In this document: in pieces, positions 1 to 64,000 of the stretch
How positions within the stretch are numbered: position 1 is the first letter of the stretch
Layout: the number at the start of each line of letters is the position of its first letter
IMG/VR virus record: IMGVR_UViG_3300006868_000018
Coordinates: 1-64,000 of that record
Strand: one strand, 5' to 3'
Length of the DNA stretch: 64,000 nucleotides
From: an uncultured virus (IMG/VR IMGVR_UViG_3300006868_000018)
Lineage: Duplodnaviria > Heunggongvirae > Uroviricota > Caudoviricetes
Program-made: the position numbers and the translations under genes
The notes under the pieces: model-generated
The model's database searches: none
Seen by the model: only the letters and a program-made list of their open reading frames with translations
What the model was told of the DNA's origin: nothing

Positions 1-386
1 ATGTTCTTATATCCACCGCAGCGTCTGGAGGCGGTACAGTTCTTGCTGATATTGGCGTTATTGGTAGCGGGACAACTACTGGTTTGGGTCAAACTCAACT
101 TGCACTTTATACAATACCAGCTGGAAAAACTGGTTATCTCACTACTTGGAACATAGGTGTAGCACCAATGAATAATGCTGTCACAGTGACTTTACTAGCA
201 AGAGAACTAGATGGTAGTGCACCATTTAGATCAAAGGATATTGCTGATATCGTAGGCGGATATACTACTCAGAATTATTCGATTCCCTTGCGTTTTCCAG
301 AAAAAACTGATATTGAAGTGAGAGGAACTGGTGACACTGGTTCAGTTATTTCATCTTCTTTTGATATTATACTAGTAGATAACTAA
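1..386 (+). CDS. Phage hypothetical, possibly structural protein; 5'-truncated by the window edge
   Basis: The frame of ORF 84..386 is open back to base 3 (VLISTAASGGGTVLADIG...); G/T-rich sequence. Confidence 0.6.
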   Translation, partial: VLISTAASGGGTVLADIGVIGSGTTTGLGQTQLALYTIPAGKTGYLTTWNIGVAPMNNAVTVTLLARELDGSAPFRSKDIADIVGGYTTQNYSIPLRFPEKTDIEVRGTGDTGSVISSSFDIILVDN

Positions 387-398
387 ACGAGTTTGTGA

Positions 399-1124
399 AT
401 GATTATATCATATAGTAATGATTTTGTTTTAGTGAGAATACCAAAGACCGCATCGACTACATGTGTAGCGGGACTCTACGATATGGGTGCGGTTGTTGAG
501 TCAGAAGGTGATCTATGTCCGGGCGTGGAAGCGTCTATGGAATATGAGTCCGAAGATTCGACTAGAAGTGGTGTTAACTGGGGAAGTTGGATTACTGGGG
601 TCACTGAAATATTAGATCCCAATATGTACTGCCGCGAAGACCCTAGACACAGACAACTGTATAGACAACATGTCTGGCACACTGGGTTTCATAGGTTGGT
701 TGAAGTTGGATTGGTGGATGAAGATATGCCTTGCGTATCAACAATCCGTCATCCTGTAGATAGGTTCTTATCTATCAATGCATTTCTGGGTAAACACACA
801 CGTGTGCCAGAACGCGATCCCAACAGTACGTGGGATCAATATAAAAACGGAGATGAAGTATTTGGAATGTGGGAGAACATGTTTCGATTACATCAAGACT
901 ACTATGTTCCCGAACATGCCACGTTATGGAACATAGAAAACCTTTACGATTGGATGAAAAGGTTTGCAAAAGAAAAAGGGTTAGTGTATAAAGAACCAAT
1001 CTATTTTAAGAACAACAAGAAGTACAGGACAGTATCGTTGACTTCAGATAGAGAACAGGAAATCTTGGACCACTTTGAAAAAGATTTCTTGTTATGGGAA
1101 CAGGCATTTAGAGAGTTTAACTAA
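399..1124 (+). CDS. Sulfotransferase family 2-like protein
   Basis: N-terminal VRIPKTASTT (5'-PSB-like) and STIRHPVDRFLS (3'-PB-like) motifs. Confidence 0.7.
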   Translation: MIISYSNDFVLVRIPKTASTTCVAGLYDMGAVVESEGDLCPGVEASMEYESEDSTRSGVNWGSWITGVTEILDPNMYCREDPRHRQLYRQHVWHTGFHRLVEVGLVDEDMPCVSTIRHPVDRFLSINAFLGKHTRVPERDPNSTWDQYKNGDEVFGMWENMFRLHQDYYVPEHATLWNIENLYDWMKRFAKEKGLVYKEPIYFKNNKKYRTVSLTSDREQEILDHFEKDFLLWEQAFREFN

Positions 1125-2347
1125 TGGAAGATTTTTTAGGGTTCATCACAGAACAGAAAAATACTCACATGACTCACATTGAGGACAGGGTTCTTTATGG
1201 TGGAGTCAAGGGTACACGTGAGGCCATCTTCGCACTTCGTAACATGCGAGATATGTTGGCGGGGAAGAAAGAAGGTAAGGTATCTGTGAAGTGGGACGGT
1301 GCACCCGCAATCTTTTGTGGCGAAGACCCCAATGACGGAAAGTTTTTTGTTGCGAAGAAAGGTATCTTTGCGAAGAACCCAAAAATCTATAAGACCGATG
1401 CTGAGATTGATGCTGACATGTCTGGTGACCTTGCAACCAAGATGAAGGCCGCCCTTCGGTATCTACCGGATCTGGGTATCACTGGAGTCATACAGGGAGA
1501 CTTCCTATTTGGGCCAGGCGACATAACCACAAAAACTATTGATGGTACAACGTACAAGGTTTTCCATCCAAACACGATTGTCTATGCAGTTCCGGTTGGT
1601 CAAGCCGGTCCTATCATGTCTGCGAAGATTGGTATTGTGTGGCATACAACCTACACGGGGACTTCGTTTGAAAACATGAGAGCGTCCTACGGTGTGGACG
1701 TATCGAAGTTTAAAAAGTCTACCGCAGTTTGGTCTCAGGACGCAATGTTGCGTGATGTAACCAAGGCGACAATGACCGCCGAAGAGACCGAAGAGGTTAA
1801 CGGATACCTAAGTACTGCGGGTTCGATATTCGCCAGTATCTCTGGTACTACCCTTCGACAACTGGAGGCAGATGAAGAACTCGCAAAGTTGATTGAACAG
1901 TACAACAACACTTTTGTTAGGAGGGGTGCAATCATTGGTGATACTACTCGACACACCAATGGACTGATCAAATGGATCAGGGATAAATTTAAGGCGGAGA
2001 TGGCGAAGAGAAGTTCCGCACGTGGTAAGAAGACCCAACAGGATAAGTTAGATGCAATCATGAAGTTCTTCTCTGCAACGAATAAAACTAACCTAATAAA
2101 AATGTTCGAATTGCAAAAAGTCATTGTTTTAGCGAAACTAAAACTTATAAATAAACTTAATAGACTAAAGTCAATTGATACTTTTGTCCAAACTCGAAAG
2201 GGTTATCAAGTAACCGGAGAAGAAGGTTACGTGGCAATTGACCGTCTTGGTGGTGATGCGGTGAAATTGGTTGATCGTATGGAGTTCTCCTACAACAACT
2301 TTTCACCAGATGTTATTAAGGGATGGGATAAACCAACGAGGAATTAA
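1124..2347 (+). CDS. Conserved T4-like phage protein with ATP-dependent ligase-like nucleotidyltransferase motifs (DUF6267-like, from recall)
   Basis: SVKWDGAP (KxDG), IQGDFL, EEGYVAID and AVKLV occur in ligase motif order; N-terminus MEDFLGFITE. Confidence 0.6.
   Translation: MEDFLGFITEQKNTHMTHIEDRVLYGGVKGTREAIFALRNMRDMLAGKKEGKVSVKWDGAPAIFCGEDPNDGKFFVAKKGIFAKNPKIYKTDAEIDADMSGDLATKMKAALRYLPDLGITGVIQGDFLFGPGDITTKTIDGTTYKVFHPNTIVYAVPVGQAGPIMSAKIGIVWHTTYTGTSFENMRASYGVDVSKFKKSTAVWSQDAMLRDVTKATMTAEETEEVNGYLSTAGSIFASISGTTLRQLEADEELAKLIEQYNNTFVRRGAIIGDTTRHTNGLIKWIRDKFKAEMAKRSSARGKKTQQDKLDAIMKFFSATNKTNLIKMFELQKVIVLAKLKLINKLNRLKSIDTFVQTRKGYQVTGEEGYVAIDRLGGDAVKLVDRMEFSYNNFSPDVIKGWDKPTRN
2146..2153 (+). 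promoter_or_regulatory. T4-type late promoter TATAAATA, internal to a CDS
   Basis: Exact gp55 consensus about 200 nt upstream of ORF 2351. Confidence 0.55.
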
Positions 2348-2350
2348 ACG

Positions 2351-2800
2351 ATGGCGAAGCCATTAGGATTTAAACAATTCGTATCTACAGATACTACTAT
2401 GTCTGGTGATGACGAACTCGCATATCAAGCGAAGAAACGTCGAGGACATATTCCTACAGGGAACACAGGTGAGGCAGTAGATATGCAGACCCGCCGCAAG
2501 ATGGCGCGGGCGATGAAAAAGAATAAGGCGAAAATCGCAATGGGTCGTAAACGTGCGGCCCGCAAGATTGCAAATCAAGAAGTCCTTATGAAACGGGCCC
2601 GCAAGGCGGCACGTAACGCATTCGCAAAGAAAATCACAAAGAACCTTTCTAAGTCTGACTTGACCTATGCACGGCGTCAAGAGATTGAGAAGCGTCTAGA
2701 TAAAATGAAACCAAAGATTGACAAACTTGCGAGAAAACTCCTACCCCAAATGAGGAAGAAGGAACTCGAAAGGAAGCGTGGCGGAAACAAAGATGATTAA
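2351..2800 (+). CDS. Basic hypothetical protein, putative internal head protein
   Basis: Very K/R-rich; N-terminal GFKQFV is capsid-targeting-like. Confidence 0.6.
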   Translation: MAKPLGFKQFVSTDTTMSGDDELAYQAKKRRGHIPTGNTGEAVDMQTRRKMARAMKKNKAKIAMGRKRAARKIANQEVLMKRARKAARNAFAKKITKNLSKSDLTYARRQEIEKRLDKMKPKIDKLARKLLPQMRKKELERKRGGNKDD

Positions 2801-4283
2801 GAATTTCTCACAATATCTGGTCGAAGAGGAACGTGAAGTTTATTTTACCTTTGGTAGAATGAACCCGCCTACTATCGGTCACGGTAAAGTGATGGATACC
2901 CTTGCAACCAAATCAGGCAAGGCAGACTACAAGGTATATCTGTCTCAGGTGTCCAATCCAAAGAAAGACCCCCTCTCATATTCAGACAAAGTTAAACACG
3001 TCCGTAAGATGTTTCCTACACACGCACGTAGTGTTATGATCGACAAGAACGTTAAGAACGTATTCGACGTTGCCTCTAGACTTTACGATCAGGGATACAA
3101 GAAGGTTACGATGGTTGTCGGTGATGACCGTGTGCGTGAGTTCGAAGTACTCCTGAACAAGTACAATGGTACGAAGGCGCGTCACGGGTTCTACAACTTC
3201 CAGTCAATCAGAGTTGTGTCTGCGGGTAAACGCGATCCGGATGCGGAAGGTGTGGAAGGTATGTCCGCATCGAAACAGCGTGAGAACGCATCCAAGAACG
3301 ATTTCGTTACCTTCGCACAAGGCGTACCCAAGTCCATGTCTAACAAGGACGCACGTAAACTATTCAATGACGTGCGTAAGGGTATGGGTCTCAAAGAAGA
3401 GCGTTCGTTCAAGAACCATGTTGAACTCGTTCCTGTTTCCGAAACAAGAGAACAGTATGTTCAGGGAGAACTATATGGTATCGGCGATCAAGTCGTTATC
3501 AAAGAAACTGATGAAGTGGGTACAGTCTCAATGCTCGGGGCCAATTATGTTATCGTCGAACGCACAGATGGCACTCGACTACGCAAATGGTTGGATGCAG
3601 TCGAACTCGTCGAAAAAGGATCAGGAAAGAATCAAGACCCTGACATTAAAGACAGAGAGGGAACCCAACCCGCAAGGTATCACGCAGGACTAGAAAAGTC
3701 CACCAAGGCGAAAAGAGACGCACACTTCAAGAAACACGGTAAGAAAGACGATGATGATGCTTCTGCCTACAAACCCGCGCCTGGCGATAAGACCGCCAAG
3801 ACTAAACCTTCTAAGTACACCAAGGCGTTCAAGGACATGTACGATGAAGATTCTTGGGACAGGTACAAAAAGGATCTGGATGAGATGCCACGTTGGATGA
3901 TAGACGCTATTGGTGATAAGGTTAATCCAAAAACTTACAAGGCCGCTCTAGATACTCTCAAAGACGTTGTGACTCGTAAGAAGAAAGAGTCTGGTGGTAA
4001 ACTCAGACATGACGTTGGGTATTATGCCGCCACTATTGGAAGACAATACAATGGTGTTGATGCGAGAGTGTTGGCGCGCCTCTACAAGAAATCTGTTACC
4101 GAAGTCGCCGCACCTCGTGGGTCAGATCCAGTAGTTATTGCGAAGGCGAGGATCCGTAGAGAGAAGGATGCAGATCGTAAGAAACACGATAGACTTCTCG
4201 ACACCGCAAGGTCCGCAAAAGCCCGTGCATCTAATGCAAACCGTAGTGCAAGAACACAGTCTAAGAACAGGAACACACAATGA
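2793..4283 (+). CDS. HxGH cytidylyltransferase-like nucleotidyltransferase with appended basic modules
   Basis: FTFGRMNPPTIGH and GMSASKQR motifs; likely start ATG 2793 (MIKNFSQYLVEE). Confidence 0.8.
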   Translation: MIKNFSQYLVEEEREVYFTFGRMNPPTIGHGKVMDTLATKSGKADYKVYLSQVSNPKKDPLSYSDKVKHVRKMFPTHARSVMIDKNVKNVFDVASRLYDQGYKKVTMVVGDDRVREFEVLLNKYNGTKARHGFYNFQSIRVVSAGKRDPDAEGVEGMSASKQRENASKNDFVTFAQGVPKSMSNKDARKLFNDVRKGMGLKEERSFKNHVELVPVSETREQYVQGELYGIGDQVVIKETDEVGTVSMLGANYVIVERTDGTRLRKWLDAVELVEKGSGKNQDPDIKDREGTQPARYHAGLEKSTKAKRDAHFKKHGKKDDDDASAYKPAPGDKTAKTKPSKYTKAFKDMYDEDSWDRYKKDLDEMPRWMIDAIGDKVNPKTYKAALDTLKDVVTRKKKESGGKLRHDVGYYAATIGRQYNGVDARVLARLYKKSVTEVAAPRGSDPVVIAKARIRREKDADRKKHDRLLDTARSAKARASNANRSARTQSKNRNTQ

Positions 4284-4528
4284 GACGTTACTCTCTTTGG
4301 GATAGTTTAGGTAGTTTGGAAGAAGGTCCGGATGGTATCGCCGCGAAGGCGAAGAAGTCTGGTATCTCTCCTAAAACACTTAAGAAAGTTTATAATCGTG
4401 GGGTTGCCGCATGGAAGACCGGACACCGGCCTGGGACAACACCGCAACAGTGGGGGATGGCGCGAGTGAATGCGTTCATCGTTAAAAAGAAAAAGGGCAC
4501 ATTAAATCACGATAAGGATCTCGCATGA
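4280..4528 (+). CDS. Conserved small viral protein (DUF5824 C-terminal-like, from recall)
   Basis: VYNRGVAAWKTGHRPGTTPQQWGMARVNAF motif. Confidence 0.7.
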   Translation: MRRYSLWDSLGSLEEGPDGIAAKAKKSGISPKTLKKVYNRGVAAWKTGHRPGTTPQQWGMARVNAFIVKKKKGTLNHDKDLA

Positions 4529-6174
4529 TTAATTTTAAAGAGTTGCGGGAGAAGACTCTGACCCCCGCAGAGAAAAAGAAAAGAGAAGAGATTGCGAAGG
4601 CAATTGAGAAAGACGATCCTAAGATGTCGATGGACAAGAAGATGGCCATCGCTACTGCGACTGCGAAAAGAGTTGCAGAGGGTTTCACTCCTAAAGAAAT
4701 CAAGATGGCAATCGGTGTTGCATCTGATAAACGATATGCGGGTGGTAACTACTCTGGTGCGGTCAAGGCAATCGAAAAGATCAAGAAGGGTCTATCTAAA
4801 CATAGTCAAGTAGCGGCAGTTCTCCGAAGACAGAATGAGTCAACAGAACTTGTTTCTGAAGCGGTAGACTACTTCAAGGTCGCAAAGGCATTCGATGACT
4901 ATGCAAAGAAGCATGGTGGTATCGACAAGAAGGACTTCATGAAGGTCGGTCAGTTTGTACGTCAACTTGGTAAAGAGTCGGACGTGAACAAACAGGACAA
5001 AACGTTCGTAGCGATGAAGAAGTTTATTGGTGCAATGGACACTGACCCCCGTGATGGCGTAATCCAAATCTTGCAGAAGCATGGTATGTGGAAGGGTGGT
5101 CGGATCATGCGTGAAGAAAAGGAAGGTATTTCTTTCTTTTCGTTGAGAGAAAAGAGAGATGCTGGTAAGTCTGCGACTGGGTATGACATTTATCACGATA
5201 CGTATTCTGCGGCAATGCAACATGCATATGCACACGCCAAGAAGAAACATGGTGTGACCGTTCGTCCTAGTGAGATCGACGATAAGGTCGCAACCGGACC
5301 TAAGAAACCGTCCACTGGTAAGACCGTAAAACATATTCTCAAAACAGACTCTAAGAAAAACCTTCACGTTCAGGTGTACAACACTGGTCGTAAGTACGAG
5401 TTGAATATGTACGTTGAGTCAGTAGAACTCAACGAGGCGGTTGCGATGCCTCGCAAACAGTTTGATACTCTGAGGAAGGGTGACAAGGTTACTATCACTT
5501 ATGACTCATCGATCCGTAAGGGTACAACTACAACCTTCGTTGTGAAGGGTAAGTCACGTAGTGCCAAGTACAACGTAGATAAGGTCACCATGCACCCCGA
5601 AGGTAAACCATCCGGAATGAAGTATTACCTCTACAGTAGAGATGGTAAGGACGCAACACTTGCACTGGGTGACATGGGTGCAACCATGACTAAGATTGTC
5701 AAGGAGGCGGTATCACCCGCACAACAGGCAGCGATTGCAATCTCTAAGAAAGAGAAGGGTGAGAAACCCGTGAAAGAAGAGAAGGTCGAATGTCCTAAGT
5801 GTAAGGGTGATGGTTGTTCTCATTGTGATAACAAGGGTTATCACGTCGAGAGTGCACGTTCTATGGCGATGCGAGATATCTCTAGAGACAAAGACTTCCA
5901 AGACAAAGATGATGAGAAGGATGTCAAGGCAACCGATGATGACCGCAAGGCCGCAGACAAGAATATCATCATGCAGATCCGTAGAGTCTCAGATCTACCA
6001 AAGGGTGGGACTCTAGAATTCAAGGACGGTAAGAAGGTGAAGATTAGTCAGAAAATTGCAAAACAAATCTCTGACAAGTTCAACAGTATACGCAAACCGC
6101 AGGACAAGAAGAAGTTCCAAGACATGGCGCAGACTTCCATGAACGGACTCAAACAGGCACTAAGGATCCGATAA
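4525..6174 (+). CDS. Modular basic putative internal head protein
   Basis: MINFKELRE start; short modules separated by [LIVM]-x-E sites; CPKCKGDGCSHC Zn-finger module. Confidence 0.65.
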   Translation: MINFKELREKTLTPAEKKKREEIAKAIEKDDPKMSMDKKMAIATATAKRVAEGFTPKEIKMAIGVASDKRYAGGNYSGAVKAIEKIKKGLSKHSQVAAVLRRQNESTELVSEAVDYFKVAKAFDDYAKKHGGIDKKDFMKVGQFVRQLGKESDVNKQDKTFVAMKKFIGAMDTDPRDGVIQILQKHGMWKGGRIMREEKEGISFFSLREKRDAGKSATGYDIYHDTYSAAMQHAYAHAKKKHGVTVRPSEIDDKVATGPKKPSTGKTVKHILKTDSKKNLHVQVYNTGRKYELNMYVESVELNEAVAMPRKQFDTLRKGDKVTITYDSSIRKGTTTTFVVKGKSRSAKYNVDKVTMHPEGKPSGMKYYLYSRDGKDATLALGDMGATMTKIVKEAVSPAQQAAIAISKKEKGEKPVKEEKVECPKCKGDGCSHCDNKGYHVESARSMAMRDISRDKDFQDKDDEKDVKATDDDRKAADKNIIMQIRRVSDLPKGGTLEFKDGKKVKISQKIAKQISDKFNSIRKPQDKKKFQDMAQTSMNGLKQALRIR

Positions 6175-6374
6175 TGAACACCATCGATCAGATCAAAGAC
6201 ATCGTAAAGACCAAAGGCGCCAAGAAGGTAGATGGAGTCATGATTGATCTATTTACCGCATCTGCAATTTCTCAGATTTATGACAAGGTGAACGATGCCA
6301 ATAAACAAAAGATGCAGAAGATGAAGGCGACTCAACTCGCCAACGCTGCATACAAGATTATGCAGAGAAAGTAA
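6174..6374 (+). CDS. Small basic hypothetical protein
   Basis: Stop/start coupled to both neighbours. Confidence 0.65.
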   Translation: MNTIDQIKDIVKTKGAKKVDGVMIDLFTASAISQIYDKVNDANKQKMQKMKATQLANAAYKIMQRK

Positions 6375-6892
6375 TGAAGACATTCAACGAACATTGCGAG
6401 TGTGGTTCTCACTCCGATCTTGTAGAGAACAATATATACAGAGTTGGTTCTGAGATGTACTTCGCATACTGGAGAGACATCCGCGAACAGTGGAAGAAGG
6501 GCGAGGTCACAGTCAACCCATCTGAGGTGGACATTATGGAATCTGACCTTGGTAATTTTGGAGTGTATGATGGCCAGAACGTTGCGTTGGACTGTATCTT
6601 CGAAGAGGGGGATAAGAAGACCCCCGAACTTAACAAACCAAAGGCGGGGGGCCCGAAGAAGTACTACGTCTACGTTAAAGACCCTTCGACGGGAAATATC
6701 AAGAAGGTATCTTGGGGTGACACTACAGGACTCAAGGTCAAGTTGAATGACCCCGCTGCACGTAAATCATTCGCTGCGCGACACAAGTGTGCACAACAAA
6801 ACGATAAGACGAAGGCCGCCTACTGGGCATGTCGCCTTCCCCGTTATGCAAAACAATTGGGGTTGAGTGGTGGCGGATCGTTCTTCTGGTAA
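6374..6892 (+). CDS. Conserved phage protein, putative internal head protein
   Basis: MKTFNEH start; C-terminal KKVSWGD...ARKSFAARHKC...AAYWAC domain typical of T4-like aquatic phages. Confidence 0.7.
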   Translation: MKTFNEHCECGSHSDLVENNIYRVGSEMYFAYWRDIREQWKKGEVTVNPSEVDIMESDLGNFGVYDGQNVALDCIFEEGDKKTPELNKPKAGGPKKYYVYVKDPSTGNIKKVSWGDTTGLKVKLNDPAARKSFAARHKCAQQNDKTKAAYWACRLPRYAKQLGLSGGGSFFW

Positions 6893-7154
6893 ACCCTACG
6901 TAGATTTCAAGATGATGAACGGAGACACCCTTCGTTTATTTCGAAAGGAAATATGTGAGGAAGATTTAATTTGGCATCGTGATCTGCATGATCGTGATGT
7001 TAAAGTAGAAGACTGTGTTGGATGGAAATTCCAACTGGACAACGAGTTACCTGTCGATTTAAATATCGGCGACAGGTTTAGGATTCCAAAGATGACCTAT
7101 CATCGTGTTATAAAAGGTGATAGTGACCTTCTTTTGAGAATAAGAGATATATAA
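6867..7154 (+). CDS. Small cupin-like protein
   Basis: WHRD...WKFQLDNELP...IPKMTYHRVIKG double-His pattern; start uncertain. Confidence 0.6.
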   Translation: MVADRSSGKPYVDFKMMNGDTLRLFRKEICEEDLIWHRDLHDRDVKVEDCVGWKFQLDNELPVDLNIGDRFRIPKMTYHRVIKGDSDLLLRIRDI

Positions 7155-7157
7155 ATA
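7150..7157 (+). promoter_or_regulatory. T4-type late promoter TATAAATA
   Basis: Exact consensus 36 nt upstream of ATG 7194. Confidence 0.8.
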
Positions 7158-7193
7158 GATGTAGCAACTAACGTTTATTTCTATGGGGCGAAC

Positions 7194-7481
7194 ATGGCAA
7201 CACGAATAACACAATCTCAACGGTTAGACCGCATTGAAGACAAGATTGATAAACTGTCTGATGCGATGATTTCTATTGCGAGAGCGGAAGAGAAGTTGAT
7301 TGCAATAGAGAATAACAATCACGCTAACTACGATAGGATGAATCGATTCTCTCAGAAGTTAGATGAGTTAACCGTTAAGGTTGATGACAACGCTCGCACT
7401 GTCACGATTGTCAATAGGGTTGCGTTAGTTATCGGTACTGCGATAGTAGGTGCCATTATTAAATTTTTCTGGTTCATGTAA
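7194..7481 (+). CDS. Coiled-coil protein with C-terminal transmembrane helix (holin-like candidate)
   Basis: RLDRIEDKIDKL heptads plus hydrophobic VALVIGTAIVGAIIKFFWF. Confidence 0.6.
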   Translation: MATRITQSQRLDRIEDKIDKLSDAMISIARAEEKLIAIENNNHANYDRMNRFSQKLDELTVKVDDNARTVTIVNRVALVIGTAIVGAIIKFFWFM

Positions 7482-7492
7482 CGGAGACTACC

Positions 7493-8122
7493 ATGAGAAC
7501 TGAAGACATTAAAAGACTGGCAGAGGCATGGCAAGAAGTTGTCTCTGAAAAGAAATTAGATCCAGTCGATGACAAAGAGAACGATAAAAAGTTCAAAGAT
7601 CGTAAGGACAAAGACATCGACAATGATGGCGATGTGGATGATTCTGACGAATACCTTCACAAGAGACGCGCCGCTACCGACGATGCAATTGATGCACGTG
7701 ACGGTAAGAAGGACGATGATGAGGGTGATGAGAAAGAAGACCCCAAGAAGAAAAAGAAGGTCGCAGGGAATGACGGTGAGAAGACTGCCGAGATTTCTAA
7801 GATCGGTGAGAAGAAACACACCGTAAAGAAAGAAGACGTTGATGTATTGATCGACGCCCTCGAAGAAGCGTCCAAGAAAGATCAGACTAAAGGTGCAACC
7901 GAACCCGAAGGTATCATGGATAAGGAATCACCCAAGTCCAAAGAGTTCGCTGACAAACATAAAGTCGATGTTAAGAAACATGACGATCTGGAGAAGATTG
8001 TCCCTAACCCCAAAGTAAAGGTTAAGGAAGACAATCGTTCGTATCAACAGAAGATCATGGACATCCTGAATGGGAAGTCTTGGTCTGAGATCGCACAAGA
8101 AGTAGATCAAGTCGAGGATTAA
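7493..8122 (+). CDS. Highly charged hypothetical protein with DxDxDG motif, putative head protein
   Basis: KKLDPVD...DIDNDGDVDDSDEYLHKRR motif; GGAGA RBS. Confidence 0.65.
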   Translation: MRTEDIKRLAEAWQEVVSEKKLDPVDDKENDKKFKDRKDKDIDNDGDVDDSDEYLHKRRAATDDAIDARDGKKDDDEGDEKEDPKKKKKVAGNDGEKTAEISKIGEKKHTVKKEDVDVLIDALEEASKKDQTKGATEPEGIMDKESPKSKEFADKHKVDVKKHDDLEKIVPNPKVKVKEDNRSYQQKIMDILNGKSWSEIAQEVDQVED

Positions 8123-8124
8123 AA

Positions 8125-8439
8125 ATGGTGTCACCTCCTAACTGGTGCCGAAATGCGGTGCCTACTACTCGTGGTTGGATTGATCCTACTACTGGGGAAC
8201 TTTTGAAATCACAACGTATGACTCTGGGTGAGATTGAAGATTATCTGGGTCAACGTACTGGTCCGGTTGTAACGGAACAGGTGGTTCATGAGGAACCTCA
8301 GATGTTGCATGAGGCGCCTGTGGGTAACAAGTCTCTTGAAGACATGACCAAGGCAGAACTACTCGCACTGGGAGAACAAACCGGAGTACAAGTAAGTAAG
8401 TGGGAATCTAAATCTGTGTTGATTGAAAAGTTGTTGTAA
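8125..8439 (+). CDS. Conserved T4-like hypothetical protein
   Basis: AVPTTRGWIDPTTGELL motif; C-terminal small helical SAP/HeH-like segment. Confidence 0.65.
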   Translation: MVSPPNWCRNAVPTTRGWIDPTTGELLKSQRMTLGEIEDYLGQRTGPVVTEQVVHEEPQMLHEAPVGNKSLEDMTKAELLALGEQTGVQVSKWESKSVLIEKLL

Positions 8440-8484
8440 CCCCTATATAAGGGATAGAATTAATTTATCCCACACAGGTATATT

Positions 8485-8859
8485 ATGGATTTAGAACTTA
8501 CACCGAACAATGTTGTTTTGTATGCAGCGAAGAACTACTATACTCCGAACTGCATTGACAGTGAACAGTTCTTCGAAGACCTGAAACGGTTCAAATATGT
8601 TAAACGTCTCCTGAACCGTTACAGAGACTCCGGAGAACTCTCAGAGAGATTGATCTTGAATCATCTCATTGTAATCTTTAATGTGTTCGGGATAAGTGCC
8701 GGACTGAAGATATTAGAATTAAAAATCGACGAGGAACATTGGCCTGCACTCAAACCTTTTCTAATTTTCCTTAAGTCGATTGACTACGATGGTTATCCAG
8801 ACGTTATAATGGATGACCTCGCAGTACAAAGGTTAAGAGAAATTAAGAGGATCACATAA
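8485..8859 (+). CDS. Conserved T4-like hypothetical protein
   Basis: EDLKRFKYVKRLL...ERLILNHLIVIFNVFG, a family common in T4-like genomes. Confidence 0.75.
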   Translation: MDLELTPNNVVLYAAKNYYTPNCIDSEQFFEDLKRFKYVKRLLNRYRDSGELSERLILNHLIVIFNVFGISAGLKILELKIDEEHWPALKPFLIFLKSIDYDGYPDVIMDDLAVQRLREIKRIT

Positions 8860-9458
8860 TGGGAATTCTAAAAAGTGCTGCCGATCTGGTCTACACGATT
8901 AGATTCCTAAAACTCCTTGTAACCAAGTGGGAAGATACTGGTGCATACAAGGCGGGTATTATCAACTCAGACGGTTCTCGTAACAAAGATTTCAACACAA
9001 ATTCTATGGACGATAGGAAAGCGTATGAGGAACATTATACGATGTTCCATCGTCTTGTCTACAACATCAAAAGACTTATGACCAAAGTTCCTGGCGGACA
9101 ATCCGTGGTTGCACGGTATGGTGCCGCACTTCTATTGATCAAGGAACATGGTGAACTGTCTGATGATCAGATTGAAAAGATACACAAGGAGACTGGAATA
9201 GACATCCTTGATGTACTCTCTGAGGAAACTCAGTGGTTCATGATTGAAGGGGATCACCTCTCGCCTGGCGTGTATAGAATGAAGAACGATAGTATGACCT
9301 GTTTGGGTCATGAGTCCGTTGAACGTGGAGACCAGATAAGAGTCGAAGAGGAGTGCAATGGTCCCATAGATGAAATTCTTGGTTTGAAAATATATCAGGC
9401 TACACATCTTAAAACTCGTCAACGCATATATATTTCTACCGGAGAAATTCTTAGATGA
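8859..9458 (+). CDS. Conserved T4-like hypothetical protein
   Basis: DLVYTIRFLKLLVTKWEDTGAYKAGII motif. Confidence 0.75.
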   Translation: MGILKSAADLVYTIRFLKLLVTKWEDTGAYKAGIINSDGSRNKDFNTNSMDDRKAYEEHYTMFHRLVYNIKRLMTKVPGGQSVVARYGAALLLIKEHGELSDDQIEKIHKETGIDILDVLSEETQWFMIEGDHLSPGVYRMKNDSMTCLGHESVERGDQIRVEEECNGPIDEILGLKIYQATHLKTRQRIYISTGEILR

Positions 9459-9637
9459 GATCGTTCAATAAATTCCTAGAAGATATGACCAGTACCGCCT
9501 CTGTTGTAGGGACTGGTGACGATTCGTCTACTGTTATTGTCCGGAAAAAAAAGAAACGTAAGGATGCTACTGAGATCCTGAGACGTTTCAAGAGGGAATA
9601 TAAGGAGACGAAGAATGACACACAGAAATCTAACTAG
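9455..9637 (+). CDS. Small basic putative internal head peptide
   Basis: MRSFNKFLED capsid-targeting-like start; RKKKKRK. Confidence 0.55.
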   Translation: MRSFNKFLEDMTSTASVVGTGDDSSTVIVRKKKKRKDATEILRRFKREYKETKNDTQKSN

Positions 9638-9651
9638 ACTCAAACTAACTC

Positions 9652-9681
9652 TTGACAGATCCCTCTCCCCTTTGATATAAT
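9652..9681 (+). promoter_or_regulatory. sigma70-type promoter
   Basis: TTGACA-N18-TATAAT upstream of ORF 9703 and the nrd genes. Confidence 0.7.
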
Positions 9682-9702
9682 TCTCCGTCTCTTGGAGAAA
9701 TT

Positions 9703-10053
9703 ATGTCAAAACCTATCAACCTAGACTTCGGCAACAAACTCGTTATCTTCGATGGTGACGAAGATTTGTCGTGGGTCTATGAGATCCAAGAAAACTCAGA
9801 TAGAAACAAATTGGTCTACGTGGCGAGACGTGGGACAAAGGATAGATATCTCTACCCCGATAGATTCTTGGTGGAGAATTATGATGTTGACATGGAGGCG
9901 CACTTCATGTATAATGATAAGTTCAACGAGGAAGACCGAACCGAATATCTTATCGAAAAGGCCCTAGCGTTTGTGAACGAGGGTCGAAGACTCTTTATAG
10001 AAGACTATGCGTTTAGTAGACCTCTAGAATTTTTTGACTATACTAAACGATAA
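9703..10053 (+). CDS. Hypothetical protein
   Basis: 116 aa ORF with GGAGA RBS. Confidence 0.65.
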   Translation: MSKPINLDFGNKLVIFDGDEDLSWVYEIQENSDRNKLVYVARRGTKDRYLYPDRFLVENYDVDMEAHFMYNDKFNEEDRTEYLIEKALAFVNEGRRLFIEDYAFSRPLEFFDYTKR

Positions 10054-10066
10054 CTGGACAGAAAAC

Positions 10067-12055
10067 ATGACATTGAAAATTGATAAAAAGAGGGATGACC
10101 TACTGGCAGATTATGCAGTAGGTATGTTGAAAGACTTTTACCTTAACAGTTACGAGACATCACCACAGGAGGCGTATGGACGAGCAGCTACCGCATGGTC
10201 AACCTATAAAGAAGAGTTGGATGAAGAACTGGCCCAACGCCTCTACGATTATGTCAGTAATAAGTGGTTCATGTTTGCAAGTCCTGTTCTATCTAATGCA
10301 CCAAACGGTCACGGCAAGGGAAAAGGTATGCCAATATCATGTTTCCTTACTTACGTACCCGACACACTTGAAGGTCTTATCGATCATAGTTCTGAGTTGC
10401 GTTGGCTTAGTGTCTATGGTGGTGGTGTGGGAGGTCATTGGTCTGATGTCCGAACAGTTTCCGACATTGCGCCAGGCCCTATCCCGTTCCTACACACTGT
10501 AGATGCGGACATGATTGCGTATCGACAGGGTAAGACTCGTAAGGGTTCTTACGCTGCGTACATGGATGTTTCTCATCCGGACATTGTAGAGTTCCTTAAC
10601 ATGCGTATCCCAACGGGAGACGTTCAACGTAAGGCGTTAAACCTACACAACGCAATCAATATCACCAACGAGTTTATGCAGGCAGTAATGGACAACACTT
10701 CGTTTGATCTGCGAGATCCCAAAGACGGTGGTGTCAAAGAGACCATCAATGCACGTAAACTTTGGGAACGAATTTTAGAAGTGAGGTTCCGTACAGGTGA
10801 ACCGTACCTCAATTTCATTGATACCGCAAACGATGCACTACCACAAAACTTGAAGGATCTGGGACTCAAGATTCATGGATCGAATCTTTGTAACGAGATT
10901 CACCTACCTACTGGACCGGATCGAACGGCGGTGTGTTGTCTGTCCAGTCTAAACTTGGAGTACTATGATGAATGGAAAGATACAACGATTGTGCGTGATC
11001 TTGTCACTATGCTTGATAACGTCTTGCAGTACTTTATCGACAGCGCACCCGACACAATCACCCGCGCAAAGTACAGTGCAGAAAGAGAAAGATCAATCGG
11101 ACTGGGAGCGATGGGGTTTCACTCTCTGTTACAGAAACACGGTGTGGCTTGGGAATCAGCTCGGGCAAAGGAAATTAATGAAGTTGTGTTCAACCACATC
11201 AAAACAGAAGCCACTACCCAATCCAGACACCTTGCTGGATTGCGAGGTGAATATCCTGACGGAGAGGGGAGTGGATTGCGATTCGCGCATTTACTTGCCA
11301 TCGCGCCAAACGCATCTTCCGGAGTTGTACTTTCAACCAGTCCGTCCATTGAGCCCCTGAAGGCGAACGCATACACGCATCGTACCCGAGCGGGAAGTTT
11401 TTTGGTGAAGAACAAGTATCTTGACAAATTACTTACCGAGCGGGGTATAAATACTGATTCTACTTGGACATCTATCATCACACAAAAAGGTTCGGTTCAA
11501 CACCTTCCAGAGTTAACAGAGGGTGAGAAGGCGGTATTCAAGACCGCACAAGAACTTGATCAGAGTTGGGTTGTCACTCACGCCGCAGACAGACAGAAAT
11601 ATATTTGTCAAGGACAGTCGGTCAACCTATTCTTCCCCGCTGGTGCAGAGAAGTCCTACGTTAACAAAGTACATCTCAAAGCGTGGAGAGAGGGTCTCAA
11701 GGGACTCTACTATCTACGTACCGAAGCGAAGGCTCGTGCAGAGAACGTATCGGAGAAAGTGGAACGAGTTGCATTGCAAGATGACAGTCGCACCTTGGTG
11801 TACGGTAAGAAGAATTGTCCGTTCTGTCAACTTGCGAAAGAAGAACTCAAACTACGGGGAATCCCCTATGACTATATCGATCTGGAAGAGATCGGTAAGA
11901 CCGCCGCTGAAGTGACAGGTAGAAAAGTAAAGACTGTCCCTCAAATCTACGTAGAGGGAACGTATGTCGGTGGGTACGAAGAACTCATTGAATTTCTAGA
12001 TAATACCACTACAGAAGTTGTTGAAGAAGAAGAGTGCAAGGCTTGCGAGGGATGA
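10067..12055 (+). CDS. nrdA: Ribonucleotide reductase class Ia alpha subunit with fused glutaredoxin domain
   Basis: SNLCNEI, APNASS and GLYYLR motifs; C-terminal CPFC...TVPQIY Grx domain, then a CKACEG tail; likely start ATG 10067. Confidence 0.95.
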   Translation: MTLKIDKKRDDLLADYAVGMLKDFYLNSYETSPQEAYGRAATAWSTYKEELDEELAQRLYDYVSNKWFMFASPVLSNAPNGHGKGKGMPISCFLTYVPDTLEGLIDHSSELRWLSVYGGGVGGHWSDVRTVSDIAPGPIPFLHTVDADMIAYRQGKTRKGSYAAYMDVSHPDIVEFLNMRIPTGDVQRKALNLHNAINITNEFMQAVMDNTSFDLRDPKDGGVKETINARKLWERILEVRFRTGEPYLNFIDTANDALPQNLKDLGLKIHGSNLCNEIHLPTGPDRTAVCCLSSLNLEYYDEWKDTTIVRDLVTMLDNVLQYFIDSAPDTITRAKYSAERERSIGLGAMGFHSLLQKHGVAWESARAKEINEVVFNHIKTEATTQSRHLAGLRGEYPDGEGSGLRFAHLLAIAPNASSGVVLSTSPSIEPLKANAYTHRTRAGSFLVKNKYLDKLLTERGINTDSTWTSIITQKGSVQHLPELTEGEKAVFKTAQELDQSWVVTHAADRQKYICQGQSVNLFFPAGAEKSYVNKVHLKAWREGLKGLYYLRTEAKARAENVSEKVERVALQDDSRTLVYGKKNCPFCQLAKEELKLRGIPYDYIDLEEIGKTAAEVTGRKVKTVPQIYVEGTYVGGYEELIEFLDNTTTEVVEEEECKACEG

Positions 12056-12056
12056 C

Positions 12057-12434
12057 ATGGCATATTCGGAAAAGGTATTAGACCACTACGAAAACCCACG
12101 TAACGTGGGTAAGTTCGACGAAGACGAAGAAGACATTGGTACAGGTATGGTGGGTGCACCCGCTTGTGGTGATGTCATGAGACTACAGATCAGGGTGAGT
12201 GATGAAGGAATTATTGAAGACGCACGGTTTAAAACTTATGGTTGTGGTAGTGCTATCGCTTCTAGTTCTCTACTCACCGAATGGGTCAAAGGGAAAAATC
12301 TTGAAGACGCCGGGCAAATCCGTAATACAGATATCGCAGAAGAACTCGCACTTCCACCCGTAAAAATTCATTGTAGTGTTCTTGCAGAAGACGCAATCAA
12401 AGCAGCCATCAAAGATTACAAGGAAAAACACTGA
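12057..12434 (+). CDS. iscU: Fe-S cluster scaffold protein IscU
   Basis: MAYSEKVLDHYENPRNVG, GAPACGDVM, GCGSAIAS and LPPVKIHCSVLAEDA motifs. Confidence 0.97.
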   Translation: MAYSEKVLDHYENPRNVGKFDEDEEDIGTGMVGAPACGDVMRLQIRVSDEGIIEDARFKTYGCGSAIASSSLLTEWVKGKNLEDAGQIRNTDIAEELALPPVKIHCSVLAEDAIKAAIKDYKEKH

Positions 12435-13426
12435 TGTCCCTATTAGAATTTAGTACAACCTACAAACCGTTCAAGTATCCTTGGGCGGTAGAACTCTCTA
12501 AGAAACATGAAGAGGTTCATTGGATTGAGGATGAGGCGGAACTGTCTGAAGACGTACAGGACTGGAAGACTAAACTTACCGATGAGGAGAAAGACTTCAT
12601 CACACACATTCTCAGACTGTTTACTCAGTCGGATGTTCAGGTGGGCGAGAACTACCACGAACTACTAATCCCTCGTTTTAAAAACAACGAGGTCCGTAAC
12701 ATGTTGTCCTCGTTCGCCGGACGGGAGGCAGTACACCAACGTGCATATGCACTGTTGAACGATACTCTGGGTCTACCCGACGAAGAGTACCACAAGTTTC
12801 TTGAGTTCAAGGAGATGGCAGACAAAGTTGACTTCATGAAAGAAGGTGACGTTAGTACACACACGGGTCTTGCACTCGCCCTTGCTCAGTCAGTATTCAA
12901 CGAAGGTATGAGTCTTTTCTCTTCATTCGTGATGTTGTTGAACTTTCAACGATTCGGAAAGATGAAGGGTATGGGTACAATCGTGGAATGGTCGATACGT
13001 GATGAAACACTTCACGTGCAAGGGAATGCAAAACTGTTTCGTACATTCTGTGAGGAACATCCTCGCATCGTGAACGATGAACTTAAATCCAAAATCTATG
13101 AGATGGCAAAAAATGCAGTTGAACTGGAAGACAAATTTATCAACCTTGCGTTCCGTGGTAACGATGTACAGGGACTCACTAAGACTGAAGTTAGGAAGTA
13201 TATTCGTCATATCGCTGATAGGCGTTTACTTCAACTGGGTCTCAAACCAAAATTTAGACAGAAGGATAATCCCCTCACCTGGCTTGACTGGGTGCTTAAC
13301 GGTGCATCCCATGACAACTTCTTCGAAAAAAGAGTTACCGAATACAGTGTTGTTGGGATGGCAGGAAGTTGGGGATGGGAGGAAAGTCCCGTTGTGTGCG
13401 ACATTAGCGAGAATGTCGCTGCATGA
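12434..13426 (+). CDS. nrdB: Ribonucleotide reductase class Ia beta subunit
   Basis: EAVHQRAY, NEG, RDETLH and NFFEKRVTEY motifs. Confidence 0.95.
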   Translation: MSLLEFSTTYKPFKYPWAVELSKKHEEVHWIEDEAELSEDVQDWKTKLTDEEKDFITHILRLFTQSDVQVGENYHELLIPRFKNNEVRNMLSSFAGREAVHQRAYALLNDTLGLPDEEYHKFLEFKEMADKVDFMKEGDVSTHTGLALALAQSVFNEGMSLFSSFVMLLNFQRFGKMKGMGTIVEWSIRDETLHVQGNAKLFRTFCEEHPRIVNDELKSKIYEMAKNAVELEDKFINLAFRGNDVQGLTKTEVRKYIRHIADRRLLQLGLKPKFRQKDNPLTWLDWVLNGASHDNFFEKRVTEYSVVGMAGSWGWEESPVVCDISENVAA

Positions 13427-13575
13427 TGGAGTCTTACATATACCAAGTTGAGTGCGTTATATGTGATGGCATCACCAAGGTTGTTTGTAGTTACGATGAT
13501 GACGAACCTCTCTACTGTCCTTTGTGCGGTGAAGAGGCGGAAGTTGAATATCTAGGAGATAGTGCCGTAGTATAA
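13423..13575 (+). CDS. 50 aa zinc-ribbon microprotein (below the ORF-track cutoff)
   Basis: MMESYIYQVECVICDG...YCPLCGEEAE, two CxxC; ATGA overlap with the nrdB stop. Confidence 0.7.
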   Translation: MMESYIYQVECVICDGITKVVCSYDDDEPLYCPLCGEEAEVEYLGDSAVV

Positions 13576-13588
13576 GTCTACATACAGT

Positions 13589-13996
13589 ATGTGGATTTAT
13601 AACGGAACGCCTTACGAACCAGATGAAGACGAACTCAGTCAGTGGGTTGGGTTCGTCTATCTGATCACTGAACGTGACACCAACAAGAAGTATGTTGGTA
13701 AGAAGTTCTTTTGGTCTACTCGAAAATTGCCTCCTCTTAAGGGACAAAAAAGGAAGAGGATCAAAAAGGTTCAGTCCGACTGGAGAGACTACTACGGATC
13801 ATCCGAAGAACTAAAACTTCTAGTCGAAACGAAAGGTGGGGACGCCTACCATCGTCAAATTTTGAGGTTGTGCAAATCGAAAGGTGAGTGTTCCTACTAT
13901 GAGGCGAAAGAACAATTTGATCGTGATGTTCTGTTGCGAGAGGATTACTACAATGCGTTCATTGGTTGTAAGATACATGCGAAACATATCCAATGA
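13589..13996 (+). CDS. GIY-YIG family endonuclease, in the position of T4 denA after nrdB
   Basis: GFVYLIT...KKYVGKK...YYGSS motifs. Confidence 0.75.
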   Translation: MWIYNGTPYEPDEDELSQWVGFVYLITERDTNKKYVGKKFFWSTRKLPPLKGQKRKRIKKVQSDWRDYYGSSEELKLLVETKGGDAYHRQILRLCKSKGECSYYEAKEQFDRDVLLREDYYNAFIGCKIHAKHIQ

Positions 13997-15198
13997 TTGT
14001 TGATCGAAATATAATCAACCCCGATATTATTTACGATGGTAAGACCAAGAATGAACTCATTCGAGACATCGACGGTTGGAAGAGACTACTCGTAGACACG
14101 CATAGTTTGAAAAAGGGCGACATGGTTGCGGTGTCAATCATGAACGTAAGTACGAGACACGTGTCGGCCGTGTTCGCTTGTGCAGAACTAGGATTACGGT
14201 TGATCCTACTTGATTCCCCCGCACACAAAGAATCTTTACCGTACACCAAGATTGCAAGGTTTGGTCCAGCGGACCTAACTATCACCGATGGTATTGGTGA
14301 AAAATTGTACAAGGGGTTGCACGGTGATATGATCCACCACAATTCCAAAAAGGTCGTTCATGAACTTGATATGGAACCAAGTCCGGATCCATACTTCCCT
14401 TGGTACGCCGAAGAGTCGGATCCCTTTTTAGTATCCAGTACTTCGGGAACGACACAGTACTCTCGCAAGATAGAGTTCACTCATGAAGACTGTATGGTCT
14501 TCGCACTTCGAAACATTCACATATTCAAGTTCCACCCTAGTTCAGTTTGTTGGCACACCAAGAACATGCACCATGCATCTTCTATGTTGACAGACCTTCT
14601 ACCCTCTGTGATGGCCAGTAATCGTCACTGGAGTTACTCTCTGCCAGACAGGAAAGAATGGTTACCACTCACCAAGAATGAGGCCATAACCTTCATAGAG
14701 GACCGTGGCATCAATCGGTGTATCGTACCTAACCGTGACATCCTAGATTGGTTGATAAGAGGACACACCTTCAAAAAACGCTTGACAATTAACATGTCTG
14801 GGTTTACAATGGATAAAGACTATGGGGACATGTGTGCAATGCATAATCTCAGGTTCATATCCCACTACGGTTCTATAGACACCGCTATCCCCGCACTGGT
14901 GAACTATGTGGATGAAACCTATGATGAGGATGAGAATTGTCTGGGTGTCCTAGCGGATACGCAATTTATGGTTGGGGTCAATCCCGAACACGCATATGTA
15001 ATCCACCAGAGATGGAAAGAATCCCGTCAACTGGGTGACAGACTCGAATATCGAAATGGGAAGTATTATCATTTGGGTAGAATCGAGAACATCAAACTGC
15101 CTGAGGGCATCGATCTAGAACCCTTTTACCAAGATACCAAGGTAAACATGGACCAACTGAGGGGGTACATGTGGGAAAAATTTTCAAAAATAATTTAA
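13993..15198 (+). CDS. AMP-binding (ANL superfamily) adenylation-like enzyme, C-terminally short
   Basis: LKKGDMVAV, STSGTTQYSRK (A3-like), HYGS, LGD and YHLGR motifs. Confidence 0.65.
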   Translation: MIVDRNIINPDIIYDGKTKNELIRDIDGWKRLLVDTHSLKKGDMVAVSIMNVSTRHVSAVFACAELGLRLILLDSPAHKESLPYTKIARFGPADLTITDGIGEKLYKGLHGDMIHHNSKKVVHELDMEPSPDPYFPWYAEESDPFLVSSTSGTTQYSRKIEFTHEDCMVFALRNIHIFKFHPSSVCWHTKNMHHASSMLTDLLPSVMASNRHWSYSLPDRKEWLPLTKNEAITFIEDRGINRCIVPNRDILDWLIRGHTFKKRLTINMSGFTMDKDYGDMCAMHNLRFISHYGSIDTAIPALVNYVDETYDEDENCLGVLADTQFMVGVNPEHAYVIHQRWKESRQLGDRLEYRNGKYYHLGRIENIKLPEGIDLEPFYQDTKVNMDQLRGYMWEKFSKII

Positions 15199-15206
15199 AA
15201 AAACGC

Positions 15207-15235
15207 TTGACTTTTCTTGCCAGACTTGTTAGTAT
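15207..15235 (+). promoter_or_regulatory. Phage early promoter, repeat class A
   Basis: A-tract + TTGACTTTTCTTGCC; 17 nt spacer to TAGTAT. Confidence 0.8.
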
Positions 15236-15278
15236 AAGAAGTAATTTGGTTGTTTTGAGGAGACTGTGAGGTAATGTG

Positions 15279-15416
15279 ATGGAAGACTTGGTTTACTACT
15301 TAGAAGTTGAGGGAGTACTCCTGCCGGAGTGTTTTGAGTGTGAAGATGATGCGATAGAATACGCAGTCCAGAATGGTCTGGATGAGTACGAAATCGTAGA
15401 ATGGGATGTTGATTGA
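15279..15416 (+). CDS. 45 aa acidic early protein
   Basis: MEDLVYYLEVEG...WDVD; GAGG RBS; follows an early promoter. Confidence 0.55.
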   Translation: MEDLVYYLEVEGVLLPECFECEDDAIEYAVQNGLDEYEIVEWDVD

Positions 15417-15640
15417 TGATTAGAATTGTGATTGGTTTGTTGATGACGTTTGGTGCGGTTGGTACTCAGGACTTCTATGATGAGTGTCTGATGGCCGCAG
15501 ACTGTGTGGCTGGTGATCCCCCTAGTATGTGGGTGACTTGTGGTCTCGCCCTAGTTGGCCTCTTTCTGATGTATTGGGGTGTCTGGGACAACCGTGATGA
15601 CTTCGTGAATGATGACGATGACCGTCCATATTGGGGGTAA
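15416..15640 (+). CDS. Small membrane protein
   Basis: Two hydrophobic segments; TGATG coupling. Confidence 0.6.
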   Translation: MIRIVIGLLMTFGAVGTQDFYDECLMAADCVAGDPPSMWVTCGLALVGLFLMYWGVWDNRDDFVNDDDDRPYWG

Positions 15641-15668
15641 AAAATATCACTTTTTTTGAAAAAAAGTC

Positions 15669-15697
15669 TTGACTTTTCTTGCCCGATGGGTTATAGT
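15669..15697 (+). promoter_or_regulatory. Phage early promoter, repeat class A
   Basis: A-tract + TTGACTTTTCTTGCC; 17 nt spacer to TATAGT. Confidence 0.85.
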
Positions 15698-15729
15698 ATA
15701 CCTGTAACGTTGATTGAGAGAGTATTGTT

Positions 15730-16278
15730 ATGAAAGAGTTGATTGCGAAGTTTGAAGAACGTGGATACGAGTTGGCCATGGATTATGGTAACAACGTTGC
15801 CAAGTGTGTCCGTCCCGCCCCCCGTGCTCGTCTTGGTTACAAGATTGAGTTCAACTACCGCTTCGGTAGTGAGGTTCGCATGGTGGAGTACTGTGAGGAC
15901 TTCCTCGTCAGTCTTGATCGTGCTGCGAAGTACAAAGAAGAACGCAAGATTGCCCGTGCGAACGCTCGGAAAGAGGCAATCGCCAACGTCAAAGAGGGTG
16001 ACTTGTTCGTCGCGTCTTGGGGTTGGGAACAGACTAACGTTGATGCCTATCAGGTTGTTGCGAAGAAGGGTGCGAGTGTTGTCCTTCGTGAGATCGCCCT
16101 TCAGAGTGTTGAAGGTTCTGAGGGTTTCATGAGTGACCGTGTTGTCCCCGTCAAGGATGCCTTCATTGGTAGTGAGTTCAAGAAGCGAATCGCTGGTAAG
16201 TACATCAACATTGATGACGTTCGTATGGCTTGTCCTGCGGAAGAAGGTAAAGATTTTTATAGGAGTTGGTACGCATAA
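15730..16278 (+). CDS. Early hypothetical protein
   Basis: 182 aa; GDLFVASWGWEQTNVDAYQVV motif seen in phage early proteins. Confidence 0.7.
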   Translation: MKELIAKFEERGYELAMDYGNNVAKCVRPAPRARLGYKIEFNYRFGSEVRMVEYCEDFLVSLDRAAKYKEERKIARANARKEAIANVKEGDLFVASWGWEQTNVDAYQVVAKKGASVVLREIALQSVEGSEGFMSDRVVPVKDAFIGSEFKKRIAGKYINIDDVRMACPAEEGKDFYRSWYA

Positions 16279-16547
16279 TGACTGTTATTCCGATTGGTAG
16301 TGGTAAGATTGTGACTGAGAAATATCGTAAGTTCCAAATGTTTCGTGAGTTCCGTAACTATTGTCTGTCTTTCTATGGTTACGATGGGATCTACCCCATC
16401 GCTGGATTGACTGTTGACTATCTCGAACAGGCTATTGTCAAGTACATTGACCTGTGTCGGGATCCTCAAAACTTCTTTGAGTGGGGTGACGGTGACAGTC
16501 TTGACCGTGAACGTGTTCGTGATTTAATTCTACAGGAGAGTGTGTAA
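16278..16547 (+). CDS. Early hypothetical protein
   Basis: FYGYDGIYP...GDSLDRERVRD; TAATG coupling. Confidence 0.65.
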   Translation: MTVIPIGSGKIVTEKYRKFQMFREFRNYCLSFYGYDGIYPIAGLTVDYLEQAIVKYIDLCRDPQNFFEWGDGDSLDRERVRDLILQESV

Positions 16548-16753
16548 TGACATATATTGCAAAACCATATCTTGGTCGAGAGAAGGGTCGCAAGGAATTT
16601 GCAACCGCAAAAGAGGCGGTCAAGTACCTTCTCGAAGAAACTGGGTGTGAGGAGTACGGTAACCGTATGACCGCCGAAGATTGGGTGATGATTGAAAAGT
16701 TGGTTCCGCCTGCGGGGGTATACTTCCGCGAGAACAAGGAGTTCGCGGCATGA
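16547..16753 (+). CDS. Early hypothetical protein
   Basis: Coupled ORF with GGAGA RBS. Confidence 0.6.
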   Translation: MTYIAKPYLGREKGRKEFATAKEAVKYLLEETGCEEYGNRMTAEDWVMIEKLVPPAGVYFRENKEFAA

Positions 16754-16965
16754 GTTTAGTGTACTGCGATTTCATCGCAGACTTCATTAAGAAGACTCTT
16801 CCCTCTGCAAAGATGTATGGGGAAGACTTCACTAGTGATGTGGGTCCAGTCAAGTTGGATCTGAATGTCGATGGGGTTTTCTTGTCCACCAAGAAGACTC
16901 TGGATCTTGTAGATAATAACGGTACTAAGTATCGTATAACCGTTGAGGAAATGCCTGATGAGTAA
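16750..16965 (+). CDS. Early hypothetical protein
   Basis: ATGA overlap; AGGAG RBS. Confidence 0.6.
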   Translation: MSLVYCDFIADFIKKTLPSAKMYGEDFTSDVGPVKLDLNVDGVFLSTKKTLDLVDNNGTKYRITVEEMPDE

Positions 16966-17164
16966 GATGGGTCAATTTGTTTTTGAAGTTCAAGAGATCG
17001 TGTGCGATAACTACAACGAACCTTTCTCTGTTGTTGAGGAAAAGATCCGGACTCGTTTCGGGCCTGTAGCGGAATACGCTGTTCAAACCGCTCGTCAAGA
17101 GTACGATCAAATTTTTTCAGATTTTGAAGAATTTGAACAATATCTTGCATCTGGGGAACGGTAA
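16958..17164 (+). CDS. Early hypothetical protein
   Basis: MSKMGQFVFEVQE; GAGG RBS. Confidence 0.6.
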   Translation: MSKMGQFVFEVQEIVCDNYNEPFSVVEEKIRTRFGPVAEYAVQTARQEYDQIFSDFEEFEQYLASGER

Positions 17165-17193
17165 AACCCTATATACTATAACAGGTGAATTAT

Positions 17194-17634
17194 ATGGCAT
17201 ACGTAGGTGAAACCAAACAAGTCTATGAAATTTTCGAGGAAATCGAAAATGCAAAAAACAAAGCAGAGCGGATGACAGTACTCAAGAAGTACTCTGACGT
17301 ACCCGCATTGAAGGATGTCCTTCGAGGAACCTTCGACAAATCTTTGGTCTTCCTTCTTCCCGAAGGCAAACCGCCCTATACTCCAAACATTCCGGAGTCA
17401 GTCCCATCTTCCTTACTCAAAGCCCATAAAAACTTTGGATACTTTGTAAAGGGTGGGCCTGGTACAGAATTACCCGCATTCAGACGGGAGAAGATGTTTA
17501 TCGACATGCTCGAATCAATTCATCCGGCTGATGCAGAAATCGTCTTGAACATGGTTGCGAAAAAACAACCAGTGAAGGGCGTAACCCTTAAACTAGTACA
17601 GGAGGCATTTCCAAACTTAATTCAATCTTCTTAA
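17194..17634 (+). CDS. Conserved T4-like hypothetical protein
   Basis: LPEGKPPY...RREKMFIDMLESIHPADAE...VQEAFP motifs. Confidence 0.75.
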   Translation: MAYVGETKQVYEIFEEIENAKNKAERMTVLKKYSDVPALKDVLRGTFDKSLVFLLPEGKPPYTPNIPESVPSSLLKAHKNFGYFVKGGPGTELPAFRREKMFIDMLESIHPADAEIVLNMVAKKQPVKGVTLKLVQEAFPNLIQSS

Positions 17635-17657
17635 CTCACCAACAAAAAAGGAGTGTT

Positions 17658-17831
17658 ATGACAGCAACTCAGATAGAACGATTAAAAAGAGACAGTCGAG
17701 AACTAGATAATTATATTGCGAGTCTCAATAAAAAGGGAAAAACTCAGAAGGCGCACAAACTGATGGCCAAACGGGAGTTTCTCAATCAGACTATTTTAGA
17801 AGTCGAACCTAAATTCACTCAAGTACAATAA
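17658..17831 (+). CDS. 57 aa basic helical protein (below the ORF-track cutoff)
   Basis: MTATQIERLKRDSRELD...; strong AAGGAG RBS. Confidence 0.65.
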   Translation: MTATQIERLKRDSRELDNYIASLNKKGKTQKAHKLMAKREFLNQTILEVEPKFTQVQ

Positions 17832-17899
17832 GGAAGGTGATCCTATCTCTTCATCGAAAGATGTCGTAGTGAGGTTTGATATTAAGTGTGAAGTAAACC

Positions 17900-18136
17900 A
17901 TGCCAACTTATACGTTTAAAAATTTGGAAACCGGAGAGATTTTGGAGGAGTCTCTCCGAATGTCCGAATACGATCAATTTAAGATCGACAATCCCCATCT
18001 AGAAAGAGTTTACAATTCAGTGCCAGGCCTGATATCTGGACGAATCAGTCCTATGCGTAAGGCGGGTAAGGAATGGGAAAATCATCTAGAGAGGATTAAG
18101 AAAGGTTCTGGAAAAGGAAATACCATCAATACATGA
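17900..18136 (+). CDS. FmdB-like small protein
   Basis: MPTYTFKNLETGE start, typical of T4-like FmdB-type genes; the cysteines are absent. Confidence 0.65.
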   Translation: MPTYTFKNLETGEILEESLRMSEYDQFKIDNPHLERVYNSVPGLISGRISPMRKAGKEWENHLERIKKGSGKGNTINT

Positions 18137-18837
18137 AACCCAAAGTCAATACGCTTCCGCAGAAGTTACGCATTGATGATCTAAGAACCTTCGAACCAAT
18201 CACAGCCTCTCAAGAAAAAGTTTATGCGGCCTGGGATAACGGTGATCATATCGTAATGTCCGGATCTGCCGGCACAGGTAAAACCTTCAGTGCGTTATAT
18301 CTTGGACTAGAAGAAGTTCTGGATAAAGGTAAGATGCCTGACAAGATCATACTTGTTCGATCCATAGTACCTACACGAGAGATCGGTTTTCTGCCAGGCA
18401 CCTTAGAAGAAAAGATCGATGCATACACGGGTCCATACCGTGCACTGTGTTATGAACTCTTCGATGACAAAGAGGCCTATGACAAACTGATCAAAGAGGG
18501 TGTGATTGAGTTCGTCTCAACATCATTCATTCGAGGGTTCACGTTTGACGATGCCGTGATCATAATCGATGAGATGCAGAACTGTACATTTCACGAGTTG
18601 GACTCTATAATTACACGAGTGGGTCACAACTGCCGAATCATCTTTTGTGGGGACTACAGACAGACAGACTTCACCAAAGAAACCGACAAAAAAGGACTGT
18701 TAAAGTTCCTTGATGTTATAGATAATATGACTAAGTTCACTAACGTAGAGTTCACTTGGTCTGACATTGTGAGGTCAGACTTCGTAAGGGATTACATTAT
18801 GACCAAGGAAATGTTGGGATACAACAGAGAGGAATAA
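18133..18837 (+). CDS. phoH: PhoH-like ATPase
   Basis: GSAGTGKT, IGFLPG, RGFTF, IIDEMQN, GDYRQ and DIVRS motifs. Confidence 0.95.
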   Translation: MKPKVNTLPQKLRIDDLRTFEPITASQEKVYAAWDNGDHIVMSGSAGTGKTFSALYLGLEEVLDKGKMPDKIILVRSIVPTREIGFLPGTLEEKIDAYTGPYRALCYELFDDKEAYDKLIKEGVIEFVSTSFIRGFTFDDAVIIIDEMQNCTFHELDSIITRVGHNCRIIFCGDYRQTDFTKETDKKGLLKFLDVIDNMTKFTNVEFTWSDIVRSDFVRDYIMTKEMLGYNREE

Positions 18838-18841
18838 GGAA

Positions 18842-19342
18842 ATGCAACTTAGCGCGAACTTTGTATTGGCGGAATTCACAAAATCAGCCACTGCAACAAA
18901 AAAAGGGATTGACAACACCCCTCAAGACGAACACCTTGAAAACCTAAAATACGTTGTCCAGAATATCTGTCAACCAGTGCGTGAGGCATTTGGTAGACCA
19001 GTACGTATCAACAGTGGATATAGATCCCCCGCACTGAACAAAGCGGTTGGTGGTTCTAAAACATCACAACACTGTAACGGACAAGCCGTTGACTTTGAGA
19101 TCAACGGTGTTGCCAATCTTGCACTCGCAGATTGGATCAGTGAGAATTTGACTTTCGATCAACTCATCCTAGAATTCTATAACCCTGATGAGGGTGAGAA
19201 CTCTGGTTGGGTTCACGCTTCGGTCAGATCGGATGGTCAAAATAGAGGTCAAAAACTTATTGCGTTCAAGGACGGGAGACGTACCCGTTACGAGGTGGTA
19301 GATGATTTTGACCCTGACAATAACTACGACAAGTATCTCTGA
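18842..19342 (+). CDS. Peptidase M15A (Zn D-Ala-D-Ala peptidase fold), putative endolysin
   Basis: INSGYRSPALN..VGGSKTSQH..GQAVD...WVHAS. Confidence 0.85.
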   Translation: MQLSANFVLAEFTKSATATKKGIDNTPQDEHLENLKYVVQNICQPVREAFGRPVRINSGYRSPALNKAVGGSKTSQHCNGQAVDFEINGVANLALADWISENLTFDQLILEFYNPDEGENSGWVHASVRSDGQNRGQKLIAFKDGRRTRYEVVDDFDPDNNYDKYL

Positions 19343-19359
19343 TATATAAAGGGGTGAAC

Positions 19360-19509
19360 ATGGCGAAGTTCAGTCGGCATGACACTAGAAACAAAAAACG
19401 TAACAGACATAAGAATCTAACCAAGAGTGGATTCGTGGGAAAGATGCATCATGACTTCAGGCGAAAACCCAAATACAAATCTGATATTTCAGTATCTAGT
19501 TATAAATGA
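19360..19509 (+). CDS. 49 aa very basic microprotein (below the ORF-track cutoff)
   Basis: MAKFSRHDTRNKKRNRHK...; GGGGTG RBS; overlaps the start of the next gene. Confidence 0.5.
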   Translation: MAKFSRHDTRNKKRNRHKNLTKSGFVGKMHHDFRRKPKYKSDISVSSYK

Positions 19510-20308
19510 TGACCTAGACGAAAAACGGGGAGATATCCAAGGTAGATCACGATCACAACTGTATCGTGAGATGGCAGATATCTCCCGCGAGTCATTTGAG
19601 ATTTACGCCAAAACTGTTGGCGCTGATTACCTTTACTCTGATGAAGCGGTGTTCACCAAAGAAGAATATGTACGGGACACTACCGTGTGTCTGTTCGAGT
19701 GTCTTCGAGTAATCTACGATGAGTCGTTCGACAAGTATGACAAGGTTCTCTTTGTCGATACTGACATTGTAGCGAACACCGAACGAAACATCTTCGAAGA
19801 GGCTGATGGTGAAGTCTCTGGTGTACTAGAGTCTGATATTCGAACTGCTAACGGTGGTGGATATAATGCATGGGACCACAAGGAATCTACTCTTCGAGAT
19901 TACGTAGAGAAGTATGAGTGGCATGACGTACCCATAGTACCCGCCTTCGGAGTAATCCCTTCCAAACTAACAATCATGAATACCGGAGTAGTTGTCTGGA
20001 CACGCGAGGCGCGTATACGTGCGCGAGAGGTCTTTGACGATTGGAAGTGGTGGTTCTTTGAGGGTCCGGTTAAACACATGTCAATCATGAATGATCAACC
20101 TTATATCTCAGGCCAACTGGTGAAACACGATTTCGATATCGGTTGTATGGATCAGTTCTGGAACGACACACCAACACACTACTCCGATCCTTGGGGTGAG
20201 GAAGCCATGTCTGCTGGGTTTCTTCACTACACTGGTGGCGAGAATAAGATCGTCATGGTGGACGGTTACAGGGAAAAAAAGTTTCCTATTTTTGAAAAAA
20301 GTTCTTGA
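19451..20308 (+). CDS. Glycosyltransferase, GT-A fold (GT8-like)
   Basis: LFVDTD (DxD), NTGVVVW, NDQ and HYTGG motifs. Confidence 0.8.
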   Translation: MTSGENPNTNLIFQYLVINDDLDEKRGDIQGRSRSQLYREMADISRESFEIYAKTVGADYLYSDEAVFTKEEYVRDTTVCLFECLRVIYDESFDKYDKVLFVDTDIVANTERNIFEEADGEVSGVLESDIRTANGGGYNAWDHKESTLRDYVEKYEWHDVPIVPAFGVIPSKLTIMNTGVVVWTREARIRAREVFDDWKWWFFEGPVKHMSIMNDQPYISGQLVKHDFDIGCMDQFWNDTPTHYSDPWGEEAMSAGFLHYTGGENKIVMVDGYREKKFPIFEKSS

Positions 20309-20333
20309 CATTTCTTGCCTGATCAGTTATAGT
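20305..20333 (+). promoter_or_regulatory. Phage early promoter, repeat class A
   Basis: GAAAAAAGTTC + TTGACATTTCTTGCC; 17 nt spacer to TATAGT. Confidence 0.85.
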
Positions 20334-20355
20334 GTAACTGAATTAAGGAACTGTT

Positions 20356-20937
20356 ATGAAAACAGATTATGAAAAAGTGATTCTGACTGATGTTGATGGA
20401 GTACTCCTTAACTGGGGTTACGCCTTCGATATCTGGATGAATCAACATGGTTATGAAATGAAAAATCGGGATGTCTATGACATCGCTCAGTGTTACGGTA
20501 TCTCTAAAACTAAGGGTAAGGAACTGGTAAAACACTTCAATGAGAGTGCGGCGATTGGTTTCATTCCCCCTCTCAGGGACGCAATCCACTACGTGAGAAA
20601 GTTACACGAAGAACACGGATATGTGTTTCACGCAATTACCAGTCTGAGTCTTGATCCCCACGCTGCAAAGTTGCGGGAGATGAATCTCGCAAAGTTGTTT
20701 GGTGAGACTGCGTTTGAAAAGGTTGTCTGCCTCGATACTGGTGCGGACAAAGACGAAGAACTTGTGAAGTACAAGGATACTGGTTTCGTCTGGATTGAAG
20801 ACAAAATCGAGAATGCCCATGTAGGAGATAAATTCGGTCTAGATAGTATCGTCATGGAACATGGTTACAATATGAACGACTACACGTTTCCTCTGATGAA
20901 AAACTGGAAAGAGGTATATGAATACCTAGAGGGTTGA
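20356..20937 (+). CDS. HAD-superfamily phosphatase (T4 30.2 / 5'-nucleotidase-like)
   Basis: ILTDVDGVLLNW and WIEDK motifs. Confidence 0.8.
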   Translation: MKTDYEKVILTDVDGVLLNWGYAFDIWMNQHGYEMKNRDVYDIAQCYGISKTKGKELVKHFNESAAIGFIPPLRDAIHYVRKLHEEHGYVFHAITSLSLDPHAAKLREMNLAKLFGETAFEKVVCLDTGADKDEELVKYKDTGFVWIEDKIENAHVGDKFGLDSIVMEHGYNMNDYTFPLMKNWKEVYEYLEG

Positions 20938-22434
20938 ATGAGATACATAGGATTCTCTGAGTTCTATCATGATGCGGGAGTCAGTGTCATCGAAGAAGAT
21001 GGCACTGTCTCCTATGCAACACATGCAGAACGATGGTCTAAGAAAAAGAATGATGCGATAATCCCACCTGAGTTGTGGGATTTTGTAGGCCAAGAAAAAG
21101 GTGATGTGGTCACCTTTTATGAGGACCACCACATCAAGTATAACGTTCGTGGTGGTTTGGCGGTAGAACCTAAGTTAGACAATTACAAAAAAGAACTCCA
21201 TTACCACCACAAGATCCCTGTGTATGAGTCTCTTGTGTATGACAAGAAAGAACTACATCACACATCCCATTGTGCGGGTGCATTCTATACACGCCCTTGG
21301 CAGTCAATAGAAGATACCGTAATGGTGTCGATTGATGGTGCTGGAGAAGTCCAGACTGGGGTCATCCTAGATCACAACTTCAATCTAATCAAAGAGTGGC
21401 ACTACCCTAAGTCCGTTGGGTTAATCTATGCAATGGTCACTGAGTTTCTTGGTCTGAGACCTCTAGAGGACGAATACGTGGTCATGGGATTATCATCCTA
21501 TGGTGAACCCGTATTCGCCGACTGGTTGTACGAACAATATCACAAGTTCTCTGATATCGCAAAGGAGATAGAAGAGGGTACTCTCATTGGGGTCAGTCAT
21601 TCGGATAGAGAGAAACGAAGAAAGGTTTTCCGTAAGGAACTAAAATGGAAGTGTTACAACAACAAGGACCAAGACTCCGCTGCATCTGTACAGGAGTTTG
21701 CGGAACGTGCAATCCTTGAGATCATGCGTGAGGCGCGTAAACACGGATCTAAGTTAGTCTACTCTGGTGGATGTGCACAGAACGTTGTTACGAACTCTAA
21801 GATCGCAGAATTGTTTGATGAGGTTCACATTGCAATCGCTCCCGCAGACTCAGGGTCTTCTCTGGGGTGCGCCGCAAAAACGTGGGCGGATGAGACCGGA
21901 GGAACTCATCTTCGTTGGAACCCTTACTTAGGAACCAACATTGACCGTGAGATTAACCCGTCCGATGTTGTTGACCACTTATTGTCAGAACAATACTGTG
22001 GTATCGCAAACGGTAGATCAGAGTTTGGTCCACGTGCACTGGGTAACAGATCCTTGATTGCAGACGTTCGGTTTGATGTCAAGGATACGGTCAACGCAAT
22101 CAAACGGAGACAGAAGTATCGTCCATTTGCTCCTGCGATTCTCGAAGAGTATGCGGACCAATATTTCTCTGGTCCGATGAATGAGTACATGCAATTTACC
22201 AGTAAGGCATTACATGACTACAAGTCGGTGACCCATGTAGATGGAACCGCAAGGGTACAGGTTGTCCGTAAGGATTGTCAATCTATATTCCGTAAAATTA
22301 TTGAAGAGTACTATGAACGCACTGGTGTCCCTATGCTCTTGAATACTAGTCTTAACGTTAGGGGTAGACCTATGGTCGATGATCTTCGAGACGCTAAGAT
22401 TTGGGAAAGTACATATAACGTAAGGGTATTTTAA
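20938..22434 (+). CDS. Carbamoyltransferase (NodU/CmcH family)
   Basis: YHDAG, HHTSH, SIDGAGE, VMGLSSYG, GGCAQN, EFGPRALGNRS, RPFAP, HVDGTARVQ and LNTSLN motifs. Confidence 0.92.
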   Translation: MRYIGFSEFYHDAGVSVIEEDGTVSYATHAERWSKKKNDAIIPPELWDFVGQEKGDVVTFYEDHHIKYNVRGGLAVEPKLDNYKKELHYHHKIPVYESLVYDKKELHHTSHCAGAFYTRPWQSIEDTVMVSIDGAGEVQTGVILDHNFNLIKEWHYPKSVGLIYAMVTEFLGLRPLEDEYVVMGLSSYGEPVFADWLYEQYHKFSDIAKEIEEGTLIGVSHSDREKRRKVFRKELKWKCYNNKDQDSAASVQEFAERAILEIMREARKHGSKLVYSGGCAQNVVTNSKIAELFDEVHIAIAPADSGSSLGCAAKTWADETGGTHLRWNPYLGTNIDREINPSDVVDHLLSEQYCGIANGRSEFGPRALGNRSLIADVRFDVKDTVNAIKRRQKYRPFAPAILEEYADQYFSGPMNEYMQFTSKALHDYKSVTHVDGTARVQVVRKDCQSIFRKIIEEYYERTGVPMLLNTSLNVRGRPMVDDLRDAKIWESTYNVRVF

Positions 22435-22435
22435 T

Positions 22436-22783
22436 ATGAAGGCAGGTAAAGTTTGGGGTCAGACGGAACTGATCGAAGCGAACGGTGTACTAGAGTTTCA
22501 TCGTATCGAAATGAAGAAGGGTGGTGTGTGTTCCAAACACAAACACAAGTATAAGTGGAACGGGTTCTTCTGTGAGTCCGGAGAACTACTCATTCGAGTG
22601 TGGAAGAACGCATATGATCTTGTTGATGAAACAATTCTCAAGCCCGGACAGTATACCAAGGTTGCGCCAGGCGAGTTTCACCAGTTCGAATGTTTGAAGG
22701 ATGGTGTCGCCTATGAATTGTACTGGGCGGAGTTCAACCATGATGATATTGAAAGAGAGTCCGTAGGGTTCCAACAGGTATAA
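22436..22783 (+). CDS. Cupin protein
   Basis: KVWG, SKHKH and PGEFHQF motifs. Confidence 0.8.
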   Translation: MKAGKVWGQTELIEANGVLEFHRIEMKKGGVCSKHKHKYKWNGFFCESGELLIRVWKNAYDLVDETILKPGQYTKVAPGEFHQFECLKDGVAYELYWAEFNHDDIERESVGFQQV

Positions 22784-22789
22784 AATATT

Positions 22790-23113
22790 ATGAAATTCAA
22801 AAGTTCAAGTATTGAAGGAACGGTTGTAAAAAATGATGATCGTTACATTGTAAAGGATAACACAACACTAAAAAATCTTGTTGTTAGTTCAACAAGATTA
22901 AATCCACGCAAAAGCACAAGTGGACACAAGCACGAAGGACAGGAAGAAGTTTACATGTTTCTTGAAGGCAGTGGCACTATGGAACTGGATGATGTAACTC
23001 ATAATGTTGAAGCAGGCGACACTGTGTTAATTGAGGACGGTGTGTTTCATCGTGTTCATGCAGGCAATGAAGAATTGTATTTTGTATGCGTGTTTGATGG
23101 AAGTAGAAAGTAA
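22790..23113 (+). CDS. Cupin_2 protein
   Basis: GHKHEGQEEVYMFLEGSG...AGD.VLI..GVFHRV. Confidence 0.85.
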   Translation: MKFKSSSIEGTVVKNDDRYIVKDNTTLKNLVVSSTRLNPRKSTSGHKHEGQEEVYMFLEGSGTMELDDVTHNVEAGDTVLIEDGVFHRVHAGNEELYFVCVFDGSRK

Positions 23114-23125
23114 CGAGACAAACGG

Positions 23126-23133
23126 TATAAATA
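23126..23133 (+). promoter_or_regulatory. T4-type late promoter TATAAATA
   Basis: Exact consensus upstream of ATG 23164. Confidence 0.8.
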
Positions 23134-23163
23134 CTTCCGACAATAACAATAAGAGAGGTAACC

Positions 23164-23502
23164 ATGTCGGAAGAAAAACAAACCTTAACTGTCGATAAGG
23201 ACAGTGATCTCAGTACAGCAGATTTGAATGGTGATGGTCACATCTCTAATGAAGAGTTGTCGATGCACCTTGAGTTCAAGAGAAGAGAACTCGAAGACAA
23301 AGACGCACAGAGAGACGCCATTCGTAAGATGGCTTGGTTCTCCCTGTTCGGACTTTTAGTCTATCCGTTAGGTATTGTAATCACTGCGGTTCTGGGTCTA
23401 GAAAAGGCTGCCGAACTTATTGCAGATATTGCACCTACCTACTTTGCATCGATTGCGGTTCTGGTGGCAGCGTTCTTCGGAGCAGACGCCTACAAGAAAT
23501 AG
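23164..23502 (+). CDS. Membrane protein with an EF-hand-like loop and two TM helices (holin-like candidate)
   Basis: DLNGDGHISNEE; two hydrophobic segments; late promoter. Confidence 0.65.
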   Translation: MSEEKQTLTVDKDSDLSTADLNGDGHISNEELSMHLEFKRRELEDKDAQRDAIRKMAWFSLFGLLVYPLGIVITAVLGLEKAAELIADIAPTYFASIAVLVAAFFGADAYKK

Positions 23503-23517
23503 ATAAGTACCTTTATT

Positions 23518-24384
23518 ATGAGAAAAGTTTCGTGGAGAGGTACGCCAGGCGTTGGAGATTTTATGTGGGCACTTAACTGTGCACACAACTACTCCTATGA
23601 ATTCAAAGAAACAGTAGACCTCACCTTCCATTGGGAACACGGTGAGGACTACCTTCATCACTTCGAAGATCCCGAAACCATAATCGAAAGACTCGAATAC
23701 ATTCACAACTTCTATCACCGGAAAGAGGATGTGGTGGTAAACCACGTCTTCAACTCAACAGATCCCATGTACTCCTCTTGGAAATTTTCTGATGATGTGA
23801 TCCAGAAAGATGGTGAACACAAACCAACCATAGTCGCCAAGGGGACAGAGAAAAAACGGTTCTGGTTCGAAGACGGTTGGTTTAATGACGAGAAGGGGAG
23901 GACACTACCCTACAACGACTGGGCGTTCAGACAAGACAGTTTTCTCCCAAAAGACGATAACAAGATAGTTGTCTGGACTCCTATCCTAAATGCAGAAACA
24001 CCAAGAACTTGGAAAAGACTCTTGCCAAACCGTGAATGGTATGGTATAATAAATCTACTTCGCCGCTCAGGGTTCAATGTAGTAGAGTTGTCTTATCGTA
24101 CTCCGGTAAGAGAGGCGATGTACCATATCTCTAACTGTAGACTAGTGTTCTGTTATGATGGTATGTGGCATTACATTGCAAGGAACTTCTTTAAACCCAT
24201 GATTGTGATGAGTGATCAGGGTGTGACTACATACCACACCCCTCAGGCTCAGAAGTTATCTCCGAATAAGGACGATAAGAGAAAGAATATATACGAGATG
24301 AAAAAGAACATGAACGAGTTTCTGGGTCTTCCGAAGAAGAGGGCCGTTGAATTTCAGAAAGCGATGCAGTGGATCTATGACTGA
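23518..24384 (+). CDS. Glycosyltransferase, GT-B fold (GT9/heptosyltransferase-like)
   Basis: PGVGDFMWAL N-terminus and CYDGMWHYIA C-terminal motif. Confidence 0.6.
   Translation: MRKVSWRGTPGVGDFMWALNCAHNYSYEFKETVDLTFHWEHGEDYLHHFEDPETIIERLEYIHNFYHRKEDVVVNHVFNSTDPMYSSWKFSDDVIQKDGEHKPTIVAKGTEKKRFWFEDGWFNDEKGRTLPYNDWAFRQDSFLPKDDNKIVVWTPILNAETPRTWKRLLPNREWYGIINLLRRSGFNVVELSYRTPVREAMYHISNCRLVFCYDGMWHYIARNFFKPMIVMSDQGVTTYHTPQAQKLSPNKDDKRKNIYEMKKNMNEFLGLPKKRAVEFQKAMQWIYD
24022..24050 (+). promoter_or_regulatory. Internal sigma70-type promoter upstream of the radical SAM gene
   Basis: TTGCCA-N17-TATAAT with an extended -10 TG. Confidence 0.5.
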
Positions 24385-25360
24385 TATTAAAATAGACAGA
24401 GCGGTTATTGAGGTTCAGGGTGCCTGTAACTTTGACTGTACCATGTGTCCCCAAGACAAACGTGCGGGAGGTAGACACAAGGGGTTCCTAACCAAGATGA
24501 GTCTTCTAGAGTTTGAAGACAACGTGTATGACTGTGTACAACACGGACTTCGAGTAGTGAACCTAGATGGTTCTGGTGAGGCGACGATTAATCGTAACCT
24601 ACCCGAATACATCAAGATCGTTAAGAAGTATAACGCACAGGCGATTATCTTCTCGAACGGTTTTCGTATGCGTGGTCAGTTCATGAGAGATTGCGTAGAC
24701 GCTGGTCTCGATTTCTTTCGGTTCTCTTTCATTGGACCAACACCCGAACTCTACGATAAGTGGATGCACAACACACGGGGAAGTTCATACGAACTGATCA
24801 AACAAAACGTCAAAGAGATGAAGGAGTACGTCGATCAAACTGGTAGCGGTTGTGTTGTGGAGACCTATCACTTGATCACAGACAACGATAACCTAGAATG
24901 GGAACTAGATAAGTACAAAGAACTAGTCGAAGAACTTGGTGTCAAAACAGAAATTTGGAAGATGCATAACTGGTCTGGTGCTTGGGACATTGGAAAGAAT
25001 GCACGAAAAGGTGAGGTAAAAACTTGTGGAAGGCCTTTTAGTCCTGACGTTGTTATCCGTGCTGGCGGTCTTGATGGTCAACGGGGTGCTGTTCATCCTT
25101 GTTGCCAAGTCCTTGGTAGAGACGAAGAAGCCGTCCTTGGACACACCAGTCAAAACACAATCGAAGAGATTATTCGGGGAGAAGAGTACTCTGCGTTGAG
25201 ACAGGCTCATCGTACTGGAGACTATCCCGATTACTGTAAGTCCTGTGATTTCTTATTAGATGATCCAGAGGTGCTCGTGTATACAAATCACGATAGAGAC
25301 CTATACAAGATGATCGGGACTGAATTTGATCTAAACGACTATCGGGAGGTAGTAGAATGA
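24377..25360 (+). CDS. Radical SAM enzyme with SPASM/twitch domain
   Basis: CNFDCTMC (CxxxCxxC), GSGE, and C-terminal C..PF...HPCC...CKSC. Confidence 0.9.
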   Translation: MTDIKIDRAVIEVQGACNFDCTMCPQDKRAGGRHKGFLTKMSLLEFEDNVYDCVQHGLRVVNLDGSGEATINRNLPEYIKIVKKYNAQAIIFSNGFRMRGQFMRDCVDAGLDFFRFSFIGPTPELYDKWMHNTRGSSYELIKQNVKEMKEYVDQTGSGCVVETYHLITDNDNLEWELDKYKELVEELGVKTEIWKMHNWSGAWDIGKNARKGEVKTCGRPFSPDVVIRAGGLDGQRGAVHPCCQVLGRDEEAVLGHTSQNTIEEIIRGEEYSALRQAHRTGDYPDYCKSCDFLLDDPEVLVYTNHDRDLYKMIGTEFDLNDYREVVE

Positions 25361-25587
25361 AATCAATAGTTAAGTGGTTTAAAGATTTGTTTTTAGAAGA
25401 GTTTGAGGTCACTATCTGGTTCAAGGGTGGTACAGAATACAGTCCGTCAGAGTTTAAACGGGACTGGCGTATGAAGAAGATCATTACCAAGAAACAAACT
25501 CACTTTGTTGGTATTGATATTGACGGTAACATGGTTGAAATCAAAACAACAACCCCATTTGATTATAGGATTAGGAAGATACATTGA
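25357..25587 (+). CDS. Hypothetical protein
   Basis: GGAGG RBS; coupled to neighbours. Confidence 0.65.
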   Translation: MKSIVKWFKDLFLEEFEVTIWFKGGTEYSPSEFKRDWRMKKIITKKQTHFVGIDIDGNMVEIKTTTPFDYRIRKIH

Positions 25588-26369
25588 GACGTTTAATATA
25601 TCAGGTAGCGGTAGGTAAACCCTCTCAACTTTACGAACACTGTATTAAGAGTGTCTCGAACTACTGTAAGTATCATGGAATTGGTCACATAGTACAGAGA
25701 CAACCGATATTTCGTATTGCTCCCGATCCCTTTAACATGGGTCGATCCCGCGAGTCCTTCGAGAAGTACGGTGGTTACCTACCTATCTTTGAGAAAGAGG
25801 TTGCGTTCAATTATCTGGATGAGTATGACCAGATCGCAATCGTGGATGCTGACATCTACATCCGTCCTAACTCCCCCAATATCTTCGAAGACTTTGGGAC
25901 AGACAGGGCGTTCGGTGCGGTCATCGAACGGGAGATGCCTATCAGGAGTTGGTACATCGACAAGATAATCAACTACTCTCGTATGCAGTACGGACAACTC
26001 CACAACAACAAAGTTGATTTCAAACCAACAGCGGCAGGGTTCGAGTATGCGAACATGGGGTTGATCCTACTCAACAGTGAGAAGTTTAAACCTTTCCTCA
26101 AGGGGCAGACAGGTAAACAGTTTCTCGAACGTGCAGAGTTCAAGAACTTTGTTGATGGTGTGGGCCCTTGGAAGTGGAGTACAGATCAAACACTACTAAA
26201 CTACTTTGTTAAGAAGTACAACGTTCCTTTCAGGAAAATGCACTGGAAGTGGAACGGTCTATACACCGCAAATGACAAGATAGAAGATTGTCACTTCGTC
26301 CATTTCTTCCTGAAGGATAAACTACCTAATCAGGGAGAGGATGTTGTGGAATTGATGAATCGGATATGA
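25584..26369 (+). CDS. Glycosyltransferase, GT-A fold (GT8-like)
   Basis: IVDADIY, NMGL, TDQTLLN, WKWNG and FVHFF motifs; TTG start. Confidence 0.8.
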   Translation: MRRLIYQVAVGKPSQLYEHCIKSVSNYCKYHGIGHIVQRQPIFRIAPDPFNMGRSRESFEKYGGYLPIFEKEVAFNYLDEYDQIAIVDADIYIRPNSPNIFEDFGTDRAFGAVIEREMPIRSWYIDKIINYSRMQYGQLHNNKVDFKPTAAGFEYANMGLILLNSEKFKPFLKGQTGKQFLERAEFKNFVDGVGPWKWSTDQTLLNYFVKKYNVPFRKMHWKWNGLYTANDKIEDCHFVHFFLKDKLPNQGEDVVELMNRI

Positions 26370-27160
26370 AACCCAAAGTAGCGATGGGGTTGTGTTACCC
26401 TTCGGGTTCGGGTGGCATGTTCCTTACGGAATTGATCTACCCAACCACGGATGATAAGTCCGGTAAGTACGAGACTAATCCAGGCTGTAACCGTTCCGTA
26501 TCTCACAATGAGTATGGTGGTGCACAAGAGTGTGTCTTCGTTGATAACACCGATGGACCCCTTGAGGCGAACGAGAAGTCTATCCTTGTTGCGAAGTTAA
26601 ATATCCACAAGTATCTACCGTTCTATGACTGTCCGATTACATATCAGATAGATGTACAGGACGATGAGTCCTACGCATTTACGCAAGAACTCTTCTTCTT
26701 AAAAAAATACCTTGGGGGGTATCCTCAGTACGAAGAAGAGTTTAAGGACGTATTCCAAGAGTCTGGACTGTCTGAACTGTTGTCTGAATTCAAGAGTATA
26801 CATCCCTATTCAAAGATCGCCACGGATCTCTATCGAATGTACCTAGAAGTAGGTCAGATAAACAGAGATATGGTGTTGAGTCAATGCAGAACAATTTATT
26901 CAGAATACCTTGACAGGGGACAAAAATCAAGGTATAATAAGAAAGAACGTTGGGACAGGGATACTAATATTGATCGTAGTGCGTTGTATGATCCAGAAGA
27001 GATAAAGAAGCACACGCACCTAGAGGTGATCAGTTATGCCGATCTGTTTCTAAACGGTAAACAGACTTGGACAATCTGGGATAGTTACCTAGAGGAGATA
27101 GGAGAGTACACAGAAAGAAACTGGAGACTCATCGAACAGTTTGAGGACGAATTCTTATAA
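26366..27160 (+). CDS. Hypothetical protein, sulfotransferase-like P-loop candidate
   Basis: N-terminal YPSGSGGMFL and C-terminal ISYADLF. Confidence 0.45.
   Translation: MKPKVAMGLCYPSGSGGMFLTELIYPTTDDKSGKYETNPGCNRSVSHNEYGGAQECVFVDNTDGPLEANEKSILVAKLNIHKYLPFYDCPITYQIDVQDDESYAFTQELFFLKKYLGGYPQYEEEFKDVFQESGLSELLSEFKSIHPYSKIATDLYRMYLEVGQINRDMVLSQCRTIYSEYLDRGQKSRYNKKERWDRDTNIDRSALYDPEEIKKHTHLEVISYADLFLNGKQTWTIWDSYLEEIGEYTERNWRLIEQFEDEFL
26910..26938 (+). promoter_or_regulatory. Internal sigma70 consensus promoter
   Basis: TTGACA-N17-TATAAT about 270 nt upstream of ORF 27211. Confidence 0.65.
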
Positions 27161-27163
27161 ATA
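27156..27163 (+). promoter_or_regulatory. T4-type late promoter TATAAATA
   Basis: Exact consensus upstream of ATG 27211 (AGGAGA RBS). Confidence 0.8.
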
Positions 27164-27210
27164 AAGAAGGTGAACATCTATATTAAAAGAGTGATTAACA
27201 GGAGAACCTT

Positions 27211-27909
27211 ATGTTAGAACCACAAGAGTTTGTGAAGAAAATTCGCAACGAAAACCAAGCCCTCTTCGAGGCGTCTAAGATGAATGTCAAGGCGTACTTC
27301 GAAGGTGACCTTTCCGAAGAGGAAATGGTCGATCACTTCATTGGTCGCATGGTCAATGAACGTATGAACATGTCTGAGATTTCTATGCAGATCGCAAATG
27401 CAGCGGATGACGCAGACCCCAAAGAATTAGAACTTCTTTCTAAACAAGCCGCAGACGAGGCGAAACACTATCGCATGGTCAAGGAAGTTATCGAACACAT
27501 CTCTGGTGAGGAGATCGATGCAGCCTCTGCAATCCGCAAGGAACGTGAGATGGATACCGCAAAGGGTGCGACTCTGTTAGAGAAGTATGGTGCAGAGAAT
27601 GACGAAGCAGTTCTCGCCGCGTATCAGTTGGTTGCGGAAGGACGTGCGGAAGCAGTCTGGAACCAGATGGCAGACACCATCGAAGACTCATTCATTTCAA
27701 GTCGTTATCGTGAGATCGCAAAGGACGAAGGTTTCCACAGTGCAATCGGTGGATACAAACTACGCAAGGTTGCAACAGACGAAGAGACACAGAACCGTGT
27801 CCAACGTGTTGTTGAAGGTATGCGTAAAGACCTTTTTGAAATCTCGTGTGCAAACACAGTTGAAGCGACTGGATCACGTGAACTCGTAAACGAAGCTTAC
27901 GGTTGGTAA
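27211..27909 (+). CDS. Ferritin-like di-iron protein
   Basis: Helical sequence with E...DEAKH...E...DEGFH di-iron ligand pattern. Confidence 0.75.
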   Translation: MLEPQEFVKKIRNENQALFEASKMNVKAYFEGDLSEEEMVDHFIGRMVNERMNMSEISMQIANAADDADPKELELLSKQAADEAKHYRMVKEVIEHISGEEIDAASAIRKEREMDTAKGATLLEKYGAENDEAVLAAYQLVAEGRAEAVWNQMADTIEDSFISSRYREIAKDEGFHSAIGGYKLRKVATDEETQNRVQRVVEGMRKDLFEISCANTVEATGSRELVNEAYGW

Positions 27910-27912
27910 ATC

Positions 27913-28476
27913 ATGAAAATTGGACTCACTCAACGAGTCCTCACGTTTCCTAACACTGGAATAGTTCATGACGCTTTAGAACATGGTTGGTACAAGTTCC
28001 TAAAGGGTCATGAACTCATTCCTATCCCAAATCGTGAAGACTTAGATTATGAAACCCTCTCAGACGAATTGGATCTACTCATCATAACAGGTGGGCGGAA
28101 CGACGATATTCGTATCATCACAGAAGTAGGGATCGCCACAGAGATGGTGACCGAAGGTAAACCCGTACTTGGTATTTGTCACGGGGCGTTTCTACTCACC
28201 TCAATTCTGGGTGGATACGTCGAAGGTGATAAAATTAAGGAACAACACTACATAACAGAACACAACGTTTTTTATGATGGAAGACCTTACTGGGTCAATA
28301 GTTATCACGATATCTGGATTGCAGAACCACCGCCCGGATCTGTAGTACTTGCAACTGATCCAGAGGGAGACTGTGAATCGTGGTATAAAAACAACATTGG
28401 TGCGATAGTATGGCATCCAGAAAGAATGGAGAAACCCTTCATTCCGACAGAGATTTTAGAGGTGACAGGATTATGA
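27913..28476 (+). CDS. Class I glutamine amidotransferase / peptidase C26 (gamma-glutamyl hydrolase)
   Basis: IGLTQR, ITGG.D, LGICHG (Cys nucleophile), VNSYH and WHPER motifs. Confidence 0.85.
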   Translation: MKIGLTQRVLTFPNTGIVHDALEHGWYKFLKGHELIPIPNREDLDYETLSDELDLLIITGGRNDDIRIITEVGIATEMVTEGKPVLGICHGAFLLTSILGGYVEGDKIKEQHYITEHNVFYDGRPYWVNSYHDIWIAEPPPGSVVLATDPEGDCESWYKNNIGAIVWHPERMEKPFIPTEILEVTGL

Positions 28477-29165
28477 AGAACAACATGTTCCATCTCCATC
28501 ACGGTGAAACGTTTCAGGTAAACGATATCTGGAGATATGACGTTCAGGTGTGGAAAGGACAATACGAAGAAGTGTCGGAAGGTTGGCAGGACCATAACAG
28601 TTATGTGATGGGCAAGTCTTGCAACTTTCGAAGTAACAACAGTGGGTGGAGTATCAAAGACTCGAACTTCGCCGCTTCGGTGAACTCAGGGTTTCAGGCA
28701 GAAACACTGGATGAGGACTCCACACTAGTCAACATCAAATACTATGGACTTGGGATGAACGACGAACGTTTGTTTGTACCCAACGCCCGTGGTGTAACAG
28801 GTAATCTATCCTACATGGATGGTGGTACTAACACCACCGCAGTCAATCCGGGCCGATTAGGACTTCCGGTCATCAACTACGTGCACTTCCCCAAAGGAAT
28901 GCAACAAACACTCCATACTCACCCAAGTCAACGTATCGGTCTTATCCTCAGTGGATCCGGTCAGATCGAACTTGACAACAACGAAGTGTTCCCCATTAAC
29001 AGGGGTGACGTTTGGGTTATGGAAAGAAACGTTCTACATAATTTTATGTGTAACAAAGGTGAAGACGTAACCCTTTTCGTGTTTGCGCCTGACTCTGGTA
29101 CAGGCCCAACAGATGAAGTTAACCCATTGAAGGTACGTACCTATGTCGGACAACAACGAGTATAA
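28473..29165 (+). CDS. Cupin-domain protein
   Basis: QTLHTHPSQRIGLILSGSG...VLHNF...FAPDS..GPTDE. Confidence 0.75.
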   Translation: MKNNMFHLHHGETFQVNDIWRYDVQVWKGQYEEVSEGWQDHNSYVMGKSCNFRSNNSGWSIKDSNFAASVNSGFQAETLDEDSTLVNIKYYGLGMNDERLFVPNARGVTGNLSYMDGGTNTTAVNPGRLGLPVINYVHFPKGMQQTLHTHPSQRIGLILSGSGQIELDNNEVFPINRGDVWVMERNVLHNFMCNKGEDVTLFVFAPDSGTGPTDEVNPLKVRTYVGQQRV

Positions 29166-29814
29166 CCGAAACAGACCAATCGGAAAACACATTCTATTGG
29201 TCACAGGCCCACAGGGTTCTGGTAATCACTTATTCAGTAAAATCCTTGGTCTCAGCGAACATGTCTATGGTTGGGACTTTGGAGAGAAGTATTGGATTCC
29301 GAGTGATGAGGAACCCTTTGCAGAATGTTGGGTCAATCCGGAACTGACCGTTCCTACCCTAGAGAAGATCAAAGAGGACTACGTTGTCGCAAACGTCAGT
29401 GTCCCATTTGTCTTTGACGGAGAGAAACGAATTCCCGCCATTCAGGAGTTCGTTGATGAAGCCAAGAGTGCGGGTCATAGAGTAACTGTTTGTATCGTCT
29501 CTCGTGACCGTAACATCAACTGTCTTCAACAGGAAAGGGTAAGGGACGAAATAACCCTACCTACTGCGATGGCGTACTATCGTTGTCTTGATTGCGACTT
29601 TGCGTTTCTATCCCACGAAACTTTATACCTACATAAAGGTATGTACTTAAAGTATTTGTCGAGGACTCTAGGATTTCCTATTGACTACGACAACCCAAGA
29701 GTGTATGATATACTGGTAGAAGATCAGAATAACAAATATGTAAAATATGTTGAGGAGCACTGGTTAGATAATGAAGTCTGGAAAGGTCTTAGACCCAAGT
29801 CTGAAAGAAAATAG
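29143..29814 (+). CDS. Sulfotransferase-like P-loop protein
   Basis: LLVTGPQGSGNHLFSKIL, IVSRD and FLSHE motifs. Confidence 0.6.
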   Translation: MSDNNEYNRNRPIGKHILLVTGPQGSGNHLFSKILGLSEHVYGWDFGEKYWIPSDEEPFAECWVNPELTVPTLEKIKEDYVVANVSVPFVFDGEKRIPAIQEFVDEAKSAGHRVTVCIVSRDRNINCLQQERVRDEITLPTAMAYYRCLDCDFAFLSHETLYLHKGMYLKYLSRTLGFPIDYDNPRVYDILVEDQNNKYVKYVEEHWLDNEVWKGLRPKSERK

Positions 29815-30385
29815 GTATATCCTATTCACAGGTGCGCCAGGCTCTCGTTGGTCTGGTGTGTCTAATAACATTTGGATCGCACCCGACTTCGATCACACCG
29901 ACTCTACACCTGAACGAAAATACACACACAACAACGGACTGGTTCATGGTGGTGCATACTTTGACCCCATGATGGAGTTCGACTTTGATCCCTCAAACTG
30001 GGACTTGCCATTTAGTGGTGAAGGTGTCCGGTTGATCAAGTCACACACACTTTCAACCCAACTACAGAACTTTCACAAGTACCGGATTATTCTGGTCTAT
30101 CGAAACGACTATGAGTGTTGGAAGTGGTGGAATGAGTGTGGAGGTTTTGATATAACCTACCCGAACTACGCTTGGTACAAAAATCAAGAAAACATGTTTG
30201 ACCAGATTCAAAGACAGAATCAGGCGATAATGCAATTCATATATAAGAACGAAAATAAAGTAACTCAATGTGATAACAACTTAGAGGTTCTGAAGTTACT
30301 TGACCTAACTTGGAAATTAGATCCTTCGGTCATAACAGATGAATACTCTAAGAAGGATGTGAAAGTTTATGTCTACAGACCTTAA
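29771..30385 (+). CDS. Sulfotransferase-like P-loop protein
   Basis: ILFTGAPGSRWSGV, LIKSH and LVYRN motifs. Confidence 0.6.
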   Translation: MKSGKVLDPSLKENRYILFTGAPGSRWSGVSNNIWIAPDFDHTDSTPERKYTHNNGLVHGGAYFDPMMEFDFDPSNWDLPFSGEGVRLIKSHTLSTQLQNFHKYRIILVYRNDYECWKWWNECGGFDITYPNYAWYKNQENMFDQIQRQNQAIMQFIYKNENKVTQCDNNLEVLKLLDLTWKLDPSVITDEYSKKDVKVYVYRP

Positions 30386-30923
30386 TCCACACATGGATTT
30401 TTTGAAGGATTATTTTACTAACACGTGGCCTAGTTCCAGAACCGCTGGTTTAGATGGTTACTACTGGACTGGGTTTCGACTGATTGATGAAGTGAAAAGA
30501 GAAGAAAGGGTATTAGATGTCGGTTGCGGAGTCAATCCTTTTAAGCGTCATATTGATCTACTCCACGGTATCGATATTACTGATATAGGTGCGGATGAAG
30601 TATGTCCGATTGAAGACTATGAAGTTGTCGATATGTACGAGGATAAATATGACGTTGCATTCTGTCTGGGTAGTATCAACTTTGGATCGTATGATCTTGT
30701 TGAATTGCAATGCAAGAGAGTGTGTGAGGCACTAAAGGAAAAATCTAGGATCTACTGGAGGTGCAATCCGGGCCACAGAGATCATGGTAATGATAGGGTA
30801 GGTGAGATACCCTTCTTCAACTGGACGATAGATCATCACATCGATCTATCAAGAAAGAACGGGTTTGAGGTGACCGAATTGATGCCTGACAGGAATAGGA
30901 TGTACGTGAAATGGGAACGTTAA
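30369..30923 (+). CDS. Class I SAM-dependent methyltransferase
   Basis: VLDVGCG, GIDI and YDVAFCLG motifs. Confidence 0.85.
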   Translation: MSTDLNPHMDFLKDYFTNTWPSSRTAGLDGYYWTGFRLIDEVKREERVLDVGCGVNPFKRHIDLLHGIDITDIGADEVCPIEDYEVVDMYEDKYDVAFCLGSINFGSYDLVELQCKRVCEALKEKSRIYWRCNPGHRDHGNDRVGEIPFFNWTIDHHIDLSRKNGFEVTELMPDRNRMYVKWER

Positions 30924-31561
30924 GAGAATTATTCGACAAGTGGGATTGCGACAAAGGTACTAAGAAACACTGTTACGACAACTGTTACGAGCAGTATTTC
31001 TGGGACGTGAAGGATGACCAACTCAATCTTCTTGAGATTGGTTGTTTTCGGGGGGAGAGTACTGCCGCATTTTTGGAATATTTTCCTCATGCGACTATTT
31101 ACACAATCGACATCTTTGAGAGGACTCATCCCGATAGTCTTGATGTCCTGAAGGATGAACGTGTGAAGTGGTTGAAGTATGATAGTTGTCACGCCGCACT
31201 GCCGAATGCAATCCGTAGGATGTGGGGTAACGATATCAAGTTTGACTTTATTATCGATGATGGTGCACACTGGCCTGAAGCGAACCGAAAGACTTTCGAA
31301 AACTGTTTCCCGTTTCTAAAACAAGACGGGGTGTACTTCATCGAAGACGTTTACATGTTAGATCGGGATTATGCCGCTAACGACCCTTGGGTAAAGAAAC
31401 AACCCGATAGGTACAAGATCGGAGAACACATCCGATTGATGAACACCATCGATAAGTACGATGTCAAACACTATGACTACCACGAACGTGAGTACATGCA
31501 TCTGGGGGCGATATGTAGAAATCCCGACTCTTATATCTTAAGGGTAATGCATGGATCGTAA
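30911..31561 (+). CDS. Class I methyltransferase (Methyltransf_24 / sugar O-methyltransferase-like)
   Basis: LLEIG, FDFIIDDGAH and GVYFIED motifs. Confidence 0.85.
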   Translation: MGTLRELFDKWDCDKGTKKHCYDNCYEQYFWDVKDDQLNLLEIGCFRGESTAAFLEYFPHATIYTIDIFERTHPDSLDVLKDERVKWLKYDSCHAALPNAIRRMWGNDIKFDFIIDDGAHWPEANRKTFENCFPFLKQDGVYFIEDVYMLDRDYAANDPWVKKQPDRYKIGEHIRLMNTIDKYDVKHYDYHEREYMHLGAICRNPDSYILRVMHGS

Positions 31562-32240
31562 ACTCTTCATACACATCCCCAAAAACGGTGGTATGACTCT
31601 CCGCAGAAATGTGGAGTTACGCAAACGTCTGATACTTGCACACCCGACTCACCATTGTAATAGGACATACACCAAACGTCTCGAAGAAAAGATGCGAGCC
31701 ACGGGTGATGATATGGGGTACGAACACGCCCGATGGAGAGACGTGGATAATACGATAAGAAACACCTATAAGTCTTTTGCGATAGTTCGAAACCCTTGGG
31801 CAAGAGTTGTATCTCGTTACTGGTTTGCAAAGAAGGTCATTGAGGTCGAATACAATTCGAACGTCTACGGTAACAAAGAGTATGCGGATGTATCATCCTT
31901 CGAAGCGTTCCTTGAGGAACGTCACAAGTGGGGTGGTGAAGAATTTATGTGGCATCGTGCAGTGCGGGGTTGGTATCCCGCATACGATCACGTGTGTGAC
32001 AAAGAGGGTAATGTAAGGTGCGACATCCTTCGGTTTGAGAACTACAACGATGATATCAAAGACTATTTCAAGGTACTGTTCGATCCGGAACCTCGTAACG
32101 TAACAGGACTCTTGACAGACCCCTATCAGTCCATGTATAATGACAAGACTATACAGGTAGTTGCGGACTGGTACAAGAAGGACATTGACTACTGGGGGTT
32201 CGACTTTGATACAGGGGCGACTAAGAACTACTGGCGATGA
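31551..32240 (+). CDS. Sulfotransferase family 2
   Basis: FIHIPKNGGMT, VRNPWARVVS, LRFEN and WYKKDIDYWGF motifs. Confidence 0.85.
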   Translation: MDRKLFIHIPKNGGMTLRRNVELRKRLILAHPTHHCNRTYTKRLEEKMRATGDDMGYEHARWRDVDNTIRNTYKSFAIVRNPWARVVSRYWFAKKVIEVEYNSNVYGNKEYADVSSFEAFLEERHKWGGEEFMWHRAVRGWYPAYDHVCDKEGNVRCDILRFENYNDDIKDYFKVLFDPEPRNVTGLLTDPYQSMYNDKTIQVVADWYKKDIDYWGFDFDTGATKNYWR

Positions 32241-33181
32241 ACTTGGTAGAAAGAATACGTATGGCGAATGAGATAGAAAATGCAGAACCCACGGTTACCG
32301 ATTTAGATGGTGACCGTCATATTAAAGCAGTCATCATCTCTCTGTTCCATAACGCAGCTGCGACACACGCAACTCGTAACCTCTTAAAGAGTATTGAGAT
32401 AACGGGTTCGAAGATCAATCCGGTTGTGATGGATGCCACTACACCCACCACACTGGGTAAAGGAATGGGTGAGATTTATTACCTCAAGGGTAAACACCTT
32501 CAGTGGACTTGGCCTGCAACACCAGAAACAAGTGGGTTGGATCTTGCAACCGGACTGTACAAGAAAGCGTATATCGCCAACGATCAGAACAAAGTCATTG
32601 CATGTATGGTATCTCACATGAGAGCCTGGCAGTACTGTATTGACATGAACGAACCTGTTATGGTTCTGGAACAGGACGCCCTGTTTATTCGCAAGTTTGT
32701 GTGGAAGGACATCTCAGATCCCGAACCACTTAGACTAACAACGGACTGGTTTGATAGGTGGAACGACACAAAGGAGATGATGGTCACAGGATGGGATATT
32801 CCTAAAAGAAGACAGGTCATGGATGAGTGTTTGTCCAGAGAACCTATTGGTAGTTTTGCGGGAGGTATCCTTGGACTCAACAGTCCTATCGGTGCAACAC
32901 GCAAGGCATCTGTTTTCCACAATGCGTTGTTTGGTAAGTATGGGTTCCATAAGGTTCCCTCTGTTGATCAGATCGGAGACGATCCTCTACCTCAAGGTCT
33001 TGCAGGAAACTCTGCATACATCATCAAACCTTGGGCCGCAAAGAAACTCCTAGATAAAGTGAATGAAATTGGAATGTGGCCTAACGATGCACTGATGTGC
33101 AAACAGTTCTTCCCTTGGATGCAAGTGATGTGGCCTTATTACACTGTAGTGCAGGGAGTGAAGTCTACTACAACAGGATAG
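32237..33181 (+). CDS. Glycosyltransferase family 25-like
   Basis: ACMVSHMRAW, VLEQDA and AYIIKP.AAKKL motifs. Confidence 0.8.
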   Translation: MNLVERIRMANEIENAEPTVTDLDGDRHIKAVIISLFHNAAATHATRNLLKSIEITGSKINPVVMDATTPTTLGKGMGEIYYLKGKHLQWTWPATPETSGLDLATGLYKKAYIANDQNKVIACMVSHMRAWQYCIDMNEPVMVLEQDALFIRKFVWKDISDPEPLRLTTDWFDRWNDTKEMMVTGWDIPKRRQVMDECLSREPIGSFAGGILGLNSPIGATRKASVFHNALFGKYGFHKVPSVDQIGDDPLPQGLAGNSAYIIKPWAAKKLLDKVNEIGMWPNDALMCKQFFPWMQVMWPYYTVVQGVKSTTTG

Positions 33182-33183
33182 TT

Positions 33184-33837
33184 ATGAAGAGTTTTGTTAT
33201 CACTATTATGGACAATCCTAAGTCCGTCGAGTCCGCAGATCGATGTATCGCAAGTGCAAAAAAGATCGGGTTACAGGTCGAGAAGTTCAAGGCGATTACT
33301 CCAAACGATAGTCCCTTCTCAATCGCAAAGAGTGAGGGTATAGACCCTGATGGTTTCTCTGAGGTTTATTCTCGACACGCAAACTGTCTGTCTGCGTTCC
33401 TGTCACACTATTCTCTGTGGAAGAAGTGTTTACTTGAAATCGGTCAACCTATAGTCATCTTTGAACATGATGCAGTTGTGATCAATGAGTTACCCGCATC
33501 TAATATTTTTAAGGGGGCAGTAAATCTGGGTGCACCTAGTTACGGTAAATTCAATCAACCCTCTTTCTTTGGTATGGGTCCACTCACAACTAAGAGATAT
33601 TTTCCCGGCGCCCATGCGTATATGGTAAACCCTAAAGGTGCGGAAGCGTTCATAAGAACCGCAAAAATATCTCCAAAACCCACCGATGTTTACCTAAATA
33701 TAGATACATTCCCTTGGTTGCAAGAACATTACCCCTTCGTCGCAAAAGCAGATGATAGTTTCACAACCATACAAAAAGAAGAGGGATGTCTCGCAAAACA
33801 CAACTATGGTGAAGGATATGTCATCGAGAATTTATAG
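33184..33837 (+). CDS. Glycosyltransferase family 25-like
   Basis: AFLSHYSLW, IFEHDA and GAHAYMVNPKGA motifs. Confidence 0.8.
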   Translation: MKSFVITIMDNPKSVESADRCIASAKKIGLQVEKFKAITPNDSPFSIAKSEGIDPDGFSEVYSRHANCLSAFLSHYSLWKKCLLEIGQPIVIFEHDAVVINELPASNIFKGAVNLGAPSYGKFNQPSFFGMGPLTTKRYFPGAHAYMVNPKGAEAFIRTAKISPKPTDVYLNIDTFPWLQEHYPFVAKADDSFTTIQKEEGCLAKHNYGEGYVIENL

Positions 33838-34579
33838 AAAAGTCACGTTCGGTACACCACCGGCAGAACCACCTTATAGGTTACCGGACGATTTTCCGGA
33901 AGCGAACCTAATGCCTCGTTCTCTTTGGTTAGAGAACAGAGAATCGAACATCCAAGTGACTACCGAAGGTGGTCAAATATTAACCTTTATCTGGAACCCC
34001 AATACTGGGATGGATAGAATCAAATCTTGGTTGTTCGAACACATTAGAAAATTTCGAATTGAAGATTTCTCCACAACCGATACCATGTATCAAACGCAAT
34101 CGGAGTTCGCCGCCACGTTGACGGATAACAATGTGTTGGATGGTCTGGGTACAACAATCACGGTAGTCAGAGACCCCTACACTAGGATACGTGAACAATA
34201 CGAACAGTGGCACAGAGGTAACGCAACGTCCACAGATCCGGATAGAAAACGTTTTGCAAATCACAGTTTTAACAGATTCATCGAAACTGAGATCCCTTGG
34301 AGACACGGCCGGTTCTTAGAACAAAAGAGATTTGTCGAACCCGCTGACATTGTGTTGAAGTATGAGGATCTAGAAGAAGAGTTTATGTCTAAGGTTGTTG
34401 TGCCTTACTTCGATACCTCGTTCGGGGGACTAAGAACCCTACCGAAGGTTGACCTACGGGGCGCACTAGACGATAAGAGTTTTTTGTTAGAGTGCAGTGA
34501 CATGACCATCTCATATATAAACCAGTACGATGAGTATGTGTTCAATGGAGATTATGGGTATAACACACATGTTGGATAA
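33818..34579 (+). CDS. Sulfotransferase family 2-like (divergent)
   Basis: FIWNPNTG, VVRDPYTR and LKYEDL motifs. Confidence 0.6.
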   Translation: MSSRIYRKVTFGTPPAEPPYRLPDDFPEANLMPRSLWLENRESNIQVTTEGGQILTFIWNPNTGMDRIKSWLFEHIRKFRIEDFSTTDTMYQTQSEFAATLTDNNVLDGLGTTITVVRDPYTRIREQYEQWHRGNATSTDPDRKRFANHSFNRFIETEIPWRHGRFLEQKRFVEPADIVLKYEDLEEEFMSKVVVPYFDTSFGGLRTLPKVDLRGALDDKSFLLECSDMTISYINQYDEYVFNGDYGYNTHVG

Positions 34580-35231
34580 GACTTTCCTTACGGGTTGTGA
34601 CGAAGTGACCGAATGGCAGTTGCCTTGGTTCATCCGCAACTATTTTGAAAATAATGACACGCACCTGTTTGTGTGTGACTTTGGTATGAGTGAAGACATG
34701 GCGGACTTCGTTGACAAACTCGAAGAGAATGTCACTCGTTATGAAATCAAGACAGAGGCGGTGGGGTGGTTCAAGAAACCTCGCGCCATGTTGGATATTT
34801 CCTTCCAGTCAAAGAAGTCTTGTTGGCTTGATACGGACTGTGAGATATTCGATAACATCGACAGTATCTTCGAACACACTGTTCCTTTCAAAATAAGTAT
34901 GTGTGAAGACAGACCGTGGACTCGAAGACGGGGTGAACATGGAATGTGGTACAACTCTGGAGTAGTCGTATTCGAAGGAACACCCAACATCCTACGTGCA
35001 TGGGCGTCTGAGTGCATCAACAAACCTATACAGGGAGATCAAGAAACTCTCTATGCAATGTTCGCTGGTGACGATATTGCAAAGATGGCAGTCATAGAAC
35101 CGTTACCGCATAAATACAATACACTACGGTTAGACTACATAGATAATATCGCAGTAAAGAACCCTCTGATTGTACACCACACTGGTAAGAAGGGTAAGGA
35201 CTTGATCAGGGAGATCATGCAGAATGTTTAG
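34569..35231 (+). CDS. Glycosyltransferase, GT-A fold (GT8-like)
   Basis: WFKKP, WLDTD, NSGVV, GDQE and HHTG motifs. Confidence 0.8.
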   Translation: MLDKTFLTGCDEVTEWQLPWFIRNYFENNDTHLFVCDFGMSEDMADFVDKLEENVTRYEIKTEAVGWFKKPRAMLDISFQSKKSCWLDTDCEIFDNIDSIFEHTVPFKISMCEDRPWTRRRGEHGMWYNSGVVVFEGTPNILRAWASECINKPIQGDQETLYAMFAGDDIAKMAVIEPLPHKYNTLRLDYIDNIAVKNPLIVHHTGKKGKDLIREIMQNV

Positions 35232-35628
35232 TAAAATTTTACTTGGAGTTGTTCTCGCAATGGGCGCTGGTGGTTACATCTACTACAATACCACCGAAAC
35301 CAAGATTAACACCTTGGAGGCAAGAGCGATAACTCAGGCGAATGAAATCAACGCACTAAAGATTGCACAACAAGAACAGGTCAACACCATCGAGGCGTTA
35401 CAGGTTAACCTAGAAAGACAGACAACCGCACTCAATGATATGACCCAACGTAACAACGAGATCGAACAGGAAAAACAGAGATATCTCGACATCTTTGCAC
35501 GTCATGACCTTGCAAGACTTGCAGCTGCCAAACCAGGCCTAATTCAAACACGTATTAATAGGGGAACAAAAGATGTCTTTGACACCATTGAAGCTGAGTC
35601 TGCTTTTATTGACAACCTTGATAACTAG
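35224..35628 (+). CDS. Inner-membrane spanin (Rz-like)
   Basis: N-terminal TM helix, long coiled coil and AAKPGLI motif; overlaps a lipoprotein gene. Confidence 0.75.
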   Translation: MFSKILLGVVLAMGAGGYIYYNTTETKINTLEARAITQANEINALKIAQQEQVNTIEALQVNLERQTTALNDMTQRNNEIEQEKQRYLDIFARHDLARLAAAKPGLIQTRINRGTKDVFDTIEAESAFIDNLDN

Positions 35629-36007
35629 TGGTTGTGCGAGTTTTCTTGGGGGACCGAAGATTCCCGCCCCCGCCCCTGTAGAGATTCGTACCGTTGAGGT
35701 GCAGATTCCTATCGTTCACCCCACTATGCCCCGTGCGATTGATCTGAAGGATCCGCAGTGGTATGTGGTGTCTGATGAAAACCTAGACACATTCCTAGAT
35801 GAGATTAGGGATATGAATAATGGTGGTGTTGTATTCGTTGCCATGTCAGTAGGTGATTACGAACTCATGTCTTACAACATGCAAGAGATTCGTAGATATG
35901 TTAATCAGTTGAAAGAGGTTGTGGTATACTACCGAACCGTCAACACCAAAGAAGATAAGGAAGAAGAAGATGGTGTCGAAGAGAACAGTGATTCTGGAAA
36001 GTCTTAG
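35573..36007 (+). CDS. Outer-membrane lipoprotein spanin (Rz1-like)
   Basis: Signal peptide with lipobox ITSG|C and a Pro-rich linker. Confidence 0.75.
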   Translation: MSLTPLKLSLLLLTTLITSGCASFLGGPKIPAPAPVEIRTVEVQIPIVHPTMPRAIDLKDPQWYVVSDENLDTFLDEIRDMNNGGVVFVAMSVGDYELMSYNMQEIRRYVNQLKEVVVYYRTVNTKEDKEEEDGVEENSDSGKS

Positions 36008-36182
36008 GGTACACGCCGAAGGACAGATTGCGTTACACAAGGCGAACGTTGAAATTTATCTAGATAACCCTGCGGGTATCGGAGAACATCCGGACGTTAT
36101 GCAAGCGATTGAGTCTGAACTCCACAAGATTGCAGAGTGGGAAGACCAGTTGTTTGTCCTAGAAAAATATTTCGGAGAGTGA
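35970..36182 (+). CDS. Conserved small phage protein
   Basis: HKANVEIYLDNPAGIGEHPD motif. Confidence 0.7.
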   Translation: MVSKRTVILESLRVHAEGQIALHKANVEIYLDNPAGIGEHPDVMQAIESELHKIAEWEDQLFVLEKYFGE

Positions 36183-36183
36183 T

Positions 36184-36666
36184 GTGTACGAGTATCGAGC
36201 AAGACTAAAGAGGGTTGTTGATGGAGACACCGTGGATGTCGATATTGATTTGGGCTTTGGGATTTGGCTTCATAACGAGCGTGTTCGTATTATGGGAATT
36301 GATACACCAGAATCCCGAACTAGAGACAAGGTTGAAAAACTTTTCGGCCTCGCTGCAAAGAAAAGAGTAAAAGAACTACTTGGGAAGAACCCCAAGTTGA
36401 AGACTATCGCCGCAAAAGACGGTGAGGATATGAAAGGTAAGTATGGTCGAATTCTTGGGGACTTCGAGGTCTACTACGGACCCCAAGATCGTTGGATGCG
36501 ACTGACCGAAGTCCTAGTACTAGAGGGACACGCCTGCGCCTATAATGGTGGTAGTAAGGAACAAATTAGAATCCGACATCTAGAAAACCGACAAAAACTT
36601 CTTGACGAAGGTGTGGTTAATAGAGTACAATACGACAAGTTAAATCCCAACAAATTAAGGATGTAA
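36184..36666 (+). CDS. Thermonuclease (SNase-like)
   Basis: VVDGDTVD, RIMGIDTPE and GKYGRILG motifs. Confidence 0.9.
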   Translation: MYEYRARLKRVVDGDTVDVDIDLGFGIWLHNERVRIMGIDTPESRTRDKVEKLFGLAAKKRVKELLGKNPKLKTIAAKDGEDMKGKYGRILGDFEVYYGPQDRWMRLTEVLVLEGHACAYNGGSKEQIRIRHLENRQKLLDEGVVNRVQYDKLNPNKLRM

Positions 36667-36667
36667 T

Positions 36668-37297
36668 ATGCGAGTTAACGTATTGGGGAATGGTGATTCC
36701 GCCTTTATGTTCAAACGTGGGACTGCCGGTAAACTGTTGATCTGCAACATGCCACCCTTCGAAATTCCACGTAATGAGGTTTATGCGACATGCATGGTAG
36801 ACTTCAAGATGATGAAGGCCCTACAGGATGGTCAGATTCGTCTTGACATGTATGACTGGGTACTGGGTGCGAGACCAAGAAAGTGGATGGAGATGCAACC
36901 ATCTTTCTATCTCAAGTACTCGCAGAACATTAAGGGGTTTCATCAAAACATTCCCCGATACGCACAACTGCCTGGCCAGAGTGAAGGACAGGCGGCAACG
37001 AACTACTCGTGTGGACACATGGCTGTGGACTATGCGTGTAGAGCATTGAAAGCCGATGAAGTTCACATATACGGATTCGACTCAATGTTTGATTTAAATC
37101 TACGGTCCTCTACGGACCTCATACTTGAGAGTGACCGGAGTGTTGGAAATACTCACAGACTCGCCAGTAATTGGAGACCAATCTTTACGAAGATTTTTCA
37201 AGAGTTCAAGGGTACGAATTTTTACTTACATAACACTCACAAGAATATTAAAATCGCTATCCCTGATAACGTAACCATAACCACAGAGGAAAACTAA
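36668..37297 (+). CDS. Rossmann-like protein, sialyltransferase/MAF-like candidate
   Basis: VLGNGDS, ICN, SCGHMA and IYGFD motif order. Confidence 0.5.
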   Translation: MRVNVLGNGDSAFMFKRGTAGKLLICNMPPFEIPRNEVYATCMVDFKMMKALQDGQIRLDMYDWVLGARPRKWMEMQPSFYLKYSQNIKGFHQNIPRYAQLPGQSEGQAATNYSCGHMAVDYACRALKADEVHIYGFDSMFDLNLRSSTDLILESDRSVGNTHRLASNWRPIFTKIFQEFKGTNFYLHNTHKNIKIAIPDNVTITTEEN

Positions 37298-37298
37298 A

Positions 37299-37442
37299 AT
37301 GGAAACTCTTAACAAAGCCTTCAACTGGACTTGGGACTATGTAAAAGGTACTGTCGCTGACTTCAGAGAAGTTGTGACCAATTACCCGAATGTCCTAATT
37401 TGGACTGGTGTAATTGTTCTGTTAGTAACTTGGATTGTATAA
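37299..37442 (+). CDS. 47 aa membrane microprotein (below the ORF-track cutoff)
   Basis: METLNKAFNW...VLIWTGVIVLLVTWIV; GAGG RBS. Confidence 0.55.
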   Translation: METLNKAFNWTWDYVKGTVADFREVVTNYPNVLIWTGVIVLLVTWIV

Positions 37443-37445
37443 ATA
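37438..37445 (+). promoter_or_regulatory. T4-type late promoter TATAAATA
   Basis: Exact consensus upstream of ATG 37475. Confidence 0.8.
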
Positions 37446-37474
37446 TAAGTAAACTAACATAGGTTCCCCCTGCC

Positions 37475-38347
37475 ATGCAGAAATTCAAAGCACATATGGA
37501 TGAGACAACTTTTCTTTTCGAGGAGGCGGAATCGCTCCTTGAAAAGTTGATCACTTTTGGTGGAGAAGCGTATCCTCGTTTTGGAAACATTGTCTTCATG
37601 GCGGGGGGAGCGGGTTCCGGTAAAGGATTCGTTCTCTCTAACCTCGTAGGTATCGAAGGGAAGACTCTGGATGTCGATGAACTTAAAACTCTCGCGTCCA
37701 GAGCCCCTAGCATTCGTGCAAGAGTTCAGAAAGAACTTGGTGTTGATCTTGCTGACCTTGCAGCGAACCTAAAGAATCCTGAGAACGTATCGAAACTTCA
37801 CGATATCATGGGTGACTATTTGGATCTGGACAACCGGAAACAGAAGGCACTCTTTCGTGGAGTTTTGTTACAACCCAAAGACAAGAAACCCAACATCATC
37901 TTTGATACCACACTCAAAGACCTACCCAAACTGGAAAGACTCACCCGTCAGGCCGCAAGTCTTGGATACGATAAGGAGAACATCCATATCGTCTGGGTTG
38001 TCAACGACATCGAAGTTGCAAAATCTCAAAACCAGGCACGTTCACGTCGAGTCCCATCTGAGATCCTAGTCAACACTCACCGTGGTGCCGCCAATACAAT
38101 GGGTGACATCATCAACATGGGTAAAAAGTTGAAGAGGTACATGGACGGAGATATCGTCTTTGCGTTCAACAAGGTTGGGGTGGATGCGAACCTCGCAAAG
38201 TCTGGAAGGGGTGGATCCTACGTCAAGGACGCAAATTACTTCTACGTCAAGAAGAAGGGTCAACCACCCACGTCAGTTGCGGATCTGGATAAAGAGATTC
38301 GTCGTAAGATTAAAGACTACGTACCCGCAGGCGTAGACTGGAATTAA
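37475..38347 (+). CDS. P-loop kinase (zeta-toxin / polynucleotide-kinase-like)
   Basis: MAGGAGSGKG, DVDE, IIFDTT and NQARSRRVP motifs. Confidence 0.75.
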   Translation: MQKFKAHMDETTFLFEEAESLLEKLITFGGEAYPRFGNIVFMAGGAGSGKGFVLSNLVGIEGKTLDVDELKTLASRAPSIRARVQKELGVDLADLAANLKNPENVSKLHDIMGDYLDLDNRKQKALFRGVLLQPKDKKPNIIFDTTLKDLPKLERLTRQAASLGYDKENIHIVWVVNDIEVAKSQNQARSRRVPSEILVNTHRGAANTMGDIINMGKKLKRYMDGDIVFAFNKVGVDANLAKSGRGGSYVKDANYFYVKKKGQPPTSVADLDKEIRRKIKDYVPAGVDWN

Positions 38348-39213
38348 TACGCTGTGATGGTTCTACGGAACCCATCATAATGCACGGGTCTTCCCATCAA
38401 CATTGTTCTATCCGTCTCTGCTCTTGCGGAGAAAGACTTCTGGATCTGAGGTTCTAGGTCCAGTTGATTGTGGCGGTCAGAATATCTCAATGGATCGTGT
38501 CCCTGATATGAGATGTCCATGATCTCAAAGTTGGGTTGACAGTAAGGCGCCCACTCTTCTTTGATATCATTACTGGTAAAACTAGTATCTGCATATTTCT
38601 TAGGCACACCCGCAAACACCACCGCATCATACAACAGTTCACCTTCACCCAAAGGTTCTTGTAGAACCGTAGACTCACTACCATACTTGTACTGTTTGTT
38701 TGCGGGAGTTGTCTGTACACCTGTTGCATCATACATGTACTTAACCACACCCCTGTTACGTTCAGCGGGTGGTAACAAGACAGTCATGTCGAACCCGTAG
38801 TCGTAGAATTTTTGGAAGACCGGAATCATCTGGTAACTCAATTCCATTGGGGCAGCGTGACTTTGATTGCGAACTTCGATAGGAATCTGATCGTGTTTCG
38901 CAACCTCTTCCATAGATGCAACCCACTCGTTGGTTTCGTTTTCGTTGTAGTAACCCACGAACAGAACGTTCCTGTATCCACGTCCGGCGATGATGTTGCA
39001 CACCAATGGAATTCTAGTCATGATAGACGGTGTGGGATCTACGTTATTCTTTCGAACAACCAGATTGCGGTTTACCCCATTTCTATACGTGGCGAACGCT
39101 TCGTCCATGAGTAAACGTAGTTCGTTTCTCGTTTGTCTGTGGACCGTCTTACCCTGATAGAGTTCATTCTCACGGGTAGTCACGATGACTTCATTGATGT
39201 CTTGATAGTTCAT
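38344..39213 (-). CDS. Hypothetical protein
   Basis: 289 aa ORF, co-oriented with the upstream late gene. Confidence 0.65.
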   Translation of the reverse strand: MNYQDINEVIVTTRENELYQGKTVHRQTRNELRLLMDEAFATYRNGVNRNLVVRKNNVDPTPSIMTRIPLVCNIIAGRGYRNVLFVGYYNENETNEWVASMEEVAKHDQIPIEVRNQSHAAPMELSYQMIPVFQKFYDYGFDMTVLLPPAERNRGVVKYMYDATGVQTTPANKQYKYGSESTVLQEPLGEGELLYDAVVFAGVPKKYADTSFTSNDIKEEWAPYCQPNFEIMDISYQGHDPLRYSDRHNQLDLEPQIQKSFSARAETDRTMLMGRPVHYDGFRRTITAY

Positions 39214-39217
39214 TTAG

Positions 39218-39481
39218 TTAACCCTTGTAGATACCTTGGATGTAGTCTTCGAACTGTTCTATCTTATCTAGTCTGTTCGGCCACAATATATATTCCTTCT
39301 CAGGGTTCTGTTTCAGATTGTTCAGTAGCGGTTGAATTGCATTGAACAACTTGTCTAGTTTCTCCTGAGTGGAGATGACCGCAGTTGTATTCAACTGATT
39401 GGTCTGTTGTGCCTGTTGCACAACTTCGAGTTCATCCTCATTTGCGAATGTGAACCCAAAATCGAATAACTCTTCACTCAT
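39218..39481 (-). CDS. Conserved T4-like hypothetical protein
   Basis: Likely start MSEELFDFGFTF; LLNNLKQNPEKEYILWPNR motif. Confidence 0.7.
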   Translation of the reverse strand: MSEELFDFGFTFANEDELEVVQQAQQTNQLNTTAVISTQEKLDKLFNAIQPLLNNLKQNPEKEYILWPNRLDKIEQFEDYIQGIYKG

Positions 39482-39521
39482 ATTTATACCTTTTCCTAAT
39501 GGCGCTTTTCTTATATTTATA
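39481..39521 (-). promoter_or_regulatory. Two T4-type late promoters (TATAAATA at 39514-39521 and 39481-39488)
   Basis: Exact consensus on the minus strand, back-to-back with an early promoter. Confidence 0.7.
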
Positions 39522-39533
39522 TGAAAAAAAGAC

Positions 39534-39562
39534 TTGACAATTCCTGCGGGGTGTTGTATTAT
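39534..39562 (+). promoter_or_regulatory. Phage early promoter, class A variant
   Basis: A-tract + TTGACAATTCCTGC; 17 nt spacer to TATTAT. Confidence 0.75.
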
Positions 39563-39595
39563 AAACAAGTAATTGAGAGAAAAGTGAGGTTTGAA

Positions 39596-39775
39596 ATGAT
39601 TCTGATTCCTAACATTAATGAGTTCGAAGGTATGATTCCGGTTGGATATAACTTGGTTGTCTACGAGGCAAAAGAAGATCCTATGGATGGATTTGTCCTG
39701 TACGGTTTTGATGAGATTGGTCTCTATGACAACAATTTCAAGGTTCCTGCTTACGCTATGGTGGAGTTTCAATAA
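39596..39775 (+). CDS. Early hypothetical protein
   Basis: GAGG RBS before ATG 39596. Confidence 0.6.
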   Translation: MILIPNINEFEGMIPVGYNLVVYEAKEDPMDGFVLYGFDEIGLYDNNFKVPAYAMVEFQ

Positions 39776-40071
39776 TGATTAAAATGTTTAAGGAAAATTT
39801 TGATAGAGGTGCGGAGAAGGGTAACTTCGCCATCAAATTCGAAAACGGATTCACCGTATCCCTTGCGATGGGTGATGGTATGTACTCTACGGGTACTTTC
39901 TCCGGAGGGTTCGCTTCGGTGGAAGTGGCCGCATGGGACGCAAATGGTGATTGGGTTCCATTGGTTGAAGGTGAGAATGTCGAGGGTTGGGTCAGTCCCA
40001 ATGGTGTCCTTGAGATCATGAATCGGGTTGCAGCGATGCAACCCATTGATTCGCAAGGAAAAGAAAATTAA
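39775..40071 (+). CDS. Early hypothetical protein
   Basis: FENGFTVS...EVA..D...VEGW, a phage family motif. Confidence 0.65.
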   Translation: MIKMFKENFDRGAEKGNFAIKFENGFTVSLAMGDGMYSTGTFSGGFASVEVAAWDANGDWVPLVEGENVEGWVSPNGVLEIMNRVAAMQPIDSQGKEN

Positions 40072-40090
40072 CTTTTTTTCAAAAAAAGTG

Positions 40091-40119
40091 TTGACATTTC
40101 TTGCCAGCTTTAGTAATAT
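40091..40119 (+). promoter_or_regulatory. Phage early promoter, repeat class A
   Basis: A-tract + TTGACATTTCTTGCC; 17 nt spacer to TAATAT. Confidence 0.85.
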
Positions 40120-40153
40120 GTATATGTAAGTTGAGAGAAAGAGAGAGATTCCT

Positions 40154-40396
40154 ATGTTCCGTATTCCCCATTTCCACCAGATCGAAGAGATGTCGTTTGA
40201 CGAAGCTGTTCAGATCATGAAGTCCCGTGCCAAGGGTGACCTCCTTGCGGGTCTCCAGTCGATGGACGTTCTCTGGAGCGACTACGTTGCCCTGCCCGGC
40301 GATGAGCAGGACGATGATGAGTTCTTCTCCAACTGGTGTTACGAAGTCAACGCCTACAACGTGGTCGTTGAAAACATGCGCCCCCTGTTCGCTTAA
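40154..40396 (+). CDS. Early hypothetical protein
   Basis: ORF directly after an early promoter; C-ending codon bias. Confidence 0.65.
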   Translation: MFRIPHFHQIEEMSFDEAVQIMKSRAKGDLLAGLQSMDVLWSDYVALPGDEQDDDEFFSNWCYEVNAYNVVVENMRPLFA

Positions 40397-40408
40397 GGAG
40401 ATTTGATT

Positions 40409-40711
40409 ATGCAAGTTGCAGTTATTCACACCGCATTCGAGGATACGCCTCGGACAGTTGCACTGGTTGAGGTTGGTGACCTAGAGGGTACAGAAGCCCT
40501 TGAGTATGCATATCGTTGGACTAACAACGTTATGGGTTCTTGGAGTCGGACTGACATCGAAGACAATGGTGATTTCAATCCCAACGTTACTGTTATGGCT
40601 CCTCTACACGAAGGTGGTATGGGTCTTCGGTCTACATCTATGGGTGACCAGATGCTTCTTGGTAACAAGAAGTTCAAGGTCGCTGCGATTGGTTTTGAGG
40701 AGATTGCGTAA
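40409..40711 (+). CDS. Early hypothetical protein
   Basis: AAGGAG RBS; LEYAYRWTNN...RSTSMGD motif. Confidence 0.7.
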   Translation: MQVAVIHTAFEDTPRTVALVEVGDLEGTEALEYAYRWTNNVMGSWSRTDIEDNGDFNPNVTVMAPLHEGGMGLRSTSMGDQMLLGNKKFKVAAIGFEEIA

Positions 40712-40905
40712 TGCGAGTTATTGATACTAGTGGTCCTGATGGGAATGCGTTCGTTTTGATGGGTTATGCAAAAAGGTTTGGTAGACAACTTGGTTGGAGT
40801 CGGGAAAAGATCGACACCCTCATCAAAGAGATGATGTCCGGTGATTACGATAACCTGACTGCAACATTCGAAGAGGCCTTCGAGGGTATCGTCGAACTAG
40901 TATGA
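40711..40905 (+). CDS. Early hypothetical protein
   Basis: GPDGNAFVLMG...MMSGDYDNL motif. Confidence 0.7.
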   Translation: MRVIDTSGPDGNAFVLMGYAKRFGRQLGWSREKIDTLIKEMMSGDYDNLTATFEEAFEGIVELV

Positions 40906-41324
40906 CCATGCATTTGATGGGTCATGCGTACTCAACCCTAAATACACGTAAGAAGAAACGCAAGATCACCAAGGCGAAACTCGCACGGTGGGAGACGGAA
41001 CTTCGAGAGTACAACAAGTTGATGAAACGTTGTGGTAGTCCTAAGTTGACTCTGGAACAGTACATCGACAAGGTGCACGGTAAGGTTGAGACCAAGCGAG
41101 AGTTTGTCCCTATGGAACGCAAGGAGAGTCTCTTCCAGAGACAATCGCGGGAACATAGGGAGAAGTACCCTAGTCACGATACCATGTCTGGTTCGACGCC
41201 TAAGAAAGAACCACAACGGTATACAGGGACTCTGGTGAAGGGTATCGCAACCATGCACAAGTCCAATGCGGTTCCGGTCATAGACTCGAAACAGGCCACA
41301 GAAATCTCCAAGATGGGGAAATGA
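40902..41324 (+). CDS. Conserved T4-like hypothetical protein
   Basis: YTGTLVKGIATMHKSNAVPV motif. Confidence 0.75.
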   Translation: MTMHLMGHAYSTLNTRKKKRKITKAKLARWETELREYNKLMKRCGSPKLTLEQYIDKVHGKVETKREFVPMERKESLFQRQSREHREKYPSHDTMSGSTPKKEPQRYTGTLVKGIATMHKSNAVPVIDSKQATEISKMGK

Positions 41325-41422
41325 TGGGGTTGTCACCTAATAGACACGCGAGGGACCACGGTAAGTCCCTCAACTTTTTTCTAAGTCCTTGATTTCCCTA
41401 AACTTATTTTTGAAAAAAGTTC

Positions 41423-41451
41423 TTGACATTTCTTGCCCGATACCCTATAAT
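41423..41451 (+). promoter_or_regulatory. Phage early promoter, repeat class A
   Basis: GAAAAAAGTTC + TTGACATTTCTTGCC; 17 nt spacer to TATAAT. Confidence 0.9.
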
Positions 41452-41482
41452 GTATATGTAAGATTGAGAAAGAGAGGTCGTT

Positions 41483-41668
41483 ATGCAATACATCGTGAAA
41501 ACTCTAGACGGTAAACCCATGGCGGGTTTATTCACTCCCATTTATTCTCTTCAGAAGGCTCGGGATTACGCCCGTTCCATCTGTTTCACCGCCCAGTTGC
41601 CAGATATCAAATCTGTCAACATCTTTTCTTTCGATGGTGAGGAACAAGTCCTCGTGGAGGTAGTGTAA
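41483..41668 (+). CDS. Early hypothetical protein
   Basis: GAGG RBS after a promoter. Confidence 0.6.
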   Translation: MQYIVKTLDGKPMAGLFTPIYSLQKARDYARSICFTAQLPDIKSVNIFSFDGEEQVLVEVV

Positions 41669-41922
41669 TGAACGCTGAAGATATCGTTGGGTCTGGTGGT
41701 CAGACCTATGGTTATTTGGAAGAGTGTCTTAAGTTGATCGAGTGTCCGGACCATTGGAAGGGCCCTCTGTCTGGTGTTATTCACATATCCATGTTTGATG
41801 ATTGTAGAGAGGCGGCCGCATACTTCTGTGGGTCTCCCCTAGAGATCGTCAAAATAGTGTCCGGTGAAAAACAGACCATTGAGGTCTTCGGACGTGGTTA
41901 TTGGCAGTGCGTAGGAGCCTGA
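41668..41922 (+). CDS. Early hypothetical protein
   Basis: GGAGG RBS; HWKGP...AAAYFCG...GYW motif. Confidence 0.6.
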   Translation: MNAEDIVGSGGQTYGYLEECLKLIECPDHWKGPLSGVIHISMFDDCREAAAYFCGSPLEIVKIVSGEKQTIEVFGRGYWQCVGA

Positions 41923-41926
41923 AAAT

Positions 41927-42037
41927 ATGTCAAAGGTTAAATACAACAAAGAGTCGGTTGAGAAGGCCCTCAAACAGGCGAAGGTCAAACCCAAGAATCG
42001 CAAAATTTATCACGCTTTATTGAAGGGTAGGGGTTGA
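41927..42037 (+). CDS. 36 aa basic microprotein (below the ORF-track cutoff)
   Basis: MSKVKYNKESVEKAL...IYHALLKGRG; AGGAG RBS. Confidence 0.55.
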   Translation: MSKVKYNKESVEKALKQAKVKPKNRKIYHALLKGRG

Positions 42038-42062
42038 CAATTCCTGTTAGGGCTGATACACT
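42034..42062 (+). promoter_or_regulatory. Phage early promoter, class A variant
   Basis: TTGACAATTCCTG; 17 nt spacer to TACACT. Confidence 0.7.
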
Positions 42063-42092
42063 GTACTTGTAGATTGATGAGAGAGGGTAGTT

Positions 42093-42533
42093 ATGGATTG
42101 TTTCATTGAAGGTCGCATCGCTAATCAACCCGTTGTCGAGGAGTTCATCCTCAACTTGGTCAAGGAATTGGGGATGAATCGTCTCCGCAATCCTTGGATC
42201 GACGTTCAGTTTACTAACAAAGATATCGGTGCGTATGGTCTCTGCAATGGAGATAACGACTACGCAGAAATTCAAATCGCTAAGAAATGTCCGGAGACTG
42301 GTCGTAAGTTTGGGTTCATCGAAATGATGCAGACCCTTGCACACGAGATGGTTCACGCTCGACAGTTCATTCGCGGTCAACTCGACGCAGAGGGTGCGAA
42401 GGGTTGGAAGTGGAAAGGTCGTAACGCTGAGGGTTTTCAGTACGAGAACCAACCTTGGGAGAAGGAAGCGTATCGACTGGAAGGTCAGTTGTTCTTAAAA
42501 TGTTTTCCGTTCGAGGCGAAGTTTACAAACTAG
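42093..42533 (+). CDS. Zn metallopeptidase (HExxH)
   Basis: TLAHEMVHARQ and QPWEKEAY motifs. Confidence 0.8.
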   Translation: MDCFIEGRIANQPVVEEFILNLVKELGMNRLRNPWIDVQFTNKDIGAYGLCNGDNDYAEIQIAKKCPETGRKFGFIEMMQTLAHEMVHARQFIRGQLDAEGAKGWKWKGRNAEGFQYENQPWEKEAYRLEGQLFLKCFPFEAKFTN

Positions 42534-42542
42534 GGGGTCTAG

Positions 42543-42707
42543 ATGTCATACGAAACTTGGTTAAGAGAGATGTATTTTCTCCACAATGAAGAAAGAAGAA
42601 CGTGGGGAGAAAAACCAATACCGTATGAAGAATACGTGACCAAAAATTCTGAGTGGTTGGAGAGGATGTATGAAGAACAAGAAAAAAGTGTTTCGAATCA
42701 AAACTAA
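42543..42707 (+). CDS. 54 aa hypothetical protein (below the ORF-track cutoff)
   Basis: MSYETWLREMYFLHNEERR...; GGGG RBS. Confidence 0.55.
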   Translation: MSYETWLREMYFLHNEERRTWGEKPIPYEEYVTKNSEWLERMYEEQEKSVSNQN

Positions 42708-42813
42708 TCCAGTCGCACGAACTATCAATAAGTTCAACAAGCCTGCTACGCATGTTGATCGTAAGAAACGTGACCGTAATGGTTACCGCAAACACAAGGG
42801 GGTTGAAGAGTGA
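42670..42813 (+). CDS. 47 aa basic microprotein (below the ORF-track cutoff)
   Basis: MKNKKKVFRIKTNPVARTINKFNKPATHVDRKKRDRNGYRKHKG; GAGG RBS; GTGA overlap with the next gene. Confidence 0.6.
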   Translation: MKNKKKVFRIKTNPVARTINKFNKPATHVDRKKRDRNGYRKHKGVEE

Positions 42814-43337
42814 ATATATTTGGTATTGAGTATGACGATAAACGGGGTTTCAAGTTTCCTTGTGCAATAGACTCCGCACGTTCTCAATGCGATAAACATA
42901 TCGTGAAGATGCCCCTTGAGTCTTGCCAGATGTTGTGTACTGTACATCGTGTACTTGATGGTGGTAACGATCACTTGTACAAGATCGCGCATCCCAAACA
43001 TCCATCGACTCTCTGGACTATGGAGTCACGTGCTAACTACTATTGGCACTACCGTCACTGGCAAGAACTCTGCAAGGAGTACACGTTCCGGTATGGTAAG
43101 GTACACAAGTCTTGGGAGAAGTATGGTGAATACCTTATGTGGGCACCGCAAAACATTCCTGACTCACGGGCTTTGACCCCATTCAAACTTGCATTCAAAA
43201 CACATCCTGAGTGTGTGGTCGAAGGTGATCCGGTTCAGTCCTACCGGAACTTCTACAAAACGAAACAAGAACGTTTTGAGATGAAGTGGACTAAACGTAA
43301 AATTCCAAATTGGTTCTTGACAGAGGAAGTGGATTAA
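42810..43337 (+). CDS. Pyrimidine-dimer DNA glycosylase / endonuclease V-like
   Basis: CDKHIVKMPLESCQML, HPKHPSTLW, EYTFRYGKVH and YRNFY motifs. Confidence 0.8.
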   Translation: MNIFGIEYDDKRGFKFPCAIDSARSQCDKHIVKMPLESCQMLCTVHRVLDGGNDHLYKIAHPKHPSTLWTMESRANYYWHYRHWQELCKEYTFRYGKVHKSWEKYGEYLMWAPQNIPDSRALTPFKLAFKTHPECVVEGDPVQSYRNFYKTKQERFEMKWTKRKIPNWFLTEEVD

Positions 43338-43345
43338 TGTATAAT
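43317..43345 (+). promoter_or_regulatory. sigma70 consensus promoter
   Basis: TTGACA-N17-TATAAT. Confidence 0.65.
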
Positions 43346-43610
43346 GGATTCCAGTAAACAACTTAATTCAGCAGAAAGGTATGCACTGTTTATGAAAGTT
43401 GCGAATCGTATGAACGCACAAAACCGAAAACGGCAGTCTGACCGTAGACGCCAACAAAGACTGATGAATGAGTATGATGACAATACTGTCAGCAGTCTTG
43501 ACAACCGTGACGATCTGTATTGGGGAGATGAACAGAATTACATCTCAACTCACTACAGTGACTCTATATCCGTTAACCGTAACAGAGGAAACTTTGATGA
43601 TGAGTATTGA
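43344..43610 (+). CDS. Hypothetical protein
   Basis: 88 aa ORF; start uncertain because it overlaps a -10 box. Confidence 0.5.
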   Translation: MDSSKQLNSAERYALFMKVANRMNAQNRKRQSDRRRQQRLMNEYDDNTVSSLDNRDDLYWGDEQNYISTHYSDSISVNRNRGNFDDEY

Positions 43611-43866
43611 TATGTCCCGTGATGACATGTTATCCGCCCTACGAGAAGGTGTAGTGTCCCTATCCTTCGAGAAGGTTAAGGATGGCCTGATCCGTGAAAT
43701 GAAAGCGACACTGGTGTCCGATAGGATCCCAGCCGACAAGATGCCCAAGGGTGGTTCTGTCGATCAGTCTGTCGGTGGTGACGCAACCCTTCGAGTGTTT
43801 GATACAGACATTCAAGAGTGGCGGTCCTTCCGTGTAGACAAAGTACTAACGTTCGAGACTGCGTAA
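43597..43866 (+). CDS. WYL/SH3-like small protein (T4-conserved)
   Basis: FEKVKDG.IREMKAT...VFD.DIQEWRSFRVD. Confidence 0.75.
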   Translation: MMSIDMSRDDMLSALREGVVSLSFEKVKDGLIREMKATLVSDRIPADKMPKGGSVDQSVGGDATLRVFDTDIQEWRSFRVDKVLTFETA

Positions 43867-44444
43867 TGGCAAATCATGTAGAATTTAGTCTCTCTTTTCA
43901 ACGCCTCACTGATGAGGCGTTGGACTTTTTGGTCGAACTGTTTGATGGGGTTGAAGACCTTCATGAAATTGAGTGTATCGATGACGTTGGTGCAAAGTGG
44001 GCGACAGTAGAGGATGCGGCGGAAGACAGGGATGGAAAAGAGTTTTTCATTCTTGGTACTGCGGCATGGAGTGCACCTTGGGGTATCCAAGACATACACA
44101 CCAAACTACTGGAGTTCGCACCTGACTGTATCGGTGTGTTCTTCTACTCAGATGAGATGCCACTGTTTGCTGGTGCGTACACACTAGAACCCTATCGTGA
44201 TGAAGATACGGATGAGTTGTTTTCTTCGGAAGACGGTGCACACTGGGAAGACGCTGACATCTATGACAAGTTGAAGGAGACGAACCCTGAGTTCTTTAAA
44301 GAACATGATGTGGACCCCGACTTGGATCTCTATGAGGCGCAAGACGAACACGAAGAACTCGAAGAGTTGTGGAACGATACCTGTTGGGATGTCATATCTG
44401 ATCTGCAACGGGTAATGATTGAGGACAACATGAGTTATCTCTGA
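43866..44444 (+). CDS. Acidic hypothetical protein (DUF1281/YubB-like, from recall)
   Basis: MANHV start; GAKW and TAAWSAP motifs. Confidence 0.55.
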   Translation: MANHVEFSLSFQRLTDEALDFLVELFDGVEDLHEIECIDDVGAKWATVEDAAEDRDGKEFFILGTAAWSAPWGIQDIHTKLLEFAPDCIGVFFYSDEMPLFAGAYTLEPYRDEDTDELFSSEDGAHWEDADIYDKLKETNPEFFKEHDVDPDLDLYEAQDEHEELEELWNDTCWDVISDLQRVMIEDNMSYL

Positions 44445-44460
44445 TATAGATAGAGGTGTT

Positions 44461-45120
44461 ATGACTAAGGGCGAAAAGGCGGCTAAAACCCGTAAGAAAA
44501 AAGAAGAGGCCATGTTACGTGCAATGGGGGTTGATCCTGAGCGTAAAAAGACGAAAGTCAAACGTAAACGGAAACCCATGACACCAGAACAGAAAGCGGC
44601 GGCGGCAGAACGTCTCGCAAAGGCTCGTGAAGCAAGAGGTCATGATGGATCTGCATCTATCCACGAATCTATTCGTGATTTACCCGAAGATCATTTTATA
44701 CATTGGAAGAAGGTCAAGGCGTGGATCAAGGATAGTGAACAGATGCTAAAGAGTATCAGTCATATGAAGAACTCCAACAATTGGAAGGAACGTTCTGAGT
44801 ATAATGATCTCAAAACTTATATTCAAAACATGAAGTCTTATCTCAGTAATGGTGTGTGGTTAGATTTTCGTTATGGTGACAACAGACAACACAAGGTATT
44901 GCGATACTGTGTTGCCATGTCGTATCATCCTAACGGGGAACCAAACCGACAGTTCGGAGTATACTATCCCGACATCAACGCTGTGTGGACTATCGAACTA
45001 CAGGATGCATGGTATGGAGAAGGCGTTGACCCAAGAGGACTCAAAGTTCCTGACAAAAAAGAACTTTTCGATGATGGTCGAGGAGACGGTGAAGAAGACG
45101 AGTCTGGGGTACTTGGATAG
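44461..45120 (+). CDS. Conserved T4-like hypothetical protein
   Basis: MTPEQKAAAAERLAKAREAR; YIQNMKSYLSNGVWLD. Confidence 0.7.
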   Translation: MTKGEKAAKTRKKKEEAMLRAMGVDPERKKTKVKRKRKPMTPEQKAAAAERLAKAREARGHDGSASIHESIRDLPEDHFIHWKKVKAWIKDSEQMLKSISHMKNSNNWKERSEYNDLKTYIQNMKSYLSNGVWLDFRYGDNRQHKVLRYCVAMSYHPNGEPNRQFGVYYPDINAVWTIELQDAWYGEGVDPRGLKVPDKKELFDDGRGDGEEDESGVLG

Positions 45121-45259
45121 TATTATCCACTTGTGCGAAGAGAACAAGATTGAAGTCGAGGACGTGAAGAAGTATCTCAACGACAACATCAAACAGAAAC
45201 TCGAAGTCGAGGCGATGAGTCTCAACTTCATTCCCAAGGTAAACACACTAGATGTTTAA
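45014..45259 (+). CDS. gp33: Late transcription co-activator gp33
   Basis: FSMMVEE...YLDSIIHLCEENKIE...KLEVEAMSLNFIPK; lies near gp32. Confidence 0.85.
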   Translation: MEKALTQEDSKFLTKKNFSMMVEETVKKTSLGYLDSIIHLCEENKIEVEDVKKYLNDNIKQKLEVEAMSLNFIPKVNTLDV

Positions 45260-45815
45260 GACCGTTCGTGTCTTATCAGAAGAACAACTCGAAGAACTCC
45301 GGAGATTTGACGCTCCGTGGGTGAACTCGCATGTGGATGACGGTTCTTCTGAAAAGAGTTACCTAGATAAGTTTAACTCGAAGAGACACGAACAGTACAC
45401 CAACGTAAGGCGTGGTCACACCGCCCGCAAGAGTGTGAACAAAGTCATCCTGCACGAATGGTTCGAGGATGTCAACCAGTCCATAGAAGAAGAGACTGGT
45501 ATCCCGATCACTGATTGTAACTACCTACGTTACGATGAAGGAGATTTTTTAGTACCTCACAGAGACACGTTCGATGGTTCCGAAGACTATCAGTATGTCG
45601 AGGGTGAAGGTAAAAGCAGAACACTGACCACGATTACAATGGTCAACAAGTCAGAAGACCTAGAAGGTGGCATTCTGATTATCAGACATCTGGATGATGG
45701 TCAAACGTACCATGATCTAGAGATAGGGGAGACTGTAATCTTCCCGTCAAATCTAGTCCACGAGTGTACTCTAATCACCAAAGGGTGGAGAGAGGTATAT
45801 GTTGGTTGGGCTTGA
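45252..45815 (+). CDS. 2OG-Fe(II) oxygenase
   Basis: YDEGD..PHRD, GGIL and IFPSNLVHECT.IT.GWR motifs. Confidence 0.85.
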   Translation: MFKTVRVLSEEQLEELRRFDAPWVNSHVDDGSSEKSYLDKFNSKRHEQYTNVRRGHTARKSVNKVILHEWFEDVNQSIEEETGIPITDCNYLRYDEGDFLVPHRDTFDGSEDYQYVEGEGKSRTLTTITMVNKSEDLEGGILIIRHLDDGQTYHDLEIGETVIFPSNLVHECTLITKGWREVYVGWA

Positions 45816-45823
45816 TTTAACTC

Positions 45824-45853
45824 TTGACAGGAGTATAAATACTGGTATATAAT
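45824..45853 (+). promoter_or_regulatory. Nested sigma70 and late promoters for gp32
   Basis: TTGACA-N18-TATAAT with TATAAATA (45834-45841) inside the spacer. Confidence 0.8.
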
Positions 45854-45913
45854 ATGCATCAAGTGGATACAAATATACACTAATACAATATACGCAAATA
45901 TACGGAGAAACAT

Positions 45914-46840
45914 ATGTCTTTTGCAAATCTTAAGTCCAAGTCTATGGACGTGTCTAAACTGGTCACAGCAGCAGCCGAAATGAACGGTGGTGGTACTACC
46001 GAAAAGAAAGGTTATGGTGATGACCGATTCTGGAAACCCACAGTAGATGAGAGCGGAAACGGTTACGCCGTAATCCGGTTCCTTCCCGCAGCGGAAGGTT
46101 CTGATCTCCCTTGGGCTCGTTACTGGGATCACTTCTTCAAGGGACCAACAGGTCAGTGGTACATTGAGAAGTCTCTGACTACTATTGGTCAGAATGATCC
46201 TGTCTCTGAATTGAACTCCCGTCTGTGGAATTCTGGTGTCGAGGATGACAAGGAAACTGCACGTAAACAGAAGCGCCGTCTTCACTATGTGTCTAACATC
46301 CTTGTGGTCAATGACCCTGCGAATACCGCAAACAACGGTAAAGTGTTCCTCTATGATTTTGGTAAGAAAATCTTTGACAAGATCATGGATGTCATGCAAC
46401 CTCAGTTTCCGGGCGAGGAACCAATCAACCCCTTTGACTTCTGGAATGGATCCGACTTTCAGTTGAAGATCCGTAACGTTGCGGGTTACCGTAACTACGA
46501 CAAGTCTGAGTTCAAGGCGGTGTCTGCATTGTTCGATGCGGATGAGACTAAACTCGAAGCGACTTACAACCAGTTGTTTGATCTCACTGAGTTCACTGCA
46601 CCTGCTTCCTTCAAACCTTATGAAGAACTGAAGGGTCGCCTTCAGATTGTTCTGGGTGAGGCAGTTGGTGGAAATGCAACTGCACGTAACGAGGCGTTAA
46701 CTCAGACTGCGGAGTCGAACGTTGGTCGTTCTGCACCTGAACCTCAGATCGTTGCTGCACCCGAACCTAGTGTAGGTGCGGAAGCGGACGATGATGAGGA
46801 TACCTTGTCCTACTTTGCAAAGATGGCGAATGAGGACTAA
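45914..46840 (+). CDS. gp32: Single-stranded DNA-binding protein gp32
   Basis: DDRFWKP...GNGYAVIRFLPA, GKKIFDKI, YRNYDKSEF and an acidic tail. Confidence 0.97.
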   Translation: MSFANLKSKSMDVSKLVTAAAEMNGGGTTEKKGYGDDRFWKPTVDESGNGYAVIRFLPAAEGSDLPWARYWDHFFKGPTGQWYIEKSLTTIGQNDPVSELNSRLWNSGVEDDKETARKQKRRLHYVSNILVVNDPANTANNGKVFLYDFGKKIFDKIMDVMQPQFPGEEPINPFDFWNGSDFQLKIRNVAGYRNYDKSEFKAVSALFDADETKLEATYNQLFDLTEFTAPASFKPYEELKGRLQIVLGEAVGGNATARNEALTQTAESNVGRSAPEPQIVAAPEPSVGAEADDDEDTLSYFAKMANED

Positions 46841-46851
46841 GTAGTACCGGC

Positions 46852-47286
46852 ATGAAAATTTTAATACTTGGATTGCCGGGCAGTGGGAAGTCAACTCTCG
46901 CAAGGGAGTTGGCTTACCATTTTCTGATTCCGCATCACAATGCGGATACGTACCGTGAGATGTTTGATGACTGGGACTTCTCACCCGAAGGTAGGTTAAG
47001 ACAGGCCAAAAGAATGGCCGATCAGGTTGGAATTCTGGATTTTGTTTGTCCGTTGAAGGAGCTCCGTGATATCGTAGAAGCCGACTTCACCATCTGGATG
47101 AATACAATCGATGAAGGACGATTCGAGGATACTAATAAGTTATTCGAAGTACCTGATTCATATGATCTGGAGGTTAAAGAATGGATCGACTTAAACCAAC
47201 TACGCAACTCCTTGGAAGGTTTCAACCGTGGCACCAAGGGCATACTAAGTTATTTGAACGGGCCCTTTCAAAGACTGGTCAAGTAG
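46852..47286 (+). CDS. Adenylylsulfate-kinase-like P-loop kinase
   Basis: GLPGSGKSTLA, NAD..R, DWDFSPEGRLRQ, DFVCP and FEVP motifs. Confidence 0.75.
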   Translation: MKILILGLPGSGKSTLARELAYHFLIPHHNADTYREMFDDWDFSPEGRLRQAKRMADQVGILDFVCPLKELRDIVEADFTIWMNTIDEGRFEDTNKLFEVPDSYDLEVKEWIDLNQLRNSLEGFNRGTKGILSYLNGPFQRLVK

Positions 47287-47540
47287 CGATACTACTTCGT
47301 GACACTGAGGTAGACGAAAGTAATCCTTACACCGTAGAGGAACGTAAGGCAAACATCATACTCGAACTTGCAAAAGAAGGGTATGAACACCATAAAGACT
47401 TTGTGATAATCGCTGTACCTAACATCACCCATATCACCTATGGTCGGGATGTTGGATACACGATTGAGCAGGAAGATCTGGGGGAAGAGGTTGAGTCAAT
47501 CTCCGCAACCAAGATACGTCAACTGGAACTAGGTCTTTAG
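47181..47540 (+). CDS. HxGH nucleotidyltransferase (cytidylyltransferase-like)
   Basis: LGRFQPWHQGH, SNPY and ISATKIR motifs. Confidence 0.8.
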   Translation: MDRLKPTTQLLGRFQPWHQGHTKLFERALSKTGQVAILLRDTEVDESNPYTVEERKANIILELAKEGYEHHKDFVIIAVPNITHITYGRDVGYTIEQEDLGEEVESISATKIRQLELGL

Positions 47541-49840
47541 GTTATAGGTAATGCGCCCGCCTGATTGTTCGTCAAGAAGGCGGCGTTTACATCCCACACA
47601 CTTGGAATGACTGCCGCTTGAGTACTGTTATTATTGACTTGTGTTGACGAAGAAGACCCACCAACGTTAGTCTGCATAATAATAGGATTACCACCACCCG
47701 CACCCATATTCCCTGCATTTGCAAGTTGAGTTCCCGCCATGGTTCTTGATGTTGTGCCAGGCGCTTGTGGAGAACCTGGCGCTGGTATACCTCTCGCGTT
47801 CATTGATGCCAATCGTTCTCTTCGGTATTCAGCCGTTCCTTCTTGAGTGCCTTTAGACACATGCATGTGATCCATGTGACCACCAGTTCTCCACATCACA
47901 CTATAACCTGCGGTTTCTAATTTATCGCGTAGTACATCGAAGACCGCAGCCTGTTCGGGATTGTCTGCCTCAACATAACGTTCATCATTAGGACCGACAA
48001 AGTTAATATCTAATGCGTCACCCCTATAGTGTCTGGAGTTTTCACCATGTGTTCCAACTTCACCAAATGCCTCGTGGCCAGATACATGTAGTCCTTTTCC
48101 CTGCAACCATTCACCCAAAGCAACAATATCGTCTGATGGTGGTAAACCTGACATGGGTTCTTCTGGTTCTTGACCGGATGTCCCTAATTGAGGGCGAGGT
48201 CGGTTACGAGTCCTACGTGAGGCTGTCTGAGGTCTCTCAGGCGGAGGAGGAGGTGGTCGAGTTTCGGTATCTACTGCATCATTAGTCTCTGGTGGATTAT
48301 CTCTCATTGCGGCAGTATCAGTTTCATCATCCCACCAATCCGTCAATGCATCCCATGCATCTGAAAATATATTGCTTACCCAATTTTTAATATCTTCCCA
48401 AAGTTGGGTAGCTGAATCCACCATACTTCCCCATTTGTCGGGTTCATTTTCCCACCAGTCAATTACTGCATCATAGGCGCCCATAAACGACTCACCTATT
48501 CTGCCCGGAATTCCCATAAGATAATCAAATGTCTCTGATGCATACGTAAATAGGGATTCTTTAAATGCGGTCATTGTCTCATCCAACCACGCGAAGAGAC
48601 TAGGGAGAACGTCAGTGAATACGTAGGTCAGACCTCCCCATATCCCCTTCAATCCCCACTTAACCATGTCTGCGAGATTCATGAACATGGTCTGTGCAAA
48701 TTGACCCATCCAAGGTATGAACTGGGTGAAGATATCTTTCAACGCTTCGATTGGTGAACTGAATAGTTTACGAACCCAATCAAATATGGATGCTATCATT
48801 CCACTAATACCGCCAGGCATTAGTTCGTTGATTCTATCCGTAACAGAACCAAGACCAATCTTGTCCAGTATCCACTTCATTCCGTCTTGCAGTAAATCAC
48901 CAATAGTACCGAAGAAACCAACGAACACACCTTTGAGACCTTCCCAAGTTGCACTTAGAATTCTGGTAAAGATGTTCATATCAGATTCGGCGGTTCTTTG
49001 CCAGTCACCCAAGAATCCGGTGAAGAAGTCGAAGAGTGAAATAATAATTTGAATAGGCCAAAGAAGTTTGGTGAATACACCTTTCACCAAAGACATGATC
49101 TTATTACCGCCAGCCTTGAAAAGATCATCACCAACACCAATGGTAGCCTTAAGTGTGTCTCCTAGAAAACCAAATATTTTTCCAAAAAAACCAAACACTT
49201 TTTGGACGATAGAGTTTGTGAACGAACCAAGTTTGGATGCATTCCACCATTTGATAATCGCATTGAATGGTCTTGCTATGAAACCAAATATCTTCCCTAT
49301 ATTAGAAACCATTCTTTCGGCAAAATTCATTTTCTTGAATTTACCGTTGGCCTCTCTAAGGTTGTATCTTAATGATCCATCTAGGGCTTTGAAGAAACCA
49401 CCTCTAAACGCTTTGTAGAAATTTGTTATAGATCTCTGGAGACCTTTCGTTAGATTCGTTATACCAGCTACAGAAAATAGTCTAGAAAACGCCAGTTTAA
49501 CAGCACCGAAAAACCGTTGCACCATGTCTTTGATTCTTCTTACGGTCTCGCCTATCACAGCGCCAAGACCCAAAAGGATACCACTAAAGGATTTGTCTAA
49601 TTTTATTTCAGGTGCTTTGAAAATAGGTGCTTTTTCTTTTTTCTTGTCTCGTCGATCTTCTTCGTTCTGCAAACGATCCTGTTTTATCTCTGCGAGAATC
49701 TCACGCATAGTCTTATTGAGATCAGAGGTATTCTTCTCTGTCCCTTCTTGACTTCTTTGGAGCGCTTGGTTACGGTTATTATTTTCTTGACGCATCAAGT
49801 CAATAACATTACCCAAACCACCTATTGTTGCTTCTGCCAT
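47537..49840 (-). CDS. gp29-like tape measure / baseplate hub protein with C-terminal Zn-peptidase domain
   Basis: Long amphipathic W/F-periodic region; SRHYRGDALD...HMDHMHVS peptidase motif; position after gp26. Confidence 0.7.
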   Translation of the reverse strand: MAEATIGGLGNVIDLMRQENNNRNQALQRSQEGTEKNTSDLNKTMREILAEIKQDRLQNEEDRRDKKKEKAPIFKAPEIKLDKSFSGILLGLGAVIGETVRRIKDMVQRFFGAVKLAFSRLFSVAGITNLTKGLQRSITNFYKAFRGGFFKALDGSLRYNLREANGKFKKMNFAERMVSNIGKIFGFIARPFNAIIKWWNASKLGSFTNSIVQKVFGFFGKIFGFLGDTLKATIGVGDDLFKAGGNKIMSLVKGVFTKLLWPIQIIISLFDFFTGFLGDWQRTAESDMNIFTRILSATWEGLKGVFVGFFGTIGDLLQDGMKWILDKIGLGSVTDRINELMPGGISGMIASIFDWVRKLFSSPIEALKDIFTQFIPWMGQFAQTMFMNLADMVKWGLKGIWGGLTYVFTDVLPSLFAWLDETMTAFKESLFTYASETFDYLMGIPGRIGESFMGAYDAVIDWWENEPDKWGSMVDSATQLWEDIKNWVSNIFSDAWDALTDWWDDETDTAAMRDNPPETNDAVDTETRPPPPPPERPQTASRRTRNRPRPQLGTSGQEPEEPMSGLPPSDDIVALGEWLQGKGLHVSGHEAFGEVGTHGENSRHYRGDALDINFVGPNDERYVEADNPEQAAVFDVLRDKLETAGYSVMWRTGGHMDHMHVSKGTQEGTAEYRRERLASMNARGIPAPGSPQAPGTTSRTMAGTQLANAGNMGAGGGNPIIMQTNVGGSSSSTQVNNNSTQAAVIPSVWDVNAAFLTNNQAGALPIT

Positions 49841-49844
49841 TGGT

Positions 49845-50036
49845 TTATCTCATTTTGGATTCTTGTTGTCTACGTTCATTCTCTTCTTTAATCCACTCAA
49901 CCAATAATGTAACATAAATTTCCCTTTCCCATGGCATCATCATTTCAAGTTCTGTTAGACTGTAATGATGATGTTGCATTAATGAAAAGTTGGTCTTAAA
50001 ATAATTGACCAAATTATCATGAGAAAGGTTTATGAT
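49845..50036 (-). CDS. Small baseplate-hub assembly ORF (gp51-like), probably the -1 frameshift extension of gp26
   Basis: LSHDNLVNYFKTNFSLMQHHHYSLTELEMMMPWEREIY; the conserved-looking part extends upstream of the first Met. Confidence 0.7.
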   Translation of the reverse strand: MINLSHDNLVNYFKTNFSLMQHHHYSLTELEMMMPWEREIYVTLLVEWIKEENERRQQESKMR

Positions 50037-50737
50037 AAAAAATCCGACATTCCCCTTAACATCTGTTTGTTTTCTTCCCCACACTTATTACAGGTATATT
50101 CTGCATTGTGTCTCAGTGCGGGTAGACTCTCAAGGTAGTCTGCCAGTTTCTTAAACTGACCCTGCGTCATTGACTCAAGAAACTCATTGATCTCTGTCTT
50201 GGAAACTTCGTCCGCCTCGATCCTTTCGTCTCCTGTGATGACGGCCTGAATACACGCACCAACCATAGCGAATCCAATTTCAATTTCCTTTCCGGTGAAA
50301 TTGACTTTACTGACATGTTCGTACATTGGGTATCTCATTTCAACACTAACACCGTCACTCAGTTCAATAACATTTTCGGTATTGGGTGCTTCTACTTTAA
50401 CGGAGGAGATGTCTATCTCATACTCGTTCTGTGCATCACATGATTCACATCTCAACAAAATAGTAGATACCTCACCAACTGACTTTGACCTAATCTGAGT
50501 GAACAGATACTCAATGTCAAAGGTTGTCAACTTCTTTCCCTGAAAACCTTCACTCGTGATACACGCATCGATTGTATCTACAATCGCACGTAGTGCCTGT
50601 TTCTGGTCTTGAGTCTCCATTGCCATCATCAAGACCTTTTCTTCTTTAACCAAGTAAGGTCTGAATGAAACTTTTTTCCCCGTCGAGGGAATCGTACATT
50701 CATACGATGGACTGGTGTTTAACTTTGGTAATGCCAT
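50030..50737 (-). CDS. gp26: Baseplate hub assembly protein gp26
   Basis: MALPKL, RPYLVKEEK, FDIEYLF..IRSKSVGE and two CxxC. Confidence 0.88.
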   Translation of the reverse strand: MALPKLNTSPSYECTIPSTGKKVSFRPYLVKEEKVLMMAMETQDQKQALRAIVDTIDACITSEGFQGKKLTTFDIEYLFTQIRSKSVGEVSTILLRCESCDAQNEYEIDISSVKVEAPNTENVIELSDGVSVEMRYPMYEHVSKVNFTGKEIEIGFAMVGACIQAVITGDERIEADEVSKTEINEFLESMTQGQFKKLADYLESLPALRHNAEYTCNKCGEENKQMLRGMSDFLS

Positions 50738-50760
50738 TTCACGCTCCTAATTTAGCAATG

Positions 50761-51468
50761 TTAAAATACTCTATCAAGTATCCCTGATAGAATTGAACCA
50801 CCAAAACCGCTTGTTGGTCCGTCTGCTTCTTTTGACCGCCAGTCTCTATAAGACAACTGTACGGTAAACTCCGTAATCTGATCAGTCTGATCGCCCCCTA
50901 ACTGTATCGCATTGACAGTGACCGGAAACGCCTCAAGTAATTTTATGTGACGAATAACCGCAGCGTCTTTTCCAAAACCGAAGTCAATCTCACCCTGTTG
51001 GAAGTCTGGGTTACCGTCAAAAATCCTCGCACGGATCGATGAGGGTATACTATCTAGGAACCCTAATTGTTTCTTAAATAGACTAAACGCATACCCTTTC
51101 TGAAGTTGTTTGATGTCGATGTCCTGAACGTAATCTTTGTAATATTGTATTTGATTTGATTCCTGATCGTAACACGCCTTCATCCACTCATCGAAGTAGG
51201 ATGTAATTTTGTGATCGTTCATGACATAGAAGGTTAAGTTCAAATCTACGGTTGCGAACCCGTTGACAACTTTTCTAAGAACTGTACCTACCTGTTGATC
51301 CTGTGTCATCATCTGTCTGCCAGGCAGTTCTGTTGATTTACAGATGACGTTAATGTCTCTCGAACTCATACCAAACTTACTGGGTAGGACAATCTCGAAC
51401 ATGTTCGACATTGCGAACCCTTCGCTCTTACTCGCGGCCGCCTTGAGTTCTTCTATACTAGTAGCCAT
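50761..51468 (-). CDS. Tail-tube-fold protein (gp19/gp54-like)
   Basis: CKSTELPGR, LTFY, FDEWM and LLEAFPVTV...FTVQLSYRDW motifs. Confidence 0.75.
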   Translation of the reverse strand: MATSIEELKAAASKSEGFAMSNMFEIVLPSKFGMSSRDINVICKSTELPGRQMMTQDQQVGTVLRKVVNGFATVDLNLTFYVMNDHKITSYFDEWMKACYDQESNQIQYYKDYVQDIDIKQLQKGYAFSLFKKQLGFLDSIPSSIRARIFDGNPDFQQGEIDFGFGKDAAVIRHIKLLEAFPVTVNAIQLGGDQTDQITEFTVQLSYRDWRSKEADGPTSGFGGSILSGILDRVF

Positions 51469-52063
51469 TTATAATACGCCTTGAATCGTAGTAGACCTTC
51501 TGTCTATTCCTCTTTCTCCAGTCTGCGGTTGGTAGGAAAGTTGCGATCTCCCACTCCGGTGCCGGAACCTCTGCGAACTTACTCTGGACTTGACTGTTCA
51601 GGTAATGTTTCAGACAGGGTTTGTAATACTTCAGTTTCGATGCCTTGACCAATACCTCGTATGATAGATCCAGTTTGGTTCCGTCATCGATGTTCTTTCC
51701 CGCAATGTCCATAAGTGCATCCAGAAACTTTGCACGTAACAATGGGGGTAGGTAGTGGATGTTTAACCCCATGAACCCACCCTTGGCAGGACCAATGATG
51801 AACACGAGAGGAAACGCATCGTAGTAGGGAAGAGTCTCTTTGTGTTTGGGGTCATAGAAGAACATGTACATTCTACCCACAACACTCGTACCCTTCCTCT
51901 TAATAGGATCCGATGACATCAATCCTTCACGGTTAATACTGCGTAGGTTAGACGCCTTCTTTAGAAACCATGCGCGACTTTCCTTTGTACGGGGTGTGAT
52001 CCCTGCACGGAACGCCTGTTGTTCCAATCTGTTAATTACATTTGATTTCGCTGTAGTTGCCAC
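51458..52063 (-). CDS. gp2: DNA end protector gp2
   Basis: GRMYMFFYDPKHKETLPYYDAFPL, GLNIHYLPP and FLPT motifs. Confidence 0.9.
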   Translation of the reverse strand: MATTAKSNVINRLEQQAFRAGITPRTKESRAWFLKKASNLRSINREGLMSSDPIKRKGTSVVGRMYMFFYDPKHKETLPYYDAFPLVFIIGPAKGGFMGLNIHYLPPLLRAKFLDALMDIAGKNIDDGTKLDLSYEVLVKASKLKYYKPCLKHYLNSQVQSKFAEVPAPEWEIATFLPTADWRKRNRQKVYYDSRRIINGY

Positions 52064-52087
52064 ACCGGACCCTCTTAGTTACTTCTT

Positions 52088-52095
52088 TATTTATA
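52088..52095 (-). promoter_or_regulatory. T4-type late promoter TATAAATA
   Basis: Exact consensus upstream of gp2. Confidence 0.8.
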
Positions 52096-52111
52096 CGATT
52101 TACAATGGCAT

Positions 52112-52588
52112 TTATCTTTTCTTTTTGGGAAATGGTTTGAGTGGTTTGAATGCCTTGGGTAGAATTCCCATTGCAGATAATCTCTTCTCTGTCCAGATTT
52201 CAAACTTCCAACCCCGTTCCTTTGCGTACTTCTCTGCCGCCTTCCATTTGTTCTGGTTCTTGACATAGGTCAACGATTGTTCTACCAGTAACTTGGTTTT
52301 ACGTTTTCCGGTAGGTGGGCGTGTCTCTTTGTCTGGTTTGATCTCCACGAGGACTATGTTACCGTCCTTATATTCGATCACCAGATCCATAAAGTATCTG
52401 TGATATCTCTTGTCAACCTCATATAGATATGGTATAATAACCTCTTCACTACCCCAACGTTTGACATTGGAGTTGTTGTCACACCACTTAAATGCGTGTT
52501 TCTCCCAAAGAGATCGATACACCACACCATTGGGGTCTCCAAGATACTTAGATTTATTTTTAACGGGATATCTACCTGAGTACGCCAT
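52112..52588 (-). CDS. gp4: Head completion nuclease gp4
   Basis: MAYSGRY...KYLGDP...YRSLWE, WGSEE, HRYFMD, VEIKP and NQNKW motifs. Confidence 0.9.
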   Translation of the reverse strand: MAYSGRYPVKNKSKYLGDPNGVVYRSLWEKHAFKWCDNNSNVKRWGSEEVIIPYLYEVDKRYHRYFMDLVIEYKDGNIVLVEIKPDKETRPPTGKRKTKLLVEQSLTYVKNQNKWKAAEKYAKERGWKFEIWTEKRLSAMGILPKAFKPLKPFPKKKR

Positions 52589-52597
52589 ACAAAACCA

Positions 52598-52634
52598 TAT
52601 AAATAAACGTGTAAAACTACACAACTTATTTAGT
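52598..52634. promoter_or_regulatory. Divergent late promoters: TATAAATA (+, 52598-52605) and ACTAAATA variant (-, 52627-52634)
   Basis: Located between the divergent gp4 and gp48 starts. Confidence 0.7.
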
Positions 52635-52644
52635 AGGTTAAGAG

Positions 52645-53769
52645 ATGCGCTATCCATTAGAATACTCAGACGAATATGCGGGAACAGTTACTTTTGCCAT
52701 CCAAAAGTCCGCTAGTTCTGGCGGTGCGGTGGGAGAAGGAAATACAGATATGGAATCTGATCCCTCTGGAGCAGCTGCGACTCAGGCGGAGGAAGAAGCA
52801 ACAAATCCCCCCGAATCGCCTGATAATGATAATACTGACACCAGAACAGAGGATGCGGAGACGAATACTGATCCCACCCAAGAAGAACATACATCGTTTG
52901 ATGGACAGAATGAAGAACAACAATCTATTTCGAACGATGAAGTTCAGGTGGATGGTGACGCAACAGAGGGAAACGAAGGTGAAGAAGCACCTGAAGAAAA
53001 TGACGAAGAGGGTGGTTCAGAAAATCCACCCGCCCAATCGAAAGCGGAGACGAATACTGGAGGAGGTGTAACTCTATATCTCCCGCCTGGCTTACAGTAC
53101 AGAGACAATGTTGTATATGATGCAATGGATCTTGGATTTCTGGGTGGTATAACCGCAGACAAGATTAGGGGGGCGAGTAATGCAACCGTTGGACAAATTG
53201 CCCGTGGTGCGGGTGGTTCTGTCGTAGATAGTATCCAAAATTTGATTACTCAAATTAGAACCGCTGCCACTGAGGGTGGCAAGACCGATCAGGCGAGACT
53301 TGGTATGACTCAACTCGCAACCCTCATTCCGGATCAAGGAGTTCGAGGTGCGATTAAAAACGAATTGGGTGTAACCGCAAACCCCAACACTCGTGTACTA
53401 TTCAATAAAGTAAACCTTCGAGAATTTCAATTTGCGTTCAAAATGATTGCAAGAAGTCAAAAAGAGGCAAAGGCGATCCAAGCGATTATCCAGTTTTTTA
53501 GAGAATCATTATATCCAGAAACTTTTGACGTTGCTGGGGTCAGTGGTTTGGGTTATAAGTTCCCCGACAAGTTTGATATCACTATCGATTATGGTGGCGA
53601 ATGGAAAGCGCCCAAAATAAAAGAATCATATCTCAGGGATGTCAGTACTACATTCAACGCTTCAACGATGGCGATTCTGCCAGGCGGTGAACCTTTAGAA
53701 GTTGACCTAACGTTGTCGTTTATTGAAGCCGCTGCACTAGAGAAGAAAGATATAAAGTCGGGGTACTAA
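52645..53769 (+). CDS. gp48: Baseplate tail-tube cap gp48
   Basis: MRYP, TLYLPPGL, NPN.RVLF...REFQFAFKMIARS..EA and YKFPDKFDI motifs. Confidence 0.85.
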   Translation: MRYPLEYSDEYAGTVTFAIQKSASSGGAVGEGNTDMESDPSGAAATQAEEEATNPPESPDNDNTDTRTEDAETNTDPTQEEHTSFDGQNEEQQSISNDEVQVDGDATEGNEGEEAPEENDEEGGSENPPAQSKAETNTGGGVTLYLPPGLQYRDNVVYDAMDLGFLGGITADKIRGASNATVGQIARGAGGSVVDSIQNLITQIRTAATEGGKTDQARLGMTQLATLIPDQGVRGAIKNELGVTANPNTRVLFNKVNLREFQFAFKMIARSQKEAKAIQAIIQFFRESLYPETFDVAGVSGLGYKFPDKFDITIDYGGEWKAPKIKESYLRDVSTTFNASTMAILPGGEPLEVDLTLSFIEAAALEKKDIKSGY

Positions 53770-53770
53770 G

Positions 53771-54910
53771 ATGTCATCAAAATATTTCTCCAACACAAAA
53801 CGACTCAGGTATAAATTCGGTGATGGTGAAGCGCCGGTACTCTACCAGAATCTATCGACTTATGTTGATCTACTGGATCAGGTTAAAACGGAGTCTTCCT
53901 TTTATCAGGACTATGTGATCAAGTCCGGAGAACGTCCGGATAGTCTTTCGTTGAGATTGTACGGAGACGATCAGTACTACTGGACGTTCTATATGATGAA
54001 CGACAAATTGAGAGAGTGTGGTTGGCCTGTTGCAAATGAACTGATACTGGATACGGTAAAAGAGAAGTATCCCCACAGAACTATCACAACCAAAGAGGAC
54101 TTCACAACCGACAACGCGCTCGAACCAGCGTTCAAGGTTGGACAGATAGTCTATGGATCTGAGTCTGGTACTATTGGTACTATCTTGAGAAGGGATCCGA
54201 CTTTGGGTCAACTTATTATCGATACAACAAATACGGTGATACCGTTGACAAGATCGATTACCTTTGAACCCAACGTTAACGGGTATGCAACTTATGAGTT
54301 GACACTAGAGAATGAAAAGTTCCATAGTCCTTCACAGTGGAGAGTCTTTCAGGACGATATCGAAATATCTAGTGATGTGGAAATCACACTACCCAAAGGT
54401 AAAAACAACCGTATATTCGAAATAAACAACGTGAACTATAAAGAGGGTTCTTCGTATTACGTATCGGCAGAAATCTTTATTTCCAACCCACTAGACAATA
54501 ACTTTGGTGAGGGTGAGTCTTTGTACTTCGTCAACCCTAGAACTGGATTGAACGTGGTTGCGGTTATCTGGAAAGAGTCGGAACAGTACAACGCTGTGCA
54601 TCATTACGAGAGAAGAACGTACACTGCGTTTGACCTTGACACAAACACAAATATTTTAGTCTCGTATGAAAAACAAGAGGCAGTAAATGCAGTCGAAAAC
54701 TTTGACAATGCAGAGGTAAGAATATCAAGTGAATGGGTGCACATAGATCCGTACACTGGGATACTTCCTGCGGGTGCGTATCCGGTTACTGTACGAGAAC
54801 GATTTGAAGAATTCAATGACGATCTCAAGAAGATCAAGATTCTTAAAAAAAGTGTTATTGAAAGAGTCGCAAAAGAATTCTATAACAAACAAGCGGGTCG
54901 TACCCCATAA
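53771..54910 (+). CDS. gp53: Baseplate wedge gp53
   Basis: YF, GERPDSLS..LYGD.QYYW...N, VHHYE and N..KKIKILK motifs. Confidence 0.85.
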   Translation: MSSKYFSNTKRLRYKFGDGEAPVLYQNLSTYVDLLDQVKTESSFYQDYVIKSGERPDSLSLRLYGDDQYYWTFYMMNDKLRECGWPVANELILDTVKEKYPHRTITTKEDFTTDNALEPAFKVGQIVYGSESGTIGTILRRDPTLGQLIIDTTNTVIPLTRSITFEPNVNGYATYELTLENEKFHSPSQWRVFQDDIEISSDVEITLPKGKNNRIFEINNVNYKEGSSYYVSAEIFISNPLDNNFGEGESLYFVNPRTGLNVVAVIWKESEQYNAVHHYERRTYTAFDLDTNTNILVSYEKQEAVNAVENFDNAEVRISSEWVHIDPYTGILPAGAYPVTVRERFEEFNDDLKKIKILKKSVIERVAKEFYNKQAGRTP

Positions 54911-56280
54911 TGTTTAATACTAAGAGTACTCAACAGTGGCGTCTCGAATACGCCGTAATCACAGCGGATCGTGGTGTAAAAAAAGAAGTAACCGATTTCG
55001 TTGCAGAGATCGTGTTGTATGAAAACATCTACGTACCTTATGTTACTGGTCGAATCGCATTCGCTGACAACACGGGTATCTTTACTAAAATGAAACCTAT
55101 GGGTAGTGAGAGACTTGATCTTGTCATCAAGGCAGAAACCCCTGGCGTGGACCACCCTGTTAGTGGAGGACTTGAAGGTAAAACATTTGTTATGAAAAGA
55201 TTAGAAGATAGTGTAAAGGCGAACGCAGAAGGAACATCGTCTTTGGTCATATTTGAAATAATCGAAGAACACGCTGTTGCAAGTAATCTAAAAAAATTAT
55301 CCAGAACAATCAAAGATAATTTCGTTCTTGAGATACTTAAGTGTGGCGCTGACATGGGCGCGGCTGTGAACATTGATCGTGCCAGACCTTCTAAACAAAC
55401 GAAATGGAAAGGTTACATTCCTTATCTTAGTCCTTTAGATGCGATAAGGTGGATGATGAACAGAGCGACAAACCATAAAGAGATGCCATACTTTTTATAT
55501 TCCAACATACACGAGAGTAATATTCGACTGGCCTCTCTAGACATCCTAATGGAACAGACTCCTTTTAATGCGGCAAATCCTTATGTTTTTAGTAGTGCAA
55601 CTGTTCAAAGTCAAGAATATGAAACTGGTGGTCCTACTCTTGAGTCACTAGAGAAAAAACACTGGCACATAAATTCAATACGTGCAAAGAACATGGGAGA
55701 TCAGATGGCTCAGGTTCAGAAGGGTGCGAGTACTGGATCTAGATTGTCGGTCACCAACATCAATGGTGACAATCCGATTATCGCCAGTAGACACAACTCA
55801 ATGATGGAGAGTGTTGGTAAGATGGGACCGTTGTTTAGAGGTAATCCACAGAACATATATGATCCTGCATTTAATGTTAGGGGCGCGGGACCAATGCATG
55901 TCAATGACGCTGCTCAGTATCATACGATTGTTTCGGAGAATATTTACACACAAGAATTTAAGAGTTTCCACTATGAAGAATCTATCGATGAATATATGCC
56001 TGTTTTGACTGCAAACGCAGTGAGGGCGGCTATGCAAAAAAATACATACGAGGTTTCTATCAACGGTGCAAAGTTTCTCCAAAACAAAAAGGGTGTGGGT
56101 GATCTGGTTGAACTCAGAGTGTATGCGGATAATACTGACTTAGAAAACGCACCTGAACAAATAGATAAGATGAAGAGTGGTACGTTCTTGGTTACTGGAA
56201 TTGCACATACATTTTCAATTCCAACCCATACCATTACTATGGAAGTGACCAAGTTTTCGTATGACCCAAGTTTAGGATAA
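54910..56280 (+). CDS. Baseplate hub protein (gp27-like)
   Basis: IVLYENI...TGRI.F.D start, SGTFLVT.I.HTF end; lies between gp53 and gp5. Confidence 0.65.
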   Translation: MFNTKSTQQWRLEYAVITADRGVKKEVTDFVAEIVLYENIYVPYVTGRIAFADNTGIFTKMKPMGSERLDLVIKAETPGVDHPVSGGLEGKTFVMKRLEDSVKANAEGTSSLVIFEIIEEHAVASNLKKLSRTIKDNFVLEILKCGADMGAAVNIDRARPSKQTKWKGYIPYLSPLDAIRWMMNRATNHKEMPYFLYSNIHESNIRLASLDILMEQTPFNAANPYVFSSATVQSQEYETGGPTLESLEKKHWHINSIRAKNMGDQMAQVQKGASTGSRLSVTNINGDNPIIASRHNSMMESVGKMGPLFRGNPQNIYDPAFNVRGAGPMHVNDAAQYHTIVSENIYTQEFKSFHYEESIDEYMPVLTANAVRAAMQKNTYEVSINGAKFLQNKKGVGDLVELRVYADNTDLENAPEQIDKMKSGTFLVTGIAHTFSIPTHTITMEVTKFSYDPSLG

Positions 56281-56283
56281 CAG

Positions 56284-57135
56284 ATGAAAGAGTTACCTGT
56301 ACAGTTCTACGGAGACAATGTACGTTGGTTTATAGCCACCGTTGTTGACGCACGTCCCCCTAAAGGAGAGAAACTAGAGGGACGTGTGTGTATCAGAATT
56401 CACGGTACAATGTCTCCATCGACTGCGGACATACCACAAGGTGATTTACCTTGGGCGCAAGTATTGATCCCCACTACTGAAGGTGGTACTTCTGGACTTG
56501 GTGCAACACCAAGACTAGAGGCGGGAACCAACGTCTTCGGATTCTTCATGGACGGTAAGGCGTCACAAACACCTATAGTTCTGGGATCACTACCTCAGTA
56601 CGAGTTCGCCTCTCCAGTACAGGTCGGAAATGATCCGGGCTTCATAGAACAGGCTTTGGAGGCGGTAATAAGTTTTATTAACAAAGATTTGGTGGAAGAC
56701 GATAATACTGGTGCAATCACTCAAGAAACCAGACTCGCCAGACAATCCGAAACTATACGGTACTTAATGGATCAGGGGTACACCAGAGACCAAGCGATAG
56801 GTATGGCGGCGGCTTTGGACATAAGTTCTGGTATGGTTACTGGATATAGTGAAGACGAAACGCGATATGGAATTGGTGGTTGGAGTGCAACTGACCAAGA
56901 AAGACTTCGAAACTCTACAGAGCTCTGGGATACCTTTTCAGGTCAAATGGAATATATTGTTGAGAAGGCGAAAGAGTCGAATCTGAATAGGGCGACAACA
57001 ATTAGTAAAAATACTCAGAACAATAGTAACACAGTATTTGCAAGTTTGGAAGCTTTAAACCAGTTCCAAGAAACTAATAGAGATCTTGCACTTGACGCAG
57101 CGAATAGAATCAATGATGATATGGGTGGTGGATAA
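56284..57135 (+). CDS. gp5 N-terminal OB-fold part plus a degenerate tail-lysozyme-like domain
   Basis: WFIATVVD, GRVCIRIHG, DLPWA and VFGFFMDG...P.VLG motifs. Confidence 0.8.
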   Translation: MKELPVQFYGDNVRWFIATVVDARPPKGEKLEGRVCIRIHGTMSPSTADIPQGDLPWAQVLIPTTEGGTSGLGATPRLEAGTNVFGFFMDGKASQTPIVLGSLPQYEFASPVQVGNDPGFIEQALEAVISFINKDLVEDDNTGAITQETRLARQSETIRYLMDQGYTRDQAIGMAAALDISSGMVTGYSEDETRYGIGGWSATDQERLRNSTELWDTFSGQMEYIVEKAKESNLNRATTISKNTQNNSNTVFASLEALNQFQETNRDLALDAANRINDDMGGG

Positions 57136-59060
57136 TGTCACTAACTAAACAACAAGTCAACCAAACTCTAAATCTACAGAACCAGAGTAGTAAACGTACA
57201 CATTCAAGTAATTTGAATAAGGCGGTATCTCTGGTTCGGGACAACCAGATTACGAACAACGTAAACAAGGCCGTTGAACATGGTCCTGTGGGTACTAGTG
57301 GTATCATCTCTCTGAACTCCACGGACAATGCGGCGCAGAAGGGGAACGGTACTAACCTTGTTCAAGCGGATGATTTTGCACTTAAGTCTGGTGCAAAGAC
57401 CGCAACACAATTGCAGAATGAAACCGTGGTTCAAATGGGTGGCCACGGTGATAGTGATGGTAAAACAACCATCAGCGAAGACAACTGGAATGTACTGTCG
57501 GTAGAATTCTGGACAGACTCTTCTGACTTGTCTGCGTTGAGTGCAGAGATTAATAGTATTGGTGGTGGTATAGGTGACACTATTGCGGGACTCATGAGAT
57601 TGATTACCGCACTGGGTGCACTTGCAGACCTTGCATCAAATCTGAATGTGGGTGCGGCAACTGGTTCTGCGGCAGAAAAAGCCGGTACTATAATGAAAGA
57701 CAAAGCGACTCAGTTAGGTAACGACTTGCAAGGTGGACTGAATGGTATCGGAGATGCATTCCAAGGATTTGGAGATATCTCAAATATCCAAGAACTGGGT
57801 AATCAATTCGATACATTGGGTAATGCGATCAACAACTTTACTGGACCACTTCTGACTGCAACGGATATCATCACAAATCCTGCGGACGTATTCCTCGACA
57901 CTCTTACTGAAGAGACGGGAATTGGAAATGCGTTTAAAGAAGTTGAGGCTGGTTTCAATGATATAACAACGGGTATCAACGACACCTTAAATTCTATTGG
58001 TGATACGATAGATGCAGCGGTGGCTATTGCAGATCCTATTATGGAAACAATCGCAAAGGCGGAAAGGTTAGGTGCGACTATCAGTGCAAACGCTGGTATC
58101 CTTCAAAACCTGAACGAAATCTACAGTGCGAACTTGGGTAAGGACATTACTAAAATCACTGGTGGTGCATCTCTAAGTAGGTCAGAGACAGGTAAGATCA
58201 TGGATCAGATCAACTCTGGAAAGGAAAAGGATATTGCAAATGCAGTCAAGACGATTGTAGGAAAGAACACTAACTTGCATCCCGATATGATACCGATTGT
58301 TAACGCAACCGTTTCTTTCAATAACACGTCTCAACTACAGGATAACATCGTTGATCGCGCAAAGTTGGCGGGTGTTGATCCTGCGATAATTGCAGACTTT
58401 GAAGAAATCTTTGTCAACATCGAAGACAACGTTTCAATCTTTGACACCACAATGCAAGGAAACTTGTTTGTGTCTCAGAACGATTTCTTTTCTAAGAACA
58501 AGAATCTCAAAGACTATGGTTCACAGTATGAATCAGATGTCAATGTAGATGGAACGCCTAAATTTCTTACGTGTGATTCCTATGAGGAACTCGCACAAGA
58601 GGTTATGGTTACAGACCGTGATATAACCAAAATTGTTATCCACGGTAGTAACACTTACCTCAACCAGTACCTAACTTCTAGAGACATTCATCAAAGGATG
58701 ATAGACAGAGGGTATGATGGTATGCAATACCACTATGTGATCAGGAGAGACGGTACTCTGGAAAGAGGTATACCCTCTAACAAAGTGACTGCGGTCACTG
58801 ATCCAACCATTGCGAATAATTCCATCGATATCATTATGGTTGGTGGTATTAATGCGGCAACCGGAACTGAGAATCCGGACAGATATAAAGGTATCGGATC
58901 TTACACTAGACAACAGTTTAACACCCTAGAGTCTTTGTTGGTAAACTGGTATAGAAGGTATCCAGGCGTAGAGGTAGTAGGTCATCAAGACATTGACACT
59001 GCCTCTTCTGATCCTGCGTTCGATATTAAAGGATATGTAAAAGATAGGTTTGATGTATAA
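57135..59060 (+). CDS. Baseplate protein with C-terminal N-acetylmuramoyl-L-alanine amidase domain
   Basis: IVIHGS, YHYVIRRDGTLERG, VGG, VVGHQD and DPAFD (Amidase_2/T7-lysozyme-like). Confidence 0.8.
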   Translation: MSLTKQQVNQTLNLQNQSSKRTHSSNLNKAVSLVRDNQITNNVNKAVEHGPVGTSGIISLNSTDNAAQKGNGTNLVQADDFALKSGAKTATQLQNETVVQMGGHGDSDGKTTISEDNWNVLSVEFWTDSSDLSALSAEINSIGGGIGDTIAGLMRLITALGALADLASNLNVGAATGSAAEKAGTIMKDKATQLGNDLQGGLNGIGDAFQGFGDISNIQELGNQFDTLGNAINNFTGPLLTATDIITNPADVFLDTLTEETGIGNAFKEVEAGFNDITTGINDTLNSIGDTIDAAVAIADPIMETIAKAERLGATISANAGILQNLNEIYSANLGKDITKITGGASLSRSETGKIMDQINSGKEKDIANAVKTIVGKNTNLHPDMIPIVNATVSFNNTSQLQDNIVDRAKLAGVDPAIIADFEEIFVNIEDNVSIFDTTMQGNLFVSQNDFFSKNKNLKDYGSQYESDVNVDGTPKFLTCDSYEELAQEVMVTDRDITKIVIHGSNTYLNQYLTSRDIHQRMIDRGYDGMQYHYVIRRDGTLERGIPSNKVTAVTDPTIANNSIDIIMVGGINAATGTENPDRYKGIGSYTRQQFNTLESLLVNWYRRYPGVEVVGHQDIDTASSDPAFDIKGYVKDRFDV

Positions 59061-60589
59061 TGGCAGATGATAATATTACAATAGAGACAGCGGCAGAAGA
59101 AGCGACTCAACAGGTTCCCCTTTATGGGTTCCAAGATCCTTCCGGTGAGTTTCCCCGTAAACAATACTGGGGAGAAAGTTCTATCAACAAGGCGGCGAGA
59201 GGTGATTTTATTAATGACCTCATGGTCACGGGTTCCTTTCCACAAGTTGATCTCGAACTAAAACCAACCAGACCCTCAGAGTATCCCTACAATCAGGTTA
59301 AGGAAACTTACTCTGGTCACGTCATCGAATATGATGACACGGCGGGGGGTGAGAGAATCTTGATTAAACACCGCACGGGTGCGGGTATAGAGATTCGTCC
59401 GGACGGGACAATCTACATTTCTTCTGTAAACAAGAAATTGGAAACCGTTGGTGGTGACATGCGTATCATCGTAGAAGGTGATACAAAGATGGCGTACAAG
59501 GGTAATGTCGATATGTACGTCGAAGGTAACTACAATGTTGACATTGGTGGTAACTACAATATCCGAACCAAGGGTCACAAGAACGAGAAGGTGTTCAAGA
59601 ACTATCGTGACCAGACTTCCGGTAACCGTGAGTCTACGACTAAAAAATTCCAGACTAACTTGACCGTTGGTGGAAGAATCGATACCACACTTGGTGCACA
59701 CCAGATCAATGCAAAACAAGGATTTAGTGCCGCAACAGAAGGGACAATGCAATTGACTTCTGATGGTACTATTATGTTATCTGGTAAGAAAGAAGTCGCT
59801 GCATCATCTAGGGTTGTTAACATGACGGGTATGCACTGTTCGGTGATTGGTGTAACTGGTTCGTTTGGTGGTACACTAGTTGACTTCGTAGGAAAAACCT
59901 ATATGGGTCCAGCGGGTCCGGTCCCCTATGCATCTGGTGCCGCATTCTATGGTGGTTTCTTGGGTTGTTCGTTGAGTGCGGTTGCGTCGAAGACTTCTAT
60001 CACTTCTGGGACTGCAATCTCTGCGTCCTCACTTGGTGGTTCTGCTCCTACTATTCCAGATTTCACTGCTCCGCCTTTACCGACACCCCCATCTATTCCA
60101 ACTATTCCTAGTGCATTGGTTGCGACTAGTTTGTTGGGTGGACCTTATGGTATCAAGACAGTATCTATTGATGCGGGTGATGATCTCAAAAATAAGATCC
60201 TCAAAAATGATGGATACGGTGGTGTCTTTCATGGTGGTGAAGAAGAAGCCTCCACACAGAATTTAAGATCCGCAATGCGAGATGTCAATAATAGAGACGC
60301 ACTACAGTTACAGGCAATGGCGGATGGACTGATCAATGAAGAATCTGTCTTCTCCATTCCCGAAGCGATTGGTCGTTCTACAGGCGCGGATCCCACATCC
60401 ATCATGGGTATGATACCTTTGGGTAATACAGAAGAACATTTGGGACAACAGGTTACTCTTGGTCTTGATCCACAAACAAGAGAGGACATCCGTAACGCAG
60501 AGGCGCAAAGACTTGCATTCCTCGACAGAGAAGGTATTGAAGATCCTCTCAGGGCATCCACGTTACCCACCACGGAGGATTCTGCATGA
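59060..60589 (+). CDS. gp5 C-terminal beta-helix spike part
   Basis: EYPYNQVKETYSGHVIEYDDT.GGERI...HRTG; V.G repeats. Confidence 0.85.
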   Translation: MADDNITIETAAEEATQQVPLYGFQDPSGEFPRKQYWGESSINKAARGDFINDLMVTGSFPQVDLELKPTRPSEYPYNQVKETYSGHVIEYDDTAGGERILIKHRTGAGIEIRPDGTIYISSVNKKLETVGGDMRIIVEGDTKMAYKGNVDMYVEGNYNVDIGGNYNIRTKGHKNEKVFKNYRDQTSGNRESTTKKFQTNLTVGGRIDTTLGAHQINAKQGFSAATEGTMQLTSDGTIMLSGKKEVAASSRVVNMTGMHCSVIGVTGSFGGTLVDFVGKTYMGPAGPVPYASGAAFYGGFLGCSLSAVASKTSITSGTAISASSLGGSAPTIPDFTAPPLPTPPSIPTIPSALVATSLLGGPYGIKTVSIDAGDDLKNKILKNDGYGGVFHGGEEEASTQNLRSAMRDVNNRDALQLQAMADGLINEESVFSIPEAIGRSTGADPTSIMGMIPLGNTEEHLGQQVTLGLDPQTREDIRNAEAQRLAFLDREGIEDPLRASTLPTTEDSA

Positions 60590-61182
60590 TCTATAGACCA
60601 AACCCAAAGTACGATCCAAGAAAAACTCAAGGTAGGTTCATAACTTCACAGTTACCTCTTGCAGCCGGTATCAATATTGCAACGTTTCTGGGACACGGTG
60701 CGTCTGGTATTGGTCACCTTGGTACTGCGGAGAAGAGATCACAACTTGCAAGAAACCTGTATCTACAGGCGCAGATGATCAATGCAGTAAACATGGACAC
60801 CAAACTATTCAGAACTATTCGAGTTGCGGTTTCTGAGGGTGTCTACGAACCAGGCCCAAATGAAGTCTGTAAGGGAGATAACGCCCTGAAAGAAGATGGG
60901 AGAATGATTGTATATCAGGTGTATGGTGGAAACGGAAAGATCGATCATGCGGCAACATATGACGTTGCAAAGTTCTGGAAGGATCACATGAAGTTCAACA
61001 GGTTGGTTCTGGATTATGATATCTTTAATCCTGATGGATCACTTACCTCTCAAATCCTGATAGAGATGCCCAACGTGCCTAAGAACTTTGATGTCACATA
61101 CACGAACGTGGTTCAGACTCAGTACAACGGATACTTATTTTCTAACAAAGAACTTGTTGAGGTTCTTGAGAAAAAGGTATAA
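60586..61182 (+). CDS. Baseplate-associated hypothetical protein
   Basis: 198 aa ORF coupled between gp5 and gp25. Confidence 0.65.
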   Translation: MIYRPNPKYDPRKTQGRFITSQLPLAAGINIATFLGHGASGIGHLGTAEKRSQLARNLYLQAQMINAVNMDTKLFRTIRVAVSEGVYEPGPNEVCKGDNALKEDGRMIVYQVYGGNGKIDHAATYDVAKFWKDHMKFNRLVLDYDIFNPDGSLTSQILIEMPNVPKNFDVTYTNVVQTQYNGYLFSNKELVEVLEKKV

Positions 61183-61185
61183 ATA
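61178..61185 (+). promoter_or_regulatory. T4-type late promoter TATAAATA
   Basis: Exact consensus upstream of gp25. Confidence 0.8.
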
Positions 61186-61212
61186 AAGATATTATAACAC
61201 ACGAGAGTCAAC

Positions 61213-61668
61213 ATGGCAATTAAAAGAGCGCTTGCCACCGAAGATTTTGGTCTGGACACAGTAAGTCTTGCGACTACAAGAAACCGCAAGTATATTGATC
61301 TAGATATTGCATTCAAGGCAAAACCAGTATCCGGTGACATTTACAAGAAGACTGAGGCGGCTGCGGTGAAACAGGCCGTCAAGAACCTCATGTTGACTAA
61401 TTATAGGGAAAGACCCTTTAAACCGTATTTTGGTACGAACATAACATCGTACCTGTTTGAACTTACCGAAAAAGAAATAGAAAAGAAACTGGCTAGGAAC
61501 ATTCGTAATGCGATCAAGGCATACGAACCTAGAGTCAACAGTAGAACTCTAAAGATCGTGGTAAACGTTCAACCGGATTATAACTCAATAGACGTAACAC
61601 TTGTTTTTAATGTGATTAACTCGTCGGAAGAAGTTACGTTAACTACGTCGATAAACAGGTTAAGGTAA
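61213..61668 (+). CDS. gp25: Baseplate wedge gp25
   Basis: YIDLD, AVKQAVKNLMLT..RERPF.P.FG and YEPRV motifs. Confidence 0.92.
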   Translation: MAIKRALATEDFGLDTVSLATTRNRKYIDLDIAFKAKPVSGDIYKKTEAAAVKQAVKNLMLTNYRERPFKPYFGTNITSYLFELTEKEIEKKLARNIRNAIKAYEPRVNSRTLKIVVNVQPDYNSIDVTLVFNVINSSEEVTLTTSINRLR

Positions 61669-61669
61669 G

Positions 61670-63499
61670 ATGACTACAACAATTAAATCCTCTGCACTAG
61701 ACTTCAACAACATCAAGAACAACCTGAAGAATTACTTGATTGAACGAGGAGAGTTTGCAGATTATAATTTCGAGACATCCGCACTCTCCAACCTGTTGGA
61801 CGTTCTTGCGTACAACACTCACCTGAATGGTCTTACCGCCAACTTTGCATTAAACGAGTCATTCCTCTCTACTGCACAACTTCGTAGTTCTCTGGTATCT
61901 CTTGCAGAGGGTATTGGATATATTCCTGATTCTAAGACATCCGCTGAGGCGAGGATTCGAATGGCGTTGAACTTGTCTTCAATCGAAGACAGACAAGACT
62001 CTATCAGTCTCGCGTCTGGGTTTGAATTTACTTCGGTCATTGACTCAACGATATACAGATTTCAGACTCAAGAGACTATTATTGCAACGGATGATGGAGC
62101 GGGATATTACAGATTCGCCACCTTAGATGGTAACGTCAACATTCCTATCTACGAGGGGACGCAACAGACTCGTACCTTTATCGCGGGTGAAAATGATGAG
62201 TACGCTCTCTACATAATTCCTGATCCCAATATGGACATCAACACCGCTGTCGTAAAAGTCTACGAGAGTCCTACGTCATCAAACTTTGTGACATACACTA
62301 ATATTCTTAAGGCGACAACGATCAGTGAACAGTCAACCCTTTATATCCTGAAAGAGACACCCAACGGATACTTCGAACTATCGTTCGGTAACGGTACTAC
62401 TCTGGGGCAAACACCTGAGGCGGGATATAAGATTGTGGTGGACTATCTGTCTTGTAACGGAGTTAACGGTAATGATGGTGTTATCTTCCAACCCCAAACA
62501 CAAATCAAGATTAACAACACCACTTACAGAACACCTTCGGTAACAACCAGAAGTAAATCGGTTGGTGGTGCGGAGAAGGAGTCCTTGGAGTCCATTCGTA
62601 AGAATGCGCCTTACCAGTACGCCGCACAAAACAGGATGGTAACTCACGTTGACTATTCTTCTCTTGTACTGCGGAACTTTTCAAACCTAATCTATGACAT
62701 CAAGGCGTGGGGTGGAGAAGACAACACCGAACCAGAATTTGGAACTGTGTTCATGTCAATCAAGTTTAACGCTGATGTTCCTGCGGATCGTATTGAAATC
62801 ACAAAGACTGCGGTTGAGGATCTGTCGAATCAACTGGGTGTCGCTTCTTTTGATATTAAGTTTACTGATCCTATCATCACTTATGTAGAACCGGAAGTGT
62901 TCTTCCAGTTTAACCCAAGACTGACCACACTGTCAATTAACACGATTCAGGACAGGGTACGTAAAGTCATTAACAACTACTTTACCGGAGCGGTGGGTAA
63001 ATTTGAAACCTCTTTCCGTAGATCAAACATGTTAGCGTTGATCGATGAAGTCAGTCCTGCGGTACTATCATCTCGTGCAAACATTAGAATGCAACAGAGA
63101 CTTACTCCTGCACTGACTCAGGAGAAAGATTACACATTTACTTTCCCTGTTCCGATTGCGGATCCTGATGACGTACAGTATCGTATCACTTCTGGTTCTT
63201 TCAACTTTAGAAACCAGACGTGTCAGTTAAGAAACAAACTGTCAAGTAACAAGTTACAGGTTGTTAACCTTGCCACCAATAAAATTGTTGTTGACAACGT
63301 TGGAACATATAATGCAACGCTAGGTATTGTCAACATTATTGGACTACAGGTTGACTCTCTTGTGGGTGGTGGGACAACAATAAAGATTGCGGTAGTTCCT
63401 GCAAACCAGAGTGCGATCACTCCACTCAGAGAATACATTTTGGAACAAGACGTTGATCGTACTACCGCTAAGGGTGTACTAGTAACTGCGACTAATTAA
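61670..63499 (+). CDS. gp6: Baseplate wedge gp6
   Basis: LDFNNIK, DYNFE.S.LS.LLDVLAYNT, NESFL.TAQLRSS and QNRMVT..DY motifs. Confidence 0.93.
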   Translation: MTTTIKSSALDFNNIKNNLKNYLIERGEFADYNFETSALSNLLDVLAYNTHLNGLTANFALNESFLSTAQLRSSLVSLAEGIGYIPDSKTSAEARIRMALNLSSIEDRQDSISLASGFEFTSVIDSTIYRFQTQETIIATDDGAGYYRFATLDGNVNIPIYEGTQQTRTFIAGENDEYALYIIPDPNMDINTAVVKVYESPTSSNFVTYTNILKATTISEQSTLYILKETPNGYFELSFGNGTTLGQTPEAGYKIVVDYLSCNGVNGNDGVIFQPQTQIKINNTTYRTPSVTTRSKSVGGAEKESLESIRKNAPYQYAAQNRMVTHVDYSSLVLRNFSNLIYDIKAWGGEDNTEPEFGTVFMSIKFNADVPADRIEITKTAVEDLSNQLGVASFDIKFTDPIITYVEPEVFFQFNPRLTTLSINTIQDRVRKVINNYFTGAVGKFETSFRRSNMLALIDEVSPAVLSSRANIRMQQRLTPALTQEKDYTFTFPVPIADPDDVQYRITSGSFNFRNQTCQLRNKLSSNKLQVVNLATNKIVVDNVGTYNATLGIVNIIGLQVDSLVGGGTTIKIAVVPANQSAITPLREYILEQDVDRTTAKGVLVTATN

Positions 63500-63508
63500 G
63501 GTATTTAG

Positions 63509-64000
63509 ATGGCGCACCTACGTGACAGAACTCTATTAGATATAGGAAGACGTAATCTTAACGTACAAGACTACTATATCGAAGAGGTCATACCGGATTG
63601 GATTGTCCAAGATTATCCCAATCTGGTAAACTTCATAAAAGAGTATTATTCGTTTGAGGAAGATGACCTATCTCCCTCACATATCATCAAGCAGTTATTC
63701 TTTGCACGTGATATTACGCAAACTGAATTGGAACTATTGTCGTTCATTGAGGACGAACTTCTTCTTGGTCAAGCGTACTTCGAAGGGTTCCCTGATAAAA
63801 GAGAGGCCGCAAAATACTCGAATACACTTTATCGTTCGAAGGGTACGAAGTTCACGATACAACAGTTCTTCCGTACATTCTTTCAGATTGACCCCGATGT
63901 CATCTACGGTAAAGAACAAGTTTTCTTTGTTGGTGAAGATCACATTGGTCCAGAGTCTCAGAGGTACTTAACCAACGACAAACTATATCAGATGTTCGCC
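63509..64000 (+). CDS. Baseplate wedge gp7-like, 3'-truncated by the window edge
   Basis: Open frame from ATG 63509 to the end (MAHLRDRT...IPDWIVQDYPNLVNFIKEYY...LYRSKGT); absent from the ORF track because it has no stop. Confidence 0.8.
   Translation, partial: MAHLRDRTLLDIGRRNLNVQDYYIEEVIPDWIVQDYPNLVNFIKEYYSFEEDDLSPSHIIKQLFFARDITQTELELLSFIEDELLLGQAYFEGFPDKREAAKYSNTLYRSKGTKFTIQQFFRTFFQIDPDVIYGKEQVFFVGEDHIGPESQRYLTNDKLYQMFA

Follow-up and report, generated by a model that had tools for sequence, protein, structure and literature searches.

A conserved gene pair for a predicted di-iron protein and a gamma-glutamyl amide hydrolase in uncultured aquatic phages

Gene content, expression signals and conservation of the locus

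The window (the whole stretch of 64,000 nucleotides that was analysed, from the uncultured Caudoviricetes virus IMGVR_UViG_3300006868_000018) carries seven tightly coupled ORFs, all on the same strand and separated by intergenic gaps of +3 to -44 nt (Table 1). An earlier note on this DNA described them as a self-contained biosynthetic cassette, and both the coupling and the protein classes have been confirmed: a ferritin-like di-iron protein (FER), a C26/class I glutamine amidotransferase (GAT), a cupin (CUP), two proteins of the sulfotransferase fold (ST1 and ST2) and two methyltransferase-like proteins (MT1 and MT2). The cassette is not self-contained, however, and its 3' end is open. MT2 shares 11 nt with a Sulfotransfer_2 gene, this gene shares 4 nt with a GT25 gene, and no terminator-like site is listed on the + strand between 29583 and 33335.

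Table 1. Genes and expression signals at the FER–GAT locus (window coordinates)
Feature	Position	Strand	Description
Consensus sigma70 site, TTGACA-N17-TATAAT	26910-26938	+	perfect match; inside upstream ORF 26366-27160
T4-type late promoter, TATAAATA	27156..27163	+	55 nt before FER start
Leader motif (TATATTAA..AGAGTG) and Shine-Dalgarno AGGAG	27179..27204	+	conserved
FER	27211-27909	+	232 aa; ferritin-like di-metal carboxylate protein; obligate core
GAT	27913-28476	+	187 aa; predicted class I/C26 gamma-glutamyl amide hydrolase; obligate core
CUP	28473-29165	+	230 aa; cupin; accessory
ST1	29143-29814	+	223 aa; sulfotransferase fold; accessory
ST2	29771-30385	+	about 200 aa; sulfotransferase-like; accessory
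MT1	30369-30923	+	184 aa; class I SAM-methyltransferase-like by motif; accessory, widespread
MT2	30911-31561	+	216 aa; Methyltransf_24; outside conserved module

The late promoter attributed to the cassette was recovered as TATAAATA and is kept at related loci. Among 80 viral FER loci (41 near and 39 distant), such a promoter lies within 120 nt of the FER start in all 39 near loci with enough flanking sequence and in 6/39 distant loci, the 7-mer ATAAATA having a background of 2.3% of 120-nt windows. The sigma70 promoter noted earlier is a perfect consensus site but not a conserved part of the module: a site of at least 11/12 within 400 nt of FER was found in 4/39 near loci (background 8%), two of which are 100% identical to this phage, and it is probably an early promoter of this phage. 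An AGAGTG-type leader precedes FER in 37/39 near loci, and the full leader motif is found a single time in the 73.9 kb of this record.

The expectation that these genes co-occur in related phages was borne out, but the seven-gene boundary was wrong, because the obligate unit consists of two genes. GAT adjoins FER at 79 of the 80 viral FER loci, FER adjoins GAT at 75 of 80 viral GAT loci, and the two are found together in 11/14 divergent loci. FER is missing from four GAT loci, and GAT from one FER locus whose flanks are complete. The linkage persists through inversions and reorderings, and a GAT match was found at none of 67 cellular FER loci. Apparent FER–GAT fusion proteins in databases proved to be stop-codon artefacts. 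The six genes from FER to MT1 are intact in 35/38 close relatives, while MT2, present in 28/41 near and 0/39 distant loci, is part of the surrounding glycosyltransferase island and not of the conserved module. The core is thus FER and GAT, and the remaining cassette genes are accessory or island-borne.

Among close relatives, FER is conserved at 82-92%, compared with 50-85% for its neighbours (one swapped ST1 allele excluded). The distance correlation (Spearman) of FER with GAT (0.37) lies below those with MT1 (0.70), HYD (0.66) and ST2 (0.56), and therefore no special co-evolution of FER and GAT is seen. A 90% identity threshold divides the FER family into at least 2,349 clusters, and none of 50,697 deposited phage records matches it; since FER is common and far more conserved than its neighbours, it serves a strongly selected phage function.

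Fold and ancestry of FER and GAT

The AF2 model of FER (pLDDT 94.2) has ten helices, including extra ones at both ends, and its best structural matches are MiaE (2ITB, Z 16.6) and ADO-like proteins (5UX1 and 8FHC; ADO-like Z 16.1), the group spanning Z 15-16.6 at 11-15% identity. The predicted metal ligands E50, E83, H86, E143, E173 and H176, carried by helices 36-62, 70-98, 132-156 and 160-187, are invariant in 76/76 phage-clade rows and show the 4C/2H pattern E..ExxH..E..ExxH that is also found in MiaE and the ADO-like proteins. This is the ligand set that defines the FDO superfamily, in which six ligands are supplied by four helices (PMC13108848). FER models as a MiaE/ADO-type 2-His/4-Glu oxygenase, although its metal site may hold Mn or Mn/Fe instead of two Fe. 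Unlike these relatives, FER is tied in its phage clade to a hydrolase, is acidic (net charge -19; family median pI 4.9) and has invariant polar residues of its own around the first metal helix (H42, R46, N49, N53, Q79 and Q139); at R46 and N53 the cellular FER branch mostly has Ala.

HDO proteins use 3-His/3- or 4-carboxylate ligand sets, and their fold scores against FER come close (CADD, Z 15.2-15.6); an HDO assignment was rejected, as FER has only two invariant His at the site and Ile169 in the third position. The N-oxygenases SznF, CmlI and AurF are of the 3H/4C type (PMC13108848), and in DnfA the third His, in the motif H209-E213-H216, lies four residues before the last ExxH, according to the available parts of PMC9478400. 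Ile169 occupies this position in 76/76 FER rows and in four divergent paralogues, which places FER outside the AurF/DnfA/TsnB7 family and rules it out as an N-oxygenase of the AurF, CmlI, DnfA or TsnB7 type. AurF matches to FER are weak (9/94 rows, best E 0.0026).

The GAT triad C89-H168-E170 is kept in 45/45 rows, and the PF07722 score (46.3 bits, cut-off 20.5) assigns the protein to the class I GATase/peptidase C26 family. As proposed earlier, the hydrolase is of Cj1417-type and not of PuuD descent: the Cj1417-type model NF045546 matches 45/45 GAT homologues (best E 4.9e-32), compared with 4/45 for the PuuD model NF008471 (best E 7.4e-6). In a 36-row tree from which Cj1417 itself is absent, phage GATs cluster with kinase-linked hydrolases, apart from PuuD, with a support of 81/87 that is under the starred threshold. 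The five top plasmid matches were inspected: in four the gene comes immediately after that of a PEP-utilising enzyme, and in the fifth such a gene is found at a distance of 3.7 kb. PuuD enzymes are about 250 aa long and are partnered by the ligase PuuA; identification of GAT as PuuD was rejected on its 187 aa, the 4/45 matches and the lack of Gln-synt_C in five records. This glutamine-synthetase-type ligase was also not found in a Pfam scan of a complete relative (G001), which favours a ready-made host gamma-glutamyl compound as the substrate. NF045546 is the top NCBIfam model for the window GAT, yet its 50.4 bits fall far short of the equivalog cut-off of 250, and GAT bears Cys-His-Gly where its relatives bear Cys-Arg-Gly, suggesting that the substrate has changed. 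GMP synthase A models also score in 45/45 rows, and GAT is as short as glutaminase subunits.

Accessory partners

CUP (Cupin_2, E 1.9e-9) has three invariant His (148, 150 and 189) and no Glu ligand in 18/18 rows. It occurs in 43/80 FER loci and travels together with ST1, which is present in 76/80 cupin loci; ST1, ST2 and MT1 are found in 62, 61 and 61 of the 80 FER loci, respectively. ST1 and ST2 are putative sulfotransferases, to judge from the fold of the former and the Pfam and Atlas matches of the latter. The ST1 model resembles PAPS sulfotransferases (TPST1/2 and the olefin synthase ST domain, Z 12), with Z 12.3, rmsd 3.8 and 166 aligned residues against TPST1, compared with Z 9.1 for the best kinase. 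ST2 gives weak family matches (Sulfotransfer_3 in 8/33 true homologues, best E 2.6e-5; Atlas 0.95). The loops GPQG[SA]GNH of ST1, which is atypical, and GAPGS[RK]WS of ST2 both differ from the usual PAPS-binding motif. The ST1 allele appears to have been swapped between phages. MT1 has no Pfam match and a best PDB profile match of E 0.044, and carries the LDVGCG motif in 32-33/33 rows and a conserved D69; MT2 matches Methyltransf_24 over the cut-off (E 3e-9).

The partners in other phages include a 2OG hydroxylase, an APS-kinase-like protein and TctC/TctA, with TctC present in 9/14 divergent loci, 20/80 GAT loci and none of the 41 near loci. At one locus (L210), the FER–GAT pair abuts an ammonium transporter gene and a PstS-like gene.

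Possible chemistry of the module and its significance

In the bacterial pathway, a kinase modifies the amide nitrogen of glutamine, and a Cj1417-type enzyme then cleaves off the glutamate. Cj1415-Cj1418 make CDP-phosphoramidate 3'-phosphate from glutamine, ATP and CTP, as the available parts of PMC11800397 describe. The phages resemble this Campylobacter O-methyl phosphoramidate pathway in their Cj1417-type GAT and, in some cases, in APS-kinase-like and cytidylyltransferase-like genes and methyltransferases, but the module has no Cj1416-type gene and FER occupies the position of the glutamine kinase. The PEP-utilising kinase was found in none of 16 phage records (0/11 by PF00391 and 0/5 more by PF01326), two of which are rated 100% complete and one of which, that of this phage, is 44% complete; the host may supply such a kinase. 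Since FER stands at the kinase position and no kinase was found in these records, phosphoramidate synthesis by the module, one of the products envisaged earlier, is unlikely.

The product of the pair is probably a small compound that contains nitrogen. We tentatively propose that FER oxidises a gamma-glutamyl amide nitrogen, that GAT releases the N-O unit and that the partners tailor it; the substrates, the oxidation at nitrogen, the sequence of the reactions and the product are what we infer by analogy. GAT would have been taken over from a bacterial Cj1415-1418-type phosphoramidate pathway, with the kinase lost in phages and replaced by FER. Late in infection, FER, with O2 and a host reductant, would oxidise the glutamine amide nitrogen to gamma-glutamyl hydroxamate, from which GAT would free or pass on a hydroxylamine unit. 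Swappable partners (cupin, two sulfotransferase-fold transferases and a methyltransferase; elsewhere the 2OG hydroxylase, APS-kinase-like protein and TctC/TctA) would tailor or carry the small N-O-containing product.

Two known systems offer parallels. TsnB9 is an asparagine-synthetase-type enzyme, unlike the class I GAT. In the TsnB6/7/9 cassette of trichostatin A and benzohydroxamic acid, as far as the accessible text of PMC13418202 and PMC11160463 goes, TsnB6/7 form glutamyl hydroxamate by oxidising glutamine, and TsnB9 transfers it; a non-heme iron oxygenase and a gamma-glutamyl amide cleaver are likewise combined, with a methyltransferase nearby, but TsnB7 is an AurF homologue and FER is without the third His. 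In DnfABC of Alcaligenes (PMC9478400, PMC11440038 and PMC13753816, each available in part), a ferritin-like di-iron enzyme and a class I glutamine amidotransferase likewise form an obligate pair, whose gene order varies. DnfA is 3-His/4-carboxylate, DnfC is YfeJ-like and the reductase DnfB is required, none of which applies to the phage module, and direct glutamine oxidation by DnfA is disputed in the available part of PMC11440038. No DnfB-like reductase or ferredoxin was found in the cassette, among 106 distant-locus neighbours or in the 166/185 G001 ORFs scanned.

MiaE and ADO, the closest folds, act on carbon. It is conceivable, if rather unlikely, that the oxidation by FER takes place at carbon or sulfur, on a host metabolite protected by a gamma-glutamyl group (a glutathione conjugate or gamma-glutamyl amine) that GAT only deprotects, or that GAT is a glutaminase feeding ammonia into the pathway. 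The 2-His/4-Glu site, the short GAT with its GMP synthase A matches and a DnfC-first model in the available part of PMC13753816 fit such chemistry, but no gamma-glutamyl ligase was found in the tested records and the GAT clade descends from enzymes cutting N-modified glutamine.

Modification of a macromolecule, either virion or host proteins (sulfation, hydroxylation or methylation) or tRNA (as by MiaE), is unlikely. The tyrosylprotein sulfotransferase and MiaE folds, the late promoters of near loci and the exchange of ST1 alleles, as in a specificity gene, are consistent with it, but the acidity of FER is not what a tRNA-binding protein would show, just two tRNA-Arg genes are present in G001, and TctC points to a soluble ligand.

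The earlier note had the cassette make a substituent, phosphoramidate-like or of another kind, for glycans of the virion or the host surface, which we regard as distinctly unlikely. The near-clade module does lie inside a glycosyltransferase island (GT25b-like in 38/41 and GT261-like in 39/41 loci), GAT is of Cj1417 descent and the window holds an APS-kinase-like and a cytidylyltransferase-like gene at 46852-47540; such an APS-kinase-like gene was not found in complete G001, however, and no glutamine kinase was found in the 16 records. None of the six window GT/rSAM families occurs at the 39 distant loci, whose 106 neighbour representatives yield no glycosyltransferase Pfam match. A glycan target is thus unsupported outside one clade, within which it is possible for a non-phosphorus group.

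Nutrient scavenging, in which TctA/TctC would import an organic acid, FER oxidise it and GAT free ammonium or glutamate, is improbable: the TctC/TctA neighbours and the transporter genes at L210 agree with it, but methyl- and sulfotransferase-type partners in about 60/80 loci are biosynthetic, TctC is missing from all near loci and late timing fits poorly. Storage ferritins, bacterioferritins and Dps are bare four-helix subunits that build 12- or 24-mer cages. That FER simply stores iron or, as a rubrerythrin, detoxifies peroxide, with a purely historical link to GAT, as its database names (rubrerythrin or ferritin-like) and weak Ferritin_2 matches (31/94 rows) might imply, is highly improbable, given its 232 aa with extra terminal helices, the lower scores of Dps and bacterioferritin chains (Z 10.5-11.5, compared with 15-16.6 for oxygenases) and a linkage that outlasts rearrangement. 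The points on which the earlier proposal had been made to depend therefore came out in its favour: the genes co-occur, the hydrolase does not group with PuuD and FER is unlike a storage ferritin.

The N-oxidation proposal may be extended, speculatively and with little confidence, to a 2-His/4-Glu di-iron enzyme unrelated to AurF that replaced glutamine kinase, so that thousands of aquatic phage lineages would make, late in infection, a small molecule derived from hydroxylamine (a hydroxamate, or an N-O compound that is O-methylated or O-sulfated). Its tailoring enzymes would be exchanged as alleles, jumbo phages would have a TctC receptor of their own, and the product would be a phage-encoded specialised metabolite or signal.

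No description of the FER–GAT module was found in the searched literature, and current annotation labels the pair 'rubrerythrin' plus 'PuuD'. Many uncultured aquatic phages carry an undescribed pair of a predicted two-iron oxidase and a hydrolase borrowed from a bacterial capsule pathway, a core small enough for direct biochemical test. Should the extended reading above be right, the module would also supply reactive nitrogen in infected cells, a source so far overlooked. Should FER oxidise the glutamine amide, hydroxylamine chemistry would have a further, independent route, and there would be evidence that specialised metabolites are built by phages.

Co-occurrence of the di-iron protein and the hydrolase

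A scan of viral contigs for FER, the ferritin-like di-iron protein, confirmed 230 stretches, and among the best 80 of these 230 the gene of the gamma-glutamyl hydrolase GAT was present in 79 loci, the sole miss being a 1.2 kb fragment. Scanning in the other direction, from the GAT alignment, recovered FER in 75/80 loci, the misses being one truncated locus and four true orphans. In the same best 80 of 230 FER loci, cleaned profiles placed the sulfotransferase-like genes ST1 and ST2 in 62 and 61 loci, the methyltransferase-like MT1 in 61 and the cupin CUP in 43; other partners were the hydroxylase-like HYD (24), an APS-kinase-like gene inside the module (8) and TctC (8). Uncleaned ST2 counts were set aside because a fused ORF in L042 had drawn 13 rows of an unrelated hydroxylase-like family into alignment A4. 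HYD is absent from the window record, and single rows of it weakly match Asp_Arg_Hydrox and 2OG-FeII_Oxy_3. All six genes from FER to MT1 occur in 35 of the 38 near (closely related) loci that have a 3 kb downstream flank; the cupin is missing from the remaining three. Both gene order and strand vary between loci. When 164 loci were collapsed at 90% FER identity, GAT was found in 51/52 clusters, a figure that is partly circular because the pool includes loci chosen by GAT. Given the co-occurrence counts in both scan directions, the obligate unit is FER plus GAT, and the other genes form a changing tailoring set. The co-occurrence in related phages anticipated by the earlier note is therefore real, but its seven-gene unit is not general, the second methyltransferase-like gene, MT2, being present in 28/41 near and 0/39 distant loci.

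The orphan GAT loci (L212, L219, L220 and L225) carry neither FER nor any further module gene in their flanks, and the three tested form one clade. A divergent FER branch of 14 loci carries GAT in 11, the three exceptions being two truncated loci and one true miss, and TctC in 9, and in 9/14 loci a tandem pair of FER paralogues, possibly a heterodimer, is encoded; in the two loci checked both paralogues have full ligand sets and are 42–49% identical to the window FER. These pairs precede GAT in L230, L232–L236, L239, L240 and L242, often with TctC/TctA. A search with the divergent cluster P0129 found no viral locus. GAT matches were absent from all 67 cellular FER-like loci (~29% identity), which are mostly from Rokubacteria/Methylomirabilota, with some Acidobacteria and others. 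This uncharacterised cellular branch (L083–L149) has a C-terminal HAPGC end, and in 59/69 genome loci the FER-like gene is closely followed by a transglutaminase-core/TPR gene cluster. Two close FER matches in genome bins carry the phage module itself; L082, where the join falls in an ORF with a CCA-adding enzyme as its C-terminal part, is probably a chimeric contig.

The FER–GAT junction is frequently in frame, which leads to false fusions in databases. The fusion clusters P0391 and P0392 were rejected, as a single Gln lies exactly at the stop position in all 10 long members checked; the N-terminal part of the P0392 fusion shares 100% identity with FER from L021, where the junction reads TGG TAG ATG, separate proteins of 231 and 184 aa occur in the same cluster, and these phages end genes with TAG. 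Such database entries are best read from their sequences as TAG=Q gene-calling artefacts, and they were left out of the counts.

Enzymes of the module

The predicted structure of FER is confident (pLDDT 94.2), and E50, E83, H86, E143, E173 and H176, on four helices of the model, are invariant in 76/76 phage-clade rows. This 4C/2H pattern is that of ferritin-like di-iron oxygenases and differs from the 3-His sets of HDOs, according to passages of PMC13108848. By fold FER comes closest, at 11–14% identity throughout, to MiaE (Z 16.6; 186 residues aligned at rmsd 3.1), followed by an ADO-like protein (Z 16.1; 189 residues at rmsd 2.9) and CADD (Z 15.6), and in a wide fold search 8FHC and CADD tied at Z 15.2, with cage proteins at 10.5–11.5; because helical bundles reach Z ~14 by chance arrangement, the fold assigns the superfamily and not the reaction. 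The automatic Atlas name, ribonucleotide reductase R2, was rejected because FER is 100 aa shorter, lacks the Tyr expected four residues after H86, and the phage has a separate R2-like gene. AurF, CmlI and DnfA were not among the 50 matches listed in the FER fold searches, though they may match below these; no viral structure matched at E 0.001 and no deposited phage record matched. Further invariant residues are H42, R46, N53, Q79, K118 and Q139, with N49 and C213 almost so; the cellular branch mostly has Ala in place of R46 and N53. We infer from the alignment a polar substrate pocket.

The GAT triad C89-H168-E170 is invariant in 45/45 rows. NF045546, the Cj1417 model, matches 45/45 GAT homologues, with a best E of 4.9e-32; three GMP-synthase models also match all 45, though their best values are weaker, and the PuuD model matches 4/45. 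The bacterial comparison was drawn from plasmid matches, the closest at 30–33% identity. Five of the ten best were inspected: in four the GAT relative comes immediately after a gene for a PEP-utilising enzyme, and in the fifth such a gene is 3.7 kb distant; an annotated cytidylyltransferase is next in three and an APS kinase nearby in two. These neighbourhoods are those of the Cj1415-1418 set, which passages of PMC11800397 describe as making CDP-phosphoramidate 3'-phosphate from glutamine. In a 36-row tree, built without Cj1417 itself, 27 phage GAT rows form one group (94/94 support) that joins five plasmid rows at 81/87, below the starred level, and apart from PuuD. The placement in the Cj1417 subfamily, made by eye in the earlier note, thus stands as ancestry, on the tree and the plasmid contexts, but not as membership: NF045546 is the best NCBIfam match of the window GAT, yet reaches 50/250 bits, and on this score GAT is not a Cj1417 equivalog.

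Among the partners, ST1 folds like a sulfotransferase, aligning with TPST1 over 166 residues at Z 12.3 and rmsd 3.8 against Z 9.1 for the best kinase, although Foldseek put an adenylate kinase first. ST2 matches Sulfotransfer_3 in 8/33 true homologues and sulfotransferase clusters in the Atlas (0.95). Both loops depart from the usual PAPS-binding motif, PDB profile searches with ST1 and ST2 gave nothing significant, and their profile comparison gave a probability of 3%, with the 13 unrelated rows then still in the ST2 set. ST1 is 96% identical in L011/L013, where its neighbours are 59–87% identical, and a variant of the window phage in sequencing run X14 carries a replacement there; these sequences point to allele swapping of ST1. 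Three His are invariant in CUP, which lacks a Glu ligand, and ST1 lies near it in 76/80 cupin loci; its cellular relatives amount to 2 plasmid matches (37% over half the length) of no interpretable context. The methyltransferase assignment of MT1 is made from its motif. Deposited phage records gave no match to CUP, ST1 or MT1, and those matching ST2 were two records from a single marine virus.

Genomic setting and expression

The window covers the opening 64 kb of a 73.9 kb record rated 44% complete, with the gene content of a T4-like myovirus. Of 17 sequencing-run rows holding the region 13 are labelled, as freshwater or aquatic metagenome, so a marine origin is not established. The seven same-strand ORFs and the late promoter described earlier were confirmed: TATAAATA lies within 120 nt of the FER start in 39/39 near loci with enough flank and in 6/39 distant loci, against 2.3% of random windows for the 7-mer ATAAATA. 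The consensus sigma70 site is a perfect match, but lies inside the upstream ORF and is not conserved (4/39 near loci versus 8% background); as one of seven perfect sites in the record, all on the + strand, it is probably a true promoter of the window phage. The TATATTAA..[AG]GTG leader motif is possibly a promoter or operator, and in one distant clade a longer leader follows it, in which a short inverted repeat is conserved ahead of the start. Contigs from three RNA libraries span FER together with either all of GAT or its start; they are silent on level, strand and start, DNA may be present, and they were not counted as evidence of expression. The cassette is not self-contained, since its run overlaps onward into the Sulfotransfer_2 and GT25 genes.

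Coordinates of features in the window and in two compared loci
Feature	Coordinates	Observation
IscU-like gene	12018-12434	Called by eye; NifU_N seen in complete relative genome G001; flanks ribonucleotide reductase genes
R2-like gene	12434-13426
AMP-binding-like gene	13993-15198	E 4e-7; flanks ribonucleotide reductase genes
Glycosyltransferase island	19427-26369 and 31551-35231	GT8-like, NodU-type carbamoyltransferase, two small cupins, radical SAM/SPASM, Sulfotransfer_2, two GT25; conserved in near clade only
Cupin gene	22790-23113	Absent from run X14
ORF, 264 aa	26366-27160	In 13/41 near loci; no family match; Gly/Ser-rich loop at start resembles ST1/ST2 loops by eye
Sigma70 site	26910
Late promoter TATAAATA	27156
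Leader motif TATATTAA..[AG]GTG	27179-27200	Ahead of FER in 38/78 loci; also in leaders of L051, L056-L075
Run FER-GAT-CUP-ST1-ST2-MT1-MT2	27211-31561	Gaps +3 to -44 nt
FER–GAT junction	27907-27915	In frame in 47/68 loci, often stop-ATG; TAA and TAG both used
Segment replaced in X14	29165-29834	653 other letters
Perfect sigma70 consensus	32112-32141	Within end of Sulfotransfer_2 gene
APS-kinase-like P-loop gene and cytidylyltransferase-like gene	46852-47540	The two genes overlap
L210	2190-8899	Single run: TctA, TctC-like, FER, GAT, ammonium transporter, PstS-like gene
L082	98-4730	Phage CUP, ST1, FER, GAT joined to archaeal genes, Nitrosopumilaceae bin

The proposal that the product decorates virion or host-surface glycans arose because the near-clade module sits within a glycosyltransferase island, and it found no support beyond that clade: six window glycosyltransferase and radical-SAM families were found in 0/39 distant loci, and none of 106 neighbour representatives within 5.5 kb of distant loci, many without any match, matched a glycosyltransferase family. 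The presence there of TctC/TctA, 2OG oxygenase and APS-kinase-like genes, and in L210 of an ammonium transporter and a PstS-like gene, instead favours a soluble small molecule as the product.

Proposed processing of a gamma-glutamyl amide

The PEP-utilising glutamine kinase suggested as a search target by the earlier note was found in none of 16 records, two of them rated complete (PF00391 in the window record and 10 relatives, PF01326 in 5 further records; controls matched in 14/14 and 13/14 genomes), and a search of 5 records for a glutamine-synthetase domain gave no match. In G001, where a Pfam scan covered 166/185 ORFs (150 at E 1e-4, 16 at E 1e-3), no such kinase, amide ligase or ferredoxin was detected among the 166, and no homologue of the window APS-kinase-like gene was found in this complete genome; the kinase may be supplied by the host. 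G001 (L244–L251) also encodes ribosomal protein S21, CsgF/CsgG, a CHASE2 cyclase, aspartate decarboxylase, IscA/IscU-like genes, a TonB plug domain and two tRNA-Arg genes.

FER directly precedes GAT, the position held by the glutamine kinase in bacterial operons. On the simplest reading FER would be a replacement enzyme that modifies a gamma-glutamyl amide, after which GAT would still remove the glutamate. More specifically, the glutamine amide would be oxidised to gamma-glutamyl hydroxamate before transfer or release, as passages of PMC13418202 and PMC11160463 report for TsnB6/7/9; a similar oxidation by DnfA/B/C is proposed, and disputed, in parts of PMC11440038 and PMC13753816. Against amide oxidation, no reductase was found with the module, and a mirror-tree test gave no special FER–GAT co-evolution (distance correlation 0.37, below the 0.70 of FER–MT1). 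Moreover, the nearest folds of FER act on carbon. FER also has Ile169 where DnfA-type oxygenases carry a third His, as described in passages of PMC9478400. FER thus lies outside the AurF/DnfA family, just as GAT is no Cj1417 equivalog, and what is claimed is a similar mode of action. Oxidation of the glutamine amide by FER, with GAT transferring or releasing the N-O unit, is put forward tentatively, as somewhat doubtful, and it is reasonably probable that the two enzymes act on a gamma-glutamyl amide as part of a small-molecule pathway.

A full-text literature search, limited to accessible main texts, returned no description of the module. FER–GAT is a real, widespread and undescribed phage module with a two-gene core, and would represent a variant of the known logic in which a glutamine amide is modified and the glutamate is then cut off.
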